Source: a virus
Length of the DNA stretch: 53,698 bases
Virus record (IMG/VR): IMGVR_UViG_3300028925_012628
Strand: one strand, 5' to 3'
This document shows, piece by piece, positions 1 through 53,698 of the stretch (positions are counted from its first letter, which is position 1; every line of letters starts with the position of its first letter). The translations under genes were made by a program, and so were the position numbers. The notes below the pieces were generated by a model, which was not told the origin of the DNA, searched no databases, and saw only the letters and a program-made list of their open reading frames with translations.

Positions 1-99
1 TACATTACCAATGGTTTGTCCTGTACCAGTATCTACATTACCAATGGTTTGTCCTGTACCAGTATCTACATTACCAATGGTTTGTCCTGTACCAGTATC
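1..99. repeat. Three perfect copies of a 33-bp coding tandem repeat, TACATTACCAATGGTTTGTCCTGTACCAGTATC (minus-strand peptide DTGTGQTIGNV)
   Basis: Direct reading: units at 1-33, 34-66 and 67-99 are identical. Confidence 0.95.
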
Positions 100-3000
100 A
101 GATTGGAAGAGGCCCAAGTCAGAAAACTCTTGTGCCTTTTGATTGAAAAACAAGTCCTGAGATGATTGCCCTCGTTGTGTTAATATTTTGTTCAGTTCCT
201 CAATGCCAGTATTTCCTCCTGTTATCGATGATCCCTGTTCTATTAGAGATACAATCTCTTGCCTACGGGCAGGAGTTACTGTTGTATGACGTTCACTACC
301 TGGAGTTGTAACTTGCGTACTGCCCTGGGTAGTGCCTTGAGTTGTGCCCTGAGTACTATCTTGAGTTGTACCCTGAGTGCTGCCTTGGGTTATACCCGGA
401 GTTGTAATTTGAGTAGTGCCTTGGGTTCTGCCCTGAGTAGTACCTTGAGTAGTACCTGAGATATCAGTTCTTCCTGTTATGACTCCTTGACTGAAGTCCT
501 CCAGTGCGCTGGTATTTGATATACGATTTTGGTTGGCCTCACCTTCAGCTTGTTCTTGTACATCATTCACTGCCCGATTTACTGCATCAAAATTAGGCTT
601 GTCCTGAACATTTGATTTCTGATTATCCTTCTCTTTCTGGGCTTCGAATTGTTCGCTACCGCCGTCGCTCCAAGGAACCATGTCTTTGGCAGCACCGCCA
701 TTCAGAAATCTGTCACGTTTGGTCTGCTGTACCCCTAACCATGGAGTCTTTTTCCCATTAACATTCCAGTAAGTTTGGGAATAATCTTTCTTTGCTCGTT
801 CCTCTTTGAGGGTTTTGGTAGAATCAACATGCCTTCTATCTCCGCCAGTAGCCTGCCAATATTCCATACTCGCTTTCTGCTCTGGTGATAACACCTTATC
901 TCTAAGCTCCTCCAGTGATGGTCTTTCTGTTTCTTTTTCAGGCGGCTTCAAATATTCTGATAGTTTATCAAAATCATCCCAACTGCCCATTGCCTTGCTA
1001 CCTCTACTGAGCCTCTCGGACATCAGCTGGCGGTCCTTCTGATCTATGACCCCATCACTATTAACATCCATCTTGAAGTCAGGTGTAGCTCCTCCCTGTC
1101 CTAGTCGCATTGCCTTCTGTTCATCCGTTTGCTCAGAGTCTGGAATGCCACCGGCGTTCGTATCATCTAAGATACCATCCCTATCCTTATCCTGATCAAA
1201 GTAGCTACCATCTGGGTTCAGTCTACGGGCAACATTATTCCCATCTTTATCTTTAACTTGCCGCTGTCTTGCGTCTTCTGAAGTCCCTCCCTGTGAATCA
1301 GCGTATTGTATCTCATCGTCAGCTTTAACATCTGTTACTGGAGTTGTAACCGCAGATGTCGTAACAGCAGGTGACGCATTATTCTGCGATTCTCGGATAT
1401 AGTCTTCTTGGGCGGTTCTGCTGCCTGGAGTTTTTAGATCCGGTCTAGTCTCTACGTCAGCTGCTGCCAACTCTTCGTTGGCTTTATTGAGATTCCGCAT
1501 CTTCAGTTGATTCTGCTGGTCTTGAATAGCTTCTGCTGAATCCTCTTCTTTTTCTTCAGGGGTACGTTTATCATGTTCTTTTGTAAACAACAACGCATCT
1601 AGGGCATCTACCCTGCCATCACCACTTAAGTCAAACCGCTTCATCTCATCGGGGGTTAGCGAGCTCACATATTTCAACTCTTCTGGCAAATCCTTATCCC
1701 AGTCTTCATCGCCTGCGTAGAAAGCACGCTCCGCATCTGGGTTGGCTTTGAGCCACTCAAAATACTTGTCCATACGAACAGCATTTTCTGACCCTGGTCT
1801 GTTTATAGGATAAATCTGCTCTTTTTCAATTGCATCAACTAAAATCTGATAGTCATCCTTGCCTAATTTCATTGTGGATGTTCCCGTTGTAGATGTTTCC
1901 GATGTGTCTTGACCATAAGCAGCCGCTCCTAATGCCTGTGAACCCTGTACTTTTTCAGCAGGATTTTCAGCACGATTTTCAACAGGACTTACCGCACGAT
2001 TTTCAGCGACAGCTGCCACGGCTTTAACCGCAATATCAGCCGGTGATACAGATGCTACCGCAGCATCATCCGATGATACAGCAGTTTCACTTTCAATTTT
2101 TTCTTTAGCTTCCTTGTATTCAGCAGCGTCCTTTTTATTTCGGAACATCCTCGTGTCCATACCCGGTGCTCTAATTAAAGCACCACTCAGACCCCTTTCA
2201 GTAAACGCAAAACCCGCCCATCTGACTTCTGGGTCCCCTCTGTCTAGCTCCCCACGGGCTTCTTTCCCGAGAATGCTATCAATACGGTCATAAAGAAATT
2301 TTCTCTCTTCTGGGGTAGGCACAAACAACTCACCCGATGATACTTTTCTTCCACTTGGAAGATCGAATGTTCCACCTTTTTCACCCGGAGCTCTAACCAT
2401 TACCCTAGTAGCCTTCATTTCAGGCGTATCATTTGCGCCCATCTCCGTCCACCTGCCCTCGGCTTCATTCCAAGCACTTCCGGTGAGGTCCAACCTTGAG
2501 TCTTTTCTCGTTCGGAGCAAGGCTTTTTCTCTTTCGCTCCAGCCTTCTATACTAAAGCCCGTTCGCTCTGACCATTTATCAGCATATTCATCTATTTCCT
2601 TCTTGGTATCCGCTGCGACCTCCTCGGGTGTCCTATCACGCAGCCGTTGCCGCTCGGCCTGAATCGCCGCCAGTCGTTTTCTTTCTGTCTCTGCTTTCTC
2701 TATACCCTCGGGGCTTGCTTCAAACAGCATTTTCTCGGCGGACCTTTGGGTGTATGCTTTTTCATCCCTTGCTAGAGCGTCAGCCTTAACATCTGCCCTT
2801 GTCCCCTTGTAAGCGTGAAGTTTGCCACGGATATTTTCCTGTGGGCCATCATACACCGCCCACTTTTCTTCGGCATCAGCACTACCGCCAGACCACATCT
2901 TATCGGAATCTTTCTGTGCCAACTCCTTTCTAAACCTCTCGTGCATTCGTTCGTCATATGGATTATCTTCGTAGTAGGTTTTTGCCTCGTCATCAGAGAT

Positions 3001-4944
3001 CGTACCATCGCCATTCAAGTCAGGCTTTTGTAGTGAGTCTTCTCTCCGCTTGCGTTGTCTGTCGTCCAGATAAGAGTCATCAGTGTAGGTTCTACTATCT
3101 TTATAAGGGGCAACTTTGTCAACGTAATCTTCCCACGTTTTTTCTTTTGTTTCCTCGCCATAAGAAGCATTACCCAACGACAAACGATCGTCCGCTTCTT
3201 TTTCTTTAGCAAACACAGCAACCGCTTTGTCTTTTTTTTCCGCAACAACCTGACGTTCCTCATTTACCTCTTTCAGGTCTGGAAACATTTTGTCGTATTC
3301 TTTTGGGTCACCTACTGTTTCACCAGCCTCCGCTCGGTCTTTGCTAATTCCCTTAGCATCCGTTATCATCTCTTTAACTTCGTCCAACGTAACGGTTGCG
3401 TTTTCCCCTTTATCTTTTGCTAGTTGCCCCGCAATCATCAGGGTGACCAAGCCCCTAGAATTCATATGCTGTTGTGCAAGTGCAACTTGCGGGTCAACAT
3501 AACCCCTCTTTCCACCCCGTTTCTCCCATCTTTCAAAACCTGCGACAGCCTCCTCTTTAGCCCTATCTTGGACCAGTACCCTACCCACACCGCAGAGGTC
3601 GAGGAGCTTTTCTATAGGTATACGACCGGGAGTTTGGTCTCCCAGCGTTCTATTGCCTTGAGGCTGTGATTTAGATTCTTCGATCATGGCATTCATGACC
3701 ATCTCTTCAATTTTATTCGCAAACCAATCAGCTGACTTATCGTTTAAGTCTGCGTCAGTCCACTGAATAGGTCCGCCTCCACCCTTACCCTCCTCGGATA
3801 ATGGTGAGCTTCGATAGACAGCCTCTTGGTCGGCTCGCAGCATGTCTTTGAGTCTATTTGAATCGACAGTCATGTCATTTTTGGCATCTCTTTCCGCCCG
3901 TTCCTTATCGGTCAGTTGGAACCTACCTTTATAATATCCTCCTTTCATCTTAGCTATCTGCTCTGGTGTCTTGCCGTACTTGGCCCACTTTTCTGGTTCA
4001 TTTCTGTGGAGTGTATACTCACCAATCTTGTTTAGACGGTGTTCGTCTCCCTCTCTATTTTTGTCAAGATACAATGATTGTGTGTTGAGCAGACGTTCAA
4101 ATTCTGCTCTGTGCTTCTCCTTGCTCGCATCCCATTGCGTTTTTGTTTCTCCTTTCCAAGCCTTATTGAGCTCGGGAGCATCAGCGAGAACCTTGTCCCA
4201 GTGTGCCTTGACTTCATCTCTCTCTTTTTGGTCTTTGGGTAAAAACAGTTTGCCATCTGCCCCATAAACCATTACTCTGGCTCGAAGCATCTCTTCGGTG
4301 CCACCGGATTCCATATCCCATGTGCCAGACTCTTCATCCCATGCCTTCCCCTGAAGATCCCACCTCTTTGCCTTTTCAATAGCTCGCCTACTAAAGTCGT
4401 TTTTTCTCTTCCGTTCCTCATCGTAAGCAATAACTTCGGGCTGCTTATTGTACTTATCTTCGTCAAGGACATGTTTTTCTCCATCCCAGGAGGTAAATTC
4501 CTTCTTCAGCTTATGTAAACGAGAGCGAATTTTCGCCGAAGCCTCCTTCATGCCTGCGGGGGTTTTGTCATACGCAGCTTGCTTTGCGTCTTTTTCTTTT
4601 TGAGCGACTGCATCTCTCTCCGCTTGTTGCTTCTTAAAGAGAGCTTCCCGCTTTTCTGCTTCTACTCTCGCTTCTGCTCTCGCTGCTTTTTCCGCTGGAG
4701 TTTCGGCGGCACGCTGCTTCTTCAATGCCTCTTCCCTTCTCGCCTTTTCCTCAGCCTTCTTTTTTGCAGCAGCAGCACGCTTACGCAGTTTCACCTCGGC
4801 AGGGGAAGCGTATTTCTTTTTCGCTTCTGCTTCAGCGAGCATTGCCTCCCACTTCTCGTCGCCGTACTTTTCCCTTTGTTTTTTCTGAAACTCGGCAATT
4901 CTCTTTTTCTCAAGATATTGTTTGGTTTCATATGCAGTCGGCAT
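1..4944 (-). CDS. Giant repeat-rich virion-associated protein, 5' part (1648 codons). The ORF leaves the window at position 1 and resumes at 53698; about 2079 aa in total.
   Basis: The ATG at 4944-4942 sits 1 nt after the TAG of the upstream gene (TAGAATG). My hand translation of the minus strand (MPTAYETKQYLEKKRIAEFQ...) stays open to position 1. The track lists no minus-strand ORF in this frame (the listed ones are all in another frame), as expected for an ORF with no stop inside the window. The codon phase at position 1 matches the phase at 53698. Confidence 0.8.
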   Translation of the reverse strand, partial: MPTAYETKQYLEKKRIAEFQKKQREKYGDEKWEAMLAEAEAKKKYASPAEVKLRKRAAAAKKKAEEKARREEALKKQRAAETPAEKAARAEARVEAEKREALFKKQQAERDAVAQKEKDAKQAAYDKTPAGMKEASAKIRSRLHKLKKEFTSWDGEKHVLDEDKYNKQPEVIAYDEERKRKNDFSRRAIEKAKRWDLQGKAWDEESGTWDMESGGTEEMLRARVMVYGADGKLFLPKDQKERDEVKAHWDKVLADAPELNKAWKGETKTQWDASKEKHRAEFERLLNTQSLYLDKNREGDEHRLNKIGEYTLHRNEPEKWAKYGKTPEQIAKMKGGYYKGRFQLTDKERAERDAKNDMTVDSNRLKDMLRADQEAVYRSSPLSEEGKGGGGPIQWTDADLNDKSADWFANKIEEMVMNAMIEESKSQPQGNRTLGDQTPGRIPIEKLLDLCGVGRVLVQDRAKEEAVAGFERWEKRGGKRGYVDPQVALAQQHMNSRGLVTLMIAGQLAKDKGENATVTLDEVKEMITDAKGISKDRAEAGETVGDPKEYDKMFPDLKEVNEERQVVAEKKDKAVAVFAKEKEADDRLSLGNASYGEETKEKTWEDYVDKVAPYKDSRTYTDDSYLDDRQRKRREDSLQKPDLNGDGTISDDEAKTYYEDNPYDERMHERFRKELAQKDSDKMWSGGSADAEEKWAVYDGPQENIRGKLHAYKGTRADVKADALARDEKAYTQRSAEKMLFEASPEGIEKAETERKRLAAIQAERQRLRDRTPEEVAADTKKEIDEYADKWSERTGFSIEGWSEREKALLRTRKDSRLDLTGSAWNEAEGRWTEMGANDTPEMKATRVMVRAPGEKGGTFDLPSGRKVSSGELFVPTPEERKFLYDRIDSILGKEARGELDRGDPEVRWAGFAFTERGLSGALIRAPGMDTRMFRNKKDAAEYKEAKEKIESETAVSSDDAAVASVSPADIAVKAVAAVAENRAVSPVENRAENPAEKVQGSQALGAAAYGQDTSETSTTGTSTMKLGKDDYQILVDAIEKEQIYPINRPGSENAVRMDKYFEWLKANPDAERAFYAGDEDWDKDLPEELKYVSSLTPDEMKRFDLSGDGRVDALDALLFTKEHDKRTPEEKEEDSAEAIQDQQNQLKMRNLNKANEELAAADVETRPDLKTPGSRTAQEDYIRESQNNASPAVTTSAVTTPVTDVKADDEIQYADSQGGTSEDARQRQVKDKDGNNVARRLNPDGSYFDQDKDRDGILDDTNAGGIPDSEQTDEQKAMRLGQGGATPDFKMDVNSDGVIDQKDRQLMSERLSRGSKAMGSWDDFDKLSEYLKPPEKETERPSLEELRDKVLSPEQKASMEYWQATGGDRRHVDSTKTLKEERAKKDYSQTYWNVNGKKTPWLGVQQTKRDRFLNGGAAKDMVPWSDGGSEQFEAQKEKDNQKSNVQDKPNFDAVNRAVNDVQEQAEGEANQNRISNTSALEDFSQGVITGRTDISGTTQGTTQGRTQGTTQITTPGITQGSTQGTTQDSTQGTTQGTTQGSTQVTTPGSERHTTVTPARRQEIVSLIEQGSSITGGNTGIEELNKILTQRGQSSQDLFFNQKAQEFSDLGLFQSDTGTGQTIGNVDTGTGQTIGNVDTGTGQTIGNV
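295..456 (-). repeat. About 13 copies of a 12-bp coding repeat (tetrapeptide TQGx: GTTQGTTQGRTQGTTQITTPGITQGSTQGTTQDSTQGTTQGTTQGSTQVTTPGS)
   Basis: Hand translation of the minus strand; imperfect 12-nt periodicity in CTGGGTAGTGCC-type units. Confidence 0.85.
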
Positions 4945-4945
4945 T

Positions 4946-5815
4946 CTAAACTCCCAGTCCTGATTTTGAATTGTTTAGTCGTTCTAACATCGCTACATAC
5001 CTATAGGGCGGAATTGACACAGCCGATGCCGCACCGCCTCCGCCTACCTTTTGCACAGATGTCAAATATCCAGGCCCAGGATCATTAGTTCCTGTTTCAT
5101 CGGATTGTACTACTGGTAAACTATCTCCGGTGCCTTCTCGCATAGAACCCACGGCAAGTGGATGCATATGAGCGTGGCTAGTATCGCTAACAACCACTTG
5201 TAAATCCAACGCTCCGGTCTCTCCTCCGCCGGTATCGCCAGATTCTGTGGTCGTTGTCCATTGTCGCAGAAACTTGTCTCTAAGGTCTACACCGGAACCA
5301 CCATTTGCAACGGAGTTCTCAGTGCCATTCATAACTGCCCAACCACCAGTTCCTTTGTCTGCATTAGCGTCAATTCGTATAGAACCAACTCGGAAATCTC
5401 CATACCCTGTTGCCACCTTGAGACCATCTAATGTCTCAAAAAATAGGATTACATCTCCACTAGATATGTTTGGATCTTCGCCTACGCCCGCAGGTAAGTA
5501 TATGGCTATATCGCTACGGCCCGTGGTGCCATTGCCTAAGTAGTCATCCGCTTCCTTGCACATGACTGTTGCCATTAAGCCGCCATTGCTAGGGTATGTG
5601 GTGCTATCGGGATTATAGTCCCAATTGCTTTGAGCTACTGCCCAACGTCCAGACTGAGCCTGTGACGTAGTAACATATCCAGTGAGGTTGACACTTCCCT
5701 CGTGGTGCAATTCTATATTCGGATTACAGAAGATATCCCGAAATACCCTTACCTGTTCAGAGGACATTCCAGCAACCAACAATCTATCGAACTGTGATGC
5801 ATGTTTTGAATACAC
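4946..5815 (-). CDS. Tail fibre-like protein (tail-collar-like C-terminus); function tentative
   Basis: Track ORF, 289 aa, tightly coupled to both neighbours. The C-terminal SHAHMHPL ... IPPYRYVAMLERL resembles tail-collar/fibre C-termini. It sits among tail genes. Confidence 0.55.
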   Translation of the reverse strand: MYSKHASQFDRLLVAGMSSEQVRVFRDIFCNPNIELHHEGSVNLTGYVTTSQAQSGRWAVAQSNWDYNPDSTTYPSNGGLMATVMCKEADDYLGNGTTGRSDIAIYLPAGVGEDPNISSGDVILFFETLDGLKVATGYGDFRVGSIRIDANADKGTGGWAVMNGTENSVANGGSGVDLRDKFLRQWTTTTESGDTGGGETGALDLQVVVSDTSHAHMHPLAVGSMREGTGDSLPVVQSDETGTNDPGPGYLTSVQKVGGGGAASAVSIPPYRYVAMLERLNNSKSGLGV

Positions 5816-8304
5816 TATTCAACGCCCTCGATGTTTATGCTCTGTATTTGCTGTGCATCATCCCCTGCAAACCCCCGCAACTCAACGGACACTCGATGGT
5901 CGCCGTGGGACATACTGTTATACTGCCCGTCAAACCTGAACTTCTCATGTCCAGATGCATTCTCTAGATCATTACGGGTAGCCTGAAGGAAGATAACTGC
6001 ATCTTCCTGATTGCTTTCTTGTATTTCAATAGCATCACCCAGCTTCTGTGACATCCCATTAGTGATCGGGGTAGTACTGTTGTTGTAATAGAAACGAACA
6101 TCTATCCGACTATCCCCTGTCGTTGGCTTGAACTTCATTGAAATCTCACGTTTAGAGCGGCCTTCAATACTTGGCAACCCAAACGCATTAGACTTCCAAC
6201 TCCAAACAACTGCTCCCACAACATACTTGCTAGTTGTATCTGGGTTTGTTGTCCACGCTGCTACTGTCAATCGTGTTGCCGTTCTCGCCGTAATCGTTCT
6301 CCGCTGACCCTTACCAGTTCCTTCGTAAATATAAACAGAAGCCCCAACGACACTGCCACCAAAGGCGGCGGCAGAATCCACAAGGGTAGTGCTACTGCTA
6401 CTGCTAGCTGTTCCTGTTGTCTCAGAGGTAACAATGTCAGTTGTCCCGCTATCCGCCAAATGAACACTTGAATTCTCTGCCCCCAATGCTAAGCGACTCT
6501 CACCATTTATCTGAATAACGGACGTTGAGCTTATCTTTTGGGGATAATGATAGATGTCCCAAGTCTGACGGCGTAAGTTATATACCAAAGCTCGTGTTGG
6601 TATCGTCTCTGCGTCGCCCACAAACGACACAAAGTAGTACACCCTCGTCTTAGCTCTATCAACAGCGACATGAAACTTATCTGACTTCGTAAAGTCTATC
6701 TTGTCCCCATCCCCATCCTTGCGGAATAAATCATGTATCTTTTCACCGATTGGCTGTGAAGAACCACTGAATGCGTATGGACCGCTGTCATCCATCATGT
6801 AAGCCACGTTCTCGTGTAATGCCCAACAATAGTGATTAAACGCTCCCCTGTCCTCTACGTAGCGCACAGAGCCGTCTATCGTAGGTTTGACTGAGTAGTT
6901 GAACGCATACTTGCTTCTCTTGCCTAGGAAAAACAGCGTGTTATTAAGCGGCATAGCACCAATAATATCGTCATTGTCTCCGGTTGACTCCTGTATTGTG
7001 AACACATTGACCGTTGGTACGCTCTCAGGTTCGTCCGGTTCACTGAACATTACCTGTCGTCGCTTGCTAGCTTCGATACGTATCGTGTAAGTCTTGCTAC
7101 TAGCTGTTGTTGCTGCCGCTGTTTCTAATGTCAGGCTTGTTCCACTAGCTACTGCTGTTATCTGGATTGGTGCTACCTCTCCATCAATGTAGACATAGCG
7201 TCCAATCATAGTGTCTACCCAGTCAGTTCCAGTTCCAGTTAGCGTGGTTGACCCGTTGGTGGCCACCGTACCTCGATTATATTGCACCGACCCAACATAG
7301 AAGTACCTATTTTGCAGCTGAACAACAATCGGTCTGTCATTCGGAGGTGGATTAAAGCGTCGTGCTACTAGAGTATTGTCCGCTGGAGGATTGCTCAATA
7401 TCAAAAGAACATCGTCTACACCGCTGCTGTTAAGAACAGCGTCATCAACCTCGTCACTAAAAGTAACACTTCCGCCATATGCGCTCGTTGCAACTCTGTA
7501 CATTGCATTTGTTACACCAGCCGTACTACGGAATAACTGGAACTTATGCTGTGCCCTAGCTTCTGTCGTTGTAGACAAGGAAGACCATGCGAAGAAATCG
7601 TTTTCATTTGCGGTCACCGTTCTCACAGCTGTAAGACTACTTGGTATCCCCGTTGCTGTGTTATCGAGATAGCGATATCCGAATGTGTATACACCAGCCG
7701 TTGCTCCATATCCCTCTGCTGACCATGTACCACCCGATCCATAGGAACCATCAAACGATGTTCCCGTCAAAGTAAACACTGTGCCTGATACACTCTCTAC
7801 AGTAAACACCGACCCGTTTAGGTCATTAGACATTGCACCAGTGCCAACCACATTTCCAATTCGAACCTTGTCACCATTAGACAAAGAGTTGCCAGAAGTG
7901 ATTCTGTACTTGCCACCATTATTTGCGACACCTGTAATCGAGTTTCCCTTAACTCCACCCGTAGGAGCAGCAGCGACAATTGTTGGTGCAGCAGCAGGGG
8001 CCGTGATGCCTAGGTCTTCTACGGCAGCCGTAATTCCGTCCCATCGAAATCCTCTATCTATTCCATTGATGCCTATTAAGTCGCCAAACCTAGTCTTCAC
8101 AAATGACATACGCTGAAATGTATGGTACGCACTAGCTGAGATAGTTGAAGTAGCATCGAAAGATGCGGGTTGTATGCCACCACGTATTTTTAGTTTGCCA
8201 TTGAATGTTGTGCTGACATTGGTCTGTGTTACCGCTCCACCATGCGGTACATCGCTAGCATCCCCGTCTGATATTTGACCTAAGAAATCTCTTATATTTG
8301 CCAT
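5815..8304 (-). CDS. Large tail structural protein (nozzle / tail tubular B candidate)
   Basis: Track ORF, 829 aa, Gly/Thr/Ser-rich and probably beta-rich. It lies between the adaptor-like gene and the fibre-like gene. Assigned by size and position only. Confidence 0.5.
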   Translation of the reverse strand: MANIRDFLGQISDGDASDVPHGGAVTQTNVSTTFNGKLKIRGGIQPASFDATSTISASAYHTFQRMSFVKTRFGDLIGINGIDRGFRWDGITAAVEDLGITAPAAAPTIVAAAPTGGVKGNSITGVANNGGKYRITSGNSLSNGDKVRIGNVVGTGAMSNDLNGSVFTVESVSGTVFTLTGTSFDGSYGSGGTWSAEGYGATAGVYTFGYRYLDNTATGIPSSLTAVRTVTANENDFFAWSSLSTTTEARAQHKFQLFRSTAGVTNAMYRVATSAYGGSVTFSDEVDDAVLNSSGVDDVLLILSNPPADNTLVARRFNPPPNDRPIVVQLQNRYFYVGSVQYNRGTVATNGSTTLTGTGTDWVDTMIGRYVYIDGEVAPIQITAVASGTSLTLETAAATTASSKTYTIRIEASKRRQVMFSEPDEPESVPTVNVFTIQESTGDNDDIIGAMPLNNTLFFLGKRSKYAFNYSVKPTIDGSVRYVEDRGAFNHYCWALHENVAYMMDDSGPYAFSGSSQPIGEKIHDLFRKDGDGDKIDFTKSDKFHVAVDRAKTRVYYFVSFVGDAETIPTRALVYNLRRQTWDIYHYPQKISSTSVIQINGESRLALGAENSSVHLADSGTTDIVTSETTGTASSSSSTTLVDSAAAFGGSVVGASVYIYEGTGKGQRRTITARTATRLTVAAWTTNPDTTSKYVVGAVVWSWKSNAFGLPSIEGRSKREISMKFKPTTGDSRIDVRFYYNNSTTPITNGMSQKLGDAIEIQESNQEDAVIFLQATRNDLENASGHEKFRFDGQYNSMSHGDHRVSVELRGFAGDDAQQIQSINIEGVE

Positions 8305-9477
8305 TTAGCTACTCGTTCCTATAGCACCATCCAAATGTCTAAACAAATAATTGTATCGAGAAGACGTGTTGGATTGGCTAGACATGTGACGTGACTCTGC
8401 TTCCAATGCCTTACGCATCTCACCCATAGCCAACTGCTGAGCCATTATTGTTCCCTGTGGGTCATTAGCCATTCGGCTTAATCTGTATTCCAACTGGGCC
8501 TTGAGTGCCTCCAACATCGTATCATTCATGTCTACTGGATCAGATATGACACACTTTGTTCCTGCCGAGTATGCGGTGGTCAATGCACTGTCGATTGTAA
8601 CCGTGGTACTAGATATCGACATTATCTTGAACTGCTCATTGAACGGTTCATTTCCACCTAGACCTGTTGGATGGTCTGTTCCTGTCGGTAAACGAAGCAC
8701 AGCTCCAACCATAGAAGATGGCAATGCATTGTTTGTAGTCACAGTCGTAGCACCACTAGATCCCGTAATGGTATACGTCCGTGCTGCGGTCTCTGTTCCA
8801 GCCCATCGCAATGTTCGTGGCCGTCGTCGATAGATGAAACCTAATGGTTCAGCTGTGGTTGGATGTGGGTCTACCCATAATGCCCAGCGATTGTCTGCAT
8901 CTGGGTCACGCATGATAGTCCATGCCCACGTCTGACCTGAATAGTCAAGAAATCTATCTCGCTGCAACCATTCCGTCGGGGTAATGTAATAAGTTATCCA
9001 TGATGTTTTTTCAACAGCCACATCGAAAATGCGCCATAGATCAGAAGGAAGAGGATAAACAGAACGATACGAACTATAGGTTGTTGAAGCAACGTCAGAT
9101 CCCGGATTAAAGTCAGTCCCCAACGTGATAATGCTGCCAGATACACGGGTATCTATTGGGTACACAACATCACCAAAACGAATACGACCCTTACTAGCCC
9201 ACGAAGGCCAAGTACCCGCAGACAATGTTACCTGACGTTCATTAGCTCCGCCCGTATGGTCGTAAACAATTGTTCCAGTTGTGTATGCAGCATCCAGATT
9301 AACACGACCCTCTGTCGTAAAGTAATCCCACTCTGCGGCCATAGACACATCACGATACGCACCAAGAATTGCTTCTCGATATAATCGCATATCTTTAGTA
9401 CGAGCTCCACCATCAGTAAGAGCTGTAATGTAATCTAATAAATCGTGATACGTTAATACGCCATCATCTACTGCCAT
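8305..9477 (-). CDS. Virion structural protein (head-tail adaptor / tail tubular A candidate)
   Basis: Track ORF, 390 aa, abutting the 829-aa gene (8304/8305). Assigned by position only. Confidence 0.45.
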   Translation of the reverse strand: MAVDDGVLTYHDLLDYITALTDGGARTKDMRLYREAILGAYRDVSMAAEWDYFTTEGRVNLDAAYTTGTIVYDHTGGANERQVTLSAGTWPSWASKGRIRFGDVVYPIDTRVSGSIITLGTDFNPGSDVASTTYSSYRSVYPLPSDLWRIFDVAVEKTSWITYYITPTEWLQRDRFLDYSGQTWAWTIMRDPDADNRWALWVDPHPTTAEPLGFIYRRRPRTLRWAGTETAARTYTITGSSGATTVTTNNALPSSMVGAVLRLPTGTDHPTGLGGNEPFNEQFKIMSISSTTVTIDSALTTAYSAGTKCVISDPVDMNDTMLEALKAQLEYRLSRMANDPQGTIMAQQLAMGEMRKALEAESRHMSSQSNTSSRYNYLFRHLDGAIGTSS

Positions 9478-9491
9478 TGTTTTATCCTAAG

Positions 9492-9884
9492 CTATTGGCC
9501 CATCGGAGGCATTTGTGGTCCACCCATTGGCGGGCCTTGTGGTCCCATCGGAGGCATTCCGGGCATTCCGCCCATTGGAGGCATTGATGGAGGAGGAGGT
9601 AGCGGCTGACCAACAGGCCCACCCATTGGCGGCATCATTGCCATCTGGGCAGATTCAGTAGCCGCACCTTTAGTCAAGCTATCTATTTGCTCTTTTTGCT
9701 TTTCCAAAATCGTACGAAGCGTAGTCATTTTTTCCATGACCTCTTCTGGGTTAGGTCCGCCTGGTTGAGGCATACCCTGTGGTGGCATACCCTGTGGTGG
9801 TCCGCCCATTGGTGGCATTCCACCTTGTGGTGGTCCCTGTGGAGGTCCTTGTGGAGGCCCCATTCCTTCCATTCCCATTGACAT
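9492..9884 (-). CDS. Met/Pro/Gly-rich low-complexity protein with a central helical segment
   Basis: Track ORF, 130 aa. PPQG and MPPMGG repeats flank EEVMEKMTTLRTILEKQKEQIDSL. Confidence 0.6.
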   Translation of the reverse strand: MSMGMEGMGPPQGPPQGPPQGGMPPMGGPPQGMPPQGMPQPGGPNPEEVMEKMTTLRTILEKQKEQIDSLTKGAATESAQMAMMPPMGGPVGQPLPPPPSMPPMGGMPGMPPMGPQGPPMGGPQMPPMGQ

Positions 9885-9885
9885 A

Positions 9886-10116
9886 TTAAACCCTTTCCTT
9901 ACTTACGTTATGTTGCGGTAACTCTTTTTCTCTTCTGCTCATTGCCCGTATCTTGTTTTCTGCACGCTGGGCACTTCCAAACTCAGCATCACTATATTCT
10001 CCAGGATGTGCCAGAATATAACTACGCATTTCTGGCGGTGCCTTTCCTGCCATGCGTGCTAACTCAGTGCTCATTCCCCCAAGCGGGCGATTTGCTTGTG
10101 TGTAATCGTCTGGCAT
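9886..10116 (-). CDS. Hypothetical protein (76 aa)
   Basis: Track ORF in the structural operon; overlapping junction with the upstream gene at 10116. Confidence 0.5.
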   Translation of the reverse strand: MPDDYTQANRPLGGMSTELARMAGKAPPEMRSYILAHPGEYSDAEFGSAQRAENKIRAMSRREKELPQHNVSKERV

Positions 10117-10655
10117 TATTTGAGATTCTCCTTGGAATGTTTCTTAACAACCTTGGCTCGGAGTTCCTTCATGGCCTTTTTGTTATGCTGAATAGCTGGG
10201 TCTTTGGCAACTGCCTCTTGCATGAACCTGCCAACCACGTCCTCTGCCATTCGTTTCTTTTTGAACTTCTGCTCTGGTGCTGTGTAGTTCACTGCCCCTT
10301 CAGAGCTAAATCCTTTTTCCTTACACACAGCCTTAACGTCATCCATCGTGGCCACCCATGCCATTTGATCATCGGGTTTACCTAATCCACCGATGTACTT
10401 CTTGCCCTGTGTGCTGACACCAGCTTTGTGTGCTTTTTCAAATAGAAGATCTCGGTTACCTGGGTTCATGTCACCTGCCCAATCATGCATGCCTTCCAAG
10501 AAAGCACGCTCCGTACCCTTGGTTCCTGCTGGAGACTGCAATGCTAACATGGCTGCAAATCCTGGGTTATTCCCTTTTACAATTAGATCCTCATAGAATG
10601 CTAATCGTGCAGGGCCTGCTAGTTCACATTGTTTTTTATATAATTCGTAAGACAT
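10116..10655 (-). CDS. Hypothetical virion-module protein (179 aa)
   Basis: Track ORF; 1-nt overlaps with both neighbours. Confidence 0.55.
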   Translation of the reverse strand: MSYELYKKQCELAGPARLAFYEDLIVKGNNPGFAAMLALQSPAGTKGTERAFLEGMHDWAGDMNPGNRDLLFEKAHKAGVSTQGKKYIGGLGKPDDQMAWVATMDDVKAVCKEKGFSSEGAVNYTAPEQKFKKKRMAEDVVGRFMQEAVAKDPAIQHNKKAMKELRAKVVKKHSKENLK

Positions 10656-12823
10656 TATTGCTCCTGGTTTTTAGCTCGCATAAATTGCAATTCCATTTGT
10701 TTCTTCTGCTTGTCTATCTCCAGCAGTTCTCGTTTGGATTGAACATCCAGCTGTTTGCCTTGGAGGTCCATCTGTTTGCCCTGCATATCTAACTGCTTAA
10801 GCTGCATCTCAAACTGTTGAGCTTGCTGTTCAGCCTGCTGTTGCACCTGTGCCTGTTGCTGTTCCTGCTGTTGTTGTTGTTGCATCTGTTGCTGTTGCTG
10901 CTGCTGAGCTTCATCCGGCTGCTGCTTAGCTTTTTCCTTCTCAACATCAATCATGTATCGAGCAGGATCTAAATCATTTGCTTTTGCCCAGTCTTCAATC
11001 AAAGCATTGTACGGACCTGTCATACCCATACCTGCAAACTGTTGCAACTGAGGCATAGCAATCTGAGCAAACTCATTGAGCTGCCGTACACGGTTAACCT
11101 TATTAGGCTTACGTGCTGAGCCAGCTTCTACACGATAATCAAAGTCACGAACAACTCTCTCGAATCGCTGTGTTTTGATTTGCTTCGTCCAAATAATAGA
11201 AGCGGTGCTACCGAGGACAGGACCGACATCGTCTGCTGTGAGAGCCCATTCAGCGGCTTCCATCTCCTTCATCAGGCATTCGCTTAACCAATCCTCGACT
11301 TGGCTGCTCATGTCGTCGGGACGTATGGAAACATTCTGATTCCGAATCTCTGCCTCGGATGCACTCCTAATTTGTGTAGGTCCTGATAGACCGTACATTA
11401 ATTCTGTGAGTCCAGTCCGTTTATCAATTAGCTCTAGAACCTGTGCTACCATGTTCCAGATGTCTACATTGAATTGAGGGGCATCGAGAAACGTGATTAC
11501 GTCCTTAATGCTCTTGCCAAACAAATCACTCAATTCAATATGAGTGTACGGTCCTAGCCCTGATTTGACTTGGTCTTGTATCTCAGCTCCAGCTGCTTTA
11601 GCAATAGCCACATACGTTGTGCTAGATGCTGCAACCTTGTCTGCTAAGAATGACATACACCAATTAACAAATCGGAGCTCACCGATTGCTGGCTTGATTA
11701 AAGAGATTGGCCATACTTCCTTCGGCTTGTTATGGAAGTGTAACCGTGAAAAGGGCCATCCGCCATCTGTCCAATATGGAATAGGCCATTGAACCTGCAT
11801 GAATGCTTCATCAAATGTCTTTGTTTCCATGTCAGTGGAAGTAAAGTTTAAAGGATAAGGAACATCTGCACACACAGCCAGGTAACAGAAGTCGCCAAAC
11901 TGCTCCCATTCATATGTACTGCTCTTCCCTTGATTCCCTTTGAGTTTTAGCTTGTCACCAAAACCACACTTAGAATAGACTTCCCAGTATTCGACAAGGT
12001 CATGGGTCTTACCTTTTCGTTTTTCTTCTGATGACTGACTTCGTCCACCTGCATAGGTTTCACCCTGTGAACTAAGTGAGTCAAAGTTGCCAATTAGCTG
12101 TCCTTGAAGGTCAAACTTTTTGTCTACCTTCCAAACAGCATGAACACGCCGACGAGCCACCCATGTAATGTCTTCCCAGTATTCTGCATCTGGATCAATC
12201 ACTAAGTCATCAACAGAACCATAAGTACTCAAAGGGTGCTTTATCGATGAACCGTCTGGCTGATGCAAGTCTGTCCACAATAAGGACATCCCTTTTATGA
12301 TCGCCTCAGTAACAGCTCTACGACACTGCACCTTCTTATTGGTTTCTTGTTGAAGCCAGTTTAGATAATGACTTTTGACGTTAGAATGAGTTCTCTTTAT
12401 TTCAGAGATAGTCTCCTTCTGTTCCTGATACTTCTCCAAATAAGGAGCTAGCATAGGGTCGTCTTCATCAATACCAAGAGCTTGAGGGGCAATATCCGGC
12501 TCCATGCGAGGAGTAACTTGTACTGTCGGGTTACGATGGTACAACACAGGGCCGAATAATGCCACTGCCTCAAACACTCGATTCACTGTCATTCGGAAAT
12601 TAGGCATTGCTCCTTGAGCATTCTTATCTAAGAATCCCCCGTCGGCTTTTGCATACTCGCCCTTCCACATCCAATCATGAGAGCCATCATAGAATCGCAT
12701 AGCTTCGTCAGCGTACTGACCAAACTTCTCCTGCTTAACCTTTTTGGCATCTTTGATCTTTTGCATCCATTGTTTGCAAATAGATGACATCGGGTGAGAT
12801 GCATTATCCGTCGTATCGAGCAT
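10655..12823 (-). CDS. Portal protein candidate with a poly-Q coiled C-terminus
   Basis: Track ORF, 722 aa, downstream of the large terminase with one small gene between. Size is typical of portals. The C-terminus is QQQQQQMQQQQQQEQQQAQVQQQAEQQAQQ. No motif-level proof. Confidence 0.6.
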   Translation of the reverse strand: MLDTTDNASHPMSSICKQWMQKIKDAKKVKQEKFGQYADEAMRFYDGSHDWMWKGEYAKADGGFLDKNAQGAMPNFRMTVNRVFEAVALFGPVLYHRNPTVQVTPRMEPDIAPQALGIDEDDPMLAPYLEKYQEQKETISEIKRTHSNVKSHYLNWLQQETNKKVQCRRAVTEAIIKGMSLLWTDLHQPDGSSIKHPLSTYGSVDDLVIDPDAEYWEDITWVARRRVHAVWKVDKKFDLQGQLIGNFDSLSSQGETYAGGRSQSSEEKRKGKTHDLVEYWEVYSKCGFGDKLKLKGNQGKSSTYEWEQFGDFCYLAVCADVPYPLNFTSTDMETKTFDEAFMQVQWPIPYWTDGGWPFSRLHFHNKPKEVWPISLIKPAIGELRFVNWCMSFLADKVAASSTTYVAIAKAAGAEIQDQVKSGLGPYTHIELSDLFGKSIKDVITFLDAPQFNVDIWNMVAQVLELIDKRTGLTELMYGLSGPTQIRSASEAEIRNQNVSIRPDDMSSQVEDWLSECLMKEMEAAEWALTADDVGPVLGSTASIIWTKQIKTQRFERVVRDFDYRVEAGSARKPNKVNRVRQLNEFAQIAMPQLQQFAGMGMTGPYNALIEDWAKANDLDPARYMIDVEKEKAKQQPDEAQQQQQQQMQQQQQQEQQQAQVQQQAEQQAQQFEMQLKQLDMQGKQMDLQGKQLDVQSKRELLEIDKQKKQMELQFMRAKNQEQ

Positions 12824-12836
12824 TGCCTATTACCTT

Positions 12837-13322
12837 TTAACTTAGTGCTGCAACTTTTTCTTCTAGCCATTGTCGCTTAGGATTGCCTTTGAACTCAATA
12901 CCTAGTTCCAATGCCTGATCACGTAGGCTCTTATACTTCACTTCTTGAGGCTTAGTAGCTGTTTTTTCTACTTTTTCCTCAATCGGCTTGCCAACGCCCA
13001 TTACATCTTCAATTCGGCTAAGACGCTCATCTAGAGTCGCAGCGGCCAATTTGGTCTCTTTGTGGTACTCCGTGAAATCCCACGCACCGTTTTCACGATG
13101 GTCTGAGTTAATCTTTAGTTTAGGGTCATCTATGTGTCTTACCGACTCATAGTAACCACCGCCTGCGGCACGAAGCACTAAGTTTCGACCTGATCGTGAC
13201 ATACGCACGACAAAGCCTATCCGTGGCTCCGTACCCTCTACCATTCCAGTTGCATAGAAGGTTACCGGTGTTCCGATAACTACTTCTGGCATTTGGAAAT
13301 CTTCTGCATTGGATACAGTCAT
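12837..13322 (-). CDS. Hypothetical protein with a C-terminal HeH/SAP-like motif
   Basis: Track ORF, 161 aa. KSLRDQALELGIEFKGNPKRQWLEEKV resembles HeH/SAP DNA-binding helices. Confidence 0.5.
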   Translation of the reverse strand: MTVSNAEDFQMPEVVIGTPVTFYATGMVEGTEPRIGFVVRMSRSGRNLVLRAAGGGYYESVRHIDDPKLKINSDHRENGAWDFTEYHKETKLAAATLDERLSRIEDVMGVGKPIEEKVEKTATKPQEVKYKSLRDQALELGIEFKGNPKRQWLEEKVAALS

Positions 13323-13324
13323 TT

Positions 13325-15058
13325 CTAATCTCCCGAAGGACCAAGGTTGATATAAGAGTGGAACTGACCACTCTCTACTCTTTTGTTAATGCTCCTTTGT
13401 TGAGACCGAGCATTTCTGTCTTTTATTATTCTACCAGCAACTGATAATTTTTTAATCCCATTCTCAGGTTTTACGTAATGTAATCCATGAGCTGCTGCGT
13501 ATTCACAAGTTTCAATTGCATGACAATTGCCCCTGCGATTCCCATCGTCTGTAACAAATCCGTTGACGATCTTCTTCTTAAACCTGAAGAATTCCCTGAT
13601 TAGGTTAGGACACCTTTGCAGAGTTACCATCATCTTAGTTGTTCCGTCTTGTCTAACGCTAAGCCAGTCTCGTAACTTCATCTCTCTTCCAGCAATGTCA
13701 TCGCTACCGGAACGAAAATTAGACCCTGTTTCTACGCTTCGAACACCATGTTTTTCAAGCTGTAACGTATATTGTCGCCTAGGAAGGACACCACTTCCAA
13801 TCTCCCTAATTCTACCGCCATGAGCGTCAATGATAAATGACTGGAATGTATCCCCGCCAACCTTATGTGCCACTGCTGCACCAAACTTTTCTGCCGTACA
13901 CTGTTGCAGATATAGCTCGTCATATGCAATTACATGTTCGCCCAAACCAGGTGGAGTTACTGCCCAAAATGTAACAGCACAGACACTATGACCTGGATCA
14001 ACAACCATGTATCTTGCCCAGTTTGGAGGAGGATTTCCATCATTCTCCGCAAGTATCTTCTGTACTGCATTTCGTGGTTCTTCGAATCTAACGGACCCAT
14101 GTAAATCTTTGGAGAACGTAGGATACATCAAAACGCTGTCCGTGACCATCTCACCTAAAGCACGCTTGCGATACTCGTCATCTCCCTTAGCTTTCCACCT
14201 CTTTATGTTCTCTTGCTTGACCTGCTCCGGCATGAATGGGTTGTCAAATATCGTAGCCCTTATGACCATAGTCGAGGGATTAGCCATGTTCTTTTCATCT
14301 TCAGCACGCTCGGTTAGATTAATCAGTGCATCGTTCTTTGCGTGGGGCAGGGCGGACCATCGTAGCTTCCCATCTCTCATTGATAGCCTAGCTATCATCT
14401 CGTCATACCATTCTGGCTTTTCAAGATCTTCATCAATATGGACTAGGTCTGCTTGAAATCCCTGTGCAGGATCACCCTTAGAACCCATCGCATATATTAT
14501 CCAGCCATTGATGAGTTCGCAAATCTCGAACACATGTTGAGCACGCTTTTTCCAAGCAAACTTCTTGATGAACCGCTCTGGGATCAATGGAGGTGCTGGC
14601 TGAGTCTGTTCTTTTCTAGCCCAGTCATCTTTGTCCCAAGGCTTCCATGAACGCCAATGTCCTGTTTTCTCATCCTTGATGATCTTAAAGGCACCAGAAC
14701 GGAACAGATACTTATGTATTGTTCGTCCAATGTGGCCTTCATCCATACCTAAGCAAACTAGTACACCATTTTCCTTGGGGTACTTATTGTATGGGTCTTG
14801 GCCAGTGACCGCTCGAGCATCCTCTGCAAATGCAACGAGTGATTTACCTACTTGGTTTCCAGCCTGTATAAGGACTTCCTTCGAGTTTGACTGGTGGAAC
14901 CTCTCCTGAAATGGCAGGGGTTCGTATAGACGAAGAGCCTCTGAGCGACGCTTGGACCTTTCGGCTACAAGCTCACGCATCTCCTTGATTTCATGGTCAG
15001 TTGCATGTTCGTTGTATACGGATGGAACTGACTTTGGTTCAGTTGGAAGCTCTGACAT
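13325..15058 (-). CDS. terL: Terminase large subunit
   Basis: Track ORF, 577 aa. Walker A-like QAGNQVGKS and Walker B-like DLVHIDED. The C-terminal half has VVDPGHS and IIDAHGG acidic nuclease-type motifs. Confidence 0.8.
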   Translation of the reverse strand: MSELPTEPKSVPSVYNEHATDHEIKEMRELVAERSKRRSEALRLYEPLPFQERFHQSNSKEVLIQAGNQVGKSLVAFAEDARAVTGQDPYNKYPKENGVLVCLGMDEGHIGRTIHKYLFRSGAFKIIKDEKTGHWRSWKPWDKDDWARKEQTQPAPPLIPERFIKKFAWKKRAQHVFEICELINGWIIYAMGSKGDPAQGFQADLVHIDEDLEKPEWYDEMIARLSMRDGKLRWSALPHAKNDALINLTERAEDEKNMANPSTMVIRATIFDNPFMPEQVKQENIKRWKAKGDDEYRKRALGEMVTDSVLMYPTFSKDLHGSVRFEEPRNAVQKILAENDGNPPPNWARYMVVDPGHSVCAVTFWAVTPPGLGEHVIAYDELYLQQCTAEKFGAAVAHKVGGDTFQSFIIDAHGGRIREIGSGVLPRRQYTLQLEKHGVRSVETGSNFRSGSDDIAGREMKLRDWLSVRQDGTTKMMVTLQRCPNLIREFFRFKKKIVNGFVTDDGNRRGNCHAIETCEYAAAHGLHYVKPENGIKKLSVAGRIIKDRNARSQQRSINKRVESGQFHSYINLGPSGD

Positions 15059-15560
15059 CTTCCTCCCTAGGATCTATTAGCAATATAGTTCTAGCTGTTC
15101 GTGCAATCTCTAGGTCTAGTTCCTCATCGGTAATTTCTTCTAGACTCTTCTTGGCTGCACCAGACTTAGATACCTCAACATTCAGTTTGAGCATATCGCC
15201 TAGTATACGTGTCCGCCCTGCACTGCCTGGGGTAGTGGATAGGTAGTTAGCCATGTAGTGCTGAGCAAATCCCATAGAGCCGCCGAATACTTCCAACAGA
15301 CGCTGGTAAGTCTCTGCCATATGTGGAATCTTACTTCCACCCTGTAATAGATTGCTTATTAGGTTAGCACCTTCTTCATCAAGTTTCTTGATGCGGCTAT
15401 CAATAACCTTATTGTCTTTGTCCCTGCTTGCTTTATTTCTACAGTCTTTGCAAGTGGATTTGAAACCATCGGGCTTAGTAGCGTCACGATGGTAGTTCTC
15501 TGCTGTTAGGGTCATCTCCCGAAAGCACTGGTCACATTCTCTGATCTGTTCTTCAGGCAC
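15039..15560 (-). CDS. Terminase small subunit candidate (N-terminal CxxC...CxxC zinc ribbon)
   Basis: Track ORF, 173 aa, GTG start preceded by AAGGA. It overlaps terL by 20 nt. Assigned by position. Confidence 0.4.
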   Translation of the reverse strand: MPEEQIRECDQCFREMTLTAENYHRDATKPDGFKSTCKDCRNKASRDKDNKVIDSRIKKLDEEGANLISNLLQGGSKIPHMAETYQRLLEVFGGSMGFAQHYMANYLSTTPGSAGRTRILGDMLKLNVEVSKSGAAKKSLEEITDEELDLEIARTARTILLIDPREEDVRASN

Positions 15561-15576
15561 GAATCCATCCTTTCTG

Positions 15577-15610
15577 AAAAAAAGTTCCCCTAGGCCCGAA
15601 GACCTAGAGG
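15577..15610 (-). terminator. Rho-independent terminator downstream of the capsid/decoration genes
   Basis: Minus strand reads CCTCTAGG-TCTTCGGG-CCTAGGGG: an 8-bp stem with one G-U pair and a UUCG-containing loop. This is followed by AAC and then TTTTTTT. Confidence 0.65.
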
Positions 15611-15676
15611 AACACCCAAGACCCTTATACGACTCAGAAAACTGAGAAGTACTCGGTTGGCTGCTAGGTGAGTAAA

Positions 15677-16270
15677 CTAAATGTTTACTGCAACCTGAAT
15701 TAACCCAGTGTCCCCGCTTGTCGTGCCTTCGGCAACCAAAGCGCGTCCAATGATGTTAACAGCAGCGACCATGCCAATAGTAGCTGAACCAGCGACGGCT
15801 TCAATAACAGCACCAGCGGTTGCACTTGTTATTAACAAGTCACCGATAGCAATGGTTTCGCCATCTTTGTACAGCACTTCAGCTGGACCACCAACTACTA
15901 GCCAGAACAAATCGTTCGAAGCAACACTGGTAGTCAGCTCATTATCGCCAACACCGCCGAATTGGTTAACAGCACTGCCTTGACCATCAACGCTACCAAG
16001 TAGCTTTCGTCCGGTGGTTGCACCAGGCGTGAGGTCAAATTTCAGTACTTTCTTTGCTACCACGAGTGCGCCACCGCTAGTATTGCGGACACACACTGCA
16101 CGGATTGCAGCACCACTTCGTCGAGTTCGTGACCCGCGTGGACCGACTGAGCGGTCTACGTCTGGAAACGAGAAAATTGCACCTTCCCAATGGGTATTGG
16201 TAAGGTTACTGTCATCGTCAGTCCCTGATAGGGTTTCCCCTAAGTCAAAAGGAGGATCTACATGAATCAT
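15677..16270 (-). CDS. Capsid decoration/cement protein candidate (DUF2190-like C-terminus)
   Basis: Track ORF, 197 aa, immediately downstream of the capsid candidate. GDLLITSATAGAVIEAV...IGRALVAEGTTSGDTGLIQVAVN resembles decoration-protein beta barrels. Confidence 0.4.
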   Translation of the reverse strand: MIHVDPPFDLGETLSGTDDDSNLTNTHWEGAIFSFPDVDRSVGPRGSRTRRSGAAIRAVCVRNTSGGALVVAKKVLKFDLTPGATTGRKLLGSVDGQGSAVNQFGGVGDNELTTSVASNDLFWLVVGGPAEVLYKDGETIAIGDLLITSATAGAVIEAVAGSATIGMVAAVNIIGRALVAEGTTSGDTGLIQVAVNI

Positions 16271-16295
16271 CTTTTTATTCCTTTCGTAAAAGAGA

Positions 16296-17426
16296 CTATG
16301 CTAATGCCGCTAGTTTGAAGAAGTTCCGTGGGGAACTAAACTTCAAGTTAGACAGCGTTGATACAACAGCATTAAACGATTGCGAATGGATGTCGTACTC
16401 AGGACCTTCACTACGTAGTAGCGAACTGTCCATGGACTTCAATTCCATGCATTCGTAATTAACACCATAACCAACACCAGCAGGAACAGCAGCTTCCCAT
16501 GAAACTTCAATACCATCAAAGTTGAGGACATTCTTGAAGCCAAGTGCCCGTAAGCTATGCTCACTGGAAATTTGGATTCGTTCTTTGTCATCAACTAGGT
16601 TTAGAAGATCCATGTATAACGAACGATCTAGGAAGATGTTCGTAATCTGGCCGTCTTTGCTAGTGTTACGTTGGGCGTGAATAATAGCATAACGCATTGC
16701 TTCGTCGCCCTGTTTAGCAAACGTATCAGCCGAACCACCAAAGGCAGTTGACGTATAGTTCACAACTAGAGGACTCCAGAAATCAAATTCTGGGTCAGCA
16801 ATTCCGTTTGGCCAATATAGCCCACTTTCATTTTCTCCGCCGTAGTTACCAAGAGCAGTACTGATTCCGGCATAGGTATCATTAGGATAACCTACTTGGT
16901 CAGCTGCTGTGGCTGAACGTTGAGCACCAGTAGCGATGTTCAAAGTACCATTAACAGAGAACAAGGATTCGATACCATGCCAAGAGGATTCATTGCCAGA
17001 GGCAGAACCATCAACATAGTACTCGCTTCCAAGTACTTGAGTAATAGACGTTTCTAGACGTTCGACAAAGTTTTCAAATACTTTGACTACGCCTTCCGGT
17101 CCCTTGTTACTACGGAATTCACGATAGTACATAGAATCTGTAGCTTGGTAGCCACGATATTCCATGTTCGCTGTTTTCCACAAATTGCGGCGAGTAAAGT
17201 TTCGCTGCGTTTCTCCGGTGTTACCTTCTACGTTATGTAGTCGATACTGTACAGGCCAGTCGAAGCCCTCACCAGAGTTATTGTAATTCACACGACCAGC
17301 GGCTTCTAGGAGCGCACCCATCTGATAGTTTCGGAGCATTACCTCTTCAACTTCACGGATGTGCTTCGCCAGAGTTGTTGCAGCTGTTCGGGAGAATGCG
17401 ACTGGGTTAAAGCCTTTATATGCCAC
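16296..17426 (-). CDS. Major capsid protein candidate
   Basis: Track ORF, 376 aa, GTG start after AAAGGG. It lies between the scaffold-like and decoration-like genes and is followed by a strong terminator. Assigned by size, position and composition only. Confidence 0.55.
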   Translation of the reverse strand: MAYKGFNPVAFSRTAATTLAKHIREVEEVMLRNYQMGALLEAAGRVNYNNSGEGFDWPVQYRLHNVEGNTGETQRNFTRRNLWKTANMEYRGYQATDSMYYREFRSNKGPEGVVKVFENFVERLETSITQVLGSEYYVDGSASGNESSWHGIESLFSVNGTLNIATGAQRSATAADQVGYPNDTYAGISTALGNYGGENESGLYWPNGIADPEFDFWSPLVVNYTSTAFGGSADTFAKQGDEAMRYAIIHAQRNTSKDGQITNIFLDRSLYMDLLNLVDDKERIQISSEHSLRALGFKNVLNFDGIEVSWEAAVPAGVGYGVNYECMELKSMDSSLLRSEGPEYDIHSQSFNAVVSTLSNLKFSSPRNFFKLAALA

Positions 17427-17450
17427 TTTAAAACCCTTTCATAAAAAACC

Positions 17451-18662
17451 CTAAAACAAACCGTCCGTCAACGCTTGTTGACGTAACTTATCACCCGCAC
17501 GTAAATGCGAGTTCTGACTAAAGGGGCTTGAGTTTGACCCAGATGGAACACTTCCTCCAGCAGATGGTATATGAGTCGCTTGTCGAAGAGTGTCTCCGAC
17601 CATCGGCTGCTGCACCTGTTGTTGAACTTGCCCTACCTGCTGCTGCTGAACTTGGGGCTCAGCATAAGCCTGCTGCTGCTGTTGCGGCGGCTGACTAGTA
17701 GAAATATCCCCTGAGTACATCCGTGTAGCTAGGTCCCATAACGTGGATGGATCGTCAATTCCCATACCACGAAAATAGTTAACATACTTTGTAACAGCTT
17801 GGCCCTGTGGTGATAATACCAATTGTCCCGAGTTGTCACGAAGTGGTTGGTTGTCTACCGGATTGGTTTGATACAACCAATCCGAGTTGCGATCAGTGAT
17901 GTCCTGTACAACACTCTCTTGTTCCGTCTCTTGATGCTGATTTTGCTGGTAAGCAATCATTGAACTGTAGCGGTCAGCAAAGAGCTTATCAAATTCCTGC
18001 TCAATGATATTGGGCAGTACTGACTGTGGGTTCCTGATGATGTTAGTCGCCCACTCTTCTAAATAGCCGACGTGCTTCTCAGCACCCTGGATTACCTCTG
18101 CTGGTGTTCCCTCTTTCCAGTCGGTGTAAATTTCACCAGTCTCTGGGTGAACCTTGTTCTCCCTGTGCTGTTCTAATTGTTCTAAAGTAGTACCTGGAGG
18201 ATTCCACCAATGTGCAACTCCAGTGATATCTTGTACTGCTCCAGCGGGTTCTTTTGGCTGAGCCTGCTGTTGTTGTTGGTACTGCTGTTGTTGCTGGTAC
18301 TGCTGTTGCTGTTGATACTGTTGCTGTTGTTGATACTGTTGGTACTGCTGTTGTTGCTGCAACTGCTGTTGCTGTTGGGTTTCAGCCTGCTGCTGTCCGT
18401 ACTGTGACCATTGATTATTGGCATCTTGCAACTGCTGGTAATGCTCTAACAACCTATAGCGTGCATCGGAGTCATCGGCTACATCACTGAACCCTAACTC
18501 GGAAACCTGCTGGGCAAGAGTGGGGCCCTCAGAGTATGTTTCCTGAGCTGCCTCTACCGGTACTTCGGGAGACATATCATTGAACCCAGAATTATCTATC
18601 CCGGAGTCTTCTATTGTTTCGTTTTCTGACACTTCCATGTCTTCACTGATATCAGTTGCCAT
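17451..18662 (-). CDS. Scaffolding-like poly-Q/Y protein
   Basis: Track ORF, 403 aa, acidic N-terminus, (QQQQY)n tract, immediately upstream of the capsid candidate. Confidence 0.4.
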   Translation of the reverse strand: MATDISEDMEVSENETIEDSGIDNSGFNDMSPEVPVEAAQETYSEGPTLAQQVSELGFSDVADDSDARYRLLEHYQQLQDANNQWSQYGQQQAETQQQQQLQQQQQYQQYQQQQQYQQQQQYQQQQQYQQQQQAQPKEPAGAVQDITGVAHWWNPPGTTLEQLEQHRENKVHPETGEIYTDWKEGTPAEVIQGAEKHVGYLEEWATNIIRNPQSVLPNIIEQEFDKLFADRYSSMIAYQQNQHQETEQESVVQDITDRNSDWLYQTNPVDNQPLRDNSGQLVLSPQGQAVTKYVNYFRGMGIDDPSTLWDLATRMYSGDISTSQPPQQQQQAYAEPQVQQQQVGQVQQQVQQPMVGDTLRQATHIPSAGGSVPSGSNSSPFSQNSHLRAGDKLRQQALTDGLF

Positions 18663-18725
18663 TGCTGGTTCCTTAAGTCTGGGGTTAGTTACATTCCATG
18701 TATGCGAAATCCATTTCCGCCTACC

Positions 18726-18902
18726 CTATTTGTTCTTCGGCTTGCTCCACCAAAACAGTATATGCTTAATGAACTTGGGTAGTCCTGCTGGTTCGAAACC
18801 CATGCTTTTTAAAGTGTCTGCCACTAAAACATGAGCTTCCGCATCACGACTTCGGATCATGACTCGACGGCGGGTTTGGGGAATAATAAAACGCTTTTTC
18901 AT
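18726..18902 (-). CDS. Small hypothetical protein (58 aa), first gene of the late unit
   Basis: Hand-found ORF MKKRFIIPQTRRRVMIRSRDAEAHVLVADTLKSMGF..., below the track cutoff. A strong RBS (AAGGAG) lies 6 nt upstream of the ATG at 18902. Confidence 0.55.
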   Translation of the reverse strand: MKKRFIIPQTRRRVMIRSRDAEAHVLVADTLKSMGFEPAGLPKFIKHILFWWSKPKNK

Positions 18903-18973
18903 TTTGCTCTCCTTATGTTGTTAATCCTACACAAAACATACCAGAAAAGGAAATAGTAGTTTTGCCAATCTAT

Positions 18974-19009
18974 AAAAAAAGAAGGGTCAGTAGAGGATAC
19001 TGACCCTTC
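18974..19009 (-). terminator. Rho-independent terminator separating the middle genes from the late structural operon
   Basis: Minus strand reads GAAGGGTCAGT-ATCCTCT-ACTGACCCTTC (perfect 11-bp stem) followed by TTTTTTT. Confidence 0.8.
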
Positions 19010-19085
19010 AGTTAACGACTTCCGGTGTGGTGGAAGAAGCCGTTGGAGGCTCTATTAATATACCGATAGCGTGAATTGTTGTCAA

Positions 19086-19277
19086 CTATTTTTCCATGCT
19101 CAAAACTTTTTTTCTTAATCTTTTTGCAACCTGACCTGCATCTCTCGAGTTAACCCCGCAAAATTCACCGAAGATTCTATCCTCATGGTCTTTATTGCAG
19201 CGTAATAGCTCTGTTGCTGACTCCATCGCTGCTAGTGCAAATCGTAGATCAGCTAGGTGTACTCTTGGATCTGCCAC
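19086..19277 (-). CDS. Hypothetical protein (63 aa, GTG start uncertain)
   Basis: Track ORF; the last gene before the terminator. Confidence 0.4.
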   Translation of the reverse strand: MADPRVHLADLRFALAAMESATELLRCNKDHEDRIFGEFCGVNSRDAGQVAKRLRKKVLSMEK

Positions 19278-19470
19278 GGTCGTTTGCCCCTATTGCTTTC
19301 TTTATGCAATTTCTAGTTGCCTCAACATGCCTCAATGCATTAGTAAAATCTTCTGCTGAATCGTGATTCAATCCTAGCAGTAGCATCCTCGTATCCTTAA
19401 CCATGCTAATAACAATGTCATTAGATTTAAGGATATTTTCCATTACTTTATTTATAGAGTCATCATTCAT
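19249..19470 (-). CDS. Hypothetical protein (73 aa)
   Basis: Track ORF; overlaps its neighbours in operon style. Confidence 0.45.
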   Translation of the reverse strand: MNDDSINKVMENILKSNDIVISMVKDTRMLLLGLNHDSAEDFTNALRHVEATRNCIKKAIGANDRGRSKSTPS

Positions 19471-19792
19471 CGAGTTGCCTTATGCATTCTTCAATGTAAT
19501 CTATCATCTTCTCATACTCTTGACGAGGATGCTCAGATTCCTTTTTCCCAACTCGGCACATATATTTTATTACATTGCCTTGCCAGAAATTGAGACTCCA
19601 GTCTTTGATGACATCCCATGGCTGTAGATCGCCTTGGGCATAATGAGATGGTGGTGGTTTTCGGTCTTTGGGCATAATGGCTTGGTTGTTGTGACAATCT
19701 TTACAGATCACCTTTTCCGGCATGAGCACTCCGCCAAATGATGAGCGGACAATGAAGGTTTTACTGGAACCACATTCACTACATTTTATCAT
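19463..19792 (-). CDS. Zinc-ribbon + DUF3310-like protein
   Basis: Track ORF, 109 aa. N-terminal CSEC...CKDC. The C-terminal QPWDVIKDW...GNVIKYMCRVGKK...KMIDYIEE fits the DUF3310 pattern as I recall it. Confidence 0.5.
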   Translation of the reverse strand: MIKCSECGSSKTFIVRSSFGGVLMPEKVICKDCHNNQAIMPKDRKPPPSHYAQGDLQPWDVIKDWSLNFWQGNVIKYMCRVGKKESEHPRQEYEKMIDYIEECIRQLDE

Positions 19793-20169
19793 TAGCTTAT
19801 TGGTGGGGGCTGATTACCGCCTTGGGCGATTTTGGCATCAATCTCATGTTTCCATGGCTTATGGGGTGGTGGAAACATTTTTTCCTGAAAGTCTCGCCTC
19901 AACTGTTCATCCTTATCTATAGGCGGTGCAAACTCCCACTGGTAGTCAGGGTCAATGCCAGGCTCACCAGGCAAGTCCAAAGCCTTCAGCCATGGTGGCT
20001 TCTCGGGTGGCGATTGGCTAGGCCATGGGTATTTCTCGGCATCACGTTGGTCGGGAAGTGTCCTCCCCTGTGGAGGCCCAGGAATTGAACCTGGGGGAAA
20101 TGGGAACTTAAGCGGTCCAGAACTGGGCTGTGGAGGTGCTGATTGTATATTTGGGTCTCTAAATGGCAT
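19792..20169 (-). CDS. Proline-rich hypothetical protein (125 aa from the ATG at 20169)
   Basis: Track ORF 19792..20181. The internal ATG at 20169 has GGAG 7 nt upstream. Confidence 0.45.
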   Translation of the reverse strand: MPFRDPNIQSAPPQPSSGPLKFPFPPGSIPGPPQGRTLPDQRDAEKYPWPSQSPPEKPPWLKALDLPGEPGIDPDYQWEFAPPIDKDEQLRRDFQEKMFPPPHKPWKHEIDAKIAQGGNQPPPIS

Positions 20170-20437
20170 CTTTTTCTCCAAATTCGCTTTTGGATTTCCC
20201 GAACTTCCTACTTTGGTGATCTTTGGAAGCGTGTTTCATTAATTCTTCAACATCGCCTTCTTCAAGTTCTGAATCTGGCTTTTCCATGATGATTTGAATT
20301 TTAAGGGTCATGTGGCCTGGCTTCATCGGCCCACTACCTTCGGCTGGCTTATCGCACTTGCAATCTTCCATTTTCTCGCCACAGGCTTCACACATTTCCT
20401 GATCTTCGCCGTCTTGTTTTTCTTTGTCTTCGTGCAT
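20159..20437 (-). CDS. Acidic Cys-containing hypothetical protein (92 aa from the ATG at 20437)
   Basis: Track ORF 20159..20467. The ATG at 20437 is preceded by TAAGGAAAACAAA. Confidence 0.45.
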   Translation of the reverse strand: MHEDKEKQDGEDQEMCEACGEKMEDCKCDKPAEGSGPMKPGHMTLKIQIIMEKPDSELEEGDVEELMKHASKDHQSRKFGKSKSEFGEKDAI

Positions 20438-20447
20438 TTTGTTTTCC

Positions 20448-20570
20448 TTATAGATTACAACCAGCAATCATTGTACTGACCCAGAAGCCCATAGACAATG
20501 TTAAGAAGAACCAAATGGTCGCCTTACTAATAAATTTGAGCGTAAAACTTGGTCTATGGTTTACTTTCAT
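20448..20570 (-). CDS. Possible 40-aa membrane peptide (doubtful)
   Basis: Hand-found ORF MKVNHRPSFTLKFISKATIWFFLTLSMGFWVSTMIAGCNL. No clear RBS; it abuts the iteron array. Confidence 0.2.
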   Translation of the reverse strand: MKVNHRPSFTLKFISKATIWFFLTLSMGFWVSTMIAGCNL

Positions 20571-20575
20571 AAAAA

Positions 20576-20710
20576 TCCGCTTTAATCCGGTTTAGTCCGC
20601 TTTAATCCGCTTTGTCACAAATACACCTATAAACAGGGCATTTTGAAACATCCGGTTTAATCCGGTTTAATCCGGTTTGTTCCGGTTTGTTCCGGTTTGT
20701 TCCGGTTTGC
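20576..20710. repeat. Iteron array: 10 copies of the 10-bp unit TCCG(G/C)TTT(A/G)N, in blocks of 4 (20576-20615) and 6 (20651-20710) separated by 35 bp
   Basis: Direct reading: TCCGCTTTAA TCCGGTTTAG TCCGCTTTAA TCCGCTTTGT ... TCCGGTTTAA x2, TCCGGTTTGT x3, TCCGGTTTGC. Confidence 0.9.
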
Positions 20711-20722
20711 GGTTGGCATCAA

Positions 20723-21991
20723 TTATAATTCCAAGTTACCCCACGCCCAAACGGCATCTTTGACATCGTCGAACCCAATCATCCGTCTTTCTTCAGGAAA
20801 TAAGATAAATGTGGGACATGTTGGTATTGCTCGACTATATCCATACTGATGCGCGTAAGGGCTGAGGATCTGATAACTACCTGGACGTGCTGCGTACCTT
20901 TTCAGGCCATGTCGAATGAATGCTTCGCATGCTGCTTCATGATGATGGCATATAACCCCGATATCGAATAGATCAGTGCCATATTCGTAATGTCGCTTAA
21001 CAGCATGGGTCTGATTAAGAGATGAGTTGAATCTTCCACTCTGATGTCGGACCATCATCTTATATTCCTGACCTGCCACTGATATGTTCAACCTTGCCTC
21101 GGCAGGTGCGTAACATATCTTGTTTTGCTTGGCGATCTCCCCGAGAAAGTCCACTCCTCCAATCTGAGCTGTCCATGCGTCGTGATTACCGGAGATGATA
21201 GTTAATATCTTGTCTCCGAACAGCTGAAGGTAGTGATCGAACAGCTTCCACTGCTGATCTGGGGAAGATTGGGCGTGAATCAGGGCACTTCGGTGTTTGA
21301 TATGGTTATCAACGCCATCTCCTCCGAATACAGCGTAGAATCCGGGGGTATCACGGATTAGTTCCGCATCTTCCCGCAATCGTTCGAAATCACAGGTAGA
21401 GCCTGGGGCTATATGCTGATCACTGATAACTGAGATAGCAATCGGTCCCTTTTCAAAGCTGACATCAAAAACACCGTTGTTGATCGCTTTCCTTATCGCT
21501 TTCTTCCCCCGCTTCTCCGCGGATGCCCACGCCTTGTCTGGGTCATAATCGTCCTTCCACTGGGAGGTTACGCTTACTTTGCCAGCTTTGGGGTCATCTC
21601 CAACGACAATCTTCGTTGGGGAAAGTGATTTACTTTCCACATCGTCTATTTCCGCATCCGCAGCCTCATTTAGTTTCCTATTAGCCTCATCTAGCTGTCG
21701 TCGCAGCACAGCACTCTCCATCTTGTCTACCTCCCGATCCATCTGGATAGGCGGCCCCGCAAAATTTTGTTGGGGATTGCTGCTACCTTTATCGGTACTG
21801 GGAGCTGGTTTCATCCAGTGTTGCCCTTTGGGTGTTGCAGGCAATTCCCCGTCTTTACGGAACTTGGCGATTCTCCCCCGCACTGTTGGACCGGTGGTCC
21901 CTAGCATAGCTGCTGTCTCCACAGCTGAGATACCTCCAAGGTAGTTCTGTTTAACTAATGCTTCATCGTTGTCTGTCCACTGGTGAGCCAT
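20723..21991 (-). CDS. GcrA-like N-terminal HTH fused to a calcineurin-like metallophosphoesterase
   Basis: Track ORF, 422 aa. The N-terminal QWTDNDEALVKQNYLGGISAVETAAMLGTTGPTVRGRIAKF resembles the GcrA N-domain. The C-terminal half has the metallophosphatase motifs SDQH, GGDGVDNH, SGNHD and CHHHE. RBS AAGGA. Confidence 0.65.
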   Translation of the reverse strand: MAHQWTDNDEALVKQNYLGGISAVETAAMLGTTGPTVRGRIAKFRKDGELPATPKGQHWMKPAPSTDKGSSNPQQNFAGPPIQMDREVDKMESAVLRRQLDEANRKLNEAADAEIDDVESKSLSPTKIVVGDDPKAGKVSVTSQWKDDYDPDKAWASAEKRGKKAIRKAINNGVFDVSFEKGPIAISVISDQHIAPGSTCDFERLREDAELIRDTPGFYAVFGGDGVDNHIKHRSALIHAQSSPDQQWKLFDHYLQLFGDKILTIISGNHDAWTAQIGGVDFLGEIAKQNKICYAPAEARLNISVAGQEYKMMVRHQSGRFNSSLNQTHAVKRHYEYGTDLFDIGVICHHHEAACEAFIRHGLKRYAARPGSYQILSPYAHQYGYSRAIPTCPTFILFPEERRMIGFDDVKDAVWAWGNLEL

Positions 21992-22245
21992 CTGGAGATC
22001 CTTTTAGAAATATGTTCCACACTGCAAAGAGCTTGCACGCCTTTAAATAGGATTATAGCTGAAGTTTACTTGTAGTCGATGGAAAAAATGCCTTTAATGG
22101 CTAGACTTATATTTCCTGATGGTATATATTGTGTGAAGTCGTTAGCTGTTTCACGACAAAAGCCCACGAGAGGCAAAACAGCAGGCACTGGTTTAGAGCC
22201 TACAAGCTGCGGCATGCAATACTAAACGAAAAAGGAGTCGATACA

Positions 22246-22440
22246 GTGACGCATTGGAGTGTGGTATACCCCTGGCCAATGAAGAGTACGATTTTCCTGC
22301 CTATAAACCGTGAGTATTATAGGTATAGCCCGAAAACAAGAGTAGCACTGCGGTGTGAGGTTGTCGGGACTCGACTCAGGGGGAGGTGTGTTTACGGGGA
22401 GGACCACTTAAGACCCTTTTCGAGTATAATGTATGTATGA
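22246..22440 (+). CDS. Possible small basic protein (64 aa, GTG start)
   Basis: AAAGGAG lies 8 nt upstream of the GTG at 22246. Its TGA overlaps the next ATG (ATGA). Composition is unusual (R/Y/W/C-rich), so it is doubtful. Confidence 0.3.
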   Translation: MTHWSVVYPWPMKSTIFLPINREYYRYSPKTRVALRCEVVGTRLRGRCVYGEDHLRPFSSIMYV

Positions 22441-22661
22441 TCAAATACTACATTACTACAACATACGACGAAACAAACCAGTGCAAGCCAGGCGATGCCG
22501 TGGTTCGCTACCAATTAACCTCTAATCTGCACATTACTGGCGAATCAGACGTATATCGTGTACGACATCTCTTCGATTATGGTGCGCCGCTCTTCAAAAT
22601 GCACAAATCTAACCTAATAGAGTTCGTGCCAGCTAAAGAACTTGAGTTCAGCCCCGCCTAA
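22437..22661 (+). CDS. Hypothetical protein (74 aa)
   Basis: In-frame ATG inside track ORF 22386..22661. ATGA coupling to the upstream ORF; no RBS of its own. Confidence 0.4.
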   Translation: MIKYYITTTYDETNQCKPGDAVVRYQLTSNLHITGESDVYRVRHLFDYGAPLFKMHKSNLIEFVPAKELEFSPA

Positions 22662-22740
22662 ACGGTACAATACACAGTACCCTCAATGGGGTTTTAACAC
22701 GTTTATTGGCCATATCATGGTTTTAAGGAGGCTTTAACAC

Positions 22741-22890
22741 ATGAAATTACCACAATACTCACTCAAATCACTCTCTTCTAAGCTGTTTAACCTGATTCTG
22801 ACAGCATTCTTGCTAGCTGGAACTGCTTTCTTCGTTATCCACGCTATCAAAATGATCATCTGGACGAACTGGTGGTGGGCTATGTCCTAA
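22741..22890 (+). CDS. Small membrane protein (49 aa)
   Basis: Hand-found ORF MKLPQYSLKSLSSKLFNLILTAFLLAGTAFFVIHAIKMIIWTNWWWAMS. Strong RBS AAGGAGG and a downstream terminator. Confidence 0.6.
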   Translation: MKLPQYSLKSLSSKLFNLILTAFLLAGTAFFVIHAIKMIIWTNWWWAMS

Positions 22891-22918
22891 CATTAGTAAA
22901 ACTTATACTGTCTTAATT

Positions 22919-22950
22919 ACACTCCTTGGTAATTCTTGGAGTGTTTTTTT
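22919..22950 (+). terminator. Rho-independent terminator
   Basis: ACACTCC-12 nt loop-GGAGTGT followed by TTTTTTT. Confidence 0.55.
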
Positions 22951-23270
22951 GTCCAATTATCCTCTGGTTTTAAAAAACATGAACAGCTCGGCCTAAGTGG
23001 TTGGAAAAATCTCCGTAAGGAACATATGGGAGGTAGGACAGACTAAGGGGAACTCCCCCCCCCTTGCAAATTGCAAGCGGAAAGTAAAGATAGGCTATCT
23101 AGGTAGGACGCGGGACACGTTCACTACTACCCTACCCTACCCCCAATACACTACGCATACAGTCTAATACCGATTGTGCTGTTGTTGGTACAATTACCTA
23201 TTTGGGGTAATAGTCGATTCGCTATTGTGAGGAAACAAATTTATTGTTTTCCAAACAACTATTTTAGAAA

Positions 23271-24266
23271 GTGGTGGAAACTATGATTGTCAATGACAAT
23301 TTGAGTAACGAACTAAACGTTTTATTGTGGTCTAATGACGGGGATAAAACCCTAAATAAGCATCTAGCCAAACATCTAGATGATATTGCGATCAATAAGA
23401 AGCAAAACGAATTAAACCGCAGCATTGATCGCAGTGAATATCTAAGTGAACTAACCGGTAAAGAAGTGGAAATTAAACCGCGTCCAACGGGTTATAGTTC
23501 TAGTAGATCTAAGGTCGAATTGACTAAGTATCTCAACGCGTTTTGGCACGAATCGTGTTATAGCCATGAGCTACTACGAAACCTATTTAGTAGGGTATCC
23601 CGTTGTATATCTCAACGCGGTTTGTCAATGCCTGTAGAAGAGCTAGTAGTAATCGCGGAAGACATAATCCCTCACATTATGTCAATACCACTAGAAGAAA
23701 CCTATGCTTATACAAGCGTAGATAAACGGGTAATTCATAACGAAACTATGGTAGAAATGTACCATACCGGTGAAATAACTAAGCAAGAATGCATAGATAG
23801 TTTCAAGGGTAATACCACCTATCCGGTATTGGAAACCGTCGACGATTTTATAACGATTCTATTCAAAGAATGTTATAATTATCGTTTCATATTCCCCAAG
23901 GCGGTTAACAAGGGCGTCGCCGATGCTTATTCAATCGGTAGACAATATCGTGAGGGTATCGGATATCATACCGGATTAACCGATAATATCTTACGTTGGT
24001 TAAATGACGGTGAAATTTTAGATCATAACGTTGAAACGTTAGAACCTATAACCGTTGACGATATCAAAACCGAATTATTGCTAGGCAATTATCAACCATT
24101 AGCAATAAATGTTATTGATTACTTGATTGATAGAAACGCCGACGTTAACAGATGTTATCTATCTGTTACAGATATTAAATTGTTTTTTAATATCGGTAAA
24201 TGGACTGCTTTAGATATTGTCGCGGATTTGCGAAAATGTGCTAAAGTGGTTCAGTCACGACGATAA
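23271..24266 (+). CDS. Hypothetical 331-aa protein in an AT-rich cassette bounded by terminators (alternative ATG at 23283); possible C-terminal HTH
   Basis: Track ORF. Visibly lower GC than its neighbours. C-terminal YLSVTDIKLFFNIGKWTALDIVADLRK looks HTH-like. No family recognised. Confidence 0.6.
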   Translation: MVETMIVNDNLSNELNVLLWSNDGDKTLNKHLAKHLDDIAINKKQNELNRSIDRSEYLSELTGKEVEIKPRPTGYSSSRSKVELTKYLNAFWHESCYSHELLRNLFSRVSRCISQRGLSMPVEELVVIAEDIIPHIMSIPLEETYAYTSVDKRVIHNETMVEMYHTGEITKQECIDSFKGNTTYPVLETVDDFITILFKECYNYRFIFPKAVNKGVADAYSIGRQYREGIGYHTGLTDNILRWLNDGEILDHNVETLEPITVDDIKTELLLGNYQPLAINVIDYLIDRNADVNRCYLSVTDIKLFFNIGKWTALDIVADLRKCAKVVQSRR

Positions 24267-24284
24267 AAAGTAACGCGGTTTATA

Positions 24285-24322
24285 CCCTCTTAATAACGGT
24301 TTGTTATTAAGAGGGTTTTTTT
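24285..24322 (+). terminator. Rho-independent terminator
   Basis: CCCTCTTAATAAC-GGTTT-GTTATTAAGAGGG (perfect 13-bp stem) followed by TTTTTTT. Confidence 0.85.
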
Positions 24323-24425
24323 GTGCGCTGTTTTAAGTGGTCTCACATTGATTGTAACGCGGTTTGATTAATTAACTGTACATAGTACTAAGATAATATC
24401 TAATCGCGTTACAAGTGGTTTGTGA

Positions 24426-24650
24426 GTAGTAGTATTGTTAACTACTACAACAACTAACTTTATAATCCGTTTGAGTTAGGTAAAAAATAAATTTAATTTT
24501 CTACCTAACTGAAATGAAATATAAAGTTAGTTGTTGTAGTCAATAACATTCTACAACAAACAAAATATATTTTATATATTTTACCTAACTCAAATTCAAA
24601 TTTAAGTTAGTTGTTGTAGTCAACATTACTACAACAAACAACAAACAACA
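24426..24650. repeat. Nested inverted repeats plus a roughly 80-bp direct repeat and an (ACAACAA)n tail, upstream of the early operon
   Basis: GTAGTAG/CTACTAC hairpin at 24426-24448. The 17-bp arm ACTACAACAACTAACTT (24444-24460) is complementary to AAGTTAGTTGTTGTAGT at both 24524-24540 and 24604-24620. GAGTTAGGTA (24473-24482) is complementary to TACCTAACT(C) at 24502-24510 and 24582-24591. Confidence 0.85.
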
Positions 24651-24671
24651 ATTCTTTTTTCTGAGGTGACC

Positions 24672-24947
24672 ATGAATAATCAAATTCAGGTAGTTGCTGA
24701 CCGAGAATTCAACATCGTAGCGAACTATAAGTTCGCTGTTGTTGATAAACAACTCGAAGGTTGGACAACCACAGGGTATGCATTCCACAATGAACGTGGA
24801 AGTTTCATCGAGTTTAGTGACGGTGAAGGTCAGGTTATGGATATGTCTTTTGACCTTGAAGTAATCATATGCCTATACAATGCACGTATAGCCGCTGAGC
24901 ATCTAGAAAACTTGCTCGAAGGAAGCGGAATGCAGGTGCAAGCATGA
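24672..24947 (+). CDS. Hypothetical early protein (91 aa)
   Basis: Track ORF 24666..24947; GAGG lies 5 nt upstream of the ATG at 24672. Confidence 0.6.
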   Translation: MNNQIQVVADREFNIVANYKFAVVDKQLEGWTTTGYAFHNERGSFIEFSDGEGQVMDMSFDLEVIICLYNARIAAEHLENLLEGSGMQVQA

Positions 24948-25028
24948 GCGGTCTAGCTCTAGTATTGCTGACACAATTTATTATATCAGTGCTATGTTGG
25001 CACGAACTAACCTGGAAGTAGGTGAACT

Positions 25029-25784
25029 ATGAAGAAATTAAAATTCAGCAAAGCTAATACTAAGCTGAAGAAACTGTATAAGATTGCCGAGTTGCAACAG
25101 TATCTTGTGGGCTACCGCACCAAGATATACAGCATGGATAAACCTGCTGGTTGGAGTTGCAAGTTCGCAAAGGACTGCCTATCTATGGCGGTGCTGAAGG
25201 ACAATAAGACTAGTATCAAGGACGGTAAGCATACCAAGTTTCGTTGCTATGCTGCTAGTCAAGAGGCACAGTATCGACTCACTTACGAGATGCGTAAGTA
25301 TAACTTCAGTCTGATTAAGAATAAGACTGAAGAACAGATTACTCGACGGCTTGAGCATAGCCTACCGGCTAACGCTGGGATAATCCGAGTTGATTCTAGC
25401 GGTGACATACACAGTCAGGCTGAGTTCAATGCTTGGCTTAATCTAGCACAGAACCATAGCGATGTGTTGATATACTTCTACACTAAAGCGTCGCGGTACT
25501 GGGTGGCATGGGTCAAGGAACATGGACAGCTACCCGACAACTTAGTGATTACTGCTAGTCGTGGTGGTACTGAAGACCATCTGATAGACGAACACGGATT
25601 GCGTGAGTCTGTTGTGGTGTACAGTGAACAGCAGGCTGTGGATCTTGGGTTAGAAATAGATGATGACGATAGTCATGCGTCTCGACCAAGTCTAAGTGAG
25701 CAATCGTTTGCACTGCTGATTCATGGTACACAACCAAAGGGAAGCGAAGCAGCGGTTGCTTTGCAAGTATTGAAACAACAATAA
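25029..25784 (+). CDS. GP88-family-like phage protein
   Basis: Track ORF, 251 aa. KPAGWSCKFAKDC, FRCYAASQEAQYRLTYEMRKYN and IRVDSSGDIHSQAEFNAWL...IYFYTKA fit the GP88 (PF17338) pattern as I recall it. Confidence 0.5.
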   Translation: MKKLKFSKANTKLKKLYKIAELQQYLVGYRTKIYSMDKPAGWSCKFAKDCLSMAVLKDNKTSIKDGKHTKFRCYAASQEAQYRLTYEMRKYNFSLIKNKTEEQITRRLEHSLPANAGIIRVDSSGDIHSQAEFNAWLNLAQNHSDVLIYFYTKASRYWVAWVKEHGQLPDNLVITASRGGTEDHLIDEHGLRESVVVYSEQQAVDLGLEIDDDDSHASRPSLSEQSFALLIHGTQPKGSEAAVALQVLKQQ

Positions 25785-25799
25785 CAATAGAGGTGAGTG

Positions 25800-25997
25800 A
25801 TGAGTACAGGTAACAAAGATATCGTCGTCAAGAAATATATGCTGCGAAGTATTAGGCACGCATTAGAGGAGTGTGTAGTTCTGACTGAAGAACTAGAGGA
25901 CATTGAAAAGAGGTGCGAGAATTTTCCTCTGCACATTCAGTGTCAAGGTTTGATTCAATATATAAGCGAACTAACAAAGGAGGTGAAGGATGAGTGA
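25800..25997 (+). CDS. Hypothetical early protein (65 aa)
   Basis: Track ORF; ATG after GAGGTGAG. Confidence 0.55.
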   Translation: MSTGNKDIVVKKYMLRSIRHALEECVVLTEELEDIEKRCENFPLHIQCQGLIQYISELTKEVKDE

Positions 25998-26133
25998 ATA
26001 TTTCAAGTACTTAGATGAGCTACGTGCAAGTGGCTCAACCAATATGTTTGGTGCAGCCGTTGACTTGCAAGATGAATTTGGAATTGATAGTCACGAGGCT
26101 CGCAAGATTTTACATGAGTGGATGAGCCAATGA
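25990..26133 (+). CDS. Small conserved phage protein (47 aa; YLDELRASGSTNMFGA motif)
   Basis: Hand-found ORF MSEYFKYLDELRASGSTNMFGAAVDLQDEFGIDSHEARKILHEWMSQ. RBS GGAGGTGAAGG. The motif recurs in small phage proteins of unknown function. Confidence 0.6.
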   Translation: MSEYFKYLDELRASGSTNMFGAAVDLQDEFGIDSHEARKILHEWMSQ

Positions 26134-26387
26134 TATCACAAGAACAAACAGATAAGCTGACTCGTATGTTCGGGTTGGAGTGGATAGATCACATAGAGGA
26201 GATTGAAATGGATGATGCAGAAGAAGCACTAGCAAACTACTGGAAGTACAAAGACTTACGTGAGTCTGACTATGGCGTAGCGATATGTCTGATGGACAGC
26301 CTAGCTGAGGGACTCGATGTAACAATAGAGAAGGCTAAGAAGTGGGATCAATTCGCAAGCGACTTGGCAGAAAATGGAGGTGTGTGA
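26130..26387 (+). CDS. Acidic hypothetical protein (85 aa)
   Basis: Track ORF 26118..26387; the ATG at 26130 forms an ATGA overlap with the upstream stop. Confidence 0.55.
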   Translation: MISQEQTDKLTRMFGLEWIDHIEEIEMDDAEEALANYWKYKDLRESDYGVAICLMDSLAEGLDVTIEKAKKWDQFASDLAENGGV

Positions 26388-26569
26388 TGAACCTAACAGA
26401 CAAGCAGAAGCAAATGCTTAGAGATGTAACGAAGCTAGGCAATGAACTGGCTGACCCTTTTGGGCAGTGGCAGGAGGACTTAGCTGCTGTACCTGAAATG
26501 GGTGAAACAATCTCATACCTATTAGAAAAAGCGTTTCCATTTTTAATTGAGGAGGTGTGTGATGAGTAG
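26387..26569 (+). CDS. Hypothetical protein (60 aa)
   Basis: In-frame ATG in track ORF 26342..26569; GGAGGTGTGTGATGA junction. Confidence 0.55.
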   Translation: MNLTDKQKQMLRDVTKLGNELADPFGQWQEDLAAVPEMGETISYLLEKAFPFLIEEVCDE

Positions 26570-26771
26570 AGATACATTCAAAGCTAAGGGTGATACAATA
26601 GTCGACCTAGATTACTTCGAGGAGATAGAGACTAAGTCTCAGGCATGGGACATGCTGGCTACGTCACTTTCTCTTGGGCTACCAGAAGATGACACCCAGT
26701 ATGCCTATGAACTACGAGGAAAGATGAATTTACTTTTGAAAATTGCTCAAGAAAAAGAGGAGGATATGTAA
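26562..26771 (+). CDS. Acidic hypothetical protein (69 aa)
   Basis: In-frame ATG in track ORF 26547..26771; GGAGGTGTGTGATGA junction. Confidence 0.55.
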   Translation: MSRDTFKAKGDTIVDLDYFEEIETKSQAWDMLATSLSLGLPEDDTQYAYELRGKMNLLLKIAQEKEEDM

Positions 26772-26998
26772 TGGGATGGTGGACTATAAGCGATCGAGAA
26801 AGTAAGTACGATATGGTGAACGGTGATACACCGGCTGACATTATGGGCGACGCTATCGAGAAGATAGTGAAGTCATATGAGAAGGAGTGGAAGCGTAAGC
26901 CATACCGCAAGGAGATGGAGGCTGTGTTTAAGTTCACATCCTCATTACCCCATTACTATACGGAGGTGGATGATGAAGTATCACATACTAATCTCTGA
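26771..26998 (+). CDS. Hypothetical protein (75 aa)
   Basis: Track ORF; TAATG overlap with the upstream gene. Confidence 0.55.
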   Translation: MGWWTISDRESKYDMVNGDTPADIMGDAIEKIVKSYEKEWKRKPYRKEMEAVFKFTSSLPHYYTEVDDEVSHTNL

Positions 26999-27146
26999 GT
27001 CTTTCGGCATAACCTATGAGGTTGAGGCTGATAGTATCAAGGAGGCAGAAGATAAGTTCAACTCTGGTGAGGGCTGGGACAGGGAGGTTGACAGGGAAAG
27101 TGTTGACTGGATACACGTTAGTACAGAGGAGGTGAAGGATGACTGA
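26970..27146 (+). CDS. Hypothetical protein (58 aa)
   Basis: In-frame ATG in track ORF 26877..27146, preceded by GGAGGTGG. Confidence 0.5.
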   Translation: MMKYHILISESFGITYEVEADSIKEAEDKFNSGEGWDREVDRESVDWIHVSTEEVKDD

Positions 27147-27288
27147 TAAGCTGACCCAAATGTTTGGGCTCCCGTTTAACTATTGGTGCCGACTGTGTGC
27201 CGATGTGCGGGTTGAGAGCCCTGATAAACTATGTCTTACATGCTGGCAAGAAGGTCAGCTAGAGGAGGTGAAGGATGAGACTGACTGA
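27139..27288 (+). CDS. Small zinc-ribbon protein (49 aa; CRLC...CLTC)
   Basis: Hand-found ORF MTDKLTQMFGLPFNYWCRLCADVRVESPDKLCLTCWQEGQLEEVKDETD; GGAGGTGAAGGATGA junction. Confidence 0.55.
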   Translation: MTDKLTQMFGLPFNYWCRLCADVRVESPDKLCLTCWQEGQLEEVKDETD

Positions 27289-27673
27289 CAAGAGCGTGTA
27301 TGTATACTTCAACCTGCATAAGAAACTATGGAGTGTGAAGTCACGTAAGACTAAGCGTGTGCTGTACCACACAGAAGTTGTGCTGCTGTACGACTGCAAG
27401 TTTAAGGTGAGCCAAGCTGGACGTAAGCGTGTACTCAAAGAGAAGCGTAAGAACGTACATGCTGGTGTCACTGGTGAGCTTGACTGGATTGGACACAAGC
27501 AAGCATCGTTCAGAACACCGCATGGATTTGAGGCACCAGTGTCTGTGACGTATGACCCGTACAAGTATGAGTCATTCGTTCGCAAGGATAACTTGGAGCC
27601 TGTAGCTCGTGCGATCTTTTGTAGTATGGATATTAACAATAACAATAAGGTGCTGGCTTGGCATCTGCAATAG
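27275..27673 (+). CDS. Hypothetical basic protein (132 aa)
   Basis: Track ORF; GGAGGTGAAGGATGA junction. Confidence 0.6.
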   Translation: MRLTDKSVYVYFNLHKKLWSVKSRKTKRVLYHTEVVLLYDCKFKVSQAGRKRVLKEKRKNVHAGVTGELDWIGHKQASFRTPHGFEAPVSVTYDPYKYESFVRKDNLEPVARAIFCSMDINNNNKVLAWHLQ

Positions 27674-27679
27674 GAGAGT

Positions 27680-27979
27680 ATGATGAGTGATGTAAATTAT
27701 GACAAGGTTCCCGTGGCTTCTATGGTTGGTAGCGTGAAGCTGTACATTGAAGAAGGCATTGACGGTGGTGGTTTCTTATTTGCCCTGTTGTCAAACAACT
27801 TAGGACAGGCATTCTGTCGTGCTGATTCCGACAACACCAAAGCAATGAAGGAGTGGGTTATGTTCTTGTACAACCAAGCACCTAGTGATTGCTGGGGTTC
27901 CAAGGAAAAAGTTCAGGCTTGGATTAAAGATGGTGGTATTACTGGACTTTATAAAATGAAAGAGGTGGCGGATGTTTAG
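27680..27979 (+). CDS. Hypothetical protein (99 aa)
   Basis: Track ORF; AGGAGAG upstream of the ATGATG. Confidence 0.6.
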   Translation: MMSDVNYDKVPVASMVGSVKLYIEEGIDGGGFLFALLSNNLGQAFCRADSDNTKAMKEWVMFLYNQAPSDCWGSKEKVQAWIKDGGITGLYKMKEVADV

Positions 27980-28029
27980 TCGGACAAGTAGTCGGACAAG
28001 GTGACCAAAATGTCCGAGTAGTATATAAT
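27978..28029 (+). promoter_or_regulatory. Candidate sigma70-type promoter (GTGACC-17 nt-TATAAT) flanked by three TCGGACA operator-like repeats
   Basis: AGTCGGACAAG at 27978-27988 and 27990-28000, with an inverted TGTCCGA at 28011-28017. The -35-like element is at 28001-28006 and TATAAT at 28024-28029. Confidence 0.4.
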
Positions 28030-28120
28030 CAGGATGTTGTTTGGTCGGGGGATTTCACCTCTCCTCCGGCTCTGCCCTGAGCATGGCATTAAACTGCTCA
28101 TTTTTTAATGGAGTAATCTT

Positions 28121-28225
28121 ATGGATGATATGCAACACAGCCTGCTAATAGCAGGGACACTATTCTTTATCGGCCTGCTGACGTGGGCATCTATCATAGA
28201 CAGGAGACAAGGTCATGATCAGTAG
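28121..28225 (+). CDS. Possible 34-aa membrane peptide
   Basis: Hand-found ORF MDDMQHSLLIAGTLFFIGLLTWASIIDRRQGHDQ. GGAG upstream; overlaps the next gene's start. Confidence 0.35.
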   Translation: MDDMQHSLLIAGTLFFIGLLTWASIIDRRQGHDQ

Positions 28226-28739
28226 AGCTGACCCGAAGATCGTCGATGAAATACAAACACTTTACAGGATGGGTGTGCACTGTGCAAAATTGCATCAGCA
28301 TTACAGCCAGCATTGCAGCATCTACCAAGTCAGAAGGATTTGTAAGCGACTACCTCGTGATCTAAGAGAAGATAGAATACTCAAGATGTGGAGTGATGGG
28401 AGTACGTGCAATGAGATAGTATCCACAACAGGACTATCAATCTCAACGGTACGTAGCACAACCAAGGGCATCACGGGTGGGTGGAAGGACACCATCTTTC
28501 ACTGCAACTATTGCGGCAAGGAGTTTGAACAACGGAGATTCAAGAACGGATCTTTCTGCCGTCGTGAATGCAAGCGTCGAGCGATAGTAAAGAAGCTGTC
28601 GCTCAAGAAGTTCAAACGCTACGAAGAGATGTGCAGGCTACGATCTGAGGGCATGACGTACCAGTCCATCGCCAACCAGTACAACTTATCCAGACAACGA
28701 GTGCATGCAATCGTGCACCTTGACCGAGAAGATGTTTAG
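28215..28739 (+). CDS. Multi-HTH transcription regulator candidate with a central zinc ribbon (sigma-70 region 4 / resolvase-type HTH units)
   Basis: Track ORF, 174 aa. ILKMWSDGSTCNEIVSTTGLSISTVRS and MCRLRSEGMTYQSIANQYNLSRQRVHAIV look HTH-like; zinc ribbon CNYCGKEF...CRRECKRR. Confidence 0.55.
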   Translation: MISRADPKIVDEIQTLYRMGVHCAKLHQHYSQHCSIYQVRRICKRLPRDLREDRILKMWSDGSTCNEIVSTTGLSISTVRSTTKGITGGWKDTIFHCNYCGKEFEQRRFKNGSFCRRECKRRAIVKKLSLKKFKRYEEMCRLRSEGMTYQSIANQYNLSRQRVHAIVHLDREDV

Positions 28740-28786
28740 TGCTACCCTTATAGGTAGTTAATATTAACCCCAAGATTTAGGAGAAC

Positions 28787-29161
28787 ATGATGGCTGATCT
28801 AAATTCAGTAGCCCTCACGGGACGGCTGACCGCTGAACCTGAGATAAAAACATTAGGTGCCGACAGCAAGGTGGCTAACTTTAGCCTAGCTGTTAACGAG
28901 TATAGGAAGGGTGATCCAGATGCAGTTAGTTTCATCTCGATTGCTGCGTGGAATAAGACTGCGGATGTTGTCGAGCAGTACCTTCACAAGGGTAGCCAAG
29001 TAGCTATCAAGGGACGCATGTCACAGTCACGCTGGGAGAAAGACGGCAAGAAGCAGAGTAAGATTCAAGTTAACTGTGAGTCGTTGACGTTACTAGGTGG
29101 CAAGCCAAAGGGTGAAGAGTCTGCACCAACCAAGGTAAGCAAACAGGATAGCCCATTTTAA
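28787..29161 (+). CDS. ssb: Single-stranded DNA-binding protein
   Basis: Track ORF, 124 aa. OB-fold SSB pattern NSVALTGRLTAEPEIK...FSLAVN...FISIAAWNKTADVVEQYLHKGSQVAIKGRMSQSRWEKDG, plus a C-terminal acidic/aromatic tip ending in DSPF. Confidence 0.85.
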   Translation: MMADLNSVALTGRLTAEPEIKTLGADSKVANFSLAVNEYRKGDPDAVSFISIAAWNKTADVVEQYLHKGSQVAIKGRMSQSRWEKDGKKQSKIQVNCESLTLLGGKPKGEESAPTKVSKQDSPF

Positions 29162-29180
29162 TTTTGTATTAGGAGGCAGT

Positions 29181-29504
29181 GTGAAAAGGTTTACGAAAGA
29201 GGAAGTGTACCAGATCAAGAAGGGACACATGGTTGTCGTCACTAGAACTACAGACATGAAAGACTGGGAAGAGATTAAAGAAACCATGCGACTTGCTAAC
29301 AGTGGCGAGGATCATGGTGACTTAGAACATCTAGTTCAGCGTGGCATGTTTGTCCGCAGGAGTGATGACACAATAACTATTGATATCACTGACGAGGGAG
29401 AGAAAACATTTCCAGTTAGGAGTGTTCTCATCAGTGTGCCAACAGACTTTTTAGAAAGGGATGAATATGGAAACGGCCACAAAGAAGAAGACGAGAGTGT
29501 CTAA
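29181..29504 (+). CDS. Hypothetical protein (107 aa, GTG start)
   Basis: Track ORF; AGGAGG lies 4 nt upstream of the GTG. Confidence 0.55.
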   Translation: MKRFTKEEVYQIKKGHMVVVTRTTDMKDWEEIKETMRLANSGEDHGDLEHLVQRGMFVRRSDDTITIDITDEGEKTFPVRSVLISVPTDFLERDEYGNGHKEEDESV

Positions 29505-29736
29505 CGCTCAGCTCAAGAAGGAGATAGCAGCATACGATGCCGTTGTTAAAGCAATGGCTGAGGAAACTGCGGCTCTGACTATCCAGGTAGCTACGCTACA
29601 AGAAGCGTTGCTGCGAGTTGTTGGACAGTGGGATGTTCAGATGCAACAGATTGGTGGTGCAGTGCAGGAAGTTGTGTTGCGTATCAACACGTTGACTGCT
29701 GGCATTGAAGCCGAGCCTGTTGAACAAGAGAACTAA
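29461..29736 (+). CDS. Coiled-coil hypothetical protein (91 aa)
   Basis: Track ORF. Confidence 0.5.
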   Translation: MNMETATKKKTRVSNAQLKKEIAAYDAVVKAMAEETAALTIQVATLQEALLRVVGQWDVQMQQIGGAVQEVVLRINTLTAGIEAEPVEQEN

Positions 29737-30167
29737 TGCAGTACTACGGATACATCCTTAGCGGCGACGAGTATGATCAGTGTGATGATCAATGGCTTGG
29801 TCGCATGGCTAATGGTGATGTCTGTGGTGGCATCTTTTCTGACTGGGCCTCGCATGAATACACTGCCTTCAAGGATCGTCCAGCGGGCAAGAAATTGTGG
29901 GCGATTCTAAAGGCTGGTGATATAATTGTAATACCATATGTGCATACCATGTTTCGGTATGCCGCTGACTATCGCAATCTTATAAGTGAGTCGAATGAAC
30001 TGGGTGTGACTGTCCTCATTGAGGGCGTATCACCTATGGCAAGAGAAGGCATGCGTGTACTAGCTGACGCTGACCACCGTGGAAGATCACGGGTTATCAG
30101 AAGAGGCAAGGCCAAGCGTGAACATCGAAAGGAAAAAGGAGATGTCGAAACGAAGACCGAGAGTTGA
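29736..30167 (+). CDS. Hypothetical protein with faint resemblance to a serine-recombinase catalytic domain
   Basis: Track ORF, 143 aa. YGYILSGDEYDQ and GDIIVIPYVHTMFRYAADYRNLISESNELGVTVLIEG loosely parallel resolvase motifs. The catalytic Ser/Arg context is not conserved. Confidence 0.3.
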   Translation: MQYYGYILSGDEYDQCDDQWLGRMANGDVCGGIFSDWASHEYTAFKDRPAGKKLWAILKAGDIIVIPYVHTMFRYAADYRNLISESNELGVTVLIEGVSPMAREGMRVLADADHRGRSRVIRRGKAKREHRKEKGDVETKTES

Positions 30168-30399
30168 GGTCGAAAAGAACTACAAACGTGAGGGTAAGTC
30201 AGCAGCTAGGGTAGCTAAAAAGGCTAGTAAAACAGACCTAATACTAGCCAAGGCTGAGCTCGCTAACGCTAAGGCCAGTAAGCGTAAGGCACTCTTTGCC
30301 TTAATTGCTATCGGGTTAGTGGCGTACCTTGTATTATCCTCTGGGGCAGGTGCGGGTATACTAGATAAGATAAAGACTTTCATTCCGATAGGAGAATAG
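30142..30399 (+). CDS. Membrane protein (85 aa; basic N-terminus, one TM segment)
   Basis: In-frame ATG in track ORF 30079..30399, preceded by AAGGAG. TM segment ALFALIAIGLVAYLVLSSGAGAG. Confidence 0.55.
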   Translation: MSKRRPRVEVEKNYKREGKSAARVAKKASKTDLILAKAELANAKASKRKALFALIAIGLVAYLVLSSGAGAGILDKIKTFIPIGE

Positions 30400-30400
30400 C

Positions 30401-30628
30401 ATGAGTAAGATCAAAGATATATTAGCTGCGATCAAAACAAAGGACACGTTGACTGCGTGTATTGTTGCAGTGCTCACGGTGATTGGCACCATAATCAACA
30501 ACACAATTGGCGGTGAGAATCCTCTGATTGGCAATGAGTTTATTGTCACTGTTGGTGGCGGCATCAGTGCTTTCCTAATGGGGTCACATCGCAAGACGCA
30601 AACGCCAGCAGGAAAAGACAGTGAGTGA
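30401..30628 (+). CDS. Two-TM membrane protein (holin-like topology)
   Basis: Track ORF, 75 aa, two hydrophobic segments; AGGAGAA RBS. Confidence 0.5.
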   Translation: MSKIKDILAAIKTKDTLTACIVAVLTVIGTIINNTIGGENPLIGNEFIVTVGGGISAFLMGSHRKTQTPAGKDSE

Positions 30629-30878
30629 AATTCAAGACCTCAGCAAAGATGTATCACGCATAGAGATTAAGGTCGAGCAGGTGCTCACCGAGATACAGCC
30701 TATGTGTAAACTCTATCGTGGCAATGGCAAGCCAGGCATTGACGTTCGTATGTCATTAGCCGAGGACAACCTGATCGATATGAAGGAGTCCACCAAGTGG
30801 GCAACACGCACAGCACTCACTGCTATCATCAGTGCAGCGGGCACAGCGTTGTGGTACATCATTACAAAAAATCAGTAA
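30621..30878 (+). CDS. C-terminally anchored membrane protein (85 aa, GTG start)
   Basis: Track ORF; C-terminal TM segment TALTAIISAAGTALWYII. Confidence 0.5.
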   Translation: MSEIQDLSKDVSRIEIKVEQVLTEIQPMCKLYRGNGKPGIDVRMSLAEDNLIDMKESTKWATRTALTAIISAAGTALWYIITKNQ

Positions 30879-30923
30879 AGACTGTTGCATTGTCTACCGA
30901 TATAGGTAGAATAAGGAGACAAG

Positions 30924-31103
30924 ATGGATGGGTACTGGACGGTAGCTGAAGCTGCTGAAGCAATCGGAGTAACCACTGGACGTATTCGCCAGATGTTAAG
31001 GGCAGATATTATAAGTGGTAAGAAGATAGGTCCACGCATGTGGGTTATCGGAGACGAAGAAGTACAACGAGTTTGCAAAGGACGACAAGGTGCTAGTACT
31101 TAA
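30924..31103 (+). CDS. Small HTH DNA-binding protein (excisionase/MerR-like, 59 aa)
   Basis: Hand-found ORF MDGYWTVAEAAEAIGVTTGRIRQMLRADIISGKKIGPRMWVIGDEEVQRVCKGRQGAST, one residue below the track cutoff. AAGGAG lies 5 nt upstream. Confidence 0.65.
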   Translation: MDGYWTVAEAAEAIGVTTGRIRQMLRADIISGKKIGPRMWVIGDEEVQRVCKGRQGAST

Positions 31104-31275
31104 AAGAAAACAAGGCGAAGTTATTACCATCGGTGATGAAATTGAGATTCATATCATCAAGGTTTATTCCGACAGGGTAAGTGTTGGGGTCATCGCCCCT
31201 GACAACGTAGCCGTGCATCGAAAGGAAGTTGCTGAGCAAATTAAGTCTCAGCTTAAAGATGAGCCTGCTGACTAG
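31090..31275 (+). CDS. csrA: CsrA/RsmA-family RNA-binding regulator homologue
   Basis: Track ORF, 61 aa. It aligns without gaps to my recollection of the E. coli CsrA sequence (also 61 aa), with about 22 identities. Conserved elements include ML.L.R..GE, IGDE, GV.AP..V.VHR.E. GTG start; overlaps the upstream HTH gene by 14 nt. Confidence 0.8.
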   Translation: MLVLKRKQGEVITIGDEIEIHIIKVYSDRVSVGVIAPDNVAVHRKEVAEQIKSQLKDEPAD

Positions 31276-31612
31276 CAACTTTGATATCAACGATGAAGAG
31301 GCAAAGATAATTGGCAACAGGGTTGCAGTCCTGTTAGCTAGAGGGAACTTTGATGCAGCATACAATGCTGTGACGATGGCAGAGTTTTCCATACAAGACA
31401 AACCGAATGCTGTGTTACATGATGTACCACTAGCACAGTCGACACTAAACGTGCGGCTGCTTAACTTGTTAGAGTGCTACCAGATATTTACCTTTGGTGA
31501 TCTAGCAGGTCGGACGATAGAGTGGTTCATCTCTCTGCCTAACGCAGGTGATGTGGCTCTCGGTGAATTGCAGGATGTAATCGCATACGAGATAAAGAGG
31601 AGAAGACAATGA
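31259..31612 (+). CDS. Protein with an RNA polymerase alpha-subunit C-terminal-domain-like (HhH) module
   Basis: In-frame ATG in track ORF 31229..31612. STLNVRLLNLLECYQIFTFGDLAGRTIEWFISLPNAGDVALGELQDVIA fits the alpha-CTD pattern L.VR..N.L....I...GDL...T......PN.G.....E..DV.A. Confidence 0.6.
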   Translation: MSLLTSNFDINDEEAKIIGNRVAVLLARGNFDAAYNAVTMAEFSIQDKPNAVLHDVPLAQSTLNVRLLNLLECYQIFTFGDLAGRTIEWFISLPNAGDVALGELQDVIAYEIKRRRQ

Positions 31613-31905
31613 AAGAGGTAGAACATAGCGTAAGGATGTTGATGCAGGTAGGTGAGAACACACGCTACGTACAAAAGTTCTTCGATGTAATTGTGAACGA
31701 GGAAATAGAGACACGAACATTGACGTGCATGTCAGGTGGCCATACCTACGTGTACATCTTTACCCCAGACACCGCTTGGGACTGCATGGAAAAAGCATTT
31801 GACCATGCAATGAGCGATGATCTGACCCTGACCCTAGATGATGCGGAGGCATTGTCGATTACTATGGAGGAAATTATCAATGGCAAAGGAACTTTTGAAA
31901 TGTAG
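31609..31905 (+). CDS. Hypothetical protein (98 aa)
   Basis: Track ORF; ATGA overlap; GAGGAG RBS. Confidence 0.55.
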   Translation: MKEVEHSVRMLMQVGENTRYVQKFFDVIVNEEIETRTLTCMSGGHTYVYIFTPDTAWDCMEKAFDHAMSDDLTLTLDDAEALSITMEEIINGKGTFEM

Positions 31906-32713
31906 CAGTGCGGAATACTTCGCACGACCAGAAGTTAACAACTCTTCTATGAAATGCTTTAGGCAATCTGGACCGTGGTCTTACTACCACAATTGCGAAT
32001 GCCGTAGCATCAGTGAACCTAAGAGATCAGACGCTATGCGTATCGGTTCTCTGTTCCATAAGCATATGGAATGCTTGACGCTAGGTGAGCAGCTGATTGA
32101 CCACTGTCATGTGCTGCCTACCCACATGGATGGTGACCCGATTAACAATCGCAAGCCAGCCCACCGTGAGTATCTCTCTACCTTCAAGGAGGATGCAGAG
32201 AACAGCGATAAGATCTGGGCAACTGAGGATGAGGTGTATCAGGTATTGCAGATGTGCGAGACCTCAGTCAACAGCGGTGCAGCTAACGACTTGATGAGTG
32301 CAAAGGGACTAATCCCTGAAGCTGTAGCTACCAATCGCATAGAGGATATTGATGTTAAAGCAATGAGTGACCTGTATCATCCAGACAATAATGTGCTGGT
32401 TGACTTCAAAACTACTCGTTGTGCGGACAGCTCGGCCTTCACAAGGGAAGCCATTTTTAAATATGGCTACCACTTTCAGGCGGCACACTACTGCGATGTC
32501 TTCGAGGCTAAACAGTTCTTCATCATAGCGGTGAGAAACTTTGAACCTTATGAGACCATGGTGTATGAGGTACCCCCAGCTTTGATTGAAGAAGCTAGGG
32601 AAATTAATCACGAGACCCTTCGACAGATTCGTGACTGTCGTGAACTGGGTACGTGGCACAGCCCCGGATGGGGAAAAGTTATTACGTTGGAGAAAGACTA
32701 TGACAAAAAGTAA
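31880..32713 (+). CDS. PD-(D/E)XK exonuclease, RecE/DUF3799-like
   Basis: In-frame ATG in track ORF 31838..32713 with a GGAGGA RBS. Motifs GSLFHKHME and VDFKTTRCADSSAFTREAIFKYGYHFQAAHY. Confidence 0.65.
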   Translation: MAKELLKCSSAEYFARPEVNNSSMKCFRQSGPWSYYHNCECRSISEPKRSDAMRIGSLFHKHMECLTLGEQLIDHCHVLPTHMDGDPINNRKPAHREYLSTFKEDAENSDKIWATEDEVYQVLQMCETSVNSGAANDLMSAKGLIPEAVATNRIEDIDVKAMSDLYHPDNNVLVDFKTTRCADSSAFTREAIFKYGYHFQAAHYCDVFEAKQFFIIAVRNFEPYETMVYEVPPALIEEAREINHETLRQIRDCRELGTWHSPGWGKVITLEKDYDKK

Positions 32714-33278
32714 CATGACTTTGTGGGATTCAGTATCGGTTACTGATCCAGACACAACTCGTAAGGTTAATCAGCGTGGCGGGTTCACTGCCATCTGTGC
32801 TCAGGCTCAGCTGAAGACAGCCACAGAACTATGGGGTCCATACGGTGACGCATGGGGACTGGCTGAACTTAAGTGGGAGTACATCAAGGCAGGCGATACG
32901 ATCTCTGAAGTCGCACTGACTGCGGAGTTCTACTACCCGAAAGGTAGCTTCACCATGAGTAATGACATGGTGTACAAGGTGGGTAATGAGACTCGCAAGA
33001 AACTTATCACTGACATGCGTAGCAAATGTCTGTCGACGCTAGGGTTTAACAGTGATGTGTTCGAAGGACTCTACGATGACAACCGGTATGTTGAGAAGGC
33101 ACGAGCCACTGTTAACAACAAGGCTGTTGTAGAGCGAGCGACCAATGCTATCTCTGAGGCTACCACTAAGGAAACCTTGGACAAAATTAAGGGTTACTAT
33201 ACAACCCTTGACCTTGACCGTCCGGTGTTGTCTAAGCTCAACAAGCTGTGGGATGCACGGATTGCGGAGGTGGCATGA
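32700..33278 (+). CDS. Single-strand annealing protein candidate (Rad52/Sak-like)
   Basis: In-frame ATG in track ORF 32586..33278. RKVNQRGGFTAICAQAQLKTATELWGPYGDAWGL fits the Rad52-family N-terminal pattern. It sits next to the exonuclease. Confidence 0.45.
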   Translation: MTKSNMTLWDSVSVTDPDTTRKVNQRGGFTAICAQAQLKTATELWGPYGDAWGLAELKWEYIKAGDTISEVALTAEFYYPKGSFTMSNDMVYKVGNETRKKLITDMRSKCLSTLGFNSDVFEGLYDDNRYVEKARATVNNKAVVERATNAISEATTKETLDKIKGYYTTLDLDRPVLSKLNKLWDARIAEVA

Positions 33279-33505
33279 TGCCAGACGAAGGACTCGACTT
33301 CACCTTTGTTGCCTTGGTTGTAGATCATTTGGTCTACGCCAAGAACAAGGAGGACTTGGATCGTATATCTCTGCACGTAAACAACGCAGAGGATTTAAAC
33401 AAGGAAACATTAGACATGCTACGTGACTTATGGACGGCACGTAAGCGTCACTTAGAAAGGATTAAAGCAGATGAGTCAGCCAATGCTTTGGGACAAGGTA
33501 GTTAA
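33275..33505 (+). CDS. Hypothetical protein (76 aa)
   Basis: In-frame ATG in track ORF 33248..33505. Confidence 0.45.
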   Translation: MMPDEGLDFTFVALVVDHLVYAKNKEDLDRISLHVNNAEDLNKETLDMLRDLWTARKRHLERIKADESANALGQGS

Positions 33506-35084
33506 GGTACCACCTAAAGCTGTCTTCAAGGAACGTCCTTACCAGAAGGAGGCTAGGGAAGCGGTGCAAGAAGCATTCAAGACAATGAATTCTTGTATCA
33601 TTGAACTGGCTACTGGCCTTGGGAAGACTGAGATATTCACTCAGATTATGGATCAATGGACTGACGGTAGATGCTTAGTCATCGCACCACAGATTACATT
33701 GGTTGCCCAAGCAGCTAGTAAAGTTGAACTTCGTACCGGTGAAAGACCTGGTATTGAACAGGCCAGCTTGTGGTCTGATGAAACTCCATGGGGTAGGAGC
33801 AAGTTTGTTGTGGCCAGTAAGGATACACTGGTGCGTGGTAGGTATGAACGCATACGTGATGTAGGCTTAGTTGTTGTTGATGAATGTCACCTGTCAATCA
33901 CGGAGTCATGGGCCAAGATGCTCATGCACTTCATGGATGATGGTGCCAAGATCATTGGCGTAACAGCTACTGCCAAACGTCACGACAAGCGTAGCATGAA
34001 GAACGTGTACCAAGGGTGTGCCTATCAGTATGGTATCGTTGATGCCATTAAGGATGGGTGGCTGGTGTCAGCTGAGACTAAGTGCATAAACATTGAGTCA
34101 CTTGACCTATCAATGGTAGGTACCACAGGCACAAACATGGGGAGGGACTTCATACAGAAGGAACTTAACCATCAGCTTGAGGATTTGGAAACAGTATATG
34201 AAATCTCCAGTGTTGTTGCTCGTGAAACCATGGGTAAGAAGACTGCCATATACTGTTCCAGTGTAGAGGAGGCCCGCCTAGTAGCGGAGAGACTCAAGGA
34301 TTCATACGACATTAATGCTTCGTGGATTTGTGCAGACACTTCACGGTGTCCAGCAGAACAACGCAGCAGTGCTCTAGAATCTTTTGCAAAGGACCCCGAG
34401 GGGATTTCCCACCTGTGCAATGTCGGTATCTTAACTACTGGGTGGGACTTCCCTGCCTTGGAGGCTCTTGTAATGGCTCGGCCTACCAAGAGTAAGCCAT
34501 TGTATACACAGATATTCGGTAGGGGCACACGTCCCTTGCCTGGAGTAGTGGACTTCGAAGGTTCTACTGCTGAGTCTAGACGTGCTGCCATTGCTGCCAG
34601 TGCCAAGCCAAGGTTCCTGATGATAGATCTTGTAGATGCCACGATGGCACACAAGATTGTTACCAGCCCTGATGTCATGGCAGGTGAGTGGGGCATGGAA
34701 GTTACTGAGCGTGTCAAGGAAAAGCTACTTGAGAATGAGGCAGCCGGTGAACTAGATGAGTTAATGCTCGAGGCTGTGCGTGAACTGACTGATGAGAAGG
34801 AACGCTTAGAGCGAGACAAACGTAAGAGGATAGAGGCGGAGGCACAGTATAGTTACCAAGACGTGGACCCTTTCAGTGGTCGTGCTGGTGCTATCAAGAA
34901 GCGTCCGAAGAAAGAGGCGGGTGCTCGGTTTCCCTTTGGGAGATTCAAGGGCATCCTTGTTAAGAATGTTGAGACATGGTATCTCAAAGGTGCCATCTAC
35001 AATAACAAGCCGAGGCTGACAGTGGGTTGGCTTCGGGGAGCGGTGTTAAAGGAACTTAAAAGGAGAGGCGAGCATGATGAATGA
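33471..35084 (+). CDS. Superfamily 2 DEAD/DEAH-box helicase (ResIII-type) with a C-terminal DUF3820-like tail
   Basis: Track ORF, 537 aa. Motif I ATGLGKT, motif II VVDECH, motif III TATA, motif VI QIFGRGTR. C-terminal FPFGRFKGILVKNVETWYLKG. Confidence 0.85.
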   Translation: MSQPMLWDKVVKVPPKAVFKERPYQKEAREAVQEAFKTMNSCIIELATGLGKTEIFTQIMDQWTDGRCLVIAPQITLVAQAASKVELRTGERPGIEQASLWSDETPWGRSKFVVASKDTLVRGRYERIRDVGLVVVDECHLSITESWAKMLMHFMDDGAKIIGVTATAKRHDKRSMKNVYQGCAYQYGIVDAIKDGWLVSAETKCINIESLDLSMVGTTGTNMGRDFIQKELNHQLEDLETVYEISSVVARETMGKKTAIYCSSVEEARLVAERLKDSYDINASWICADTSRCPAEQRSSALESFAKDPEGISHLCNVGILTTGWDFPALEALVMARPTKSKPLYTQIFGRGTRPLPGVVDFEGSTAESRRAAIAASAKPRFLMIDLVDATMAHKIVTSPDVMAGEWGMEVTERVKEKLLENEAAGELDELMLEAVRELTDEKERLERDKRKRIEAEAQYSYQDVDPFSGRAGAIKKRPKKEAGARFPFGRFKGILVKNVETWYLKGAIYNNKPRLTVGWLRGAVLKELKRRGEHDE

Positions 35085-35445
35085 CTATGACCGTAACATG
35101 TGGTGGATGATTGTCGGGTCTGCATTATCTAGTGAGGAGATGAGGGTGCGTGTGTTCTCTCATATAAATCCTAGTGATTGCAGTGATGTCAGCATCAGGA
35201 AAATACTAACAGCCATTGAGCAAAAGGATTCGAACAACGTCAAGGGTTGCATCAAGGAGATGGGCGTGACTGTTCCAAGGAAAGGTAAGTGCATCACTGA
35301 GATTGTTAAGAAGATGTCGGACGATGCTCAACAGCAGAAGATGAAGAAGATGTTGATGACACTGCATGGTGTTGCCAGCCTCACACCTGATGTGTTTGTT
35401 GACAAGCTGAAGACAATGATAACCGAACTGGAGATGTCGAAATGA
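35074..35445 (+). CDS. Hypothetical protein (123 aa; faint DnaB N-terminal-domain-like pattern)
   Basis: Track ORF; AAAGGAGAGG RBS. Confidence 0.45.
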   Translation: MMNDYDRNMWWMIVGSALSSEEMRVRVFSHINPSDCSDVSIRKILTAIEQKDSNNVKGCIKEMGVTVPRKGKCITEIVKKMSDDAQQQKMKKMLMTLHGVASLTPDVFVDKLKTMITELEMSK

Positions 35446-35621
35446 TATGTAAAAAGTTAGTTGATCAAGATGATGGTGGTTTATGGTACTTGTTCTACGA
35501 CAAGGACTCTGATGAGCAGCCTCGCATGGTTATGTCTGAACGGCAGGCACTGATATTCATGGAGGACATGACAAAAGAACTAGAAGAAAGAGAGGAAGAA
35601 GATGGCTTGCATGACGCATAG
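35442..35621 (+). CDS. Small acidic hypothetical protein (59 aa)
   Basis: Hand-found ORF MICKKLVDQDDGGLWYLFYDKDSDEQPRMVMSERQALIFMEDM...; ATGA overlap with the upstream stop. Confidence 0.45.
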   Translation: MICKKLVDQDDGGLWYLFYDKDSDEQPRMVMSERQALIFMEDMTKELEEREEEDGLHDA

Positions 35622-35754
35622 CTGCCCCTGTGGGCATGACTGGTTTGATAACAAAGGTGGTGGTGATTGTCCTGAGTGTGGCAATGACAAGAACATCGGT
35701 CACCACTTCGATGAAGAAGATATGGATATGGAAGAGGAGGATGAGGATGAATAA
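35602..35754 (+). CDS. Small zinc-ribbon protein with an acidic tail (50 aa)
   Basis: Hand-found ORF MACMTHSCPCGHDWFDNKGGGDCPECGNDKNIGHHFDEEDMDMEEEDEDE. Confidence 0.45.
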   Translation: MACMTHSCPCGHDWFDNKGGGDCPECGNDKNIGHHFDEEDMDMEEEDEDE

Positions 35755-36193
35755 GAAGCTAGAAAAAAAACTAACAACAGCCTACCCTAGGATTTTTACT
35801 GAGCTCGCTAGACCGAGCAGCGGTGGTGATTGGAACATAGGGTGTGGCGATGGATGGTTTGATTTGTTAGATACACTATGTCTGAACATTCAGAATTATT
35901 TTGAATACACGATGGATGAGGATCTCGATCTGGTAGTCACAGACATACATTGTGAACGTGGTGGAATGCGTTTTTTCACAGATGGGGGTGATGATTACAT
36001 CATGGGTTTAATACACATGGCAGAAACCATGAGTGCTAGGATGTGTGAGGAGTGTGGTGAGCGAGGAGAGATAGATATTGAAGGTCGTACCACGTTGTGT
36101 GAAGTATGCAAGGAGCGGGAAGAAGAAGCCCCTGAGCCGCTCGTCAACCGTGTTAGGCAAATTAGAAAATCTAATCGTGCGAGGAACAAATGA
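35747..36193 (+). CDS. Hypothetical protein (148 aa; CGDGW motif and C-terminal CxxC pairs)
   Basis: In-frame ATG in track ORF 35630..36193. The upstream part of the track ORF overlaps two better small ORFs. Confidence 0.55.
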   Translation: MNKKLEKKLTTAYPRIFTELARPSSGGDWNIGCGDGWFDLLDTLCLNIQNYFEYTMDEDLDLVVTDIHCERGGMRFFTDGGDDYIMGLIHMAETMSARMCEECGERGEIDIEGRTTLCEVCKEREEEAPEPLVNRVRQIRKSNRARNK

Positions 36194-36570
36194 GTAATAC
36201 CACAACAAATATAACCCTACTGTATCCACCAAGTGTCAACGGTTACTGGCGTAGCATTGGCCGTGGCCGTGTTATAATTAGCAGTAAGGGCAGACTGTAT
36301 AGGCAGGCTGTCATTGAGGACGTTGCTGCACTAGATTTGCCTGTACTTCAAGGTAGGTTAAAGGTTACCATACAAGCATGGATGCCGGACAAACGTAGGC
36401 GTGACGTAGATAATATAACTAAGGCATTGCTTGATGCACTGACCCATGCGTTGGTGTATCAAGACGACGAACAGATCGATGACCTGCGTATAATACGTAT
36501 GGGCATTGAGAAACCTGGCAGAGTTGATATAGAAATAGAAGAGATAGATGGTTCAATACGCTTATCCTGA
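36190..36570 (+). CDS. rusA: RusA-family Holliday junction resolvase
   Basis: Track ORF, 126 aa. PPSVNGYW, the RRDVDNITKALLDALT motif and VYQDDEQI are all typical of RusA. Confidence 0.85.
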   Translation: MSNTTTNITLLYPPSVNGYWRSIGRGRVIISSKGRLYRQAVIEDVAALDLPVLQGRLKVTIQAWMPDKRRRDVDNITKALLDALTHALVYQDDEQIDDLRIIRMGIEKPGRVDIEIEEIDGSIRLS

Positions 36571-37114
36571 CGCTGACACCTCTGTGGGTGACTGGACCGC
36601 TAGTACTGGCACTGACCGTTATGCGATGATAGACGACGCACACGATGTCGCTGTCGCTACTGCTGACAATACGTATATATCGGTATCTGACGGTGGTGGT
36701 GAACCTGGTGCTGCTCATCCAATCACAGTTAGTCTAGGGTCCACAACAGACCCTGCAAGTGGTGCTTCCCATTCAGTGGTTGTACTGTGGAGTGATGGTG
36801 AAGGCTATGGCCAAGTGACGTTGAACGTGAATCTAAAGGATGGCAGTAGTTCGATAAAGAATGAAAACTTCACAGTGGATACTGGAAGTGCAACGCCTAT
36901 CACCTCTACTATGTCGCTTAGCGCAGCACAGGCAAACAGTATCTCTTCGTCGGGATACGGTAATTTAGGTTTAGTATTAACGTCTACTGACTCTGGTGGT
37001 AGTGCCACTACGAGCGTATACAGGGCTTACTTTGCGTGTCCTGACGCTAGCAGCTCTTCCGTACCAATAGCAGCAATAGCAATGAACACTTACAAACAAT
37101 TGGGGAATAACTAA
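36548..37114 (+). CDS. Hypothetical Ser/Thr/Gly-rich virion-type protein (188 aa)
   Basis: Track ORF; beta-rich composition; directly upstream of the fibre-like gene. Confidence 0.5.
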   Translation: MVQYAYPDADTSVGDWTASTGTDRYAMIDDAHDVAVATADNTYISVSDGGGEPGAAHPITVSLGSTTDPASGASHSVVVLWSDGEGYGQVTLNVNLKDGSSSIKNENFTVDTGSATPITSTMSLSAAQANSISSSGYGNLGLVLTSTDSGGSATTSVYRAYFACPDASSSSVPIAAIAMNTYKQLGNN

Positions 37115-37115
37115 T

Positions 37116-38747
37116 ATGTTTCTAAAACAATCAACAGCATATACATTTCGCATGGGTCCGTTCTTAGATGAGACGGATGGCAAGACAGCAGAGACAGGGT
37201 TGACTATTTCACAAGCAGATGTACGTCTATCAAAAGGAGGCGGTAACTTTGCACAGAAGAATGAATCTACATCAGCTAGTCATGATGAGATTGGTTACTA
37301 TATTGTGCTCCTCGACGCAACGGACACAGCCACAGTAGGTGAGCTGCTTGTAGCTGTCCATGAATCAGGTGCTCTACCTGTATTCAAAACCTTTCAGGTT
37401 GTAGAAGAAGCAATCTATGATGCCATCTACGGTGGCAGTGCTAACCTTATTACCAAGGTAGATGCAATTGATACCGTAGTAGATGCTATCCTCGTGGATA
37501 CTGGCACAACTCTGGATGGAAAGATAAATACTATCGACACAGTGGTTGATTCAATCCTCGTGGACACAGCGGAGATTGGCTCCGCAGGGGCTGGGCTAAC
37601 AGGAGTGCCATGGAACGCAGCATGGGATGCAGAGGTACAGAGTGAATGTGCTGATGCCCTAGTTGCTATAGGTCTTGACCATCTTGTGTCTGCCTCTGTT
37701 GCAGGTAGTGATGTTGTTGACAACTCTATCGTTGCCAAGCTAGTGTCCAAAGAATCTACAGCAGACTGGGATGACTTTGTAAATACTACAGATAGTCTTC
37801 AGGCTCTCCGAGATAGGGGTGACGCTGCTTGGGCTGGTGGAGGTTCTGCTCCAACGGCTGCTGCTGTTGCAGATGCTGTATGGGATGAGGCTACCTCTGG
37901 ACACACAACCTCGGGCACCTTTGGTGAACAGGTCAAGACAGACATTGATGCTATCCTAGTTGACACCGGAACAACCATTCCAGCTACGATAGCTACAGTT
38001 GACACGGTGGTGGATGCCATACTCGTGGACACAGGGACGACACTGGACGTGAAATTAAATAATATTGATGCCTTCCTAGACACAGAGGTGGCAGCAATCC
38101 TAGCTGACACGAATGAACTACAAGGTGACTGGGCAAACGGTGGTAGACTTGACCTGCTGGTAGACTCAATCATATCCAAGGTGGATGTGGTCGATGGCAT
38201 AGTAGACACCGTCCTAGCAGATACTGCTGAGTTGCAAGGTGATTGGGTAAACGGTGGTAGACTCGATCTATTGCTAGACTCTGTGATTGCCAAGGTAGAT
38301 GTAGTCGATGGCATTGTGGACTCAATCCTAGTAGACACAGGCACAACGCTTGATGGTAAGATCAACACCATAGATACCGTCGTAGACTCTATCCTTGTGG
38401 ATACCGCAGTGATTGGCTCAGCTGGAGCAGGATTGTCAGGTGTTCCATGGAATGCTGCGTGGGACGCTGAGGTGCAGTCTGAGGTCGCTGATGCACTGGC
38501 TGCCTATGATCCGCCAACTAAGGCTGAGATGGACGCTATGTGGACCACAGCGGCTACAGAGAGCTATGCGTCTGACGGTGCAGCAGCTACACCGGCCCAG
38601 CTATTGTACATGATACTGTGTGCAGTCAGTGAGTTCTCTGTATCTAGTACCACTATCACAGGCAAGAAGGTAGACGGTAGCACAACTGCCATGACATGGA
38701 CGCTTGATGATGCATCAAGTCCCACCAGCAGAACAAGGGCTAGCTAA
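37116..38747 (+). CDS. Fibre-like protein built from (I/V)LVDT / VDTVVD repeats
   Basis: Track ORF, 543 aa. A 53-aa block at 37488-37646 is repeated at 38325-38483. Two 33-aa LADTxELQGDWxNGGRLDLL units lie between them. Confidence 0.6.
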   Translation: MFLKQSTAYTFRMGPFLDETDGKTAETGLTISQADVRLSKGGGNFAQKNESTSASHDEIGYYIVLLDATDTATVGELLVAVHESGALPVFKTFQVVEEAIYDAIYGGSANLITKVDAIDTVVDAILVDTGTTLDGKINTIDTVVDSILVDTAEIGSAGAGLTGVPWNAAWDAEVQSECADALVAIGLDHLVSASVAGSDVVDNSIVAKLVSKESTADWDDFVNTTDSLQALRDRGDAAWAGGGSAPTAAAVADAVWDEATSGHTTSGTFGEQVKTDIDAILVDTGTTIPATIATVDTVVDAILVDTGTTLDVKLNNIDAFLDTEVAAILADTNELQGDWANGGRLDLLVDSIISKVDVVDGIVDTVLADTAELQGDWVNGGRLDLLLDSVIAKVDVVDGIVDSILVDTGTTLDGKINTIDTVVDSILVDTAVIGSAGAGLSGVPWNAAWDAEVQSEVADALAAYDPPTKAEMDAMWTTAATESYASDGAAATPAQLLYMILCAVSEFSVSSTTITGKKVDGSTTAMTWTLDDASSPTSRTRAS

Positions 38748-39073
38748 TGGCGATTAAAGATATCATTGTACCTGGGTTTATCGGCTCAGGAACTGTTGAA
38801 TACATAGTCAATCGTGGCTTTGAGGCTGACCTTTCAGGTATTGGGCTCGATGTCATTGGTGCTACTAGGTTTGACTTCAACTATGATCAGTATGTTATTA
38901 CCCAGCTTAGTGATGGGACTATCAAACTGAACAAGGGTTATCAGAAGTATGAGATAACCGAAGTCTTGCCAGCAGCCACAGACGTAGTAGCATCCCACTC
39001 ACTTCTATCAAGTGATCAGATTGCATACCAGCTAGGCGACGGCACACTGAAGTTCAGCAAAGGTGTTAGTTAG
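38747..39073 (+). CDS. Hypothetical protein (108 aa), last plus-strand gene
   Basis: Track ORF; TAATG overlap with the fibre-like gene. Confidence 0.55.
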   Translation: MAIKDIIVPGFIGSGTVEYIVNRGFEADLSGIGLDVIGATRFDFNYDQYVITQLSDGTIKLNKGYQKYEITEVLPAATDVVASHSLLSSDQIAYQLGDGTLKFSKGVS

Positions 39074-42000
39074 CATACGCTGCTGCCGTGCGTCTGGCAT
39101 AGGATGCCTTACTGGCCTCACTACCTAGCTTCTTATACAACAGGTATGCTTCAAGCTCGTCCGGCGACAATGAACCCAGTCTATTCTCTGGCACATACAT
39201 CTTACTAAACTTGCTGACGTTTGGATTACGACTGAGGATCTCTTCAATCCTTTGTTGTAGTAACTTATTCCGATTACCAACGAGGTCAGTATCTGTTATG
39301 CGTACACCAGATAATGCTGGAACCGTTCTGGCTAGTATATTAGCCACACTTATATTTCCATCCTCGCCCCTAATGGGTCGCCGTGGCCAGTCGGTTAATG
39401 ACCGAGCAGTTGATACAGCCCTACCATATCCAGGAAGCCTGCTTAACAATGCATCTAACTGGACGCTAGGATACTTAGGCAATTGTTCTGATCCAGATAC
39501 CTGCCCGATTAACCTCGCAGTAGGAGATTTCATTTCCGAGAAAGGACGCTGATGAAAGAACGAGTAATCAGCCATGTGTTCCACGGGTGCCTGCAATAGC
39601 GGATTGGCCCTGCTCATCAAGCCTCCACCAATTCTCTTGACTGTATCTAATACACCATGGCCTGGTTTGAGTAGGCTAAACACATCCTCGGCACCGCCAA
39701 TCATTCCACCCATGTTAGTCAAGTACCGGTTCATTCCTGAATCAGTCTTTCCTAAAGGCACACTAACACCAGTAGATATCCAATCAGGTATTGGCTCGTT
39801 GGGATCTTCCATTGAGCGTTTAGCTGAGGTTAGACCCTTAGTCATCATTGACATTCCACTGCTAGGATTGCTTAGCTCCTCCAAGACAAATGGAATCTGT
39901 CGTCTAGTAAACGTATAGAAGGGAATGATTCTACGGAAGTAATGTCTTTCCATCTGAGACAGTGCCTTGTAGTCCACCTGAGTTAGCTTGACCTTTGCAA
40001 TGGCATCAGGTAGGCTCATACCTTTTCTTAGGTAAGCAATGACAGGAGCCATTCGCAGATAGTATTCTGCCTCGTTTCCAAGTTGGTAACCGGCGGCTCG
40101 GACTCTCTCAGTTCCTCTTCCTAGCTGTCTAAGACCAGGAAGATTTCCACCCAGTTCCTTTTCGGATATAGACATTGCTTCCGTGAGCCTCTCACCAAAG
40201 CTGGTGTTAGGATTAACAGCATCACCTGCCTGATTGATACTAGGGATAATACTTTCCTTAGAATTTAAGAAACTCCCTACTCTATCCGATCCTTCAACAG
40301 CCGTGTCAGACATGTGCTGGCCAGGCCCAAGCAGCTCACCGCCAACAACACCATCAATCAGTTCCTGTGATGCAGCTTCGTCTGACAATCCCCTGCCTCT
40401 GAAGTATTCAACACTACCTAGGCCTTCTACACCATTACCCTTACGCAATGCCTTGGCATCTAGATACGGCTTTATCCACCTCATTGGACCCCACTGGTCT
40501 GGATCAAATGCTCCGCCGTACATGCTGTTAACAAAACCAGAGACAACATTACGGACATGGAATGCTGGCCACATGCTTGTAGCGTATTGTTTAAACAAGT
40601 CAGTGAACCAAATAGTCGCTGCCTGTAGCTCACTCTTAACATCATGCTTAACAAAAGAGCTGAGGTATCTCGTAAGGTCGCCACCTATCTCAGGATCAAT
40701 GACCATATTCTCGAACAGATTCTCGCCATGTTCTTTTAGGAATGAGTTAGAAAATTCATCCGTGTTATATAGAGAACTTCGTGGTATTGGATTGTCTATC
40801 CCCGTTAGGAATACCACCGCATCATCAACAACTTCCTCAACAGCCTCAGCAACAGCAGGCTTAGGGGATATCTTGGGTAGCACTGTCTCCGAAACATTTC
40901 CAGGTACCGTACTCAACGCCCTCGTAGGTGGCAGCTTAGTAGGGATGTCCTGAATGTTCAGCTTTCCAAATCCTGGAATAGAAGATGCTTGGTCTATCAG
41001 ACTTTGTGTTGAGCCTTGAGTACCTGTAGTGGGTAGAAGGTATGCATTGTTCTCACCATTTACCCAGCTATTTACCCACTCTGCTTCAGTTCTTGTTCCA
41101 TCTACTGCGGAATGGGGGTCGTACATCTTCGGAGCTGGCAAGCTATCCACCTGCTCTTTAGTTAAGACATACACGTTCATGTGTCTCTGAGGCTTAGGTG
41201 GAACTTGGGCAGCGGCCTCAATGTTTTCTAGGATAGTCTTTTCTATACGATGCTGTCCATGAATAACAACTACCTCACCGCCAGGCAATGTAATAGCCAT
41301 TGCAGGGTTATTGGAATTTGCCTTCTCTGTCATCATCTCTAGCACGTCGTCAGAGTACTCATTGTCTATGTAGTAACTACGCAGTGCTGGCACATCTTCT
41401 GGTTTAACTATCGTTGATTTTATATCAAGCCTGGTGGTCGCAATGTATGCTTCGAATACATCTATATCTTTACCACCTACTGTTACCACCATCTCGCCAG
41501 CGTCTGGGCTTTTAATATCTAGAGACTTTGCTATGTCAGATAGATTTTTCTGATCAACAACTACGGGAACTCTCGCCCCGCTAGCATCTATTGTCCAATG
41601 CTTCTTCTGTCCTGTCATTGCGTCACCAACTTGGTCACGCAATGACTCAAGGTCATTCACCACCTTGGGAGTCAAAGCGTTGGTTCTTCCTATGACTCTT
41701 TCTATCTCTGCCATTAGGTCACGGCCACCACCAAACCCAAGCACAAATTGGTTTGGCATCTCAGGTGGCTTCACCTGACTAACACCATCATCAAAGTATT
41801 CAACCAACTCCTCGTAATCTTGTGACACATGGCCCTGTAGATGTGCGTTCTCTATAGTATCTATCTCATCTAACTCAAGATACGGTTGCAGTTTTTTAGG
41901 GATAGTAACAACTAACTCATCCATATTATCGGCACTTACCAATGGACCTATCTCTTCTTTTGGAAGAGGTGCTTTGCCTTTATTGATATCATCCAAAGCC

Positions 42001-45000
42001 TCCAAAAGATCCATTTGCACTTTCTGAACAGTGCTATCTGTAGCTTTGGCAATCGCTGCATTGTTTACAGATGCTTCAATCTCCTCGGGAGTGAGACGGA
42101 TGGTCGATCTTTCTTTATTGCCCGCTTTCTGTGCTGCATTTAGTTTCGTTCTGAGAGATTTAGGGATTCCCTTTAATGCAAGAATCTGCTTAACTGTTCC
42201 TAACGGAATCGTGAATGAAGTATATCCAGGGATCTCATCGGCTACACTGGCAGGGATCTCATCGGCTACCTTATTAAACCCTGAGTAATCACCTGCGTTC
42301 CACGACTTTCTTAAAGGGTCAATCTGAGCCCGAGTGTCAGCATGAAACCGCTTCACTCCCGCAGGCATATCCCCAAGGTGATTTTCAATGATGTTGATTT
42401 CATCAGGGTTTAATTCAAAGATACCTGAACCGCTTTTTTTATCTAACAATGTAGTAAATTTAGCATGTAGTTCAGGTCCACCTACTCCGTGCTCCACAAT
42501 ATGCTTAGCAGTTCCGTGGGTTATCTTCACTGGAGCCAAGGAGTCTACTCGGGGTGGGGCGTTGGGCATGTCAACCCACCCTTCTACTGGTGCTTGATCA
42601 TCTATTGTACGAATAAACGACTCGTCCATTGCCGCTGCTTCGTCAGAATAGTCCACGCCTTCACCAACAACTCTTTGTGCTACTGGGGTATCTGTTGCTG
42701 CTACTACATCTTCTGCTACATCTGCTGTTGCTGCTACTACTGGAGTATCTGTTGCTGCTACTACTGGGGCAACATTCTGTGTCGGCAACTCGCTCTTCCT
42801 TGCAACACTCTTAACTGTTACCTCGTTGATAGAATCCCAGTTGTTATCACTCAGGTATTTAGCAATCTGTTCTTCTGTTTCGATGCCCTGCTTAGCGAGA
42901 AGATTGTAGAGTTCATCCACATTCTTAAATGAAACACGGTCGCCACTTCCTATTGCAAAGCCACCTGGATTCTTAAACCATTCGGCTATCTCTGGACCCC
43001 ACGTACTCTCCGCACTTAGAGCGTATGCTTCCATGTGTGCCCACTCTTCTGGATTGTGGGTCTTAACCCGCTGTAACACATTACGCTTAGCAATCACTGT
43101 GTCCATATCTAAAGACTTAAACAGATCTCGTAGATTAACTAAGTCCCGACCAGAGGTTTTCGTTAGCTCATTGTACCCCTCTGAGAACCGTGCATAGGCA
43201 TGTGTCGCAGCAATCTCACCGACTAGCTTAGCCGCAGTACCTGCCCGCATCACATCTTCATAGTAATCTGTTGCTGCTTTAATTGGGTCGGCAGAATAGA
43301 TACGCATACCTTTGCCTGCCGCATCTGGATTTCCCTCGGCAAGCATCTTTGCTATTTCCCTAATCTTCGGACTCCCCTTATCAACAGCAACTAGAATTTC
43401 TTCTCCATTACGGATTCCTGTAAATAGTTCTCCCGCATTCCTGGAGGCAGCAATAGCAGCTGCATCTGTAACTTCTGCCATTACCCCATCGTCTATCAAT
43501 CGCAACAGATATTCCTCGTCCATCGCAGCATCTATCCAGTGTTCATCCTTTACTAACTTATCTATTAAATCCTCTACTGGCTTCTCAAGTATACTACCTT
43601 GAGCCCGTGAGAAATTATCTTGTCCGTACTTTTTGAACCAACGGTTGAGTGTCCACGTTCCGCCCTTGATGTTCCGAAGATAATCCTGTCGTTGATGCTG
43701 TCTTCCTGTGATTGGGTTTAAGTTTTTAGGAGAGCTGACTAACTCATCCCCTTCTCGGGCCACGATGCTTCCGTATGTTTCTTTGTTTTTGTTATCCCGT
43801 GCTTCCTTTATTCTCGCTGACAGACTTTGCTTAGGTGTTTTTGTGATGGTACGAGGATCGTATAAGGCATAGTCATCCGTCAGACGTTCGATGTTAATGC
43901 CATTCTTTTGGGAGTAGTTAAATGATTCGTCGCCCATCGCCTTGAGGATACCTAACTCTTGACTCACCGTTCGTGTTGTTCCATCAGGCATCTGAGTTTT
44001 TATGTCTGCCATGGATGATGGCAATCTTGGACTAACACGACCCTTCACTACACTGCTAGGCATGGCGAGTGCCCAGTCATCTGGATTGTTTCTTGCGAGT
44101 TTCCGCATTCCGTCGACGGCTTGGGATATCTGGTCAGGTGTATTAGCTTGCTTGAGACTATCAATGATACCCGTGTAAGCGGAGTCAAGTTCGTTCAGTG
44201 CTTTTTCATCAACATCCCCAGCAAGTCCTTTCAGTATCCGCTTGTTGGAACTAGCCATGCGGGCTAACTCACTAGCGTAGGAGAGATCGTACTCAGGGAG
44301 CTCCAATGCATCTGTTCCATCCTTGAACTGCCATCCTTCTTGGGACAGACCTATCGCATCCCTGTTTCTCTCTATTTCTTTAAGGGCTTCTTCCTTTACA
44401 AGATGTGGTTTCTGCTTCATCAACTCATCAATATTGAGTAATGGAGTCTTAGCTAGGCGAACACGCATAGACTCGGTTAATATGCGACCCTGATGGGCAG
44501 ATGATTCCATCCTGCGGACGTGTTCAAGAATATCTTCTTGGACATCTATCGTGCGTGCATCCCATAGCATCTTAGGATTGAATACTCTGTTGGCGTGTAA
44601 CCCTAACCAACTTCCCCGCAACTTCTTGCCACCAAGATCAAGTGCCCTGTGATACGAATCAAAGCCTTTGCCTAAACCTGTATCAAGTCCAAGGTTGTAA
44701 TTACGCATCTTCGCTTTTTCAGGCAACCAACCTAGCAGGGTCTTACGTATTCCCTTGTTTGTGTTGGCACCACTAAACAGAGTTGGAACACCATACTCGA
44801 ATGTTGCACCAAGCGACTCTGCCCCAACCTCACTTATCTTTCGGTTGAGAGCGGCACCCTCTAGTGTTGGATGTAGTGATGAAATTGCAGAGGTCAGGAT
44901 ATCCTTTGCACTCATCTGTGACGACACCCCTGGAACGTCCAGCACTTCGGTTAGGTTGTCTAGTAACTTAGTGGGGATAATTGGGCCAGTTCTTTGCTTA

Positions 45001-45866
45001 TACTTCTGCACATCAGCGGCTGCCTCCAGCACAGAGTCCGTCTTAATCCTAGTCATTAACTGACTCTCTGTTAAGCGAACACTAGCCATTGCCGCTTCAT
45101 TAACTTTCCTTGCCTGTACCGCCGCTTCAGGGCTATGCTTCAATGCACTTGCAATCTCCTCTTCACCACGTTTAAACGCATCAATGAAGTTTTTGCCTGG
45201 TGTATCGAGAACGCCACTTTTCCTTAGCAAGCTATTTGCGACATCATCATACTTAGCAGCACCCTTAACTACATTCATTGCAGTTGATTTACCAAGTGCC
45301 TTGCCGCCTTGGTTGAGCACCCTTGTTCCTTTAACCAATCCACCGCCTATAAAAGTTCCTGGATCTAATAAGATCTCCGCTAAGAATCCAGCAGTATCGC
45401 CCCAGTCTAGGCCCTCTTTGTTCTCGCCTAGAGCACCCCATGACTCCAGCATCTCACGACCACCGGTGTAGTCTTCACGCTTAGTCAACCCAACCCTGTC
45501 ACTTATAAGTCCCAGTGGACCTGTACTCAATAGCTCACGAGGTTTTCCTGCCAGCAACCCACGGATAGCCCGTCCACCAAACATGTGGTCGAATGTTTCC
45601 CCAACAAACTGTAGGCCAGACAGTAGCCCACCGCCAATCTTTTCCAGCACCCCTTCTTCAGCTTCGGGAGTGAGCTGGTTATACATGGGTCCAGAAGATT
45701 TGGCTTGCTCTACTAACGCCTTCTGCGTTTCCACTGGCGATGCCTTGCTGATCGGTCGTTGGTACATAGCAGCAATGTCAGGCACAGCAGGAGCACCACC
45801 CAGCGTAATAGGTTGAAGACCAAGTTTTCGTAATCGTGCATTGAGTTCAGCTAGTGGATCTTGCAT
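39066..45866 (-). CDS. Giant 2266-aa virion/ejection-type protein of unknown function
   Basis: Track ORF; the last gene of the minus-strand late operon. I recognised no catalytic motif apart from a weak ParB-like VVVIHGQHRIEK. Confidence 0.7.
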   Translation of the reverse strand: MQDPLAELNARLRKLGLQPITLGGAPAVPDIAAMYQRPISKASPVETQKALVEQAKSSGPMYNQLTPEAEEGVLEKIGGGLLSGLQFVGETFDHMFGGRAIRGLLAGKPRELLSTGPLGLISDRVGLTKREDYTGGREMLESWGALGENKEGLDWGDTAGFLAEILLDPGTFIGGGLVKGTRVLNQGGKALGKSTAMNVVKGAAKYDDVANSLLRKSGVLDTPGKNFIDAFKRGEEEIASALKHSPEAAVQARKVNEAAMASVRLTESQLMTRIKTDSVLEAAADVQKYKQRTGPIIPTKLLDNLTEVLDVPGVSSQMSAKDILTSAISSLHPTLEGAALNRKISEVGAESLGATFEYGVPTLFSGANTNKGIRKTLLGWLPEKAKMRNYNLGLDTGLGKGFDSYHRALDLGGKKLRGSWLGLHANRVFNPKMLWDARTIDVQEDILEHVRRMESSAHQGRILTESMRVRLAKTPLLNIDELMKQKPHLVKEEALKEIERNRDAIGLSQEGWQFKDGTDALELPEYDLSYASELARMASSNKRILKGLAGDVDEKALNELDSAYTGIIDSLKQANTPDQISQAVDGMRKLARNNPDDWALAMPSSVVKGRVSPRLPSSMADIKTQMPDGTTRTVSQELGILKAMGDESFNYSQKNGINIERLTDDYALYDPRTITKTPKQSLSARIKEARDNKNKETYGSIVAREGDELVSSPKNLNPITGRQHQRQDYLRNIKGGTWTLNRWFKKYGQDNFSRAQGSILEKPVEDLIDKLVKDEHWIDAAMDEEYLLRLIDDGVMAEVTDAAAIAASRNAGELFTGIRNGEEILVAVDKGSPKIREIAKMLAEGNPDAAGKGMRIYSADPIKAATDYYEDVMRAGTAAKLVGEIAATHAYARFSEGYNELTKTSGRDLVNLRDLFKSLDMDTVIAKRNVLQRVKTHNPEEWAHMEAYALSAESTWGPEIAEWFKNPGGFAIGSGDRVSFKNVDELYNLLAKQGIETEEQIAKYLSDNNWDSINEVTVKSVARKSELPTQNVAPVVAATDTPVVAATADVAEDVVAATDTPVAQRVVGEGVDYSDEAAAMDESFIRTIDDQAPVEGWVDMPNAPPRVDSLAPVKITHGTAKHIVEHGVGGPELHAKFTTLLDKKSGSGIFELNPDEINIIENHLGDMPAGVKRFHADTRAQIDPLRKSWNAGDYSGFNKVADEIPASVADEIPGYTSFTIPLGTVKQILALKGIPKSLRTKLNAAQKAGNKERSTIRLTPEEIEASVNNAAIAKATDSTVQKVQMDLLEALDDINKGKAPLPKEEIGPLVSADNMDELVVTIPKKLQPYLELDEIDTIENAHLQGHVSQDYEELVEYFDDGVSQVKPPEMPNQFVLGFGGGRDLMAEIERVIGRTNALTPKVVNDLESLRDQVGDAMTGQKKHWTIDASGARVPVVVDQKNLSDIAKSLDIKSPDAGEMVVTVGGKDIDVFEAYIATTRLDIKSTIVKPEDVPALRSYYIDNEYSDDVLEMMTEKANSNNPAMAITLPGGEVVVIHGQHRIEKTILENIEAAAQVPPKPQRHMNVYVLTKEQVDSLPAPKMYDPHSAVDGTRTEAEWVNSWVNGENNAYLLPTTGTQGSTQSLIDQASSIPGFGKLNIQDIPTKLPPTRALSTVPGNVSETVLPKISPKPAVAEAVEEVVDDAVVFLTGIDNPIPRSSLYNTDEFSNSFLKEHGENLFENMVIDPEIGGDLTRYLSSFVKHDVKSELQAATIWFTDLFKQYATSMWPAFHVRNVVSGFVNSMYGGAFDPDQWGPMRWIKPYLDAKALRKGNGVEGLGSVEYFRGRGLSDEAASQELIDGVVGGELLGPGQHMSDTAVEGSDRVGSFLNSKESIIPSINQAGDAVNPNTSFGERLTEAMSISEKELGGNLPGLRQLGRGTERVRAAGYQLGNEAEYYLRMAPVIAYLRKGMSLPDAIAKVKLTQVDYKALSQMERHYFRRIIPFYTFTRRQIPFVLEELSNPSSGMSMMTKGLTSAKRSMEDPNEPIPDWISTGVSVPLGKTDSGMNRYLTNMGGMIGGAEDVFSLLKPGHGVLDTVKRIGGGLMSRANPLLQAPVEHMADYSFFHQRPFSEMKSPTARLIGQVSGSEQLPKYPSVQLDALLSRLPGYGRAVSTARSLTDWPRRPIRGEDGNISVANILARTVPALSGVRITDTDLVGNRNKLLQQRIEEILSRNPNVSKFSKMYVPENRLGSLSPDELEAYLLYKKLGSEASKASYARRTAAAYAN

Positions 45867-45899
45867 TTAATGATATCCGATTTTAACACAGGACTTTTG

Positions 45900-48251
45900 T
45901 TATTGACCGCCCCCGTATCCCCCAGTACCCATTCCGGCTGTGTTATTGGGAGCAGGGTTAAATCCTGGAGCCATGTATTGACTTCTATTTTGCAACGCCT
46001 CTATCTCTGCAATATTTGGAGGCATTTCGCCATTACCAGTCATTAATGAATTAAAAAACTCAGTTACCATTTTCCAAACTACAGGGTCTATTGATTCCGG
46101 TGGGGTGCTAAGCATAACATTACCATAACGAGGCATTCCTAGATTCAGCTTTGAACCTAGTGCTATCAATCCATCTGCACTGCCTAGTTTTCTGCTACCT
46201 CGTATTAAAGCTATTACATTCCGCGCTGCCGCAATCATACCTACACCAGTGGCATCAAAATCTAATGCATCCTGAACAGGTGATAACATACCCATCTCTT
46301 GCAATTGTGCATTAGCCTCATCCAGCGGAATAGTATCGTCAGTATTCAACTCTGGCGTGCCTTCAGTGGTCGTGGTTTCCTCTCCCACTTCAGCTGTTGA
46401 CTCTTCTGCCATCACATCTGTTAGCTCTTCAGTGGTAGGTTCACCACCTGCCTCCAATTCGTCAATGTTAGTTTCTATATCTAGAATTTCTTGTTCTATT
46501 AAATCAATCTGATCCTGGATCTTTCTTTGTTTATCTTGACTCGGCTCTCCATTTTTCTTTGCCAGCAATGCGAGGTGAGCATTCTTCAGATCAGCCAGCT
46601 TAAGTCTTCCATCTACAAGTGCATCTTGCTTCGCTTCTGCTGCATCTTCACGATCCCCTTTCCTCTCGCTGCTTCTTCTATTTGCGTCCCCCTCTGCTTT
46701 ATCTACTTCTGCCTTAGACGCTGCTGCCTTGGCATCTATCTCACCCTTGGCTTCCAGAAGTGCTAAGTCTTTCTGGTGATCATTGAGCGTGTTGTCAGAA
46801 TCAATCTTAGCCTCTGCCTCTGCCTTAGCCTTTACTGCATCAGCGGCTATCTGAGCTATCCTGACCGACGCAGCCTCATCACCATAAGCAAATGGGTTCT
46901 CTGGATTACGCCAGCCTTTGTCAATTTTTCTATTTCTAGCCAGCAATCCCTTGCGTCGTTCCTTTTTGCTGATTCGTTTTCCTGCTGTAGACTCTGCTCT
47001 GCCTGCTTGACTCTCAGATATGTACTGATCCTGCTCAGAATAAGGTTCGTCATCAGCTGCCCTTGCGTATCCACCCTTAGCCTGTCGCATACGTACCTTG
47101 CCGGATGACTCCTTGTCTCGTCCCTGTTGTTCACGAGCACCAGGTTTATCTCTGAAAATCACTCTCGTTATATTGCCATTCTCGTCCTTCACTTCTATAC
47201 GGTCCTTGAGCGATTTGTCATACAGACCACCACCAACAGTACCCTCTGTAGTTTCGGTAACTGGAATGGAGTCATTGCCTGGCTCGTGACCTGCGTCAAT
47301 CAACGCTCTGTTCTTGTCTTCATTCTCTTTATTGAGACGACGCTGCGTATCAGCCATCTCATCATTCATGGTTCCCTTCGTGCGTTTGTCCATCTCAACA
47401 TCCATTGCTGCATTTCTAATGGCTTCCTCAGCATGGTACTTCTGAACCCACGGGGAATCTTCTGGAGATATTGGACCACCATCACGTCTGCCGGAATCAA
47501 GGTTATCAATGCGTCTTTGTGCCTCGTCGGCATCCATCTGGTCCTTGGGATTTTCATAGCCAGCACTGTTTGGATTTGCCAAGCGTTCCTCAGAAGCTGC
47601 ATCATCCTCCTCAATAATTTCTGTAGTGCGTTCATTGAATTCTTTTTGTGTCTCAGTATGGGCATCAAATTTTTCATCGAAGCGAGCACCATCAACAGCC
47701 ATCTCTCCTGCGATTCTTTCCTCTTCCTCTTCCATCCCCATAAAACCTTTGCGGCCTTCTTCTAGGGCTTCGCTGCTAGCCTTGCCAGTATAGTATTCCA
47801 TCTCTTGCTCTGATGGCATTTCGGGCTCACCACCATGTTCAGGCTCGACAGTTGTATCCACTCCCCTGTTTAACTCTTCTTCTTCTTTAGTTAGTTGACG
47901 GACGGTTTCAGGAACTGGTTCGTCCCCCCTCCTAAGATCTGTCTCGATGGCAGATGATTCAACTTCAGGCATAACCGGTGGGGCAATACCTGCTTCTGCG
48001 ATGTTGGCAGGCGGTTGCACTGCGCTTAACATCATAGATTCCATAGATTGCCCTGTTGGATCTTCCATTGCAAAACGATCATCGGGTTTCCGAACTTGCG
48101 TTTCACGAAGCAGACCACCGCCGGGACCAGCCGATGCCTCAGCAGTAGCTAACGCCCTAGCATCCTCTTGAGAGATTCTTCCCCCACTCGCTGAACGGAT
48201 TTCTCTAACTCGTCGGTCTATTTGTTGTCGTGGTTGTTCGTATGTAGCCAT
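45900..48251 (-). CDS. Acidic 783-aa virion/ejection-type protein
   Basis: Track ORF 45900..48263. The ATG at 48251 overlaps the upstream TAA (TAATG). Long D/E/K-rich and coiled regions. Confidence 0.65.
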   Translation of the reverse strand: MATYEQPRQQIDRRVREIRSASGGRISQEDARALATAEASAGPGGGLLRETQVRKPDDRFAMEDPTGQSMESMMLSAVQPPANIAEAGIAPPVMPEVESSAIETDLRRGDEPVPETVRQLTKEEEELNRGVDTTVEPEHGGEPEMPSEQEMEYYTGKASSEALEEGRKGFMGMEEEEERIAGEMAVDGARFDEKFDAHTETQKEFNERTTEIIEEDDAASEERLANPNSAGYENPKDQMDADEAQRRIDNLDSGRRDGGPISPEDSPWVQKYHAEEAIRNAAMDVEMDKRTKGTMNDEMADTQRRLNKENEDKNRALIDAGHEPGNDSIPVTETTEGTVGGGLYDKSLKDRIEVKDENGNITRVIFRDKPGAREQQGRDKESSGKVRMRQAKGGYARAADDEPYSEQDQYISESQAGRAESTAGKRISKKERRKGLLARNRKIDKGWRNPENPFAYGDEAASVRIAQIAADAVKAKAEAEAKIDSDNTLNDHQKDLALLEAKGEIDAKAAASKAEVDKAEGDANRRSSERKGDREDAAEAKQDALVDGRLKLADLKNAHLALLAKKNGEPSQDKQRKIQDQIDLIEQEILDIETNIDELEAGGEPTTEELTDVMAEESTAEVGEETTTTEGTPELNTDDTIPLDEANAQLQEMGMLSPVQDALDFDATGVGMIAAARNVIALIRGSRKLGSADGLIALGSKLNLGMPRYGNVMLSTPPESIDPVVWKMVTEFFNSLMTGNGEMPPNIAEIEALQNRSQYMAPGFNPAPNNTAGMGTGGYGGGQ

Positions 48252-51200
48252 TATGCATTCCAACTAGAGGCGTTTGCGTTGTACATTGAATTAAGTAATT
48301 GTCTGTCTACTGCTTCCCGAGCTAACCGGTCATCAGCGTCAGCATAAAAATCTTGTGCTGTCATGCCAGCTTCTTGCAATCCAAGTTGATGCGCCAGTTC
48401 TCTGCGATTACGTACTTGATCTGCATGTTGCATTGCATACTGCCATGGTATATCAATCTCTGCTTTGCGTGAACCCAACAATGATTGTACCAAAGGAGAG
48501 ATTTTTCTCTGTGACTCTGTTCCTGTATCAATACTCATTCCCTGCTGAGCCTGCAAACCAGTACCACCTACGGCCTGATTGTACTCGCCCCAGTTCTGAG
48601 CTACCTGATTGTTCACCAGTGCCTGTATCTGTGACGGCTCTACACCACGACGACGCATGTCTGCTTTAGTTAGTCCACCAGCATTACTAACTAACATGTT
48701 ACCACCATAGTCAATATTACCATCACTGTCTTGCATAACGTCTAAGGGCACGCCTGAGAGCTCAGGAGCCAAATCGTAATCATCACGATCACGCCTTTCT
48801 ATCTTCTTATTCTTGCTAAGATCAATTGCATCACCACTCTCTGGTGGGAGGCTGATTTCTGGGCTAGATAAATCTTTACCATCACCGAGGTAAATTGTTT
48901 CCTCATCCTCCGTGGCCGGTGGACGGATAACCCCTGGAGTAGTTAGATTTGTACCACCATCGAGGTGTCTTCTTTCTTCTTCCCCAACAAGTTGATCTTG
49001 TCCTCTTTCAGGAAGTTCACCGCCCACTGATGCTGATCTACTTGCTGCTGCCTGCCTTGTCTGTGCCCAGTCTTCTGTGTCAGCAGGTGCACTAGTATTA
49101 GTCTTACCAAACTCTGCACCCCTGTAGACATACCCTCCACCGGACGTATCCCAGTTATCAGGATTGTTTAGGTCTTCGGGGCTAGCTGAGCCTGCATCTG
49201 CTTCCGGTGCTTGAACAGTCCTATTGTCACCCCCGAAACCTTCTATCTCATTCCAATATCCGATTTCTCCATGCCCATCGCCTTCATCATCATAAGCAGC
49301 ATCGCCTACTTCAGAGAACTTATCTGCTGGGTCAGGGGTATATGGCTGAAGACCACCTTCGTTGGCCATGTCACCGCTCCATCCAGCATCCCAGCTCCAC
49401 TGCTTACCATTCTCATCCTCAAATATTTTAAGGGTTGTTTCCGAGCGGGAGCCAGGGTATTGAATTTTTTCCCCTACCTCTTTCATTCCTTCAGTGCCAG
49501 GAACCTTCTCTGCTGCTAGGTTACCACCACCTTCGTCCGCTGGTCCTTCTTTACCAACCTCAGTCCATTCTGCTTTGCCTGGCCAGTTATCGTTTGCCCA
49601 TACGCTACGCTCAAAGCGACGACCATCTGCTCCTTCAAAAGTCGTTACTTTATGGCCTGCATACATCGGGCCACTGCCTCTGTTACTCTCTTCATCGACC
49701 TGACGCATCTTCAACCCGTAGGCTTTGTCAATTCCTAACTCTTCCTGTATACGTTTGGAACCTTCAACATCTCTTGTGTTTAAGTCTCCGTGGAACATGC
49801 TCCATGCAGCTATCCCTTCGTCTTTCTTTTTTGTTTCCTCAAGCATCTCAGGCGTTGGGTCTACCGATACTACACGTCCGTTCTCGTCCGCAAACTCTCC
49901 ATACGTAGGGATGCCAGGCTTGCCGATGTCAGACATTTTGTAGTAGTACTTGCCATCCTTCTTACCACCAATATTAACCTGCCCAAACCTACGTCTACCG
50001 TCAACCAGTCTACGTCTTTCTGCTGCTTCTGCTTTTGCCTTGGCCCTTGCATCTTCTCTCGGCCTTACCTTCGGTTCATCACTAACTTCACCGGCATCTA
50101 CCTTATCCTTGAATTCTTCAAGTGCTGGCTTGTCCTTATTTTCCTGCCATCCAGCAGGAGGATCAATAAACATCACATTCCAATTACCTGACCCCTTGGG
50201 GTACTCCGATGCAAAACCACCGTATTCACCCTCTTTCCTGTCAGAGTCTTTCTTGTACTGTTTTCCATTGACAGTAACCATATCTGGCTTAACTGCTGGC
50301 GTGACCATTGGTGGTCCAACTGCACGAGGGTCGGGGTCTGTACCATAGTTGCGACCTGGTTCTAGTTCCGTCTTCTCTCCTGCATCATCTGCTGGCTTAT
50401 CCTGTCCTTCTTTATCCCATTCATCGAACGGAGGAGAATTACCATTATTCTCTTTAACGTATTTGTCTATCCTAGCCTTCCCATATTGCTTGTGGTATTC
50501 CTCTTTTCTGTCAGGACCGACTGACCCCCAGCCTTCCCAAGATGGCTCAAACTTTGGCTTCACTGGATCTGGTGTATCGTCCGATTGGTCTGGTAGAGGC
50601 TGTCCAGGGTTCTGCTCTCGCCACTCGGCTTCTAGGCCAGAATCCATCGGACTACCAGCTGATCCACCACTGAATGAATCACCATGTACTGGTGGCTGTT
50701 CCTGTTCTAGGTTACCACCGCCATCATCCATAACCCTGTTGTTCACTGGATCAAAACCTGGAGGTGTAGCTATGGTAGGAGATTCACTACCGGAAGGAGC
50801 CACCTCTTCGTTGAACTGGCTGGTTGTAGGCAAGCTGTTGGGGCCCGCTACTTGGGCCTCCGTAAAATCCGAGGGGGAACCTCCAGACAAGGCATTACTT
50901 AAGGCATCTCCGCCAGCCTGTGCATCTCCGCCAGCCGGTGCTTGTCCGCCAGCAAATGAGCTTCTCCCTACAAGATTATTTTTGCTTTTGTCCGCAGCAC
51001 TATCAATTATTTGTTGTTGAATATCATTGCCCAGCTCAGGAGTGAGATCTCCCTGTCCATAAGGCAGACCAGTGGCATCCCCCATTAGTTCAAGTGCTTC
51101 ATCATGAAAATTCGTCATGTCATTATACGAAAACCCGCCCATACGAGTGTCTGGGGCCCATTCAAATGGGTCCCATGTGTTGGTGTCTTTCCCTTGAGGT

Positions 51201-52303
51201 ATTTGGCCAGGATTACCGGGACGATCACCAACTTCACCTTGTTGCTTTCCAAGAATTGGACCGCCAGGGAATACTTCAGGCTGTTGCATCGGGGCTTGCC
51301 CTTCCGGTCCGAAGCCCTGTCCGAAGGCTGACGCTACAGGGTCGTTCTGATATGGAGCCATATCAGGCTGACCGTAATCTTGCTGCGTCTCCATTGTGTC
51401 AGGACCCATGTCAATAGTCGGGTTATCAAACTGACTGTAATTTTGCTCGCTCCACTCTGGGCCATAATTCGCATCATCAAGGGGAGTTGCAGTGGGAGTT
51501 GGAGTGGGACTTCCTCCGCCCATTCCTTCCATGCCTCGCCAGCTACCGGCTCGGATAGGCCCTCTTCCTAGCTGGGAACCCATGCTGTTCATTCCAGAAA
51601 TGACAGGGTCTCCGCTCCATGGTGGCTGTGTTCCGCCTTCTGGACGGGGATATAGTTCAGGTGGATTCTGACCATACCAGTTGTGTGGCCGTCTTTGTCT
51701 CCCATCATCCATAACCAACTTTCGCCCATCACCATCTGTTGGCCAGTCTATGGGTTTATATGGGTACTGTTCCTGACCGCCAGGTCCAGCCATATCACCA
51801 GTTCCAGCGACCATTCCCATAGGATTGGCACCACCCATATCACCAGCTGCACCGCCGCTGTAATAAATGGGAGGCTGAATGTCACCTTCTCCAGCGACTT
51901 TATTAATGAAACCACGGTCTGGGTCAACAAAAGTCTCAGTAGAGGGTAGCTGGGGTGGATGTAGAGTTAATCTGTCTGCTCCAGTAGGCAGAGCGTTCAT
52001 GCTGCCCATACCAGCCAAGCCCGGTTGATTGCCCATGCCATCACTAAGACCCATTGCATTATTGCTATTAAATCCAGCGGCCAACTCACCAGCCCTAGTA
52101 TCTGCCTGTAGGATGGATTCTTCTTTCCTCGCATACTCGGCAGGATCAGTACCAAAGCCACCACCCGTGCCAAATGCATCCTTGAATGGATCGCCAGACT
52201 TCTTCTGGTTCTTCTGAGTGCCATTGTATGCACCTGGTCCATTACCGGCACGTTTTGGTTTCGTGGGATTTCCAGGGCCGTATTGGTTTGTGTTCTGTGG
52301 CAT
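48251..52303 (-). CDS. 1350-aa Gly/Pro/Asp/Trp-rich low-complexity virion/ejection-type protein
   Basis: Track ORF; starts 14 nt after the stop of the giant wrap-around ORF. Confidence 0.65.
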   Translation of the reverse strand: MPQNTNQYGPGNPTKPKRAGNGPGAYNGTQKNQKKSGDPFKDAFGTGGGFGTDPAEYARKEESILQADTRAGELAAGFNSNNAMGLSDGMGNQPGLAGMGSMNALPTGADRLTLHPPQLPSTETFVDPDRGFINKVAGEGDIQPPIYYSGGAAGDMGGANPMGMVAGTGDMAGPGGQEQYPYKPIDWPTDGDGRKLVMDDGRQRRPHNWYGQNPPELYPRPEGGTQPPWSGDPVISGMNSMGSQLGRGPIRAGSWRGMEGMGGGSPTPTPTATPLDDANYGPEWSEQNYSQFDNPTIDMGPDTMETQQDYGQPDMAPYQNDPVASAFGQGFGPEGQAPMQQPEVFPGGPILGKQQGEVGDRPGNPGQIPQGKDTNTWDPFEWAPDTRMGGFSYNDMTNFHDEALELMGDATGLPYGQGDLTPELGNDIQQQIIDSAADKSKNNLVGRSSFAGGQAPAGGDAQAGGDALSNALSGGSPSDFTEAQVAGPNSLPTTSQFNEEVAPSGSESPTIATPPGFDPVNNRVMDDGGGNLEQEQPPVHGDSFSGGSAGSPMDSGLEAEWREQNPGQPLPDQSDDTPDPVKPKFEPSWEGWGSVGPDRKEEYHKQYGKARIDKYVKENNGNSPPFDEWDKEGQDKPADDAGEKTELEPGRNYGTDPDPRAVGPPMVTPAVKPDMVTVNGKQYKKDSDRKEGEYGGFASEYPKGSGNWNVMFIDPPAGWQENKDKPALEEFKDKVDAGEVSDEPKVRPREDARAKAKAEAAERRRLVDGRRRFGQVNIGGKKDGKYYYKMSDIGKPGIPTYGEFADENGRVVSVDPTPEMLEETKKKDEGIAAWSMFHGDLNTRDVEGSKRIQEELGIDKAYGLKMRQVDEESNRGSGPMYAGHKVTTFEGADGRRFERSVWANDNWPGKAEWTEVGKEGPADEGGGNLAAEKVPGTEGMKEVGEKIQYPGSRSETTLKIFEDENGKQWSWDAGWSGDMANEGGLQPYTPDPADKFSEVGDAAYDDEGDGHGEIGYWNEIEGFGGDNRTVQAPEADAGSASPEDLNNPDNWDTSGGGYVYRGAEFGKTNTSAPADTEDWAQTRQAAASRSASVGGELPERGQDQLVGEEERRHLDGGTNLTTPGVIRPPATEDEETIYLGDGKDLSSPEISLPPESGDAIDLSKNKKIERRDRDDYDLAPELSGVPLDVMQDSDGNIDYGGNMLVSNAGGLTKADMRRRGVEPSQIQALVNNQVAQNWGEYNQAVGGTGLQAQQGMSIDTGTESQRKISPLVQSLLGSRKAEIDIPWQYAMQHADQVRNRRELAHQLGLQEAGMTAQDFYADADDRLAREAVDRQLLNSMYNANASSWNA

Positions 52304-52317
52304 CTTATAATCCTAAG

Positions 52318-53698
52318 TTAAGTGTTGTATTTTACTACGTCTGGTGTTTTTGCTGCAATCATCGGAGTCATCGAGGCTACCGTTGACTGGTCTAGTCCTT
52401 GCCGCAGATTGCGTTTCTTATTGCCTAAGTCATAAGCAAGTTTAGCTAGGTCTAGACCTTGTTTAGATGCTGCTGTTTTAGAAGCCATTTCATTTGCTTC
52501 AGCGGCTTGTCCCAAAGATGCCGCCATTGAAGCTGCCTCTGGGGCTGCTGCACCACGCATGGCATCTGCTATCTGACCCTGAAGTTCACCGGAAGCCGCT
52601 GGGGCATTTCCAAGTGCCGCTGCTACATCTGCGGATGAAGGAGCATTGATTCTTCCTGGCTGATCTCCAGCATTGGCAATCGCTCCACGCCCACCATCTC
52701 CAGGGGCTGCGTCTTGATAGCGACTGTATCCACCGGTGGTTGTATTGACATAGCCAACAGGACCCTTCAAGTCTGTATACAGACTCTTCCGTTGTTTCCC
52801 AAGCATTCCCATCAAACCGCCAAGTGCATTCCACTTGTCTTGATTAATAAGACGTTGCCCTGCTAATGCTTCTGACTTGCTGCGTGCTTCTCTAGCTGAC
52901 TTGTCAAATGCGGCCTGTTGGGCTCGAGCAGCTGCCTCACGCTCTGCGTTTATTCGCATCATCTCAATAGCGTCAGCCGTGGACATATGACCTTGTCCTT
53001 CGCCTCCTGGCTCTAGGTTACCTTGCCCAGCACCGCCACCAAAATCTATATTTATGTCCCCTATAGTTGCCTCACCACCTGTACCTGTACCTGTACCTGT
53101 ACCTGTACCACCTGTTGGATTTGATATTACGCCATCTGAACTCATGCTAGACCCAGGAGCCCATGGCCATGTTATTGTGCCATTGCCATCAACCACAGAC
53201 CCGCCTTCGTATGGTTCAGGTCCATATGTTCCATCAGGGCGTGGATATTGCCAACCATCGGGGCCCCATATTCGCCCGCCATTTTCAGGATCTCCCTCCC
53301 AGTCCGGTCTAGTATCTGGAATCTCACCTGGATCGCCAATATTACCATCATCATCGCCGGATTCTACATTCTCTTCTCCATATGGTGGAGTCGGCCCATA
53401 TGTTCCATCCGCTTGTAGATATTGCCAAATCTCTCCATCCCAATATCGGTCCGGGCTAGTATCTGGAATCTCACCTGGATCGCCAATATTACCATCGGTG
53501 CCGGATTCTACATTCTCTTCTACATCTTGGTCAGTCCAACTATCATCAACACCATAAGGTAGGCCTGTGGCCGGATCAATTCCTTCACGATCACCTGTAC
53601 CTGTACCAGTATCTACATTACCAATGGTTTGTCCTGTACCAGTATCTACATTACCAATGGTTTGTCCTGTACCAGTATCTACATTACCAATGGTTTGT
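52318..53698 (-). CDS. 3' part of the same giant ORF (stop codon at 52318-52320)
   Basis: Track ORF 52318..53196 starts at the first GTG, but the same frame is open up to 53698 (...GTGQTIGNVDTGTGTGDREGIDPATGLPYGVDD...). 53697-53196 is a multiple of 3. Confidence 0.8.
   Translation of the reverse strand, partial: QTIGNVDTGTGQTIGNVDTGTGQTIGNVDTGTGTGDREGIDPATGLPYGVDDSWTDQDVEENVESGTDGNIGDPGEIPDTSPDRYWDGEIWQYLQADGTYGPTPPYGEENVESGDDDGNIGDPGEIPDTRPDWEGDPENGGRIWGPDGWQYPRPDGTYGPEPYEGGSVVDGNGTITWPWAPGSSMSSDGVISNPTGGTGTGTGTGTGGEATIGDINIDFGGGAGQGNLEPGGEGQGHMSTADAIEMMRINAEREAAARAQQAAFDKSAREARSKSEALAGQRLINQDKWNALGGLMGMLGKQRKSLYTDLKGPVGYVNTTTGGYSRYQDAAPGDGGRGAIANAGDQPGRINAPSSADVAAALGNAPAASGELQGQIADAMRGAAAPEAASMAASLGQAAEANEMASKTAASKQGLDLAKLAYDLGNKKRNLRQGLDQSTVASMTPMIAAKTPDVVKYNT
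53077..53106 (-). repeat. (ACCTGT)x5 hexanucleotide repeat encoding a (GT)n dipeptide run inside the giant ORF
   Basis: Direct reading; the track peptide shows GGTGTGTGTGTGGE. Confidence 0.9.
53600..53698. repeat. Further copies of the same 33-bp unit. 53614..53698 (85 nt) is identical to 1..85, an assembly overlap that indicates a circular contig.
   Basis: Direct reading: units at 53614-53646 and 53647-53679, a 19-nt partial unit at 53680-53698, and a partial unit at 53600-53613 before them. Confidence 0.9.

Follow-up and report, generated by a model that had tools for sequence, protein, structure and literature searches.

A giant phage gene, cut in two by the ends of its contig, probably encodes an expanded and largely disordered version of a short virion-module protein

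Very probably, a single minus-strand gene of 2046 + 11n codons spans the joined ends of the window (the whole stretch of 53,698 nucleotides analyzed here, IMG/VR record IMGVR_UViG_3300028925_012628) and is orthologous to a protein of 459-479 aa in related phages. Compared with this virion-module protein of ~460-480 aa, its product is expanded ~4.5-fold and predicted to be largely disordered, and the copy number n of an 11-residue repeat within it is not fixed by the assembly. That the gene was cut in two by the contig ends is an ordinary artefact; its expansion in size is moderately interesting. The molecule is the ~53.6-kb genome of an uncultivated phage, probably a marine podovirus. Its TerL matches terminase families and its portal gives weak P22-like matches. 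A cultured relative is lacking, since the MCP has no match among 50,697 GenBank phage records and TerL has a lone match there, at 24% identity.

The gene is made up of two open stretches that reach the two ends of the window, the first preceded by a plausible ribosome-binding motif:

1-4944, minus strand: head part of the giant gene, codons 1-1648, stop-free, with coding signal in frame 0 and identity to an independent assembly of the same phage (L025)
52318-53613, minus strand: tail part of the giant gene, 431 codons and the TAA stop at 52320-52318 after an 85-nt trim, matched by a related sequence (L028)
4951-4955, minus strand: GGGAG, a Shine-Dalgarno-like motif read from the sequence, 6 nt 5′ of the ATG

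From the ATG at 4944-4942, preceded by an in-frame stop at 4977-4975, the frame runs to base 1 without a stop in 1648 codons, as the initial annotation had described. On the tail side the matching frame is open down to the TAA, over 459 codons from 53697 when the end is left untrimmed. Once 85 nt are trimmed and ORFs are called again, a single ORF of 2079 aa (1648 + 431) results. The chance of so long an open frame is ~1e-54 under a mononucleotide model, each of the other five frames of the joined gene contains 60-204 stops, and in each of the six 300-codon windows covering aa 1-1800 frame 0 alone has positive codon log-odds, those of the other frames being negative. The gene is tightly coupled to both of its neighbors:

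4946-5815, minus strand: upstream neighbor, a 289-aa gene conserved in relatives, whose stop lies 1 nt before the giant ATG
48251-52303, minus strand: downstream neighbor, a 1350-aa orphan predicted to be disordered, whose start lies 14 nt past the giant stop

The gene had been reported as missing from the ORF list. This is true of the head part, which is not listed because the list omits ORFs running off an end; the tail part is listed, although as a shortened 292-aa ORF with a GTG start (52318-53196). The apparent ORF desert is indeed, as proposed, an artefact of the point at which the circular or circularly permuted contig was opened, and gene order in two relatives (L030 and L026, below) places one gene across the ends. 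Circularity-blind ORF callers lose the largest or second-largest gene of this genome.

The two parts meet within a perfect tandem array that is present at both ends of the window:

1-99, minus strand: head-end junction repeat, three perfect copies of a 33-nt unit encoding DTGTGQTIGNV (TRF, 100% matches)
53600-53698, minus strand: tail-end counterpart, 99 nt of the same 33-nt array, with its phase shifted by 19 nt (repeat search, exact overlaps)

The periodic stretch measures exactly 99 nt at each end. The 85-nt terminal overlap noted previously is exact, but it is the longest of three (19, 52 and 85 nt), all of which arise from the 33-nt array. These overlaps yield proteins of 2101, 2090 and 2079 aa, respectively, and the frame is kept in all three, while joining the ends untrimmed breaks it (1652 aa). 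The arithmetic behind 2079 aa therefore holds with the 85-nt trim, but the figure presupposes three copies of the 11-aa repeat and is best taken as a minimum, since the assembly leaves the copy number free. The value of n is 3 or more, probably 4 or more, the 99-nt ends suggesting an array of at least 146 nt (at least four full copies) or a mixture of lengths. A trimmer that adopts ‘the’ 85-nt overlap would settle on an arbitrary number of repeats. The terminal repeat derives from an internal tandem array and is no evidence of a cleanly closed circle. The situation resembles that of wrap-around genes on linearized circular or permuted contigs, in which a gene is cut, the ends are identical and circularity-blind ORF callers drop or shorten the gene. 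It differs in that the contig was not opened at an arbitrary point, the assembly having broken inside an in-frame intragenic 33-nt array, and in that the overlap is ambiguous, hence the gene length is not fixed.

Exact searches gave no match for the junction flank in IMG/VR or for the 33-nt unit in JGI metagenome contigs, a protein-based scan of metagenome contigs found no junction region, and neither kind of scan returned a contig spanning the junction. The k=31 Logan assembly of the same phage (L025), made independently, matches 70-9596 at 100% identity, which takes it as far as aa 1625, and breaks off 30 nt into the junction array. This lack of an array-spanning assembly is what speaks for non-adjacent ends, i.e. 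for a linear piece bounded by two distinct arrays with further sequence or other genes in between, or for an 85-nt physical terminal repeat of a linear genome, in which case the 2079-aa product would be chimeric. The terminal overlap, a by-product of periodicity and not a clean k-mer overlap, points the same way, and frame agreement across the array is weak evidence for a join because both ends carry the identical 33-nt unit. Such a chimera is nevertheless highly improbable. Both half-ORFs read the single open frame of the array, the other frames of which carry stops; no plausible start belonging to the tail half lies close to the array, and the head half has no stop. In relatives, the 289-aa gene and the conserved C-terminal domain either form part of one gene or sit within ~2 kb of each other, in matching order and on the matching strand. 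In L030 (Logan ERR5037024), which has 84% nt identity, the sequence is collinear with 14920 down to 4963 and resumes at 52941 down to 52301; it holds the 289-aa homologue, within ~800 nt the match to 52941-52301, and then homologues of the 1350-, 787- and 2266-aa genes. A single Tara scaffold, L026, carries the 289-aa homologue and the C-terminal domain ~2 kb apart and links them with a repeat-rich ORF, the domain being 76% identical. The contiguity of the neighbors of both halves, in the predicted order, in L030 and L026 supports the junction.

The part of the protein common to all homologues is restricted to its C-terminus:

52321-53262, minus strand: conserved C-terminal domain, aa ~1766-2079, the only part common to all homologues
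53077-53109, minus strand: ACCTGT repeated 5.5 times, a (GT)n dipeptide run that opens the conserved region (TRF)

In six relatives the homologue measures 459-479 aa and is alignable only over the C-terminal ~300 aa; a homologue on a gapped Tara scaffold has at least ~690 aa. The domain defines an uncharacterized family (P0001-P0007, L003, L004 and L026-L033) alignable over the C-terminal ~135-300 aa, which occupies a constant slot between genes of the 289-aa and 1350-aa types, as seen from positions in L003, L026, L030 and L031-L033. Identity of the domain is 75-78% to P0001, 68% to P0007 and 33% to P0004-P0006, and 46-54% to P0003, in two segments; L028 is 97% identical at the amino acid level over aa 1795-2078. 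Invariant motifs run through the alignments (A1 and A2) in the order GP.G..N ... RY.DA ... AG.QP ... NE.A ... GLD.A. With a dN/dS of 0.18 relative to L030, the domain is under purifying selection.

The C-terminal part is rich in Ala and Gln and is predicted, with low confidence, to be helical, and its use as a helical anchor is weakly suggested. The AF2 model of the domain shows two long helices around a small beta hairpin with a mean pLDDT of 46.9; this model and that of the repeated N-terminal module (pLDDT 50) are interpretable no further than helices. A Foldseek search of the PDB with the poor C-terminal model returned no matches, and the C-terminal profile found nothing meaningful in the PDB. 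A word-based homology search with the whole giant protein gave no match, being swamped by low-complexity words, NCBIfam returned solely a sub-threshold, low-complexity FliH match, and no similarity of the giant protein to any characterized protein was found. The conserved C-terminal part would be the portion through which the protein joins the virion during assembly.

Outside this domain lie ~1750 aa that are charged, rich in repeats and for the most part predicted to be disordered: in a charge-hydropathy analysis, 81% of 100-aa windows were classed as disordered, and the next two genes are alike in this respect. Duplications, tandem repeats and isolated loops can be recognized in or next to this region:

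4225-4938, minus strand: first module copy, aa 3-240, in which a charged stretch rich in Lys, Glu and Ala precedes a motif (self-BLAST to aa 656-867)
2344-2979, minus strand: second module copy, aa 656-867, internal duplicate of the first (self-BLAST)
2986-3021, minus strand: DxNxDG loop of Ca-binding type, aa 642-653, DLNGDGTISDDE (regex scan)
1597-1632, minus strand: DxSxDG loop, aa 1105-1116, inside the best Dockerin_1 stretch (regex scan, Pfam PF00404)
1033-1191, minus strand: two further loops of DxDxDG type, aa 1252-1263 and aa 1293-1304 (regex scan)
297-457, minus strand: degenerate repeat of 12-nt period, (T/S)TQG, ~13 copies, aa ~1500-1560 (TRF, repeat search)
53219-53536, minus strand: ~147-nt duplication (48-49 aa), ENVESG..GNIGDPGEIPDT.PD ... 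W.Y...DGTYGP.P (repeat families D2-D4)

The module motif, WDEE..G.W ... RVMV.G.DGKLFLP ... HWDK, is kept in P0008 (73% identity) and in P0009, and one 48-nt stretch of the ~147-nt duplication is 98% identical between copies. An exhaustive phmmer search with aa 141-1340 against 1.84 billion representatives gave four matches, two being fragments of a similar N-terminal region and two matching through dockerin-type Ca-binding repeats only. For this last reason P0010 and P0011 were rejected as homologues; P0009 was rejected as a ‘complete 330-aa’ short form, its contig ending in a fold-back artefact. The N-terminal 477 aa found nothing in IMG/VR and aa 141-1340 nothing meaningful among PDB sequences, and exact-product look-ups of P0008 and of a guessed partial tail product returned no record.

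The N-terminal ~1750 residues probably form a ‘passenger’ that is freely replaceable and expandable, differing even between close relatives. It combines a duplicated module with several tandem repeats, which differ in age, and with four isolated loops of Ca-binding type, and it probably grew via duplication and replication slippage. The gene illustrates how large a virion-module protein can become: it is ~4.5 times the size of the orthologue from a relative with 84% nt identity in flanking genes, with growth by module duplication and in-frame repeat slippage while the ~300-aa C-terminal domain stayed under purifying selection.

The giant gene belongs to a late structural operon, in the minus-strand order scaffold-like, capsid, terminase, portal, 390 aa, 829 aa, 289 aa, giant, 1350 aa, 787 aa and 2266 aa. 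The 390- and 829-aa proteins are putatively the adaptor and nozzle, as suggested by position and weak PHROG matches. The 829-, 390- and 2266-aa proteins found nothing meaningful among PDB sequences, an exact-product look-up of the 1350-aa protein returned no record, and no recognizable domain was found in the giant protein or in the three orphans that follow. These four genes (the orphans encoding 1350, 787 and 2266 aa) amount to 6482 codons, or 36% of the genome.

Genes for podovirus ejection proteins are grouped immediately behind the tail genes (PMC8954989). The gene order observed here fits such a cluster, the nearby adaptor and nozzle calls being themselves positional, and it is this position after the presumed tail genes that favors an ejection or internal virion protein over an external fiber. 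Of the roles considered, the likeliest, though still tentative, is that of an ejection protein (internal or pilot) packaged in the virion, whose gene would open a block of four. The likeness to T7 gp14-gp15-gp16 and P22 gp7-gp20-gp16 would lie in consecutive, co-oriented genes directly 3′ of the presumed tail genes, and in the fast-evolving, size-variable and conformationally plastic character of ejection proteins (PMC8954989). The differences are several. Blocks of three genes are known there and one of four, of extreme size, is found here. The first, gp14-like member has ~180-240 aa and predicted membrane helices (PMC8954989), a size not matched by the family described here (459-479 aa in relatives, at least 2079 aa in the giant protein). 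No Kyte-Doolittle segment of the giant protein reaches 1.6, in a weak scan in which T7 gp14-16 also fall below this value. No sequence, profile or fold similarity to T7 or P22 ejection proteins was found: PHROGs, Pfam and a PDB profile search gave no ejection-protein similarity, nor did Foldseek with the poor model, and hhalign against T7 gp14 gave a probability of 0.4%, i.e. no similarity. Finally, Ca-binding loops and tandem repeats are not described for the T7 and P22 proteins. A tape-measure protein was considered and rejected, there being no TMP family match and no long-tail genes, with homologues of only ~460 aa.

Other features of the variable region recall external appendages. In this alternative, which is rather unlikely, the C-terminal domain of a fiber, whisker or adhesin docks on the tail or capsid and the long N-terminal part projects outward to bind ligands on host surfaces or particles, aided by Ca2+. 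The four DxDxDG loops of Ca-binding type are accompanied by a match to Pfam PF00404 (Dockerin_1, E = 8e-8) with a summed score of 32.8 bits against a cut-off of 22.9 bits. No single stretch passes, however, and the best one (aa 1095-1121) covers positions 27-53 of 57, half a profile. The likeness to dockerin type I lies in the four D-x-[DNS]-x-[DNS]-G-x-[IV] loops; these are isolated at aa 642, 1105, 1252 and 1293, hundreds of residues apart, they match the second profile half only and they form no tandem pair of ~22 residues, for which reasons a dockerin module was rejected. The low-complexity repeats, Thr/Gln/Gly-rich and linker-like, and the cassette-like swapping of the variable part between close relatives, as is usual in host-range genes, are shared with collagen-like or repeat tail fibers. 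Homologues carry collagen-like GPSGPT runs and a DSDGDGIPD motif, and that of L003 matches tail-fiber PHROGs, solely via its Gly-Pro-Ser runs; the operon also lacks any other obvious fiber gene. Conversely, the giant protein has neither Gly-X-Y repeats nor any PHROG match, tail-fiber families included, and its composition is like that of the two following disordered orphans and unlike that of folded beta-rich fibers. Its polarity is likewise reversed, fibers being normally conserved and anchored N-terminally and variable C-terminally.

The strongly acidic character of parts of the variable region (net charge -31 over aa 1656-1800) and its fast turnover among close relatives would also suit a packaged cargo or anti-defense protein. 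Its C-terminus would target the capsid or ejection path and its acidic disordered passenger would act once ejected into the host, e.g. as a decoy, DNA mimic or envelope binder. Homologues contain DGDGDG, poly-E or PEVE runs, and in a more distant relative the equivalent slot is occupied by a protein with a PT-HINT domain, a domain known from polymorphic toxin systems. This idea is improbable: it is based on composition only, and searches of Pfam, PHROGs and NCBIfam found no known effector or anti-defense domain in the protein.

Returning to the ejection protein, it is doubtful that its variable part is a functional element tuned by length or repeat number and not tolerated filler. If it is, the protein might act as a disordered, Ca2+-binding tether or ruler of extensible length that is the first to be ejected. 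Alongside the two disordered giants that follow it, such a tether could help a short-tailed phage to span a host envelope of unusual thickness or width. It would then represent a new class of hyper-expandable ejection protein, and in-frame arrays and cassette exchange would give rapid variation of length and specificity in phage populations. More generally, if these are ejection proteins, the lineage could serve as a useful test of how much disordered polypeptide a podovirus is able to package and thread through its tail. In phages with P22-like portals, ejection proteins are not stacked as a core (PMC8954989). As a separate observation, the portal encoded here has a long Gln-rich C-terminal tail, as read from its translation, which might correspond to the barrel of P22-like portals.

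The minus strand is open from the ATG at 4944 to base 1, over 1648 codons without a stop, and at the other end of the window 459 codons of a minus-strand frame run without interruption from 53697 to the TAA at 52320-52318. When 85 nt are trimmed and the ends are joined, the re-read ORF encodes 2079 aa (1648 + 431), the same product as in the initial annotation. The gene-free look of 1-4944 is, as that annotation held, an artefact, because the ORF-listing tool drops ORFs that run off an end. The proposed absence from the ORF track applies to the head of the gene but not to its tail, which is listed as a truncated 292-aa GTG ORF (52318-53196). Such a wrap-around artefact is in itself ordinary. 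The signals that delimit this giant gene are the following.

4977-4975, minus strand: closest in-frame stop upstream of the ATG
4955-4951, minus strand: GGGAG motif upstream of the ATG
4944-4942, minus strand: start codon ATG, read from the sequence
52320-52318, minus strand: stop codon TAA

The stop of the preceding 289-aa gene lies one base ahead of the ATG. At the far end of the window the remaining two minus-strand frames close after 4-5 codons, and across the giant gene the other five frames contain 60-204 stops. Under a mononucleotide model, the chance of an open frame of this length is ~1e-54. A codon-usage log-odds score, for which nine other window genes served as the training set, is positive for frame 0 and negative for all other frames in 6/6 windows of 300 codons (aa 1-1800).

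A new point is that the break falls inside an in-frame tandem array, so that the assembly fixes neither the repeat number nor the exact length of the gene. Both ends of the window consist of exactly 99 nt of one perfect 33-nt tandem array (unit TACATTACCAATGGTTTGTCCTGTACCAGTATC), with the phase at the tail end offset by 19 nt from that at the start. Because the array occupies both ends, the first and last 19, 52 and 85 nt of the window all match exactly. The unit encodes 11 codons (DTGTGQTIGNV), so the frame is kept under any of the three trims, giving 2079, 2090 or 2101 aa, and is broken when the ends are joined untrimmed. An independent assembly of the same phage at k=31 (Logan contig L025, SRR8206072) shares 100% identity with window 70-9596 and breaks off after exactly 30 nt of the array; evidently, it is the repeat that breaks the assemblies. 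The 99 nt at each end would correspond to a de Bruijn edge, with k ~99, between the entry and exit vertices of the array. Branching at this k would need an array of at least 132 nt, that is at least 146 nt in 33-nt steps, and the 113-nt array implied by the 85-nt trim would have been resolved by the assembler. The 85-nt terminal overlap of the initial annotation is therefore real as an exact match but a by-product of periodicity. Accepting this argument, 2079 aa would be a lower bound; the length equals 2046 + 11n aa. No array-spanning contig was found by searching IMG/VR with the junction flank or JGI metagenomes with the 33-nt unit, by looking up a guessed partial product, or by a protein scan using the junction region.

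The window represents a phage genome of ~53.6 kb, free of tRNAs, with a plus-strand block (products including a GP88-family protein, an HTH protein, a PD-(D/E)XK nuclease and an SF2 helicase) and a minus-strand late block.

Order of the late block (all minus strand)
1: scaffold-like Gln-rich protein
2: major capsid protein (phrog_9953)
3: 197-aa protein
4: small zinc-ribbon protein
5: TerL (Terminase_6N, phrog_2)
6: portal (weak P22_portal, phrog_156)
7-9: 179-, 130- and 390-aa proteins
10: 829-aa protein (phrog_3287 'virion structural', phrog_1591 'tail fiber')
11: 289-aa protein
12: giant gene
13-15 (39066-52303): 1350-, 787- and 2266-aa proteins

Among 50,697 GenBank phage records none matches the capsid protein, and a single one, at 24% identity, matches TerL; the lineage is therefore uncultivated, and its relatives come from Tara and other metagenomes. 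TerL relatives (36-49% identity) occur on MAG contigs (L035-L040) labelled Gemmatimonadetes, Chitinophagales, Planctomycetales and Chloroflexota. The capsid-TerL-portal order of the window recurs on a 148-kb contig of a Pirellula sp. MAG (L040, PNKZ01000014.1), which suggests a prophage and gives only a hint of the phage host. The portal ends in a poly-Gln, heptad-like tail of ~85 residues (aa ~640-722; 10655-10910, minus), which may form a P22-like C-terminal barrel. The 130-aa ORF (9492-9884, minus), which separates the portal-side genes from the 390-aa gene, consists almost entirely of Pro/Gly/Met/Gln repeats (MGPPQGPPQG...) and is partly conserved in contig L001 (66% identity over 56 aa).

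Portal-based retrieval yields 24 related viral contigs, in which the order of genes is conserved. The 30.7-kb Logan contig L030, whose version of the protein is present on at least 24 contigs, aligns collinearly, at 84% nucleotide identity, with window 14920->4963, the stretch from TerL up to and including the 289-aa gene; after ~800 divergent nt it matches window 52941->52301 at 81% identity, and homologues of the 1350-, 787- and 2266-aa genes follow. On the Tara scaffold L026, the end of a 289-aa homologue (74% identity) is followed after 2 nt by a repeat-rich ORF, a C-terminal domain 76% identical to giant aa 1781-2078 and a homologue of the 1350-aa gene. In relatives, the genes at the head and tail ends of the window thus lie side by side, and their order and strand there are, as judged from the contig sequences, those predicted by circular closure. 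This synteny makes it highly improbable that the ends are not truly adjacent. Within the tandem PEVE repeat of the L026 gene lies an assembly gap of 100 N (L026:1424-1523), and because of this gap the public call P0001, labelled 'complete', is a truncated C-terminal piece.

A search with the last 253 aa of the giant protein, then with a small profile, detects seven homologous proteins (P0001-P0007), all similar in the C-terminus only. Identity is 99% for P0002 (a 164-aa fragment), 75-78% for the truncated P0001 (268 aa), 68% over giant aa 1766-2078 for P0007 (459 aa), 46-54% in two segments for P0003 (271 aa) and 33% over giant aa ~1917-2053 for P0004-P0006 (468-479 aa). All placeable homologues occupy one slot, flanked upstream by the 289/331-aa gene and downstream by the next giant gene. 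From their lengths, the normal gene size is ~460-480 aa and the window's copy is ~1600 aa longer; the giant gene thus emerges, as a second new point, as a hyper-expanded orthologue of a ~460-480-aa protein. The dN/dS of the C-terminal domain against L030 is 0.18, and 0.06 and 0.09 for neighbouring genes. This is one gene, in which a conserved C-terminal domain under purifying selection is combined with a replaceable, expandable N-terminal part. A low-confidence AF2 model of the domain predicts two helices of ~65-70 residues around a small hairpin (GPVGYVNTTTGGYSRYQDA). In a more distant relative (L042:10001-11122, IMGVR_UViG_3300030106_006235), two ORFs follow the 291-aa homologue in this slot: one of 310 aa, which is Gly-rich, and one of 373 aa, which carries a Hint domain (PT-HINT E = 5e-8, Hint_2 E = 1e-6, above cut-offs) and PEPEPP repeats.

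N-terminal parts are unrelated between homologue lineages: P0004-P0006 and the related contig L003 have collagen-like GPSGPT runs, DGDGDG or poly-E tracts and a DSDGDGIPD motif, L026 has PEVE repeats, and P0007 yet another sequence. An exhaustive phmmer search of giant aa 141-1340 against 1.84 billion cluster representatives gives four matches only. P0008 is a 152-aa fragment with 73% identity to giant aa 178-327. The first 45 residues of P0009 are nearly identical to the giant N-terminus and its remainder is 36-40% identical to giant aa 1-255 or 817-1016. In P0010 and P0011 only dockerin-type Ca-binding repeats match. The P0009 type of N-terminus directly follows a 295-aa homologue on contig L034 (JGI 3300023216). 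Given P0008 and P0009, the expanded type exists in at least two other populations and is rare in public data. P0009 is not accepted as a 'complete 330-aa' protein: its stop is false, as L034 folds back at its end (2184-2277), the last 69-93 nt repeating the 5' region of the same gene in reverse complement. Giant aa 1-50 and L034:1202-1351 differ by pS 0.11 and pN 0.03, while flanking genes share only ~79% nucleotide identity, a pattern suggesting that the 5' end was recently exchanged between lineages.

Within the variable part, aa 3-240 are duplicated at aa 656-867. Each duplicate has a Lys/Glu/Ala-rich charged segment followed by the motif 'R.DL.G..WDEE.G.W ... ARVMV.G.DGKLFLP..EER ... HWDK', which is kept in P0008 and P0009 as well. 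Toward the C-terminal side follow ~13 (T/S)TQG repeats, the perfect 11-aa array, a ~48-aa duplication (98% identity over 48 nt) and a (GT)n run. The spread of ages among these repeats indicates that slippage and duplication are still enlarging the protein. At aa 642, 1105, 1252 and 1293 stand four isolated loops of the form D-x-[DNS]-x-[DNS]-G, which are of Ca-binding type. They produce the sole Pfam match, Dockerin_1 (32.8 bits in total); none of its stretches passes singly, and the match is confined to positions 27-53 of the 57 in the profile. A dockerin module is rejected on these grounds.

The giant gene (2079+ aa) and the consecutive 1350-, 787- and 2266-aa genes comprise 6482 codons. The third new point is that these four genes, ~36% of the genome, are devoid of recognisable domains: they have no meaningful match in Pfam, PHROGs, NCBIfam or PDB sequences, the only partial exceptions being the Dockerin_1 match and a sub-threshold FliH match of the giant gene. 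By the charge-hydropathy boundary, 81% (giant), 90% (1350-aa), 86% (787-aa) and 14% (2266-aa) of 100-aa windows fall on the disordered side; the first three proteins are predicted to be mostly disordered and the last looks folded.

The giant gene belongs to the late operon and is tightly coupled to both neighbouring genes. Ejection-protein genes of podoviruses that infect Gram-negative hosts form a group just behind the tail genes; their sequences change rapidly and their sizes differ widely (PMC8954989). The four orphan genes appear to hold the same position. By this analogy, the giant protein is tentatively regarded as a packaged ejection or internal virion protein, a role favoured by gene position and consistent with disorder and the portal tail. 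The C-terminal domain would assemble with the virion and the N-terminal part would be a passenger under few structural constraints; disorder in three of the four block proteins would suit passage through the portal and tail channel. The long Gln-rich tail of the portal may correspond to the barrel of P22-like portals, and in phages with such portals ejection proteins are not arranged as a core stack (PMC8954989). None of the comparisons linked the giant protein by sequence, profile or fold to a known ejection protein, and it is the wrong size for a gp14-like one. A fibre or adhesin on the outside of the particle, attached through its C-terminus, is the main rival and is rather unlikely: Ca-binding loops, linker-like repeats, cassette-like variation and the match of the homologues' collagen-like runs to tail-fibre PHROGs speak for it, but the polarity of conservation is reversed and the giant protein itself matches no fibre family. 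A cargo or anti-defence protein, proposed solely from acidic composition and rapid turnover, is less probable still. The giant protein is classified as a large, fast-evolving virion-module protein of a podovirus-like phage, without established membership of a characterised family.

Further repeats occur elsewhere in the genome. The orphan ORF 37116-38747 (plus, 543 aa), at the end of the plus-strand block, has no family match and contains a 114-nt tandem duplication at 38121-38335 (1.9 copies, 80% identity); it may encode a structural or fibre protein. The intergenic space that immediately follows the 422-aa exonuclease-like gene (20723-21991, minus) contains 10-nt tandem arrays of AATCCGCTTT x4 (20574-20613) and ATCCGGTTTG x6 (20650-20709), which precede the next minus-strand ORF and could be iteron-like or regulatory repeats.

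What the first reader, a model, noticed from the sequence alone, without database searches (positions are those of the whole stretch)
30924..31612. Overlapping three-gene module: small HTH protein, CsrA homologue and an RNAP alpha-CTD-like protein
Three genes overlap by 14 and 17 nt, so they are probably co-translated. The middle one is the same length as E. coli CsrA as I recall it (61 aa) and matches it without gaps, including the VHR.E RNA-binding region. The third carries a module matching the helix-hairpin-helix signature of the RNA polymerase alpha C-terminal domain. CsrA proteins bind GGA motifs in 5' leaders and Shine-Dalgarno regions. Alpha-CTD is the docking surface for UP elements and class I activators, and other phages such as T4 target it by ADP-ribosylation. 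Together the module could rewire host translation through CsrA mimicry or competition with CsrB-type sponge RNAs. It could also rewire host transcription through an alpha-CTD decoy. I am not aware of this combination having been described.
Basis: partly seen in the sequence, partly recalled or inferred. Interest (0 to 1): 0.8.

Follow-up and report, generated by a model that had tools for sequence, protein, structure and literature searches.

The report
Phage CsrA cassette with alpha-CTD-like partner
An uncultured marine phage carries a conserved, tightly overlapping three-gene cassette: a small DNA-binding protein, a genuine CsrA-type RNA-binding translational regulator, and a small protein built around a copy of the RNA polymerase alpha C-terminal domain. 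It appears to be an undescribed pairing of regulators of host translation and transcription, but no function has been tested.

Summary
Three same-strand genes (30924-31103, 31090-31275, 31259-31612) overlap by 14 and 17 nt. The middle gene is a CsrA-family protein (Pfam 69.6 bits). It aligns without gaps to E. coli CsrA and keeps L4 and R44. The third gene scores below Pfam's threshold on its own. Its family profile matches solved RpoA C-terminal domains (E 6e-13). An AlphaFold model (pLDDT 81.5) superposes on alpha-CTD structures at about 1 Å. The first gene is an excisionase/MerR-type winged HTH.

The trio, with its overlaps, recurs in marine phage contigs down to about 34% identity and is under purifying selection. 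A promoter-like site with a palindrome in its spacer is conserved upstream.

The alpha-CTD-like family also occurs without CsrA, and some phage CsrA genes lack this partner, so the two are not obligate partners. The DNA-contacting residues R265, N268 and G296 are conserved. The sigma-contact and CAP-contact patches are not.

Best reading: an early regulatory cassette made of an autoregulating HTH, a CsrA translational regulator and a DNA-binding alpha-CTD mimic. The mechanism is inferred, not shown. Phage CsrA is already known. I found no description of this pairing.

The parts
30885..30912 (+). Promoter-like site: TTGCAT, a 16-nt spacer, then TAGAAT. It ends 11 nt before the g1 ATG, so a transcript from it would have almost no leader.
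   Evidence: Read from the sequence. It is weaker than the scan tool's threshold, so one search does not list it. The same layout is conserved upstream of the g1 homologue in L006 (TTGTAT-16-TAGAAT), L002 (TTGCAA-16-TAACAA) and L013 (TTGACA-16-TAGAAT). Function is inferred.
30895..30908 (.). Imperfect palindrome TACCGATATAGGTA in the promoter spacer. It is the candidate operator for the g1 HTH protein.
   Evidence: The invariant columns T-CCGA...GGTA hold across four lineages whose proteins have diverged to 34-76% identity. L002 carries the perfect core CCGATATCGG. A second similar palindrome, TACCCTTATAGGTA, lies at 28743-28756 in the gap before the SSB gene. Binding has not been tested.
30924..31103 (+). 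g1: a 59-aa winged-HTH protein of the excisionase / MerR-like HTH_17 type.
   Evidence: Alone it is sub-threshold (HTH_17 E 0.01; TIGR01764 excisionase E 6e-4). Four of five orthologues match HTH_17, the best at 1.6e-9, and all five match Rv2175c_wHTH. The family profile matches PDB 4j2n 'Gp37' at E 1.2e-4. The protein is identical in L001, with two synonymous changes only.
31090..31275 (+). g2: a 61-aa CsrA-family RNA-binding protein with a GTG start, overlapping g1 by 14 nt.
   Evidence: PF02599 at 69.6 bits. It matches the solved RsmE, RsmA and CsrA structures at E 4e-11 to 2e-10. M1, L2, L4, R6, V30, G33, P37, R44 and E46 are invariant across the cassette CsrAs and E. coli CsrA. L4 and R44 are the critical RNA-binding residues (PMC7652899). 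dN/dS is 0.07-0.11.
31259..31612 (+). g3: a 117-aa two-domain protein. The N-terminal part is a helical hairpin (residues about 12-47). The C-terminal part is an RNAP alpha-CTD-like helix-hairpin-helix domain (about 55-112) followed by a basic tail, KRRRQ. It overlaps g2 by 17 nt and has no Shine-Dalgarno sequence of its own.
   Evidence: R66, N69 and G97 correspond to E. coli R265, N268 and G296 (the E. coli sequence was verified). dN/dS is 0.22.
31609..31905 (+). Downstream 98-aa gene coupled to g3 by an ATGA overlap. Its function is unknown, and it is present in only some relatives.
   Evidence: Searches show homologues in L001, L006 and L008, while L002 and L013 lack it. It has no PHROG, Pfam or NCBIfam hit. 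It shows that the operon continues into the PD-(D/E)XK nuclease gene (31838-32713).

Best explanation
The three genes form a conserved early regulatory cassette of an uncultured marine tailed phage that relies on host RNA polymerase.

- g1 is a small winged-HTH protein. It most likely binds the palindrome in the spacer of the cassette's own promoter and sets the cassette's expression (inferred).
- g2 is a functional CsrA-family dimer. It would bind GGA-containing leaders or Shine-Dalgarno regions and so change the translation or stability of host and/or phage mRNAs. Family membership and intact RNA-binding residues are shown. The targets are unknown.
- g3 is made in step with g2 by translational coupling. 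It presents a free-standing alpha-CTD fold that keeps the minor-groove DNA-contact residues. It most likely binds A/T-rich, UP-element-like DNA, or a partner that uses the same surface such as NusA. It would then compete with or substitute for the host alpha-CTD and redirect host RNA polymerase (inferred).

On this reading the two effectors are independent proteins that this phage lineage expresses together. One acts on transcription and the other on translation.
For: - Identities: CsrA; alpha-CTD fold; winged HTH.
- Conservation of the cassette: HTH-CsrA-alpha-CTD-like is found with overlapping reading frames in L001/L084, L006, L002-L005, L008/L009/L089, L085-L088 and L013. CsrA is found immediately upstream in L010 and L012, whose contigs are too short to show the HTH gene. 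The g2/g3 overlap is 17-62 nt in all seven lineages.
- Purifying selection on g2 and g3.
- A conserved promoter-like site with a spacer palindrome.
- R265 and N268 equivalents are conserved in 24/26 family members, the G296 equivalent in 23/26, and the basic C-terminal tail is conserved.
- Independence of the two effectors: the alpha-CTD-like family occurs without CsrA, and viral CsrA occurs without it.
- Context: the cassette lies among SSB, nuclease, helicase and RusA genes in the plus-strand early arm. No phage RNA polymerase was recognised.
Against: - No biochemical activity has been tested.
- In the window's own clade the K297/K298/S299 equivalents are D/V/A, so DNA binding may be weakened.
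- g3 is acidic overall (15 D/E against 10 K/R by my own count from the sequence; no tool call).
- The persistent overlap of g2 and g3 is also what a stoichiometric complex would predict.
- The promoter is a weak consensus match in the window (8 of 12) and was not picked up by the scan.
- No enrichment of CsrA-type sites and no conserved GGA hairpin was found.
- The host is unknown.
Confidence: 0.5

Rival explanations
1. g3 is a dedicated protein partner of the phage CsrA. It could be an antagonist or timer, as FliW and CesT are. Alternatively it could be an adaptor that tethers CsrA to promoter DNA or RNA polymerase so that CsrA meets nascent leaders. Overlapping genes would give the 1:1 stoichiometry such a complex needs.
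For: The g2/g3 overlap of 17-62 nt is conserved in all seven CsrA-linked lineages, and g3 has no Shine-Dalgarno sequence. The N-terminal hairpin of g3 has no assigned function. The CsrA tails are acidic and the g3 tail is basic. Protein antagonists of CsrA that work at near-equimolar ratios are established (PMC7652899).
Against: Full-length family members with the same N-terminal hairpin occur with no CsrA gene nearby (P0014, P0020, P0037, P0039, P0064). Viral CsrA genes occur without it. The Pfam scans of g3 and its family returned no FliW or CesT family. The CsrA C-terminal tails are not conserved in sequence. No complex prediction could be run.
Confidence: 0.17
2. g3 is a helix-hairpin-helix DNA-binding accessory of the phage's recombination or replication machinery, not a transcription factor. 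CsrA is an unrelated neighbour.
For: The cassette lies directly upstream of a PD-(D/E)XK nuclease, a gene whose only family match is PHROG 'exonuclease' (an ERF-family gene sits at this position in L013), a helicase and RusA. CsrA-free family members sit beside an integrase (L016) and beside a 175-aa gene that I judged RuvC-like by eye, without a family search (L083). Pseudomonas phage CsrA also sits upstream of PD-(D/E)XK and RecT genes.
Against: The best matches by sequence and by fold are specifically RNAP alpha-CTD, not the HhH domains of RuvA, ComEA or polymerases. All top 50 PDB hits are alpha subunits. The alpha-CTD-specific residues R265 and N268 are conserved. Gene order in phage early operons is weak evidence of function.
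Confidence: 0.12
3. g3 is a decoy that soaks up host activators or sigma that normally dock on alpha-CTD. g2 acts by mimicking host CsrA or by titrating CsrB-type sponge RNAs.
For: The alpha-CTD fold is confirmed. CsrA membership is confirmed with intact RNA-binding residues. Others have proposed that phage CsrA homologues manipulate host Rsm/Csr pathways, including repression of CRISPR-Cas (PMC8450108).
Against: The host, its alpha-CTD and its Csr system are unknown. g3 is only about 26-36% identical to bacterial alpha-CTDs, so it is not a recent copy of a host surface.
Confidence: 0.1

Closest known systems
Phage- and plasmid-borne CsrA/RsmA homologues (for example the RsmM-type genes of Pseudomonas phages, Burkholderia phage DC1, plasmid RsmQ and Legionella ICE CsrT)
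   Same: A small CsrA-family protein of about 60 aa, with conserved RNA-binding residues, carried by a mobile element. In Pseudomonas phage PP9W it also sits in the early region upstream of PD-(D/E)XK and RecT genes (PMC8450108, PMC7366521).
   Different: It is only 41-43% identical to those phage proteins. Here CsrA is translationally coupled to a winged-HTH gene upstream and an alpha-CTD-like gene downstream. PP9W lacks both and instead has a C-terminal extension with no visible alpha-CTD motif, judged by eye.
C-terminal domain of the bacterial RNA polymerase alpha subunit (RpoA residues about 250-329, PF03118)
   Same: The same helix-hairpin-helix fold, with rmsd 0.9-1.3 Å over 53-61 residues and 26-36% identity. 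R265, N268 and G296 equivalents and the hydrophobic core are conserved.
   Different: It is free-standing, with no alpha-NTD and no linker to RNAP, and has an unrelated N-terminal helical hairpin. K298/S299 are replaced in the window's clade. The 261 and 287 determinants are not conserved.
Small phage proteins auto-annotated as 'RNA polymerase alpha subunit C-terminal domain-containing protein' (uncultured Caudovirales, Mycobacterium phage Mithril, Rhodococcus phage Finch)
   Same: Small phage proteins of 98-240 aa carrying the same domain. They are the top structural matches in the viral library.
   Different: The structural matches are weak (E 0.3-3), and no sequence-level relative exists in 50,697 cultured phage genomes. 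I found no functional study of any of them. Whether they are linked to CsrA was not examined.
CsrA-FliW and CsrA-CesT partner systems
   Same: CsrA is encoded with or acts with a small protein partner at defined stoichiometry (PMC7652899).
   Different: The Pfam scans of g3 and its family returned no FliW or CesT family. The g3 family also exists without CsrA.
Excisionase / AlpA / MerR-like HTH_17 regulators
   Same: g1 orthologues match HTH_17, and the family profile matches PDB 4j2n 'Gp37', which I recall (not checked here) to be a mycobacteriophage excisionase. The palindrome lies in the promoter spacer, where MerR-type proteins bind (my own knowledge).
   Different: No integrase is adjacent in the window. 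The spacer is 16 nt, not the 19-20 nt typical of MerR promoters. The window protein alone is below every curated threshold.

Membership tests
CsrA/RsmA family (PF02599) | Sequence match above the curated Pfam threshold across the whole domain | tested here: met
   69.6 bits against a cut-off of 27, covering profile positions 1-52 of 53. It matches solved CsrA, RsmA and RsmE structures at E 4e-11 to 2e-10.
CsrA/RsmA family (PF02599) | Critical RNA-binding residues L4 and R44, together with L2 and R6, conserved | tested here: met
   L2, L4, R6, R44 and E46 are invariant in the six cassette CsrAs and E. coli CsrA. The role of L4 and R44 is described in PMC7652899.
CsrA/RsmA family (PF02599) | Equivalog of the chromosomal global regulator (NCBIfam NF002469 / TIGR00202 cut-offs) | tested here: not met
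   67.2 bits against 73, and 64.4 against 70.1. It is a divergent family member, not an orthologue of the housekeeping CsrA.
CsrA/RsmA family (PF02599) | Binds GGA motifs in RNA and regulates translation | not testable with these tools
   This needs EMSA or complementation. No GGA-rich sponge and no conserved GGA hairpin was found in the window.
RNAP alpha C-terminal domain (PF03118) | Sequence match above the curated Pfam threshold | tested here: not met
   The window protein alone scores 16 bits against a cut-off of 23.8, E 0.0098.
RNAP alpha C-terminal domain (PF03118) | Profile-level homology to bona fide alpha-CTDs | tested here: met
   24 of 26 family members match PF03118, the best at 1.6e-15. 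The 26-sequence profile matches RpoA C-terminal domains at E 6e-13. The five-sequence close-clade profile matches at E 5e-4.
RNAP alpha C-terminal domain (PF03118) | Alpha-CTD fold | tested here: met
   The AlphaFold2 model has pLDDT 81.5 and pTM 0.68. The top 50 Foldseek PDB hits are all RNAP alpha, with target-normalised TM up to 0.87 and rmsd of about 1 Å. E-values are weak (at least 0.045) because the domain is small.
RNAP alpha C-terminal domain (PF03118) | DNA-binding '265 determinant' (R265, N268, C269, G296, K298, S299) | tested here: inconclusive
   The window has R66, N69 and G97, and the family conserves these in 24, 24 and 23 of 26 members. The window has L70, V99 and A100 at the 269, 298 and 299 positions. 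K298 is kept in 11 of 26 members.
RNA polymerase alpha subunit (RpoA) | Alpha-NTD assembly domain joined to the CTD by a linker | tested here: not met
   The protein has 117 aa. Its N-terminal 50 residues form a two-helix hairpin with no alpha-NTD match.
HTH_17 / excisionase-type winged HTH | Sequence match to PF12728 / TIGR01764 | tested here: inconclusive
   The window g1 is sub-threshold (16.5 bits against 27; 20 against 28.8). Four of five orthologues match HTH_17, the best at 1.6e-9, and the profile matches PDB 4j2n at E 1.2e-4.
FliW / CesT CsrA antagonists | Homology of the CsrA-adjacent protein to FliW or CesT | tested here: not met
   No such Pfam hit appeared for g3 or its 26-member family.

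The most novel reading that the evidence does not exclude
CsrA and the alpha-CTD-like protein form a stoichiometric complex. The alpha-CTD-like domain docks on promoter-proximal A/T-rich DNA, or on an RNAP-associated partner such as NusA. That would place CsrA where nascent 5' leaders emerge. If so, this is a phage-encoded device that physically couples control of transcription initiation to translational repression.
Probability: 0.1. Interest if true: 0.85.

Novelty: new variant of a known kind. Interest (0 to 1): 0.58.

Why it matters
Phage-encoded CsrA homologues have been catalogued, but the papers found here gave no mechanism for any of them, and I found no study at all of free-standing alpha-CTD proteins. 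This cassette is conserved, under selection and translationally coupled, and it puts the two together with a likely autoregulator. It is therefore a compact, clonable test case for how a phage that depends on host RNA polymerase could reprogram transcription and translation at once. If g3 binds UP-element DNA it would be a protein mimic achieving what T4 achieves by ADP-ribosylating alpha R265. If it binds CsrA it would be a third, unrelated class of protein partner for CsrA.

Tried and rejected
- Cultured-phage relatives. Megablast of the region, and tblastn of g3, P0009, P0011 and the large terminase, found nothing among 50,697 phage genomes.
- Prophage or host search. A g3-family pattern scan of 185,579 species genomes found no relative. 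The CsrA scan returned only 39-52% identical bacterial CsrAs from Zetaproteobacteria, marine Opitutales, Exiguobacterium and Planctomycetes. That scan is biased by the peptide patterns used and is not a host call.
- Shallow-alignment AlphaFold run. It failed with pLDDT 44. Only the 26-sequence alignment gave a usable model.
- CsrB/Rsm-type sponge RNA. There are no Rfam hits at gathering thresholds and no outlying cluster of ANGGA motifs.
- The densest GGA cluster. It proved to be two arrays of 10-nt period whose units read CCGGA or GCGGA rather than ANGGA. They vary in copy number among close relatives and are absent at 78% identity. I treat them as probable DNA-level repeats, not CsrA sites.
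- A CsrA autoregulatory hairpin presenting the csrA Shine-Dalgarno sequence. No conserved structure appeared in seven lineages.
- Defence-system models. The only hit was a generic HTH match of g1 to mad1.
- The antisense ORF 31093-31401 (102 aa). I reject it as a gene. It lies opposite two genes with clear family membership. Its low dN/dS frame (0.18-0.32) may be a side-effect of selection on the sense genes; I did not test this.
- Homology of the g3 N-terminal hairpin to the end of alpha-NTD. NCBIfam alignment envelopes hinted at this, but PDB profile alignments stop at about RpoA residue 232-240, so it is not supported.
- Broad alignments (A2, A3, A5) were too divergent for the pattern-based locus searches.

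Full report
**Setting.** The window is a phage-like contig of about 53.6 kb with 46% G+C. Both ends are the same 33-nt unit repeated three times, so the assembly closes through a tandem repeat. It encodes a portal, a large terminase, a major head protein and tail-fibre-like proteins on the minus strand. A plus-strand arm carries SSB, a PD-(D/E)XK nuclease, a gene whose only family match is PHROG 'exonuclease', a helicase and RusA. No phage RNA polymerase was recognised, and there are no tRNAs. Cultured phages hold no relative, even for the terminase. Related contigs come from marine metagenomes such as TARA.

**The observation.** g1 is 30924-31103 (59 aa). g2 is 31090-31275 (GTG start, 61 aa). 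g3 is 31259-31612 (117 aa). All close homologues of g3 begin at MSLL, which fixes its start at the ATG rather than the upstream TTG. The overlaps are 14 and 17 nt.

g2 matches Pfam CsrA at 69.6 bits against a cut-off of 27 and PHROG 'CsrA-like regulator'. It aligns without gaps to E. coli CsrA with 22/61 identical residues. It also matches the solved RsmE, RsmA and CsrA structures at E 4e-11 to 2e-10. L2, L4, R6, R44 and E46 are invariant in all cassette CsrAs, and L4 and R44 are the critical RNA-binding residues (PMC7652899). It falls just short of NCBIfam's equivalog cut-offs. It is therefore a divergent family member, not a copy of a housekeeping csrA.

**The third protein.** Alone, g3 is below the Pfam threshold for the alpha-CTD (16 bits against 23.8) and has only four close homologues. 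An exhaustive HMMER search found 109 proteins. About 25 of these are small, full-length relatives with one architecture: an N-terminal two-helix hairpin (RVxxLLxxGNFxxAH..AE) followed by a helix-hairpin-helix domain.

Several results place that domain in the alpha-CTD family:
- 24 of 26 family members match PF03118, the best at 1.6e-15.
- The family profile matches solved RpoA C-terminal domains at E 6e-13.
- The five closest sequences alone match E. coli alpha-CTD at E 5e-4.
- AlphaFold2 with five sequences failed (pLDDT 44). With 26 sequences it gave pLDDT 81.5 and pTM 0.68.
- All top 50 Foldseek hits in the PDB are RNAP alpha subunits. Target-normalised TM reaches 0.87, with rmsd of about 1 Å over 53-61 residues at 26-36% identity.

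The viral structure library holds small, uncharacterised phage proteins annotated with the same domain.

I aligned the family to E. coli alpha-CTD, after verifying that sequence against the PDB. R265 and N268 are conserved in 24 of 26 members and G296 in 23. K298 is kept in 11 of 26 and is V in the window. The 261 and 287 determinants vary. A basic C-terminal tail is conserved.

**The first protein.** g1 alone is sub-threshold. Four of five orthologues match HTH_17, and the family profile matches PDB 4j2n 'Gp37'.

**Conservation of the cassette.** CsrA lies immediately upstream of, and overlaps, the g3 homologue in seven lineages: the window clade, P0004, P0005, P0007, P0009, P0011 and P0013. 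These go down to about 34% g3 identity, and the overlaps are 17-62 nt. The HTH gene is present wherever enough upstream sequence exists. This includes L006 and L013, where gene callers missed it. Six of eleven IMG/VR CsrA loci carry the full trio. dN/dS is 0.07-0.11 for g2 and 0.22 for g3.

Upstream of g1 there is a promoter-like site (TTGCAT-16-TAGAAT in the window, TTGACA-16-TAGAAT in L013). Its spacer holds a palindrome (TACCGATATAGGTA, with the perfect core CCGATATCGG in L002). The site is conserved across lineages whose proteins have diverged to 34-44% identity. A similar palindrome precedes the SSB gene. The −10 element ends 8-11 nt before the ATG, so transcripts from this promoter would have almost no leader. 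That is an inference.

**Limits of the linkage.** Other full-length g3 relatives have no CsrA neighbour: P0014, P0020, P0037, P0039 and P0064. Five viral CsrA loci have neither partner. Pseudomonas phage CsrA likewise has no alpha-CTD-like neighbour. The two proteins are therefore separable units that this lineage co-expresses.

**Interpretation.** The best-supported reading is an early regulatory cassette with three parts:
- an autoregulating winged HTH;
- a CsrA-type translational regulator;
- a free-standing alpha-CTD mimic that probably binds minor-groove or UP-like DNA, or a partner using the same surface, to redirect host RNA polymerase.

Family membership, fold, conservation and coupling are shown. 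All activities and targets are inferred.

The main rival is a stoichiometric CsrA-g3 complex. The conserved overlap favours it. The matches are specific to alpha-CTD, and the activator and sigma contact patches are not conserved.

**Novelty.** Phage CsrA homologues are documented (PMC8450108; PMC7366521). Searches for alpha-CTD-like phage proteins, or for the CsrA pairing, returned nothing relevant. I rate this a new variant of a known kind.

Noticed in passing
window 20574-20613 and 20650-20709 (minus-strand intergenic region 20467-20723): Two arrays of 10-nt period, with 4 and 6 copies. On the minus strand they read GCGGATTAAA and CAAACCGGAA/TTAAACCGGAT. They flank a conserved 40-nt segment, and the second array ends at the ATG of a conserved 40-aa membrane-type ORF. 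This is the densest GGA cluster in the window (10 in 150 nt). Close relatives keep the arrays with different copy numbers, and a relative whose neighbouring exonuclease is 78% identical lacks them. They could be iterons, a pac/cos-type site or a regulator-binding array. The units do not fit the ANGGA form of CsrA sites.
   Followed up: partly
window 28743-28756: The palindrome TACCCTTATAGGTA lies in the short gap between the HTH_7 gene and the SSB gene. It resembles the spacer palindrome of the cassette promoter, so it may be a second operator for the g1 protein.
   Followed up: partly
window 39066-45866, 45900-48263, 48251-52303 (minus strand): Three very large consecutive ORFs of 2266, 787 and 1350 aa, about 13 kb in all. 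None has a Pfam or PHROG match.
   Followed up: no
window 1-99 and 53600-53698: Both ends of the window are three perfect copies of the same 33-nt unit, so the contig closes on itself through a tandem repeat. The true copy number is uncertain.
   Followed up: no
window 38121-38335: A 114-nt tandem duplication (1.9 copies, 80% match) inside the 543-aa ORF 37116-38747, which has no family match.
   Followed up: no
L018 (Pseudomonas phage PP9W, MZ773939.1 32242-32613): The annotated phage 'carbon storage regulator' has 123 aa: a CsrA domain plus a C-terminal extension of about 65 aa of unknown nature (phrog_5527). It too lies upstream of PD-(D/E)XK nuclease and RecT genes, so the genomic position of phage csrA recurs.
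   Followed up: partly
one search hit list (P0008, P0010, P0017 and others): Many large proteins (300-2300 aa) carry two to eight tandem copies of the alpha-CTD-like domain, including a group of about 440 aa with the match near residues 280-345. These multi-copy architectures were not examined.
   Followed up: no

Follow-up and report, generated by a model that had tools for sequence, protein, structure and literature searches.

The end of the virion operon is, in podoviruses, the place of internal or ejection proteins. Those of T7 and P22 (gp14-gp15-gp16 and gp7-gp20-gp16) are encoded by consecutive genes at its distal end, with the largest last; they are alpha-helical, diverge fast and swap domains between members. 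Ejection proteins of this type typically evolve fast and are usually recognisable by size and synteny only (PMC8954989). N4 gp50 and the cargo of crAss-like phages are giant proteins that the capsid houses until they are ejected in a partly unfolded state, with terminal regions for packaging and injection and a middle that carries the activity (PMC13434306, PMC10172136); in crAss001 such cargo, partly unfolded for ejection, reaches ~5.5 MDa (PMC10172136). Polyvalent proteins are giant products of the virion operon with replaceable internal domains and a predicted delivery with the DNA (PMC5512222), and the ART-PolyVal domain class has been argued to be packaged and injected (Iyer et al. 2017, PMC5512222). 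The ~54-kb podoviruses of the Microbacterium cluster EK/Burro, finally, devote 25% of their genome to a giant protein associated with the virion (PMC7302621). This Burro/EK gp31/gp27 is an ORFan of >4400 aa, highly divergent between relatives and virion-associated in Burro (PMC7302621, PMC8281081).

Here, we analyse four giant genes, gpA to gpD, of a 53,698-nt viral sequence (the window, meaning the whole stretch of DNA that was analysed). We give a probability of about 55% to the reading that they encode oversized internal virion (ejection or cargo) proteins of a podovirus. The analysis shows gene order, conservation pattern, family distribution, an ART domain in relatives and composition; that the proteins are in the virion, that they are ejected and what they would do afterwards is inferred.

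Four giant genes at the end of the late operon

The four genes are real: contiguous open reading frames that adjoin one another on the minus strand and end the late operon, preceded by the MCP, TerL, portal and tail genes. The features are as follows.

4944..1 joined to 53613..52318, minus: gpA, at least 2079 aa; the frame runs across the window ends minus the 85-nt overlap
1..4944, minus: N-terminal 1648 codons of gpA, ATG at 4944
52318..53613, minus: C-terminal 431 codons of gpA plus stop (53614-53698 repeats 1-85)
53600..53698, same array at 1-99, minus: 33-nt repeat encoding the 11-aa TGTGQTIGNVD in gpA; assembly break point
1582..1662, minus: dockerin-type/EF-hand-like Ca-binding repeat, gpA aa 1095-1121 (PF00404, E 3.9e-8, 33.8 bits)
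48251..52303, minus: gpB, 1350 aa, G/P/D-rich, pI 4.5, no Cys
45900..48251, minus: gpC, 783 aa from ATG (787 aa if from an upstream TTG), E/A-rich, pI 4.6
39066-45866, minus: gpD, 2266 aa
42912..45866, minus: gpD N-module, aa 1-985
40947..42926, minus: gpD variable middle, aa 981-1640
39066..40796, minus: gpD C-module, aa 1691-2266, alpha-helical, motifs WPAFHxRN and KRIIPFYTFTRRQxPFVLEEL
30621-30878: holin-like gene

The original prediction of four contiguous giant genes (2079, 1350, 783 and 2266 aa) at the operon end, spanning 19,446 nt or 36% of the genome, agrees with our computed 19,449 nt, or 36.3% of 53,613 bp (the 53.6-kb genome after removal of the 85-nt overlap). Circular closure of the window depends on the 33-nt repeat: both ends lie inside one perfect tandem array, overlaps of 19, 52 or 85 nt are all compatible with it, and because the copy number is uncertain the gpA length is a minimum. 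There is a 1-nt gap ahead of gpA, gpA and gpB are separated by 14 nt and gpC and gpD by 33 nt, and the gpB stop and gpC start overlap as TAATG; this spacing indicates co-translation. The same proteins, among them a gpC that is 100% and a gpD that is 92% identical, are encoded in independent assemblies, and the frames are thus not artefacts.

The block resembles the T7 and P22 sets in being consecutive, distal and largest-last. It differs in having four genes instead of three, each 1.7- to 10-fold larger, in taking 36% of the genome against ~17% for T7 gp14-gp16 (computed from coordinates), in three of the four proteins being largely low-complexity, and in having, among gpA-gpD, neither a gp14-like member of ~200 aa with 4-5 TM segments nor a transglycosylase domain. 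The EK/Burro phages are likewise ~54-kb podoviruses with a giant divergent ORFan, but theirs is a single gene ahead of the portal gene, and the gpD C-module alignment (A4) reached a probability of only 0.04% in hhalign with the C-terminal 1000 aa of Akoni gp31.

gpD and its modular family

Among 27 homologues of gpD, the N and C modules are conserved and the middle is variable. The most conserved part, aa 1-181, has many invariant Gly and the motif GFxxE(I/V)xLDPxT(F/Y), and is predicted to be without stable structure despite this conservation; aa 182-965 are predicted to be mostly alpha-helical. The middle is shared only with a close relative (L004; gpD 92% and helicase 98% identical) and partly with P0004, other relatives having different inserts, and a phmmer search of 1.84 billion representative proteins returned no relative of it. 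In the variable middle of two gpD relatives, P0008 (aa 1365-1493 of 2457) and P0012, an ART-PolyVal domain scores above the gathering cut-off; Pfam over 22 family members found this single domain in 2 and DUF4326 in 1.

The C-module matches the C-terminus of Jasmine gp29 by hhalign (94%, E 1e-7, 317 columns), and it was found at 22 GTDB loci in MAGs of many phyla. The open reading frame could be delimited at 18 of these loci, and at 17 the module lies at the C-terminus of a protein of 858-2996 aa, the exception being a 242-aa frame with a weak short match. The C-module defines a family that is widespread at the C-termini of giant podovirus proteins. We define this unnamed family as 'Jasmine gp29-like' by a ~570-aa helical C-terminal module in a protein of roughly at least 860 aa, with the motifs WPAFHxRN and (K/R)R(I/L)(I/V)PFY(T/S)F; the A4 alignment, the GTDB loci and the hhalign result place gpD in it.

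In eight resolved phage contexts (L001, L002/L003, L004, L006, L007, L009, Cellulosimicrobium phage DS1 and the Arthrobacter podovirus Jasmine), drawn from marine metagenomes as well as from cultured phages of Arthrobacter and Cellulosimicrobium, the gpD homologue closes the series of large structural genes, ahead of the early or lysis genes. The window phage is probably a podovirus itself, given that L009 encodes an SU10-type podovirus adaptor and Jasmine is a podovirus. Jasmine gp29, the 1783-aa protein of DS1 and Microbacterium phage Shocker gp37, all annotated 'hypothetical protein', have a C-module homologous to that of gpD (hhalign 94%; tblastn chain), share with it a weak N-terminal motif, GGFxxEVxLDPxTY, and are, like gpD, encoded by the last structural gene. 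In these phages, however, it is the sole giant gene (~1800 aa), with ordinary-sized proteins before it and endolysin and holin directly after; they have Actinobacteria hosts and their own DNA polymerase, unlike the window phage, in which none was found.

The gpD family also resembles the polyvalent proteins (PMC5512222) in its giant virion-operon products, its replaceable internal domains and the ART-PolyVal domain of two relatives, and their predicted delivery with DNA follows the same logic as proposed here. Encoding among virion genes, which would imply packaging, is a feature that gpA-gpD share with them. Two or more effector or LPD domains per polypeptide are not seen: gpB-gpD have no Pfam domain and gpA has the dockerin repeat, and gpA-gpD lack every polyvalent domain of the catalogue (MPTase, ART, ArdC-N, SNF2, methylase, ParB, MuF, LPDs). 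Phage_Mu_F in particular had no Pfam match in gpA-gpD or the 22 gpD relatives, and the catalogue as represented in Pfam is without the gpD N and C modules. The earlier suggestion of an ejected cargo or polyvalent system is partly supported, namely by position, the ART-PolyVal domain of two relatives and composition.

Composition, divergence and the search for enzymes

The hydrophobic fraction is 0.21 in gpA-gpC, 0.30 in gpD and 0.32 in the rest of the proteome. The description of all four proteins as low-complexity accordingly applies to gpA-gpC and not to gpD, which has an ordinary composition and normal entropy. Nor are they rich in W (1.7-1.9% in gpA and gpB against a 1.7% background, lower in gpC and gpD) or in repeats, a single significant internal repeat being present besides short tandem arrays. 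The first 200 aa of gpA are strongly basic and K/E/A/R-rich, and the remainder is acidic with low hydrophobicity. The four proteins have pI values of 4.5-5.4, one Cys in 6478 residues (~37 would be expected if they were as rich in Cys as the other late proteins; the probability of at most two is ~4e-14) and no TM-grade segment in a Kyte-Doolittle scan (maximum 19-residue mean 1.54). Being virtually Cys-free, acidic, free of TM segments and, in gpA-gpC, low in hydrophobicity, they are suited to passage through a narrow channel.

In gpA-gpC the conserved parts lie only at the ends, and sizes shift by >1000 aa between close relatives. Conservation of gpA is confined to the last ~222 aa (52318-52986); its L007 counterpart has 459 aa instead of 2079, with 80% identity between the C-termini. 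In gpB the N-terminal ~240 and C-terminal ~220-410 aa are conserved and the middle is replaced or expanded; the L004 protein has 2394 aa against 1350 here and is 62% identical over the C-terminal third. The N-terminal ~530 aa of gpC are conserved (40-55%) and the C-terminal ~250 aa variable, identity to L004 being only 55% over half of the length. We count this divergence from L004 and L007 in favour of the ejection reading, as fast evolution of the kind seen in ejection proteins.

Pfam, PHROGs and NCBIfam returned no family for gpA-gpD except for the dockerin/EF-hand-type repeat of gpA, which lies above the PF00404 cut-off of 22.9 bits and has similar DxDxDG loops nearby; gpA-gpC had no PDB match. 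Tblastn of gpA-gpD found nothing in 50,697 GenBank phage records, nor did a peptidoglycan-hydrolase domain come to light. The gpD modules had no PDB match by sequence or profile, and Foldseek of their AF2 models against PDB and BFVD gave nothing significant; these models are mediocre (pLDDT ~62), which makes the fold searches weak tests, and they cover the N- and C-modules of gpD. The cryptic enzymatic domains once considered for the block thus did not emerge from any of these searches, phmmer with the gpD middle included. No characterised ejection protein was matched by Pfam, PHROGs (including gp14/15/16), NCBIfam, Foldseek with the weak models or hhalign, which gave the gpD modules a probability of <=1% against T7 gp15/gp16.

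In agreement with the original prediction, Pfam and PHROGs reveal neither a DNA or RNA polymerase nor an endolysin or integrase in the genome, although it does have a holin-like gene. Phages of such size commonly lack a DNA polymerase. The genome encodes SSB, an SF2 helicase, a RecE-like exonuclease and RusA, a lambda/P22-style set leaning on the host replisome, and the absence is not the remarkable feature it had seemed.

A proposed ejection role and its alternatives

The positional argument for ejection proteins holds for gpA-gpD as the last genes of the virion operon, and it is strengthened by the eight contexts of gpD relatives, by ART-PolyVal in the variable middle of two of them and by a composition that suits narrow-channel passage. 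We propose that the four proteins would be made late, from one tightly coupled operon that follows the tail genes, and loaded into the procapsid via conserved terminal modules: the last ~220 aa of both gpA and gpB, the first ~530 aa of gpC and the two gpD modules. After adsorption they would be extruded through the portal-tail channel, preceding the DNA, with a composition suited to unfolded passage and refolding outside the cytoplasm. gpD may be the counterpart of the largest ejection protein (the T7 gp16/N4 gp50 position) and may build or dock the conduit by means of its helical modules and Gly-rich N-terminus, and its middle may be a slot for lineage-specific effectors, an ADP-ribosyltransferase in some relatives and an unknown ~650-aa insert here. 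gpA-gpC would be fast-evolving, largely disordered cargo or spacers, whose middles expand and contract freely. Several points speak against this reading: the searches above gave no similarity to a characterised ejection protein, neither a small multi-TM protein of the gp14 kind nor a peptidoglycan hydrolase turned up, and one copy of each of gpA-gpD already amounts to 0.71 MDa, so that in the usual numbers they would take up much room in a phage with 53.6 kb of DNA.

It is unlikely, in our estimate, that some or all of gpA-gpC are instead external extended appendages with affinity for host or particle surfaces, in the form of fibres, whiskers, adhesins or capsid decoration, and with middles made hypervariable by host-range arms races. 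Their divergence and indels between close relatives are as extreme as those of the adjoining tail-fibre region, and their Cys-poverty is common to obvious external proteins (one Cys each in the 829-aa tail protein and MCP, two in the fibre). The Ca-binding repeats of gpA, a motif typical of extracellular proteins, would be equally compatible with an external location, and so would the weak phrog_19395 ('tail fiber protein; host specificity') matches that two distant C-module proteins gave (E 9e-5 and 4.5e-4). In Pfam and PHROGs, gpA-gpD themselves matched no fibre or tape-measure family. However, the charged, disordered and helical composition (E/K/A/R/D/G/P) is unlike that of the phage's own T/S/G/N/V beta-rich tail and fibre proteins, and no Ig, FN3, collagen or beta-helix repeats were found in gpA-gpD by Pfam or PHROGs. 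Moreover, it is the C-terminus that gpA and gpB conserve, and in fibres conservation normally lies at the N-terminal end, by which they attach; a separate fibre gene lies on the opposite strand (37116-38747); and the ART effector of gpD relatives would be senseless outside the cell.

We regard it as improbable that the proteins are late but unpackaged, for instance as disordered scaffolds for a compartment of assembly or replication inside the cell, or as host-takeover proteins. The acidic, disordered, low-complexity composition would suit it, as would the Q-rich and P/G/M-rich low-complexity proteins elsewhere among the morphogenesis genes; against it, the distal structural-operon placement after the tail genes is conserved across distant podoviruses, including cultured ones, and host-takeover genes would be expected in the early block, on the plus strand.

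The size class of gpD and its N-module/middle/C-module layout recall N4 gp50, and no polymerase is found elsewhere in the genome, a lack for which a hidden N4- or crAss-type virion RNA polymerase, or another replication or transcription enzyme, might compensate. Such an enzyme is nevertheless very improbable. Neither a single-subunit (T7-like) nor a two-DPBB RNAP domain was found in gpA-gpD by Pfam, PHROGs and NCBIfam, or in the gpD modules by PDB and Foldseek searches, with no RNAP or DNAP family match at E<=1 (Pfam) or E<=0.1 (PHROGs), and the composition of gpA-gpC is incompatible with a large globular enzyme. The only region of gpD able to hold one, the middle, is not conserved even inside the family, had no relative in the phmmer search and, unlike N4 gp50, cannot therefore be an essential polymerase, which would be expected to be the most conserved part. 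In addition, the genome encodes a sigma-70 region-4-type HTH protein together with its host-dependent replication accessories. That gpA-gpD are tape-measure-like length determinants of a long tail is scarcely credible: they are large, helical, Gly/Ala-rich proteins downstream of the head genes, and tape-measure proteins occur among the non-significant BFVD matches (all E>0.07, TM<0.1), but neither they nor the genome match a tail tube, sheath or TMP family in Pfam or PHROGs, four such genes would be unprecedented, and the relatives are podoviruses by the SU10-type adaptor and the cultured Jasmine.

Returning to the ejection reading, we tentatively suggest, at clearly less than even odds, a joint reading whereby the gpD family is an undescribed, phylum-spanning podovirus delivery scaffold and gpA-gpC are an inflated, megadalton-scale disordered cargo. 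If so, the Gly-rich N-terminus and the 'RIIPFYTF' C-module of gpD would handle capsid loading and passage across the envelope, and its middle would be a free slot for plugged-in effectors (ART, DUF4326, unknown 650-aa inserts), which would make the family analogous in function to MuF-type polyvalent proteins and to polymorphic toxins. gpA-gpC, inflated in this marine clade, would then have a post-ejection role of their own, which may be to coat or shield the incoming DNA, to span an unusually thick or complex envelope, or to form a condensate.

Genome layout and composition of the giant genes

The genome in the window is phage-like and falls into three strand blocks. Its two ends (1-99 and 53600-53698) both fall in a single perfect 33-nt tandem repeat, which is why they have 19, 52 or 85 bases in common; the 85-nt 'circular' overlap thus comes from the repeat, and circular closure rests on it.

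Strand blocks, giant genes (gpA-gpD) and other genes of the genome (P, assigned with Pfam/PHROGs)
21991 down to 1, minus: late block
About 22386-38747, plus: early/replication block
53698 down to 39066, minus: second minus-strand stretch
4944..1 joined to 53613..52318, minus: gpA, 2079 aa after removal of the 85-nt overlap
52303..48251, minus: gpB, 1350 aa
48251..45900, minus: gpC, 783 aa from an ATG overlapping the gpB stop codon as TAATG
45866..39066, minus: gpD, 2266 aa
5815-8304: tail/structural protein (P)
9492-9884, minus: 130-aa protein of M, P, G and Q only, between the portal and tail genes
10655-12823, minus: portal (P), with a poly-Q tract at its C-terminus
13325-15058: TerL (P)
16296-17426: MCP (P)
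17451-18662, minus: 403-aa Q-rich protein, 5' of MCP, scaffold-like by position
20723-21991: metallophosphatase (P)
30621-30878, plus: holin-like gene (phrog_689, E 8e-8; weak XhlA)
31090-31275: CsrA-like gene (P)
37116-38747, plus: probable tail-fibre gene, on the strand opposite to the other virion genes
Also assigned (P): SSB, HTH / sigma-70 region-4 protein, RecE-like PD-(D/E)XK exonuclease, SF2 helicase and RusA

The four giant genes are separated by gaps of 1-33 nt, span 19,449 nt (36.3% of 53,613 bp) and encode proteins of 229, 145, 86 and 248 kDa (gpA to gpD) with pI values of 4.5-5.4. Because 33 nt is a multiple of three, any copy number of the repeat keeps the gpA frame, and gpA is therefore real; its 2079 aa are a minimum, as the copy number is uncertain, and an exact-sequence lookup of gpB aimed at this copy number returned no record. 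Independent assemblies (ENA, JGI, Logan and Tara) encode a 92%-identical gpD and a 100%-identical gpC, as well as more distant homologues of gpA-gpD in the same order, confirming the original prediction that four contiguous giant genes fill 36% of the genome.

The accompanying description of these proteins as low-complexity, repeat-rich and Trp-rich holds only in part. The hydrophobic fraction of gpA-gpC is 0.21, compared with 0.32 in the genome's 51 remaining proteins, and the enriched residues are A/E/D/K/G in gpA, G/P/D in gpB and E/A in gpC, whereas gpD is of normal composition (hydrophobic fraction 0.30, entropy 3.84); residue composition reveals no Trp enrichment. Short tandem arrays do exist, but the repeats amount to an 11-aa tandem array, a (T/S)TQG array and one 22-aa duplicate, which sits in a pair of roughly 48 aa seen by eye, and chunked self-BLAST for internal duplications yielded a single 22-aa repeat and nothing more. 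No hydrophobic segment of transmembrane grade was found in gpA-gpD, which are acidic throughout except for the first 200 aa of gpA (net charge +18). Their 6478 residues include one Cys, whereas the Cys frequency of the remaining late proteins predicts about 37 (for two or fewer, P about 4e-14). Cys is scarce in the obvious external virion proteins too, so Cys poverty marks a virion protein and not an internal one specifically. Low complexity also extends to other morphogenesis proteins, namely the 130-aa protein, the Q-rich protein and the portal. Another hypervariable spot of the genome comprises the tail-fibre gene, with 114-nt (38-aa) repeats at 38121-38335 and many VDTxxxILxDT heptad-like repeats, and the adjoining 188-aa gene (36548-37114), whose relatives are only 33-38% identical.

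The genome-wide Pfam and PHROGs searches found neither a DNA nor an RNA polymerase, and no endolysin or integrase, in agreement with the original prediction, and there is no polymerase-sized unassigned ORF outside the giant genes. Phages with such a replication gene set, such as lambda and P22, normally lack a DNA polymerase. The absent endolysin is a genuine annotation gap; among the small ORFs beside the holin-like gene (30401-31275), only the CsrA-like gene is assigned. A 143-aa protein (29736-30167, plus) weakly resembles the catalytic domain of serine recombinases (resolvase/invertase; Pfam E 0.003, phrog_125 E 3.5e-7), the Pfam match covering positions 44-144 of a 145-position profile and leaving the N-terminal part of the domain unmatched; it is not credible as an integrase. 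No tRNAs were found in the genome, and scans for sigma-70 promoters and terminators near the strand-switch regions gave no excess over shuffled expectation. Two arrays of 10-nt direct repeats (20574-20613 and 20650-20709, about 35 nt apart) occupy the intergenic gap 3' of the metallophosphatase gene and 5' of the late genes, reading on the minus strand CAAACCGGAA/TTAAACCGGA x6 and AAAGCGGATT x4; their spacing of one helical turn suggests candidate regulator binding sites or iterons.

Divergence of gpA-gpC and modularity of the gpD family

Homologues of gpA-gpC are restricted to a marine clade (n=6 for gpC), and only protein ends are conserved: in gpA the last ~220 aa (80% identical to a 459-aa protein in the related locus L007), in gpB the N-terminal ~240 and the C-terminal 220-410 aa, and in gpC the N-terminal ~530 aa. 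Compared with the relative L004, identity is 98% for the helicase, 92% for gpD, 55% over half the length of gpC and 62% over the C-terminal third of gpB. Lengths vary as well, with gpB reaching 2394 aa in L004 and gpA ranging from 459 to at least 2079 aa across relatives. No Pfam domain was found in ten syntenic gpA-gpC homologues.

For gpD, a search of 5.8 billion proteins retrieved 27 homologues, and BLAST and alignment delimited two conserved parts, the N-module (aa 1 to ~985) and the C-module (about aa 1620-2266), with a variable middle between them. The middle (aa 981-1640) is common only to the 92% relative and partly to the relative P0004, and an exhaustive phmmer scan of 1.84 billion representative proteins gave one marginal 36-bit match only. 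A ParB-like 'VVIHGQHR' string noticed by eye in this region was dropped, as it had no statistical support. The middle of two gpD relatives carries an ART-PolyVal domain (PF18760), in P0008 at aa 1365-1493 of 2457 with a score of 47.7 bits (cut-off 31.2), and one further relative carries DUF4326.

The C-module is widespread and carries no Pfam annotation, PHROGs giving only a weak match to phrog_19395, and its recognition is new. A back-translation of its strongest motif, [FML][KR]R[ILV][IVH]PFY[TS][FY], located 22 loci in GTDB genomes, including SAR202 Chloroflexi (39% identity), Planctomycetes, Chitinophagales, CPR bacteria, Gammaproteobacteria, Clostridium, Ignavibacteriae and others; at 17 of the 18 loci with a delimitable ORF, it is C-terminal in a protein of 858-2996 aa. 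The nearest GTDB relative, at 39% identity, is a 1464-aa protein; its contig, 11.9 kb long, was assigned to a SAR202 MAG (L011, QEVV01000018.1), which is a weak hint of the host or a mere binning artefact. Starting from these loci, tblastn searches led to proteins of phages in culture: Cellulosimicrobium phage DS1 (1783-aa protein), Microbacterium phage Shocker (gp37) and Arthrobacter phages Jasmine (gp29, 1803 aa), Adat, Brad and others. Profile comparison aligned the gpD C-module with the C-terminus of Jasmine gp29 over 317 columns (94% probability, E 1e-7), while the N-module has only a short motif in common with gp29 (26% probability). In every resolved context (loci L001, L002/L003, L004, L006, L007 and L009, and phages DS1 and Jasmine), the gpD-family gene closes the structural operon as its last large gene, followed directly by lysis genes in DS1 and Jasmine; Jasmine is itself a podovirus, and L009 encodes a podovirus adaptor of SU10 type. 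In P0020, a 1448-aa gpD relative, an insertion of ~270 aa interrupts the C-module motif of highest conservation (RLVPWY / TFSRRNLP). Its first residue is Cys, its last two are GN with Thr next in the chain, and it includes an ILGWVLTDGH block similar to LAGLIDADG. This insertion has no Pfam match at E<=0.001 and looks like a putative intein; an intein at this site would point to a motif critical for function.

Functional readings of gpA-gpD

Apart from a dockerin repeat, searches of Pfam, PHROGs and NCBIfam with gpA-gpD found nothing. Neither the four proteins nor the portal or MCP had a tblastn match among 50,697 GenBank phages, in which TerL gave one weak virome match; a gpD scan of IMG/VR, a PDB sequence search with gpB, gpC and gpD and a PDB profile search with both gpD modules were also empty. 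Homology to T7 gp15 and gp16, a comparison proposed originally, was not detected by hhalign, nor was homology to the last 1000 aa of the giant Microbacterium phage protein Akoni gp31. AF2 with family alignments predicted mostly alpha-helical modules (pLDDT 62.7 for the C-module and 61.6 for the N-module; pTM 0.55 each); residues 1-181, the most conserved stretch of gpD, are nevertheless predicted to lack stable structure (pLDDT <40). Foldseek with these models against PDB (both modules) and BFVD (N-module) returned nothing at E<0.07 or TM>0.15, a weak negative because model quality is mediocre.

Every functional step for gpA-gpD is one that we infer, and the best reading of gpD is the largest ejection protein with variable effector cargo. 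This reading draws on its late operon position, on the retention of that position from marine metagenomes to cultured actinobacterial podoviruses, on an architecture of N-module, replaceable middle and C-module analogous to that of N4 gp50, in which the terminal parts are used for injection and encapsidation, and on the presence of an ART domain, of the injected-effector type, in the slot. Ejection proteins are matched by size and synteny, diverge fast and unfold to exit the capsid (PMC8954989, PMC10172136). gpA-gpC fit this class, although in size and in disorder they go far beyond any described set. The main alternative, which concerns gpA-gpC and not gpD, is that they act externally as fibres or adhesins, favored by the dockerin-type Ca-binding repeats in gpA and by hypervariability. 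A polymerase hidden in the giants, as originally suggested, is very unlikely, since the only candidate region, neither of low complexity nor under family constraint, is the non-conserved one.

Implications for podovirus biology

The giants belong to a known kind, the podovirus internal/ejection proteins and polyvalent-type effector carriers; what is new is how large they are, with four genes taking up 36% of the genome, and the predominance of disordered sequence. If they are ejected, over a third of the coding capacity would enter the cell along with the DNA, and we know of no larger ejected share for a phage of ~50 kb. The ejected sequence would be mostly intrinsically disordered, which would challenge the view of ejection proteins as compact helical conduit builders. 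There is precedent in the ~54-kb EK/Burro podoviruses, in which a giant virion-associated ORFan gene takes up 25% of the genome (PMC7302621, PMC8281081).

The C-module is a more solid and reusable result than the reading of ejected mass. MAG contigs ranging from Chloroflexi to CPR bacteria carry it as well, and the family sometimes carries an ADP-ribosyltransferase. Its presence in cultured, tractable podoviruses (Jasmine, Adat, Shocker and DS1) provides an experimental entry point: proteomics or cryo-EM of Jasmine could show what this family, at present 'hypothetical' in every annotation, does.
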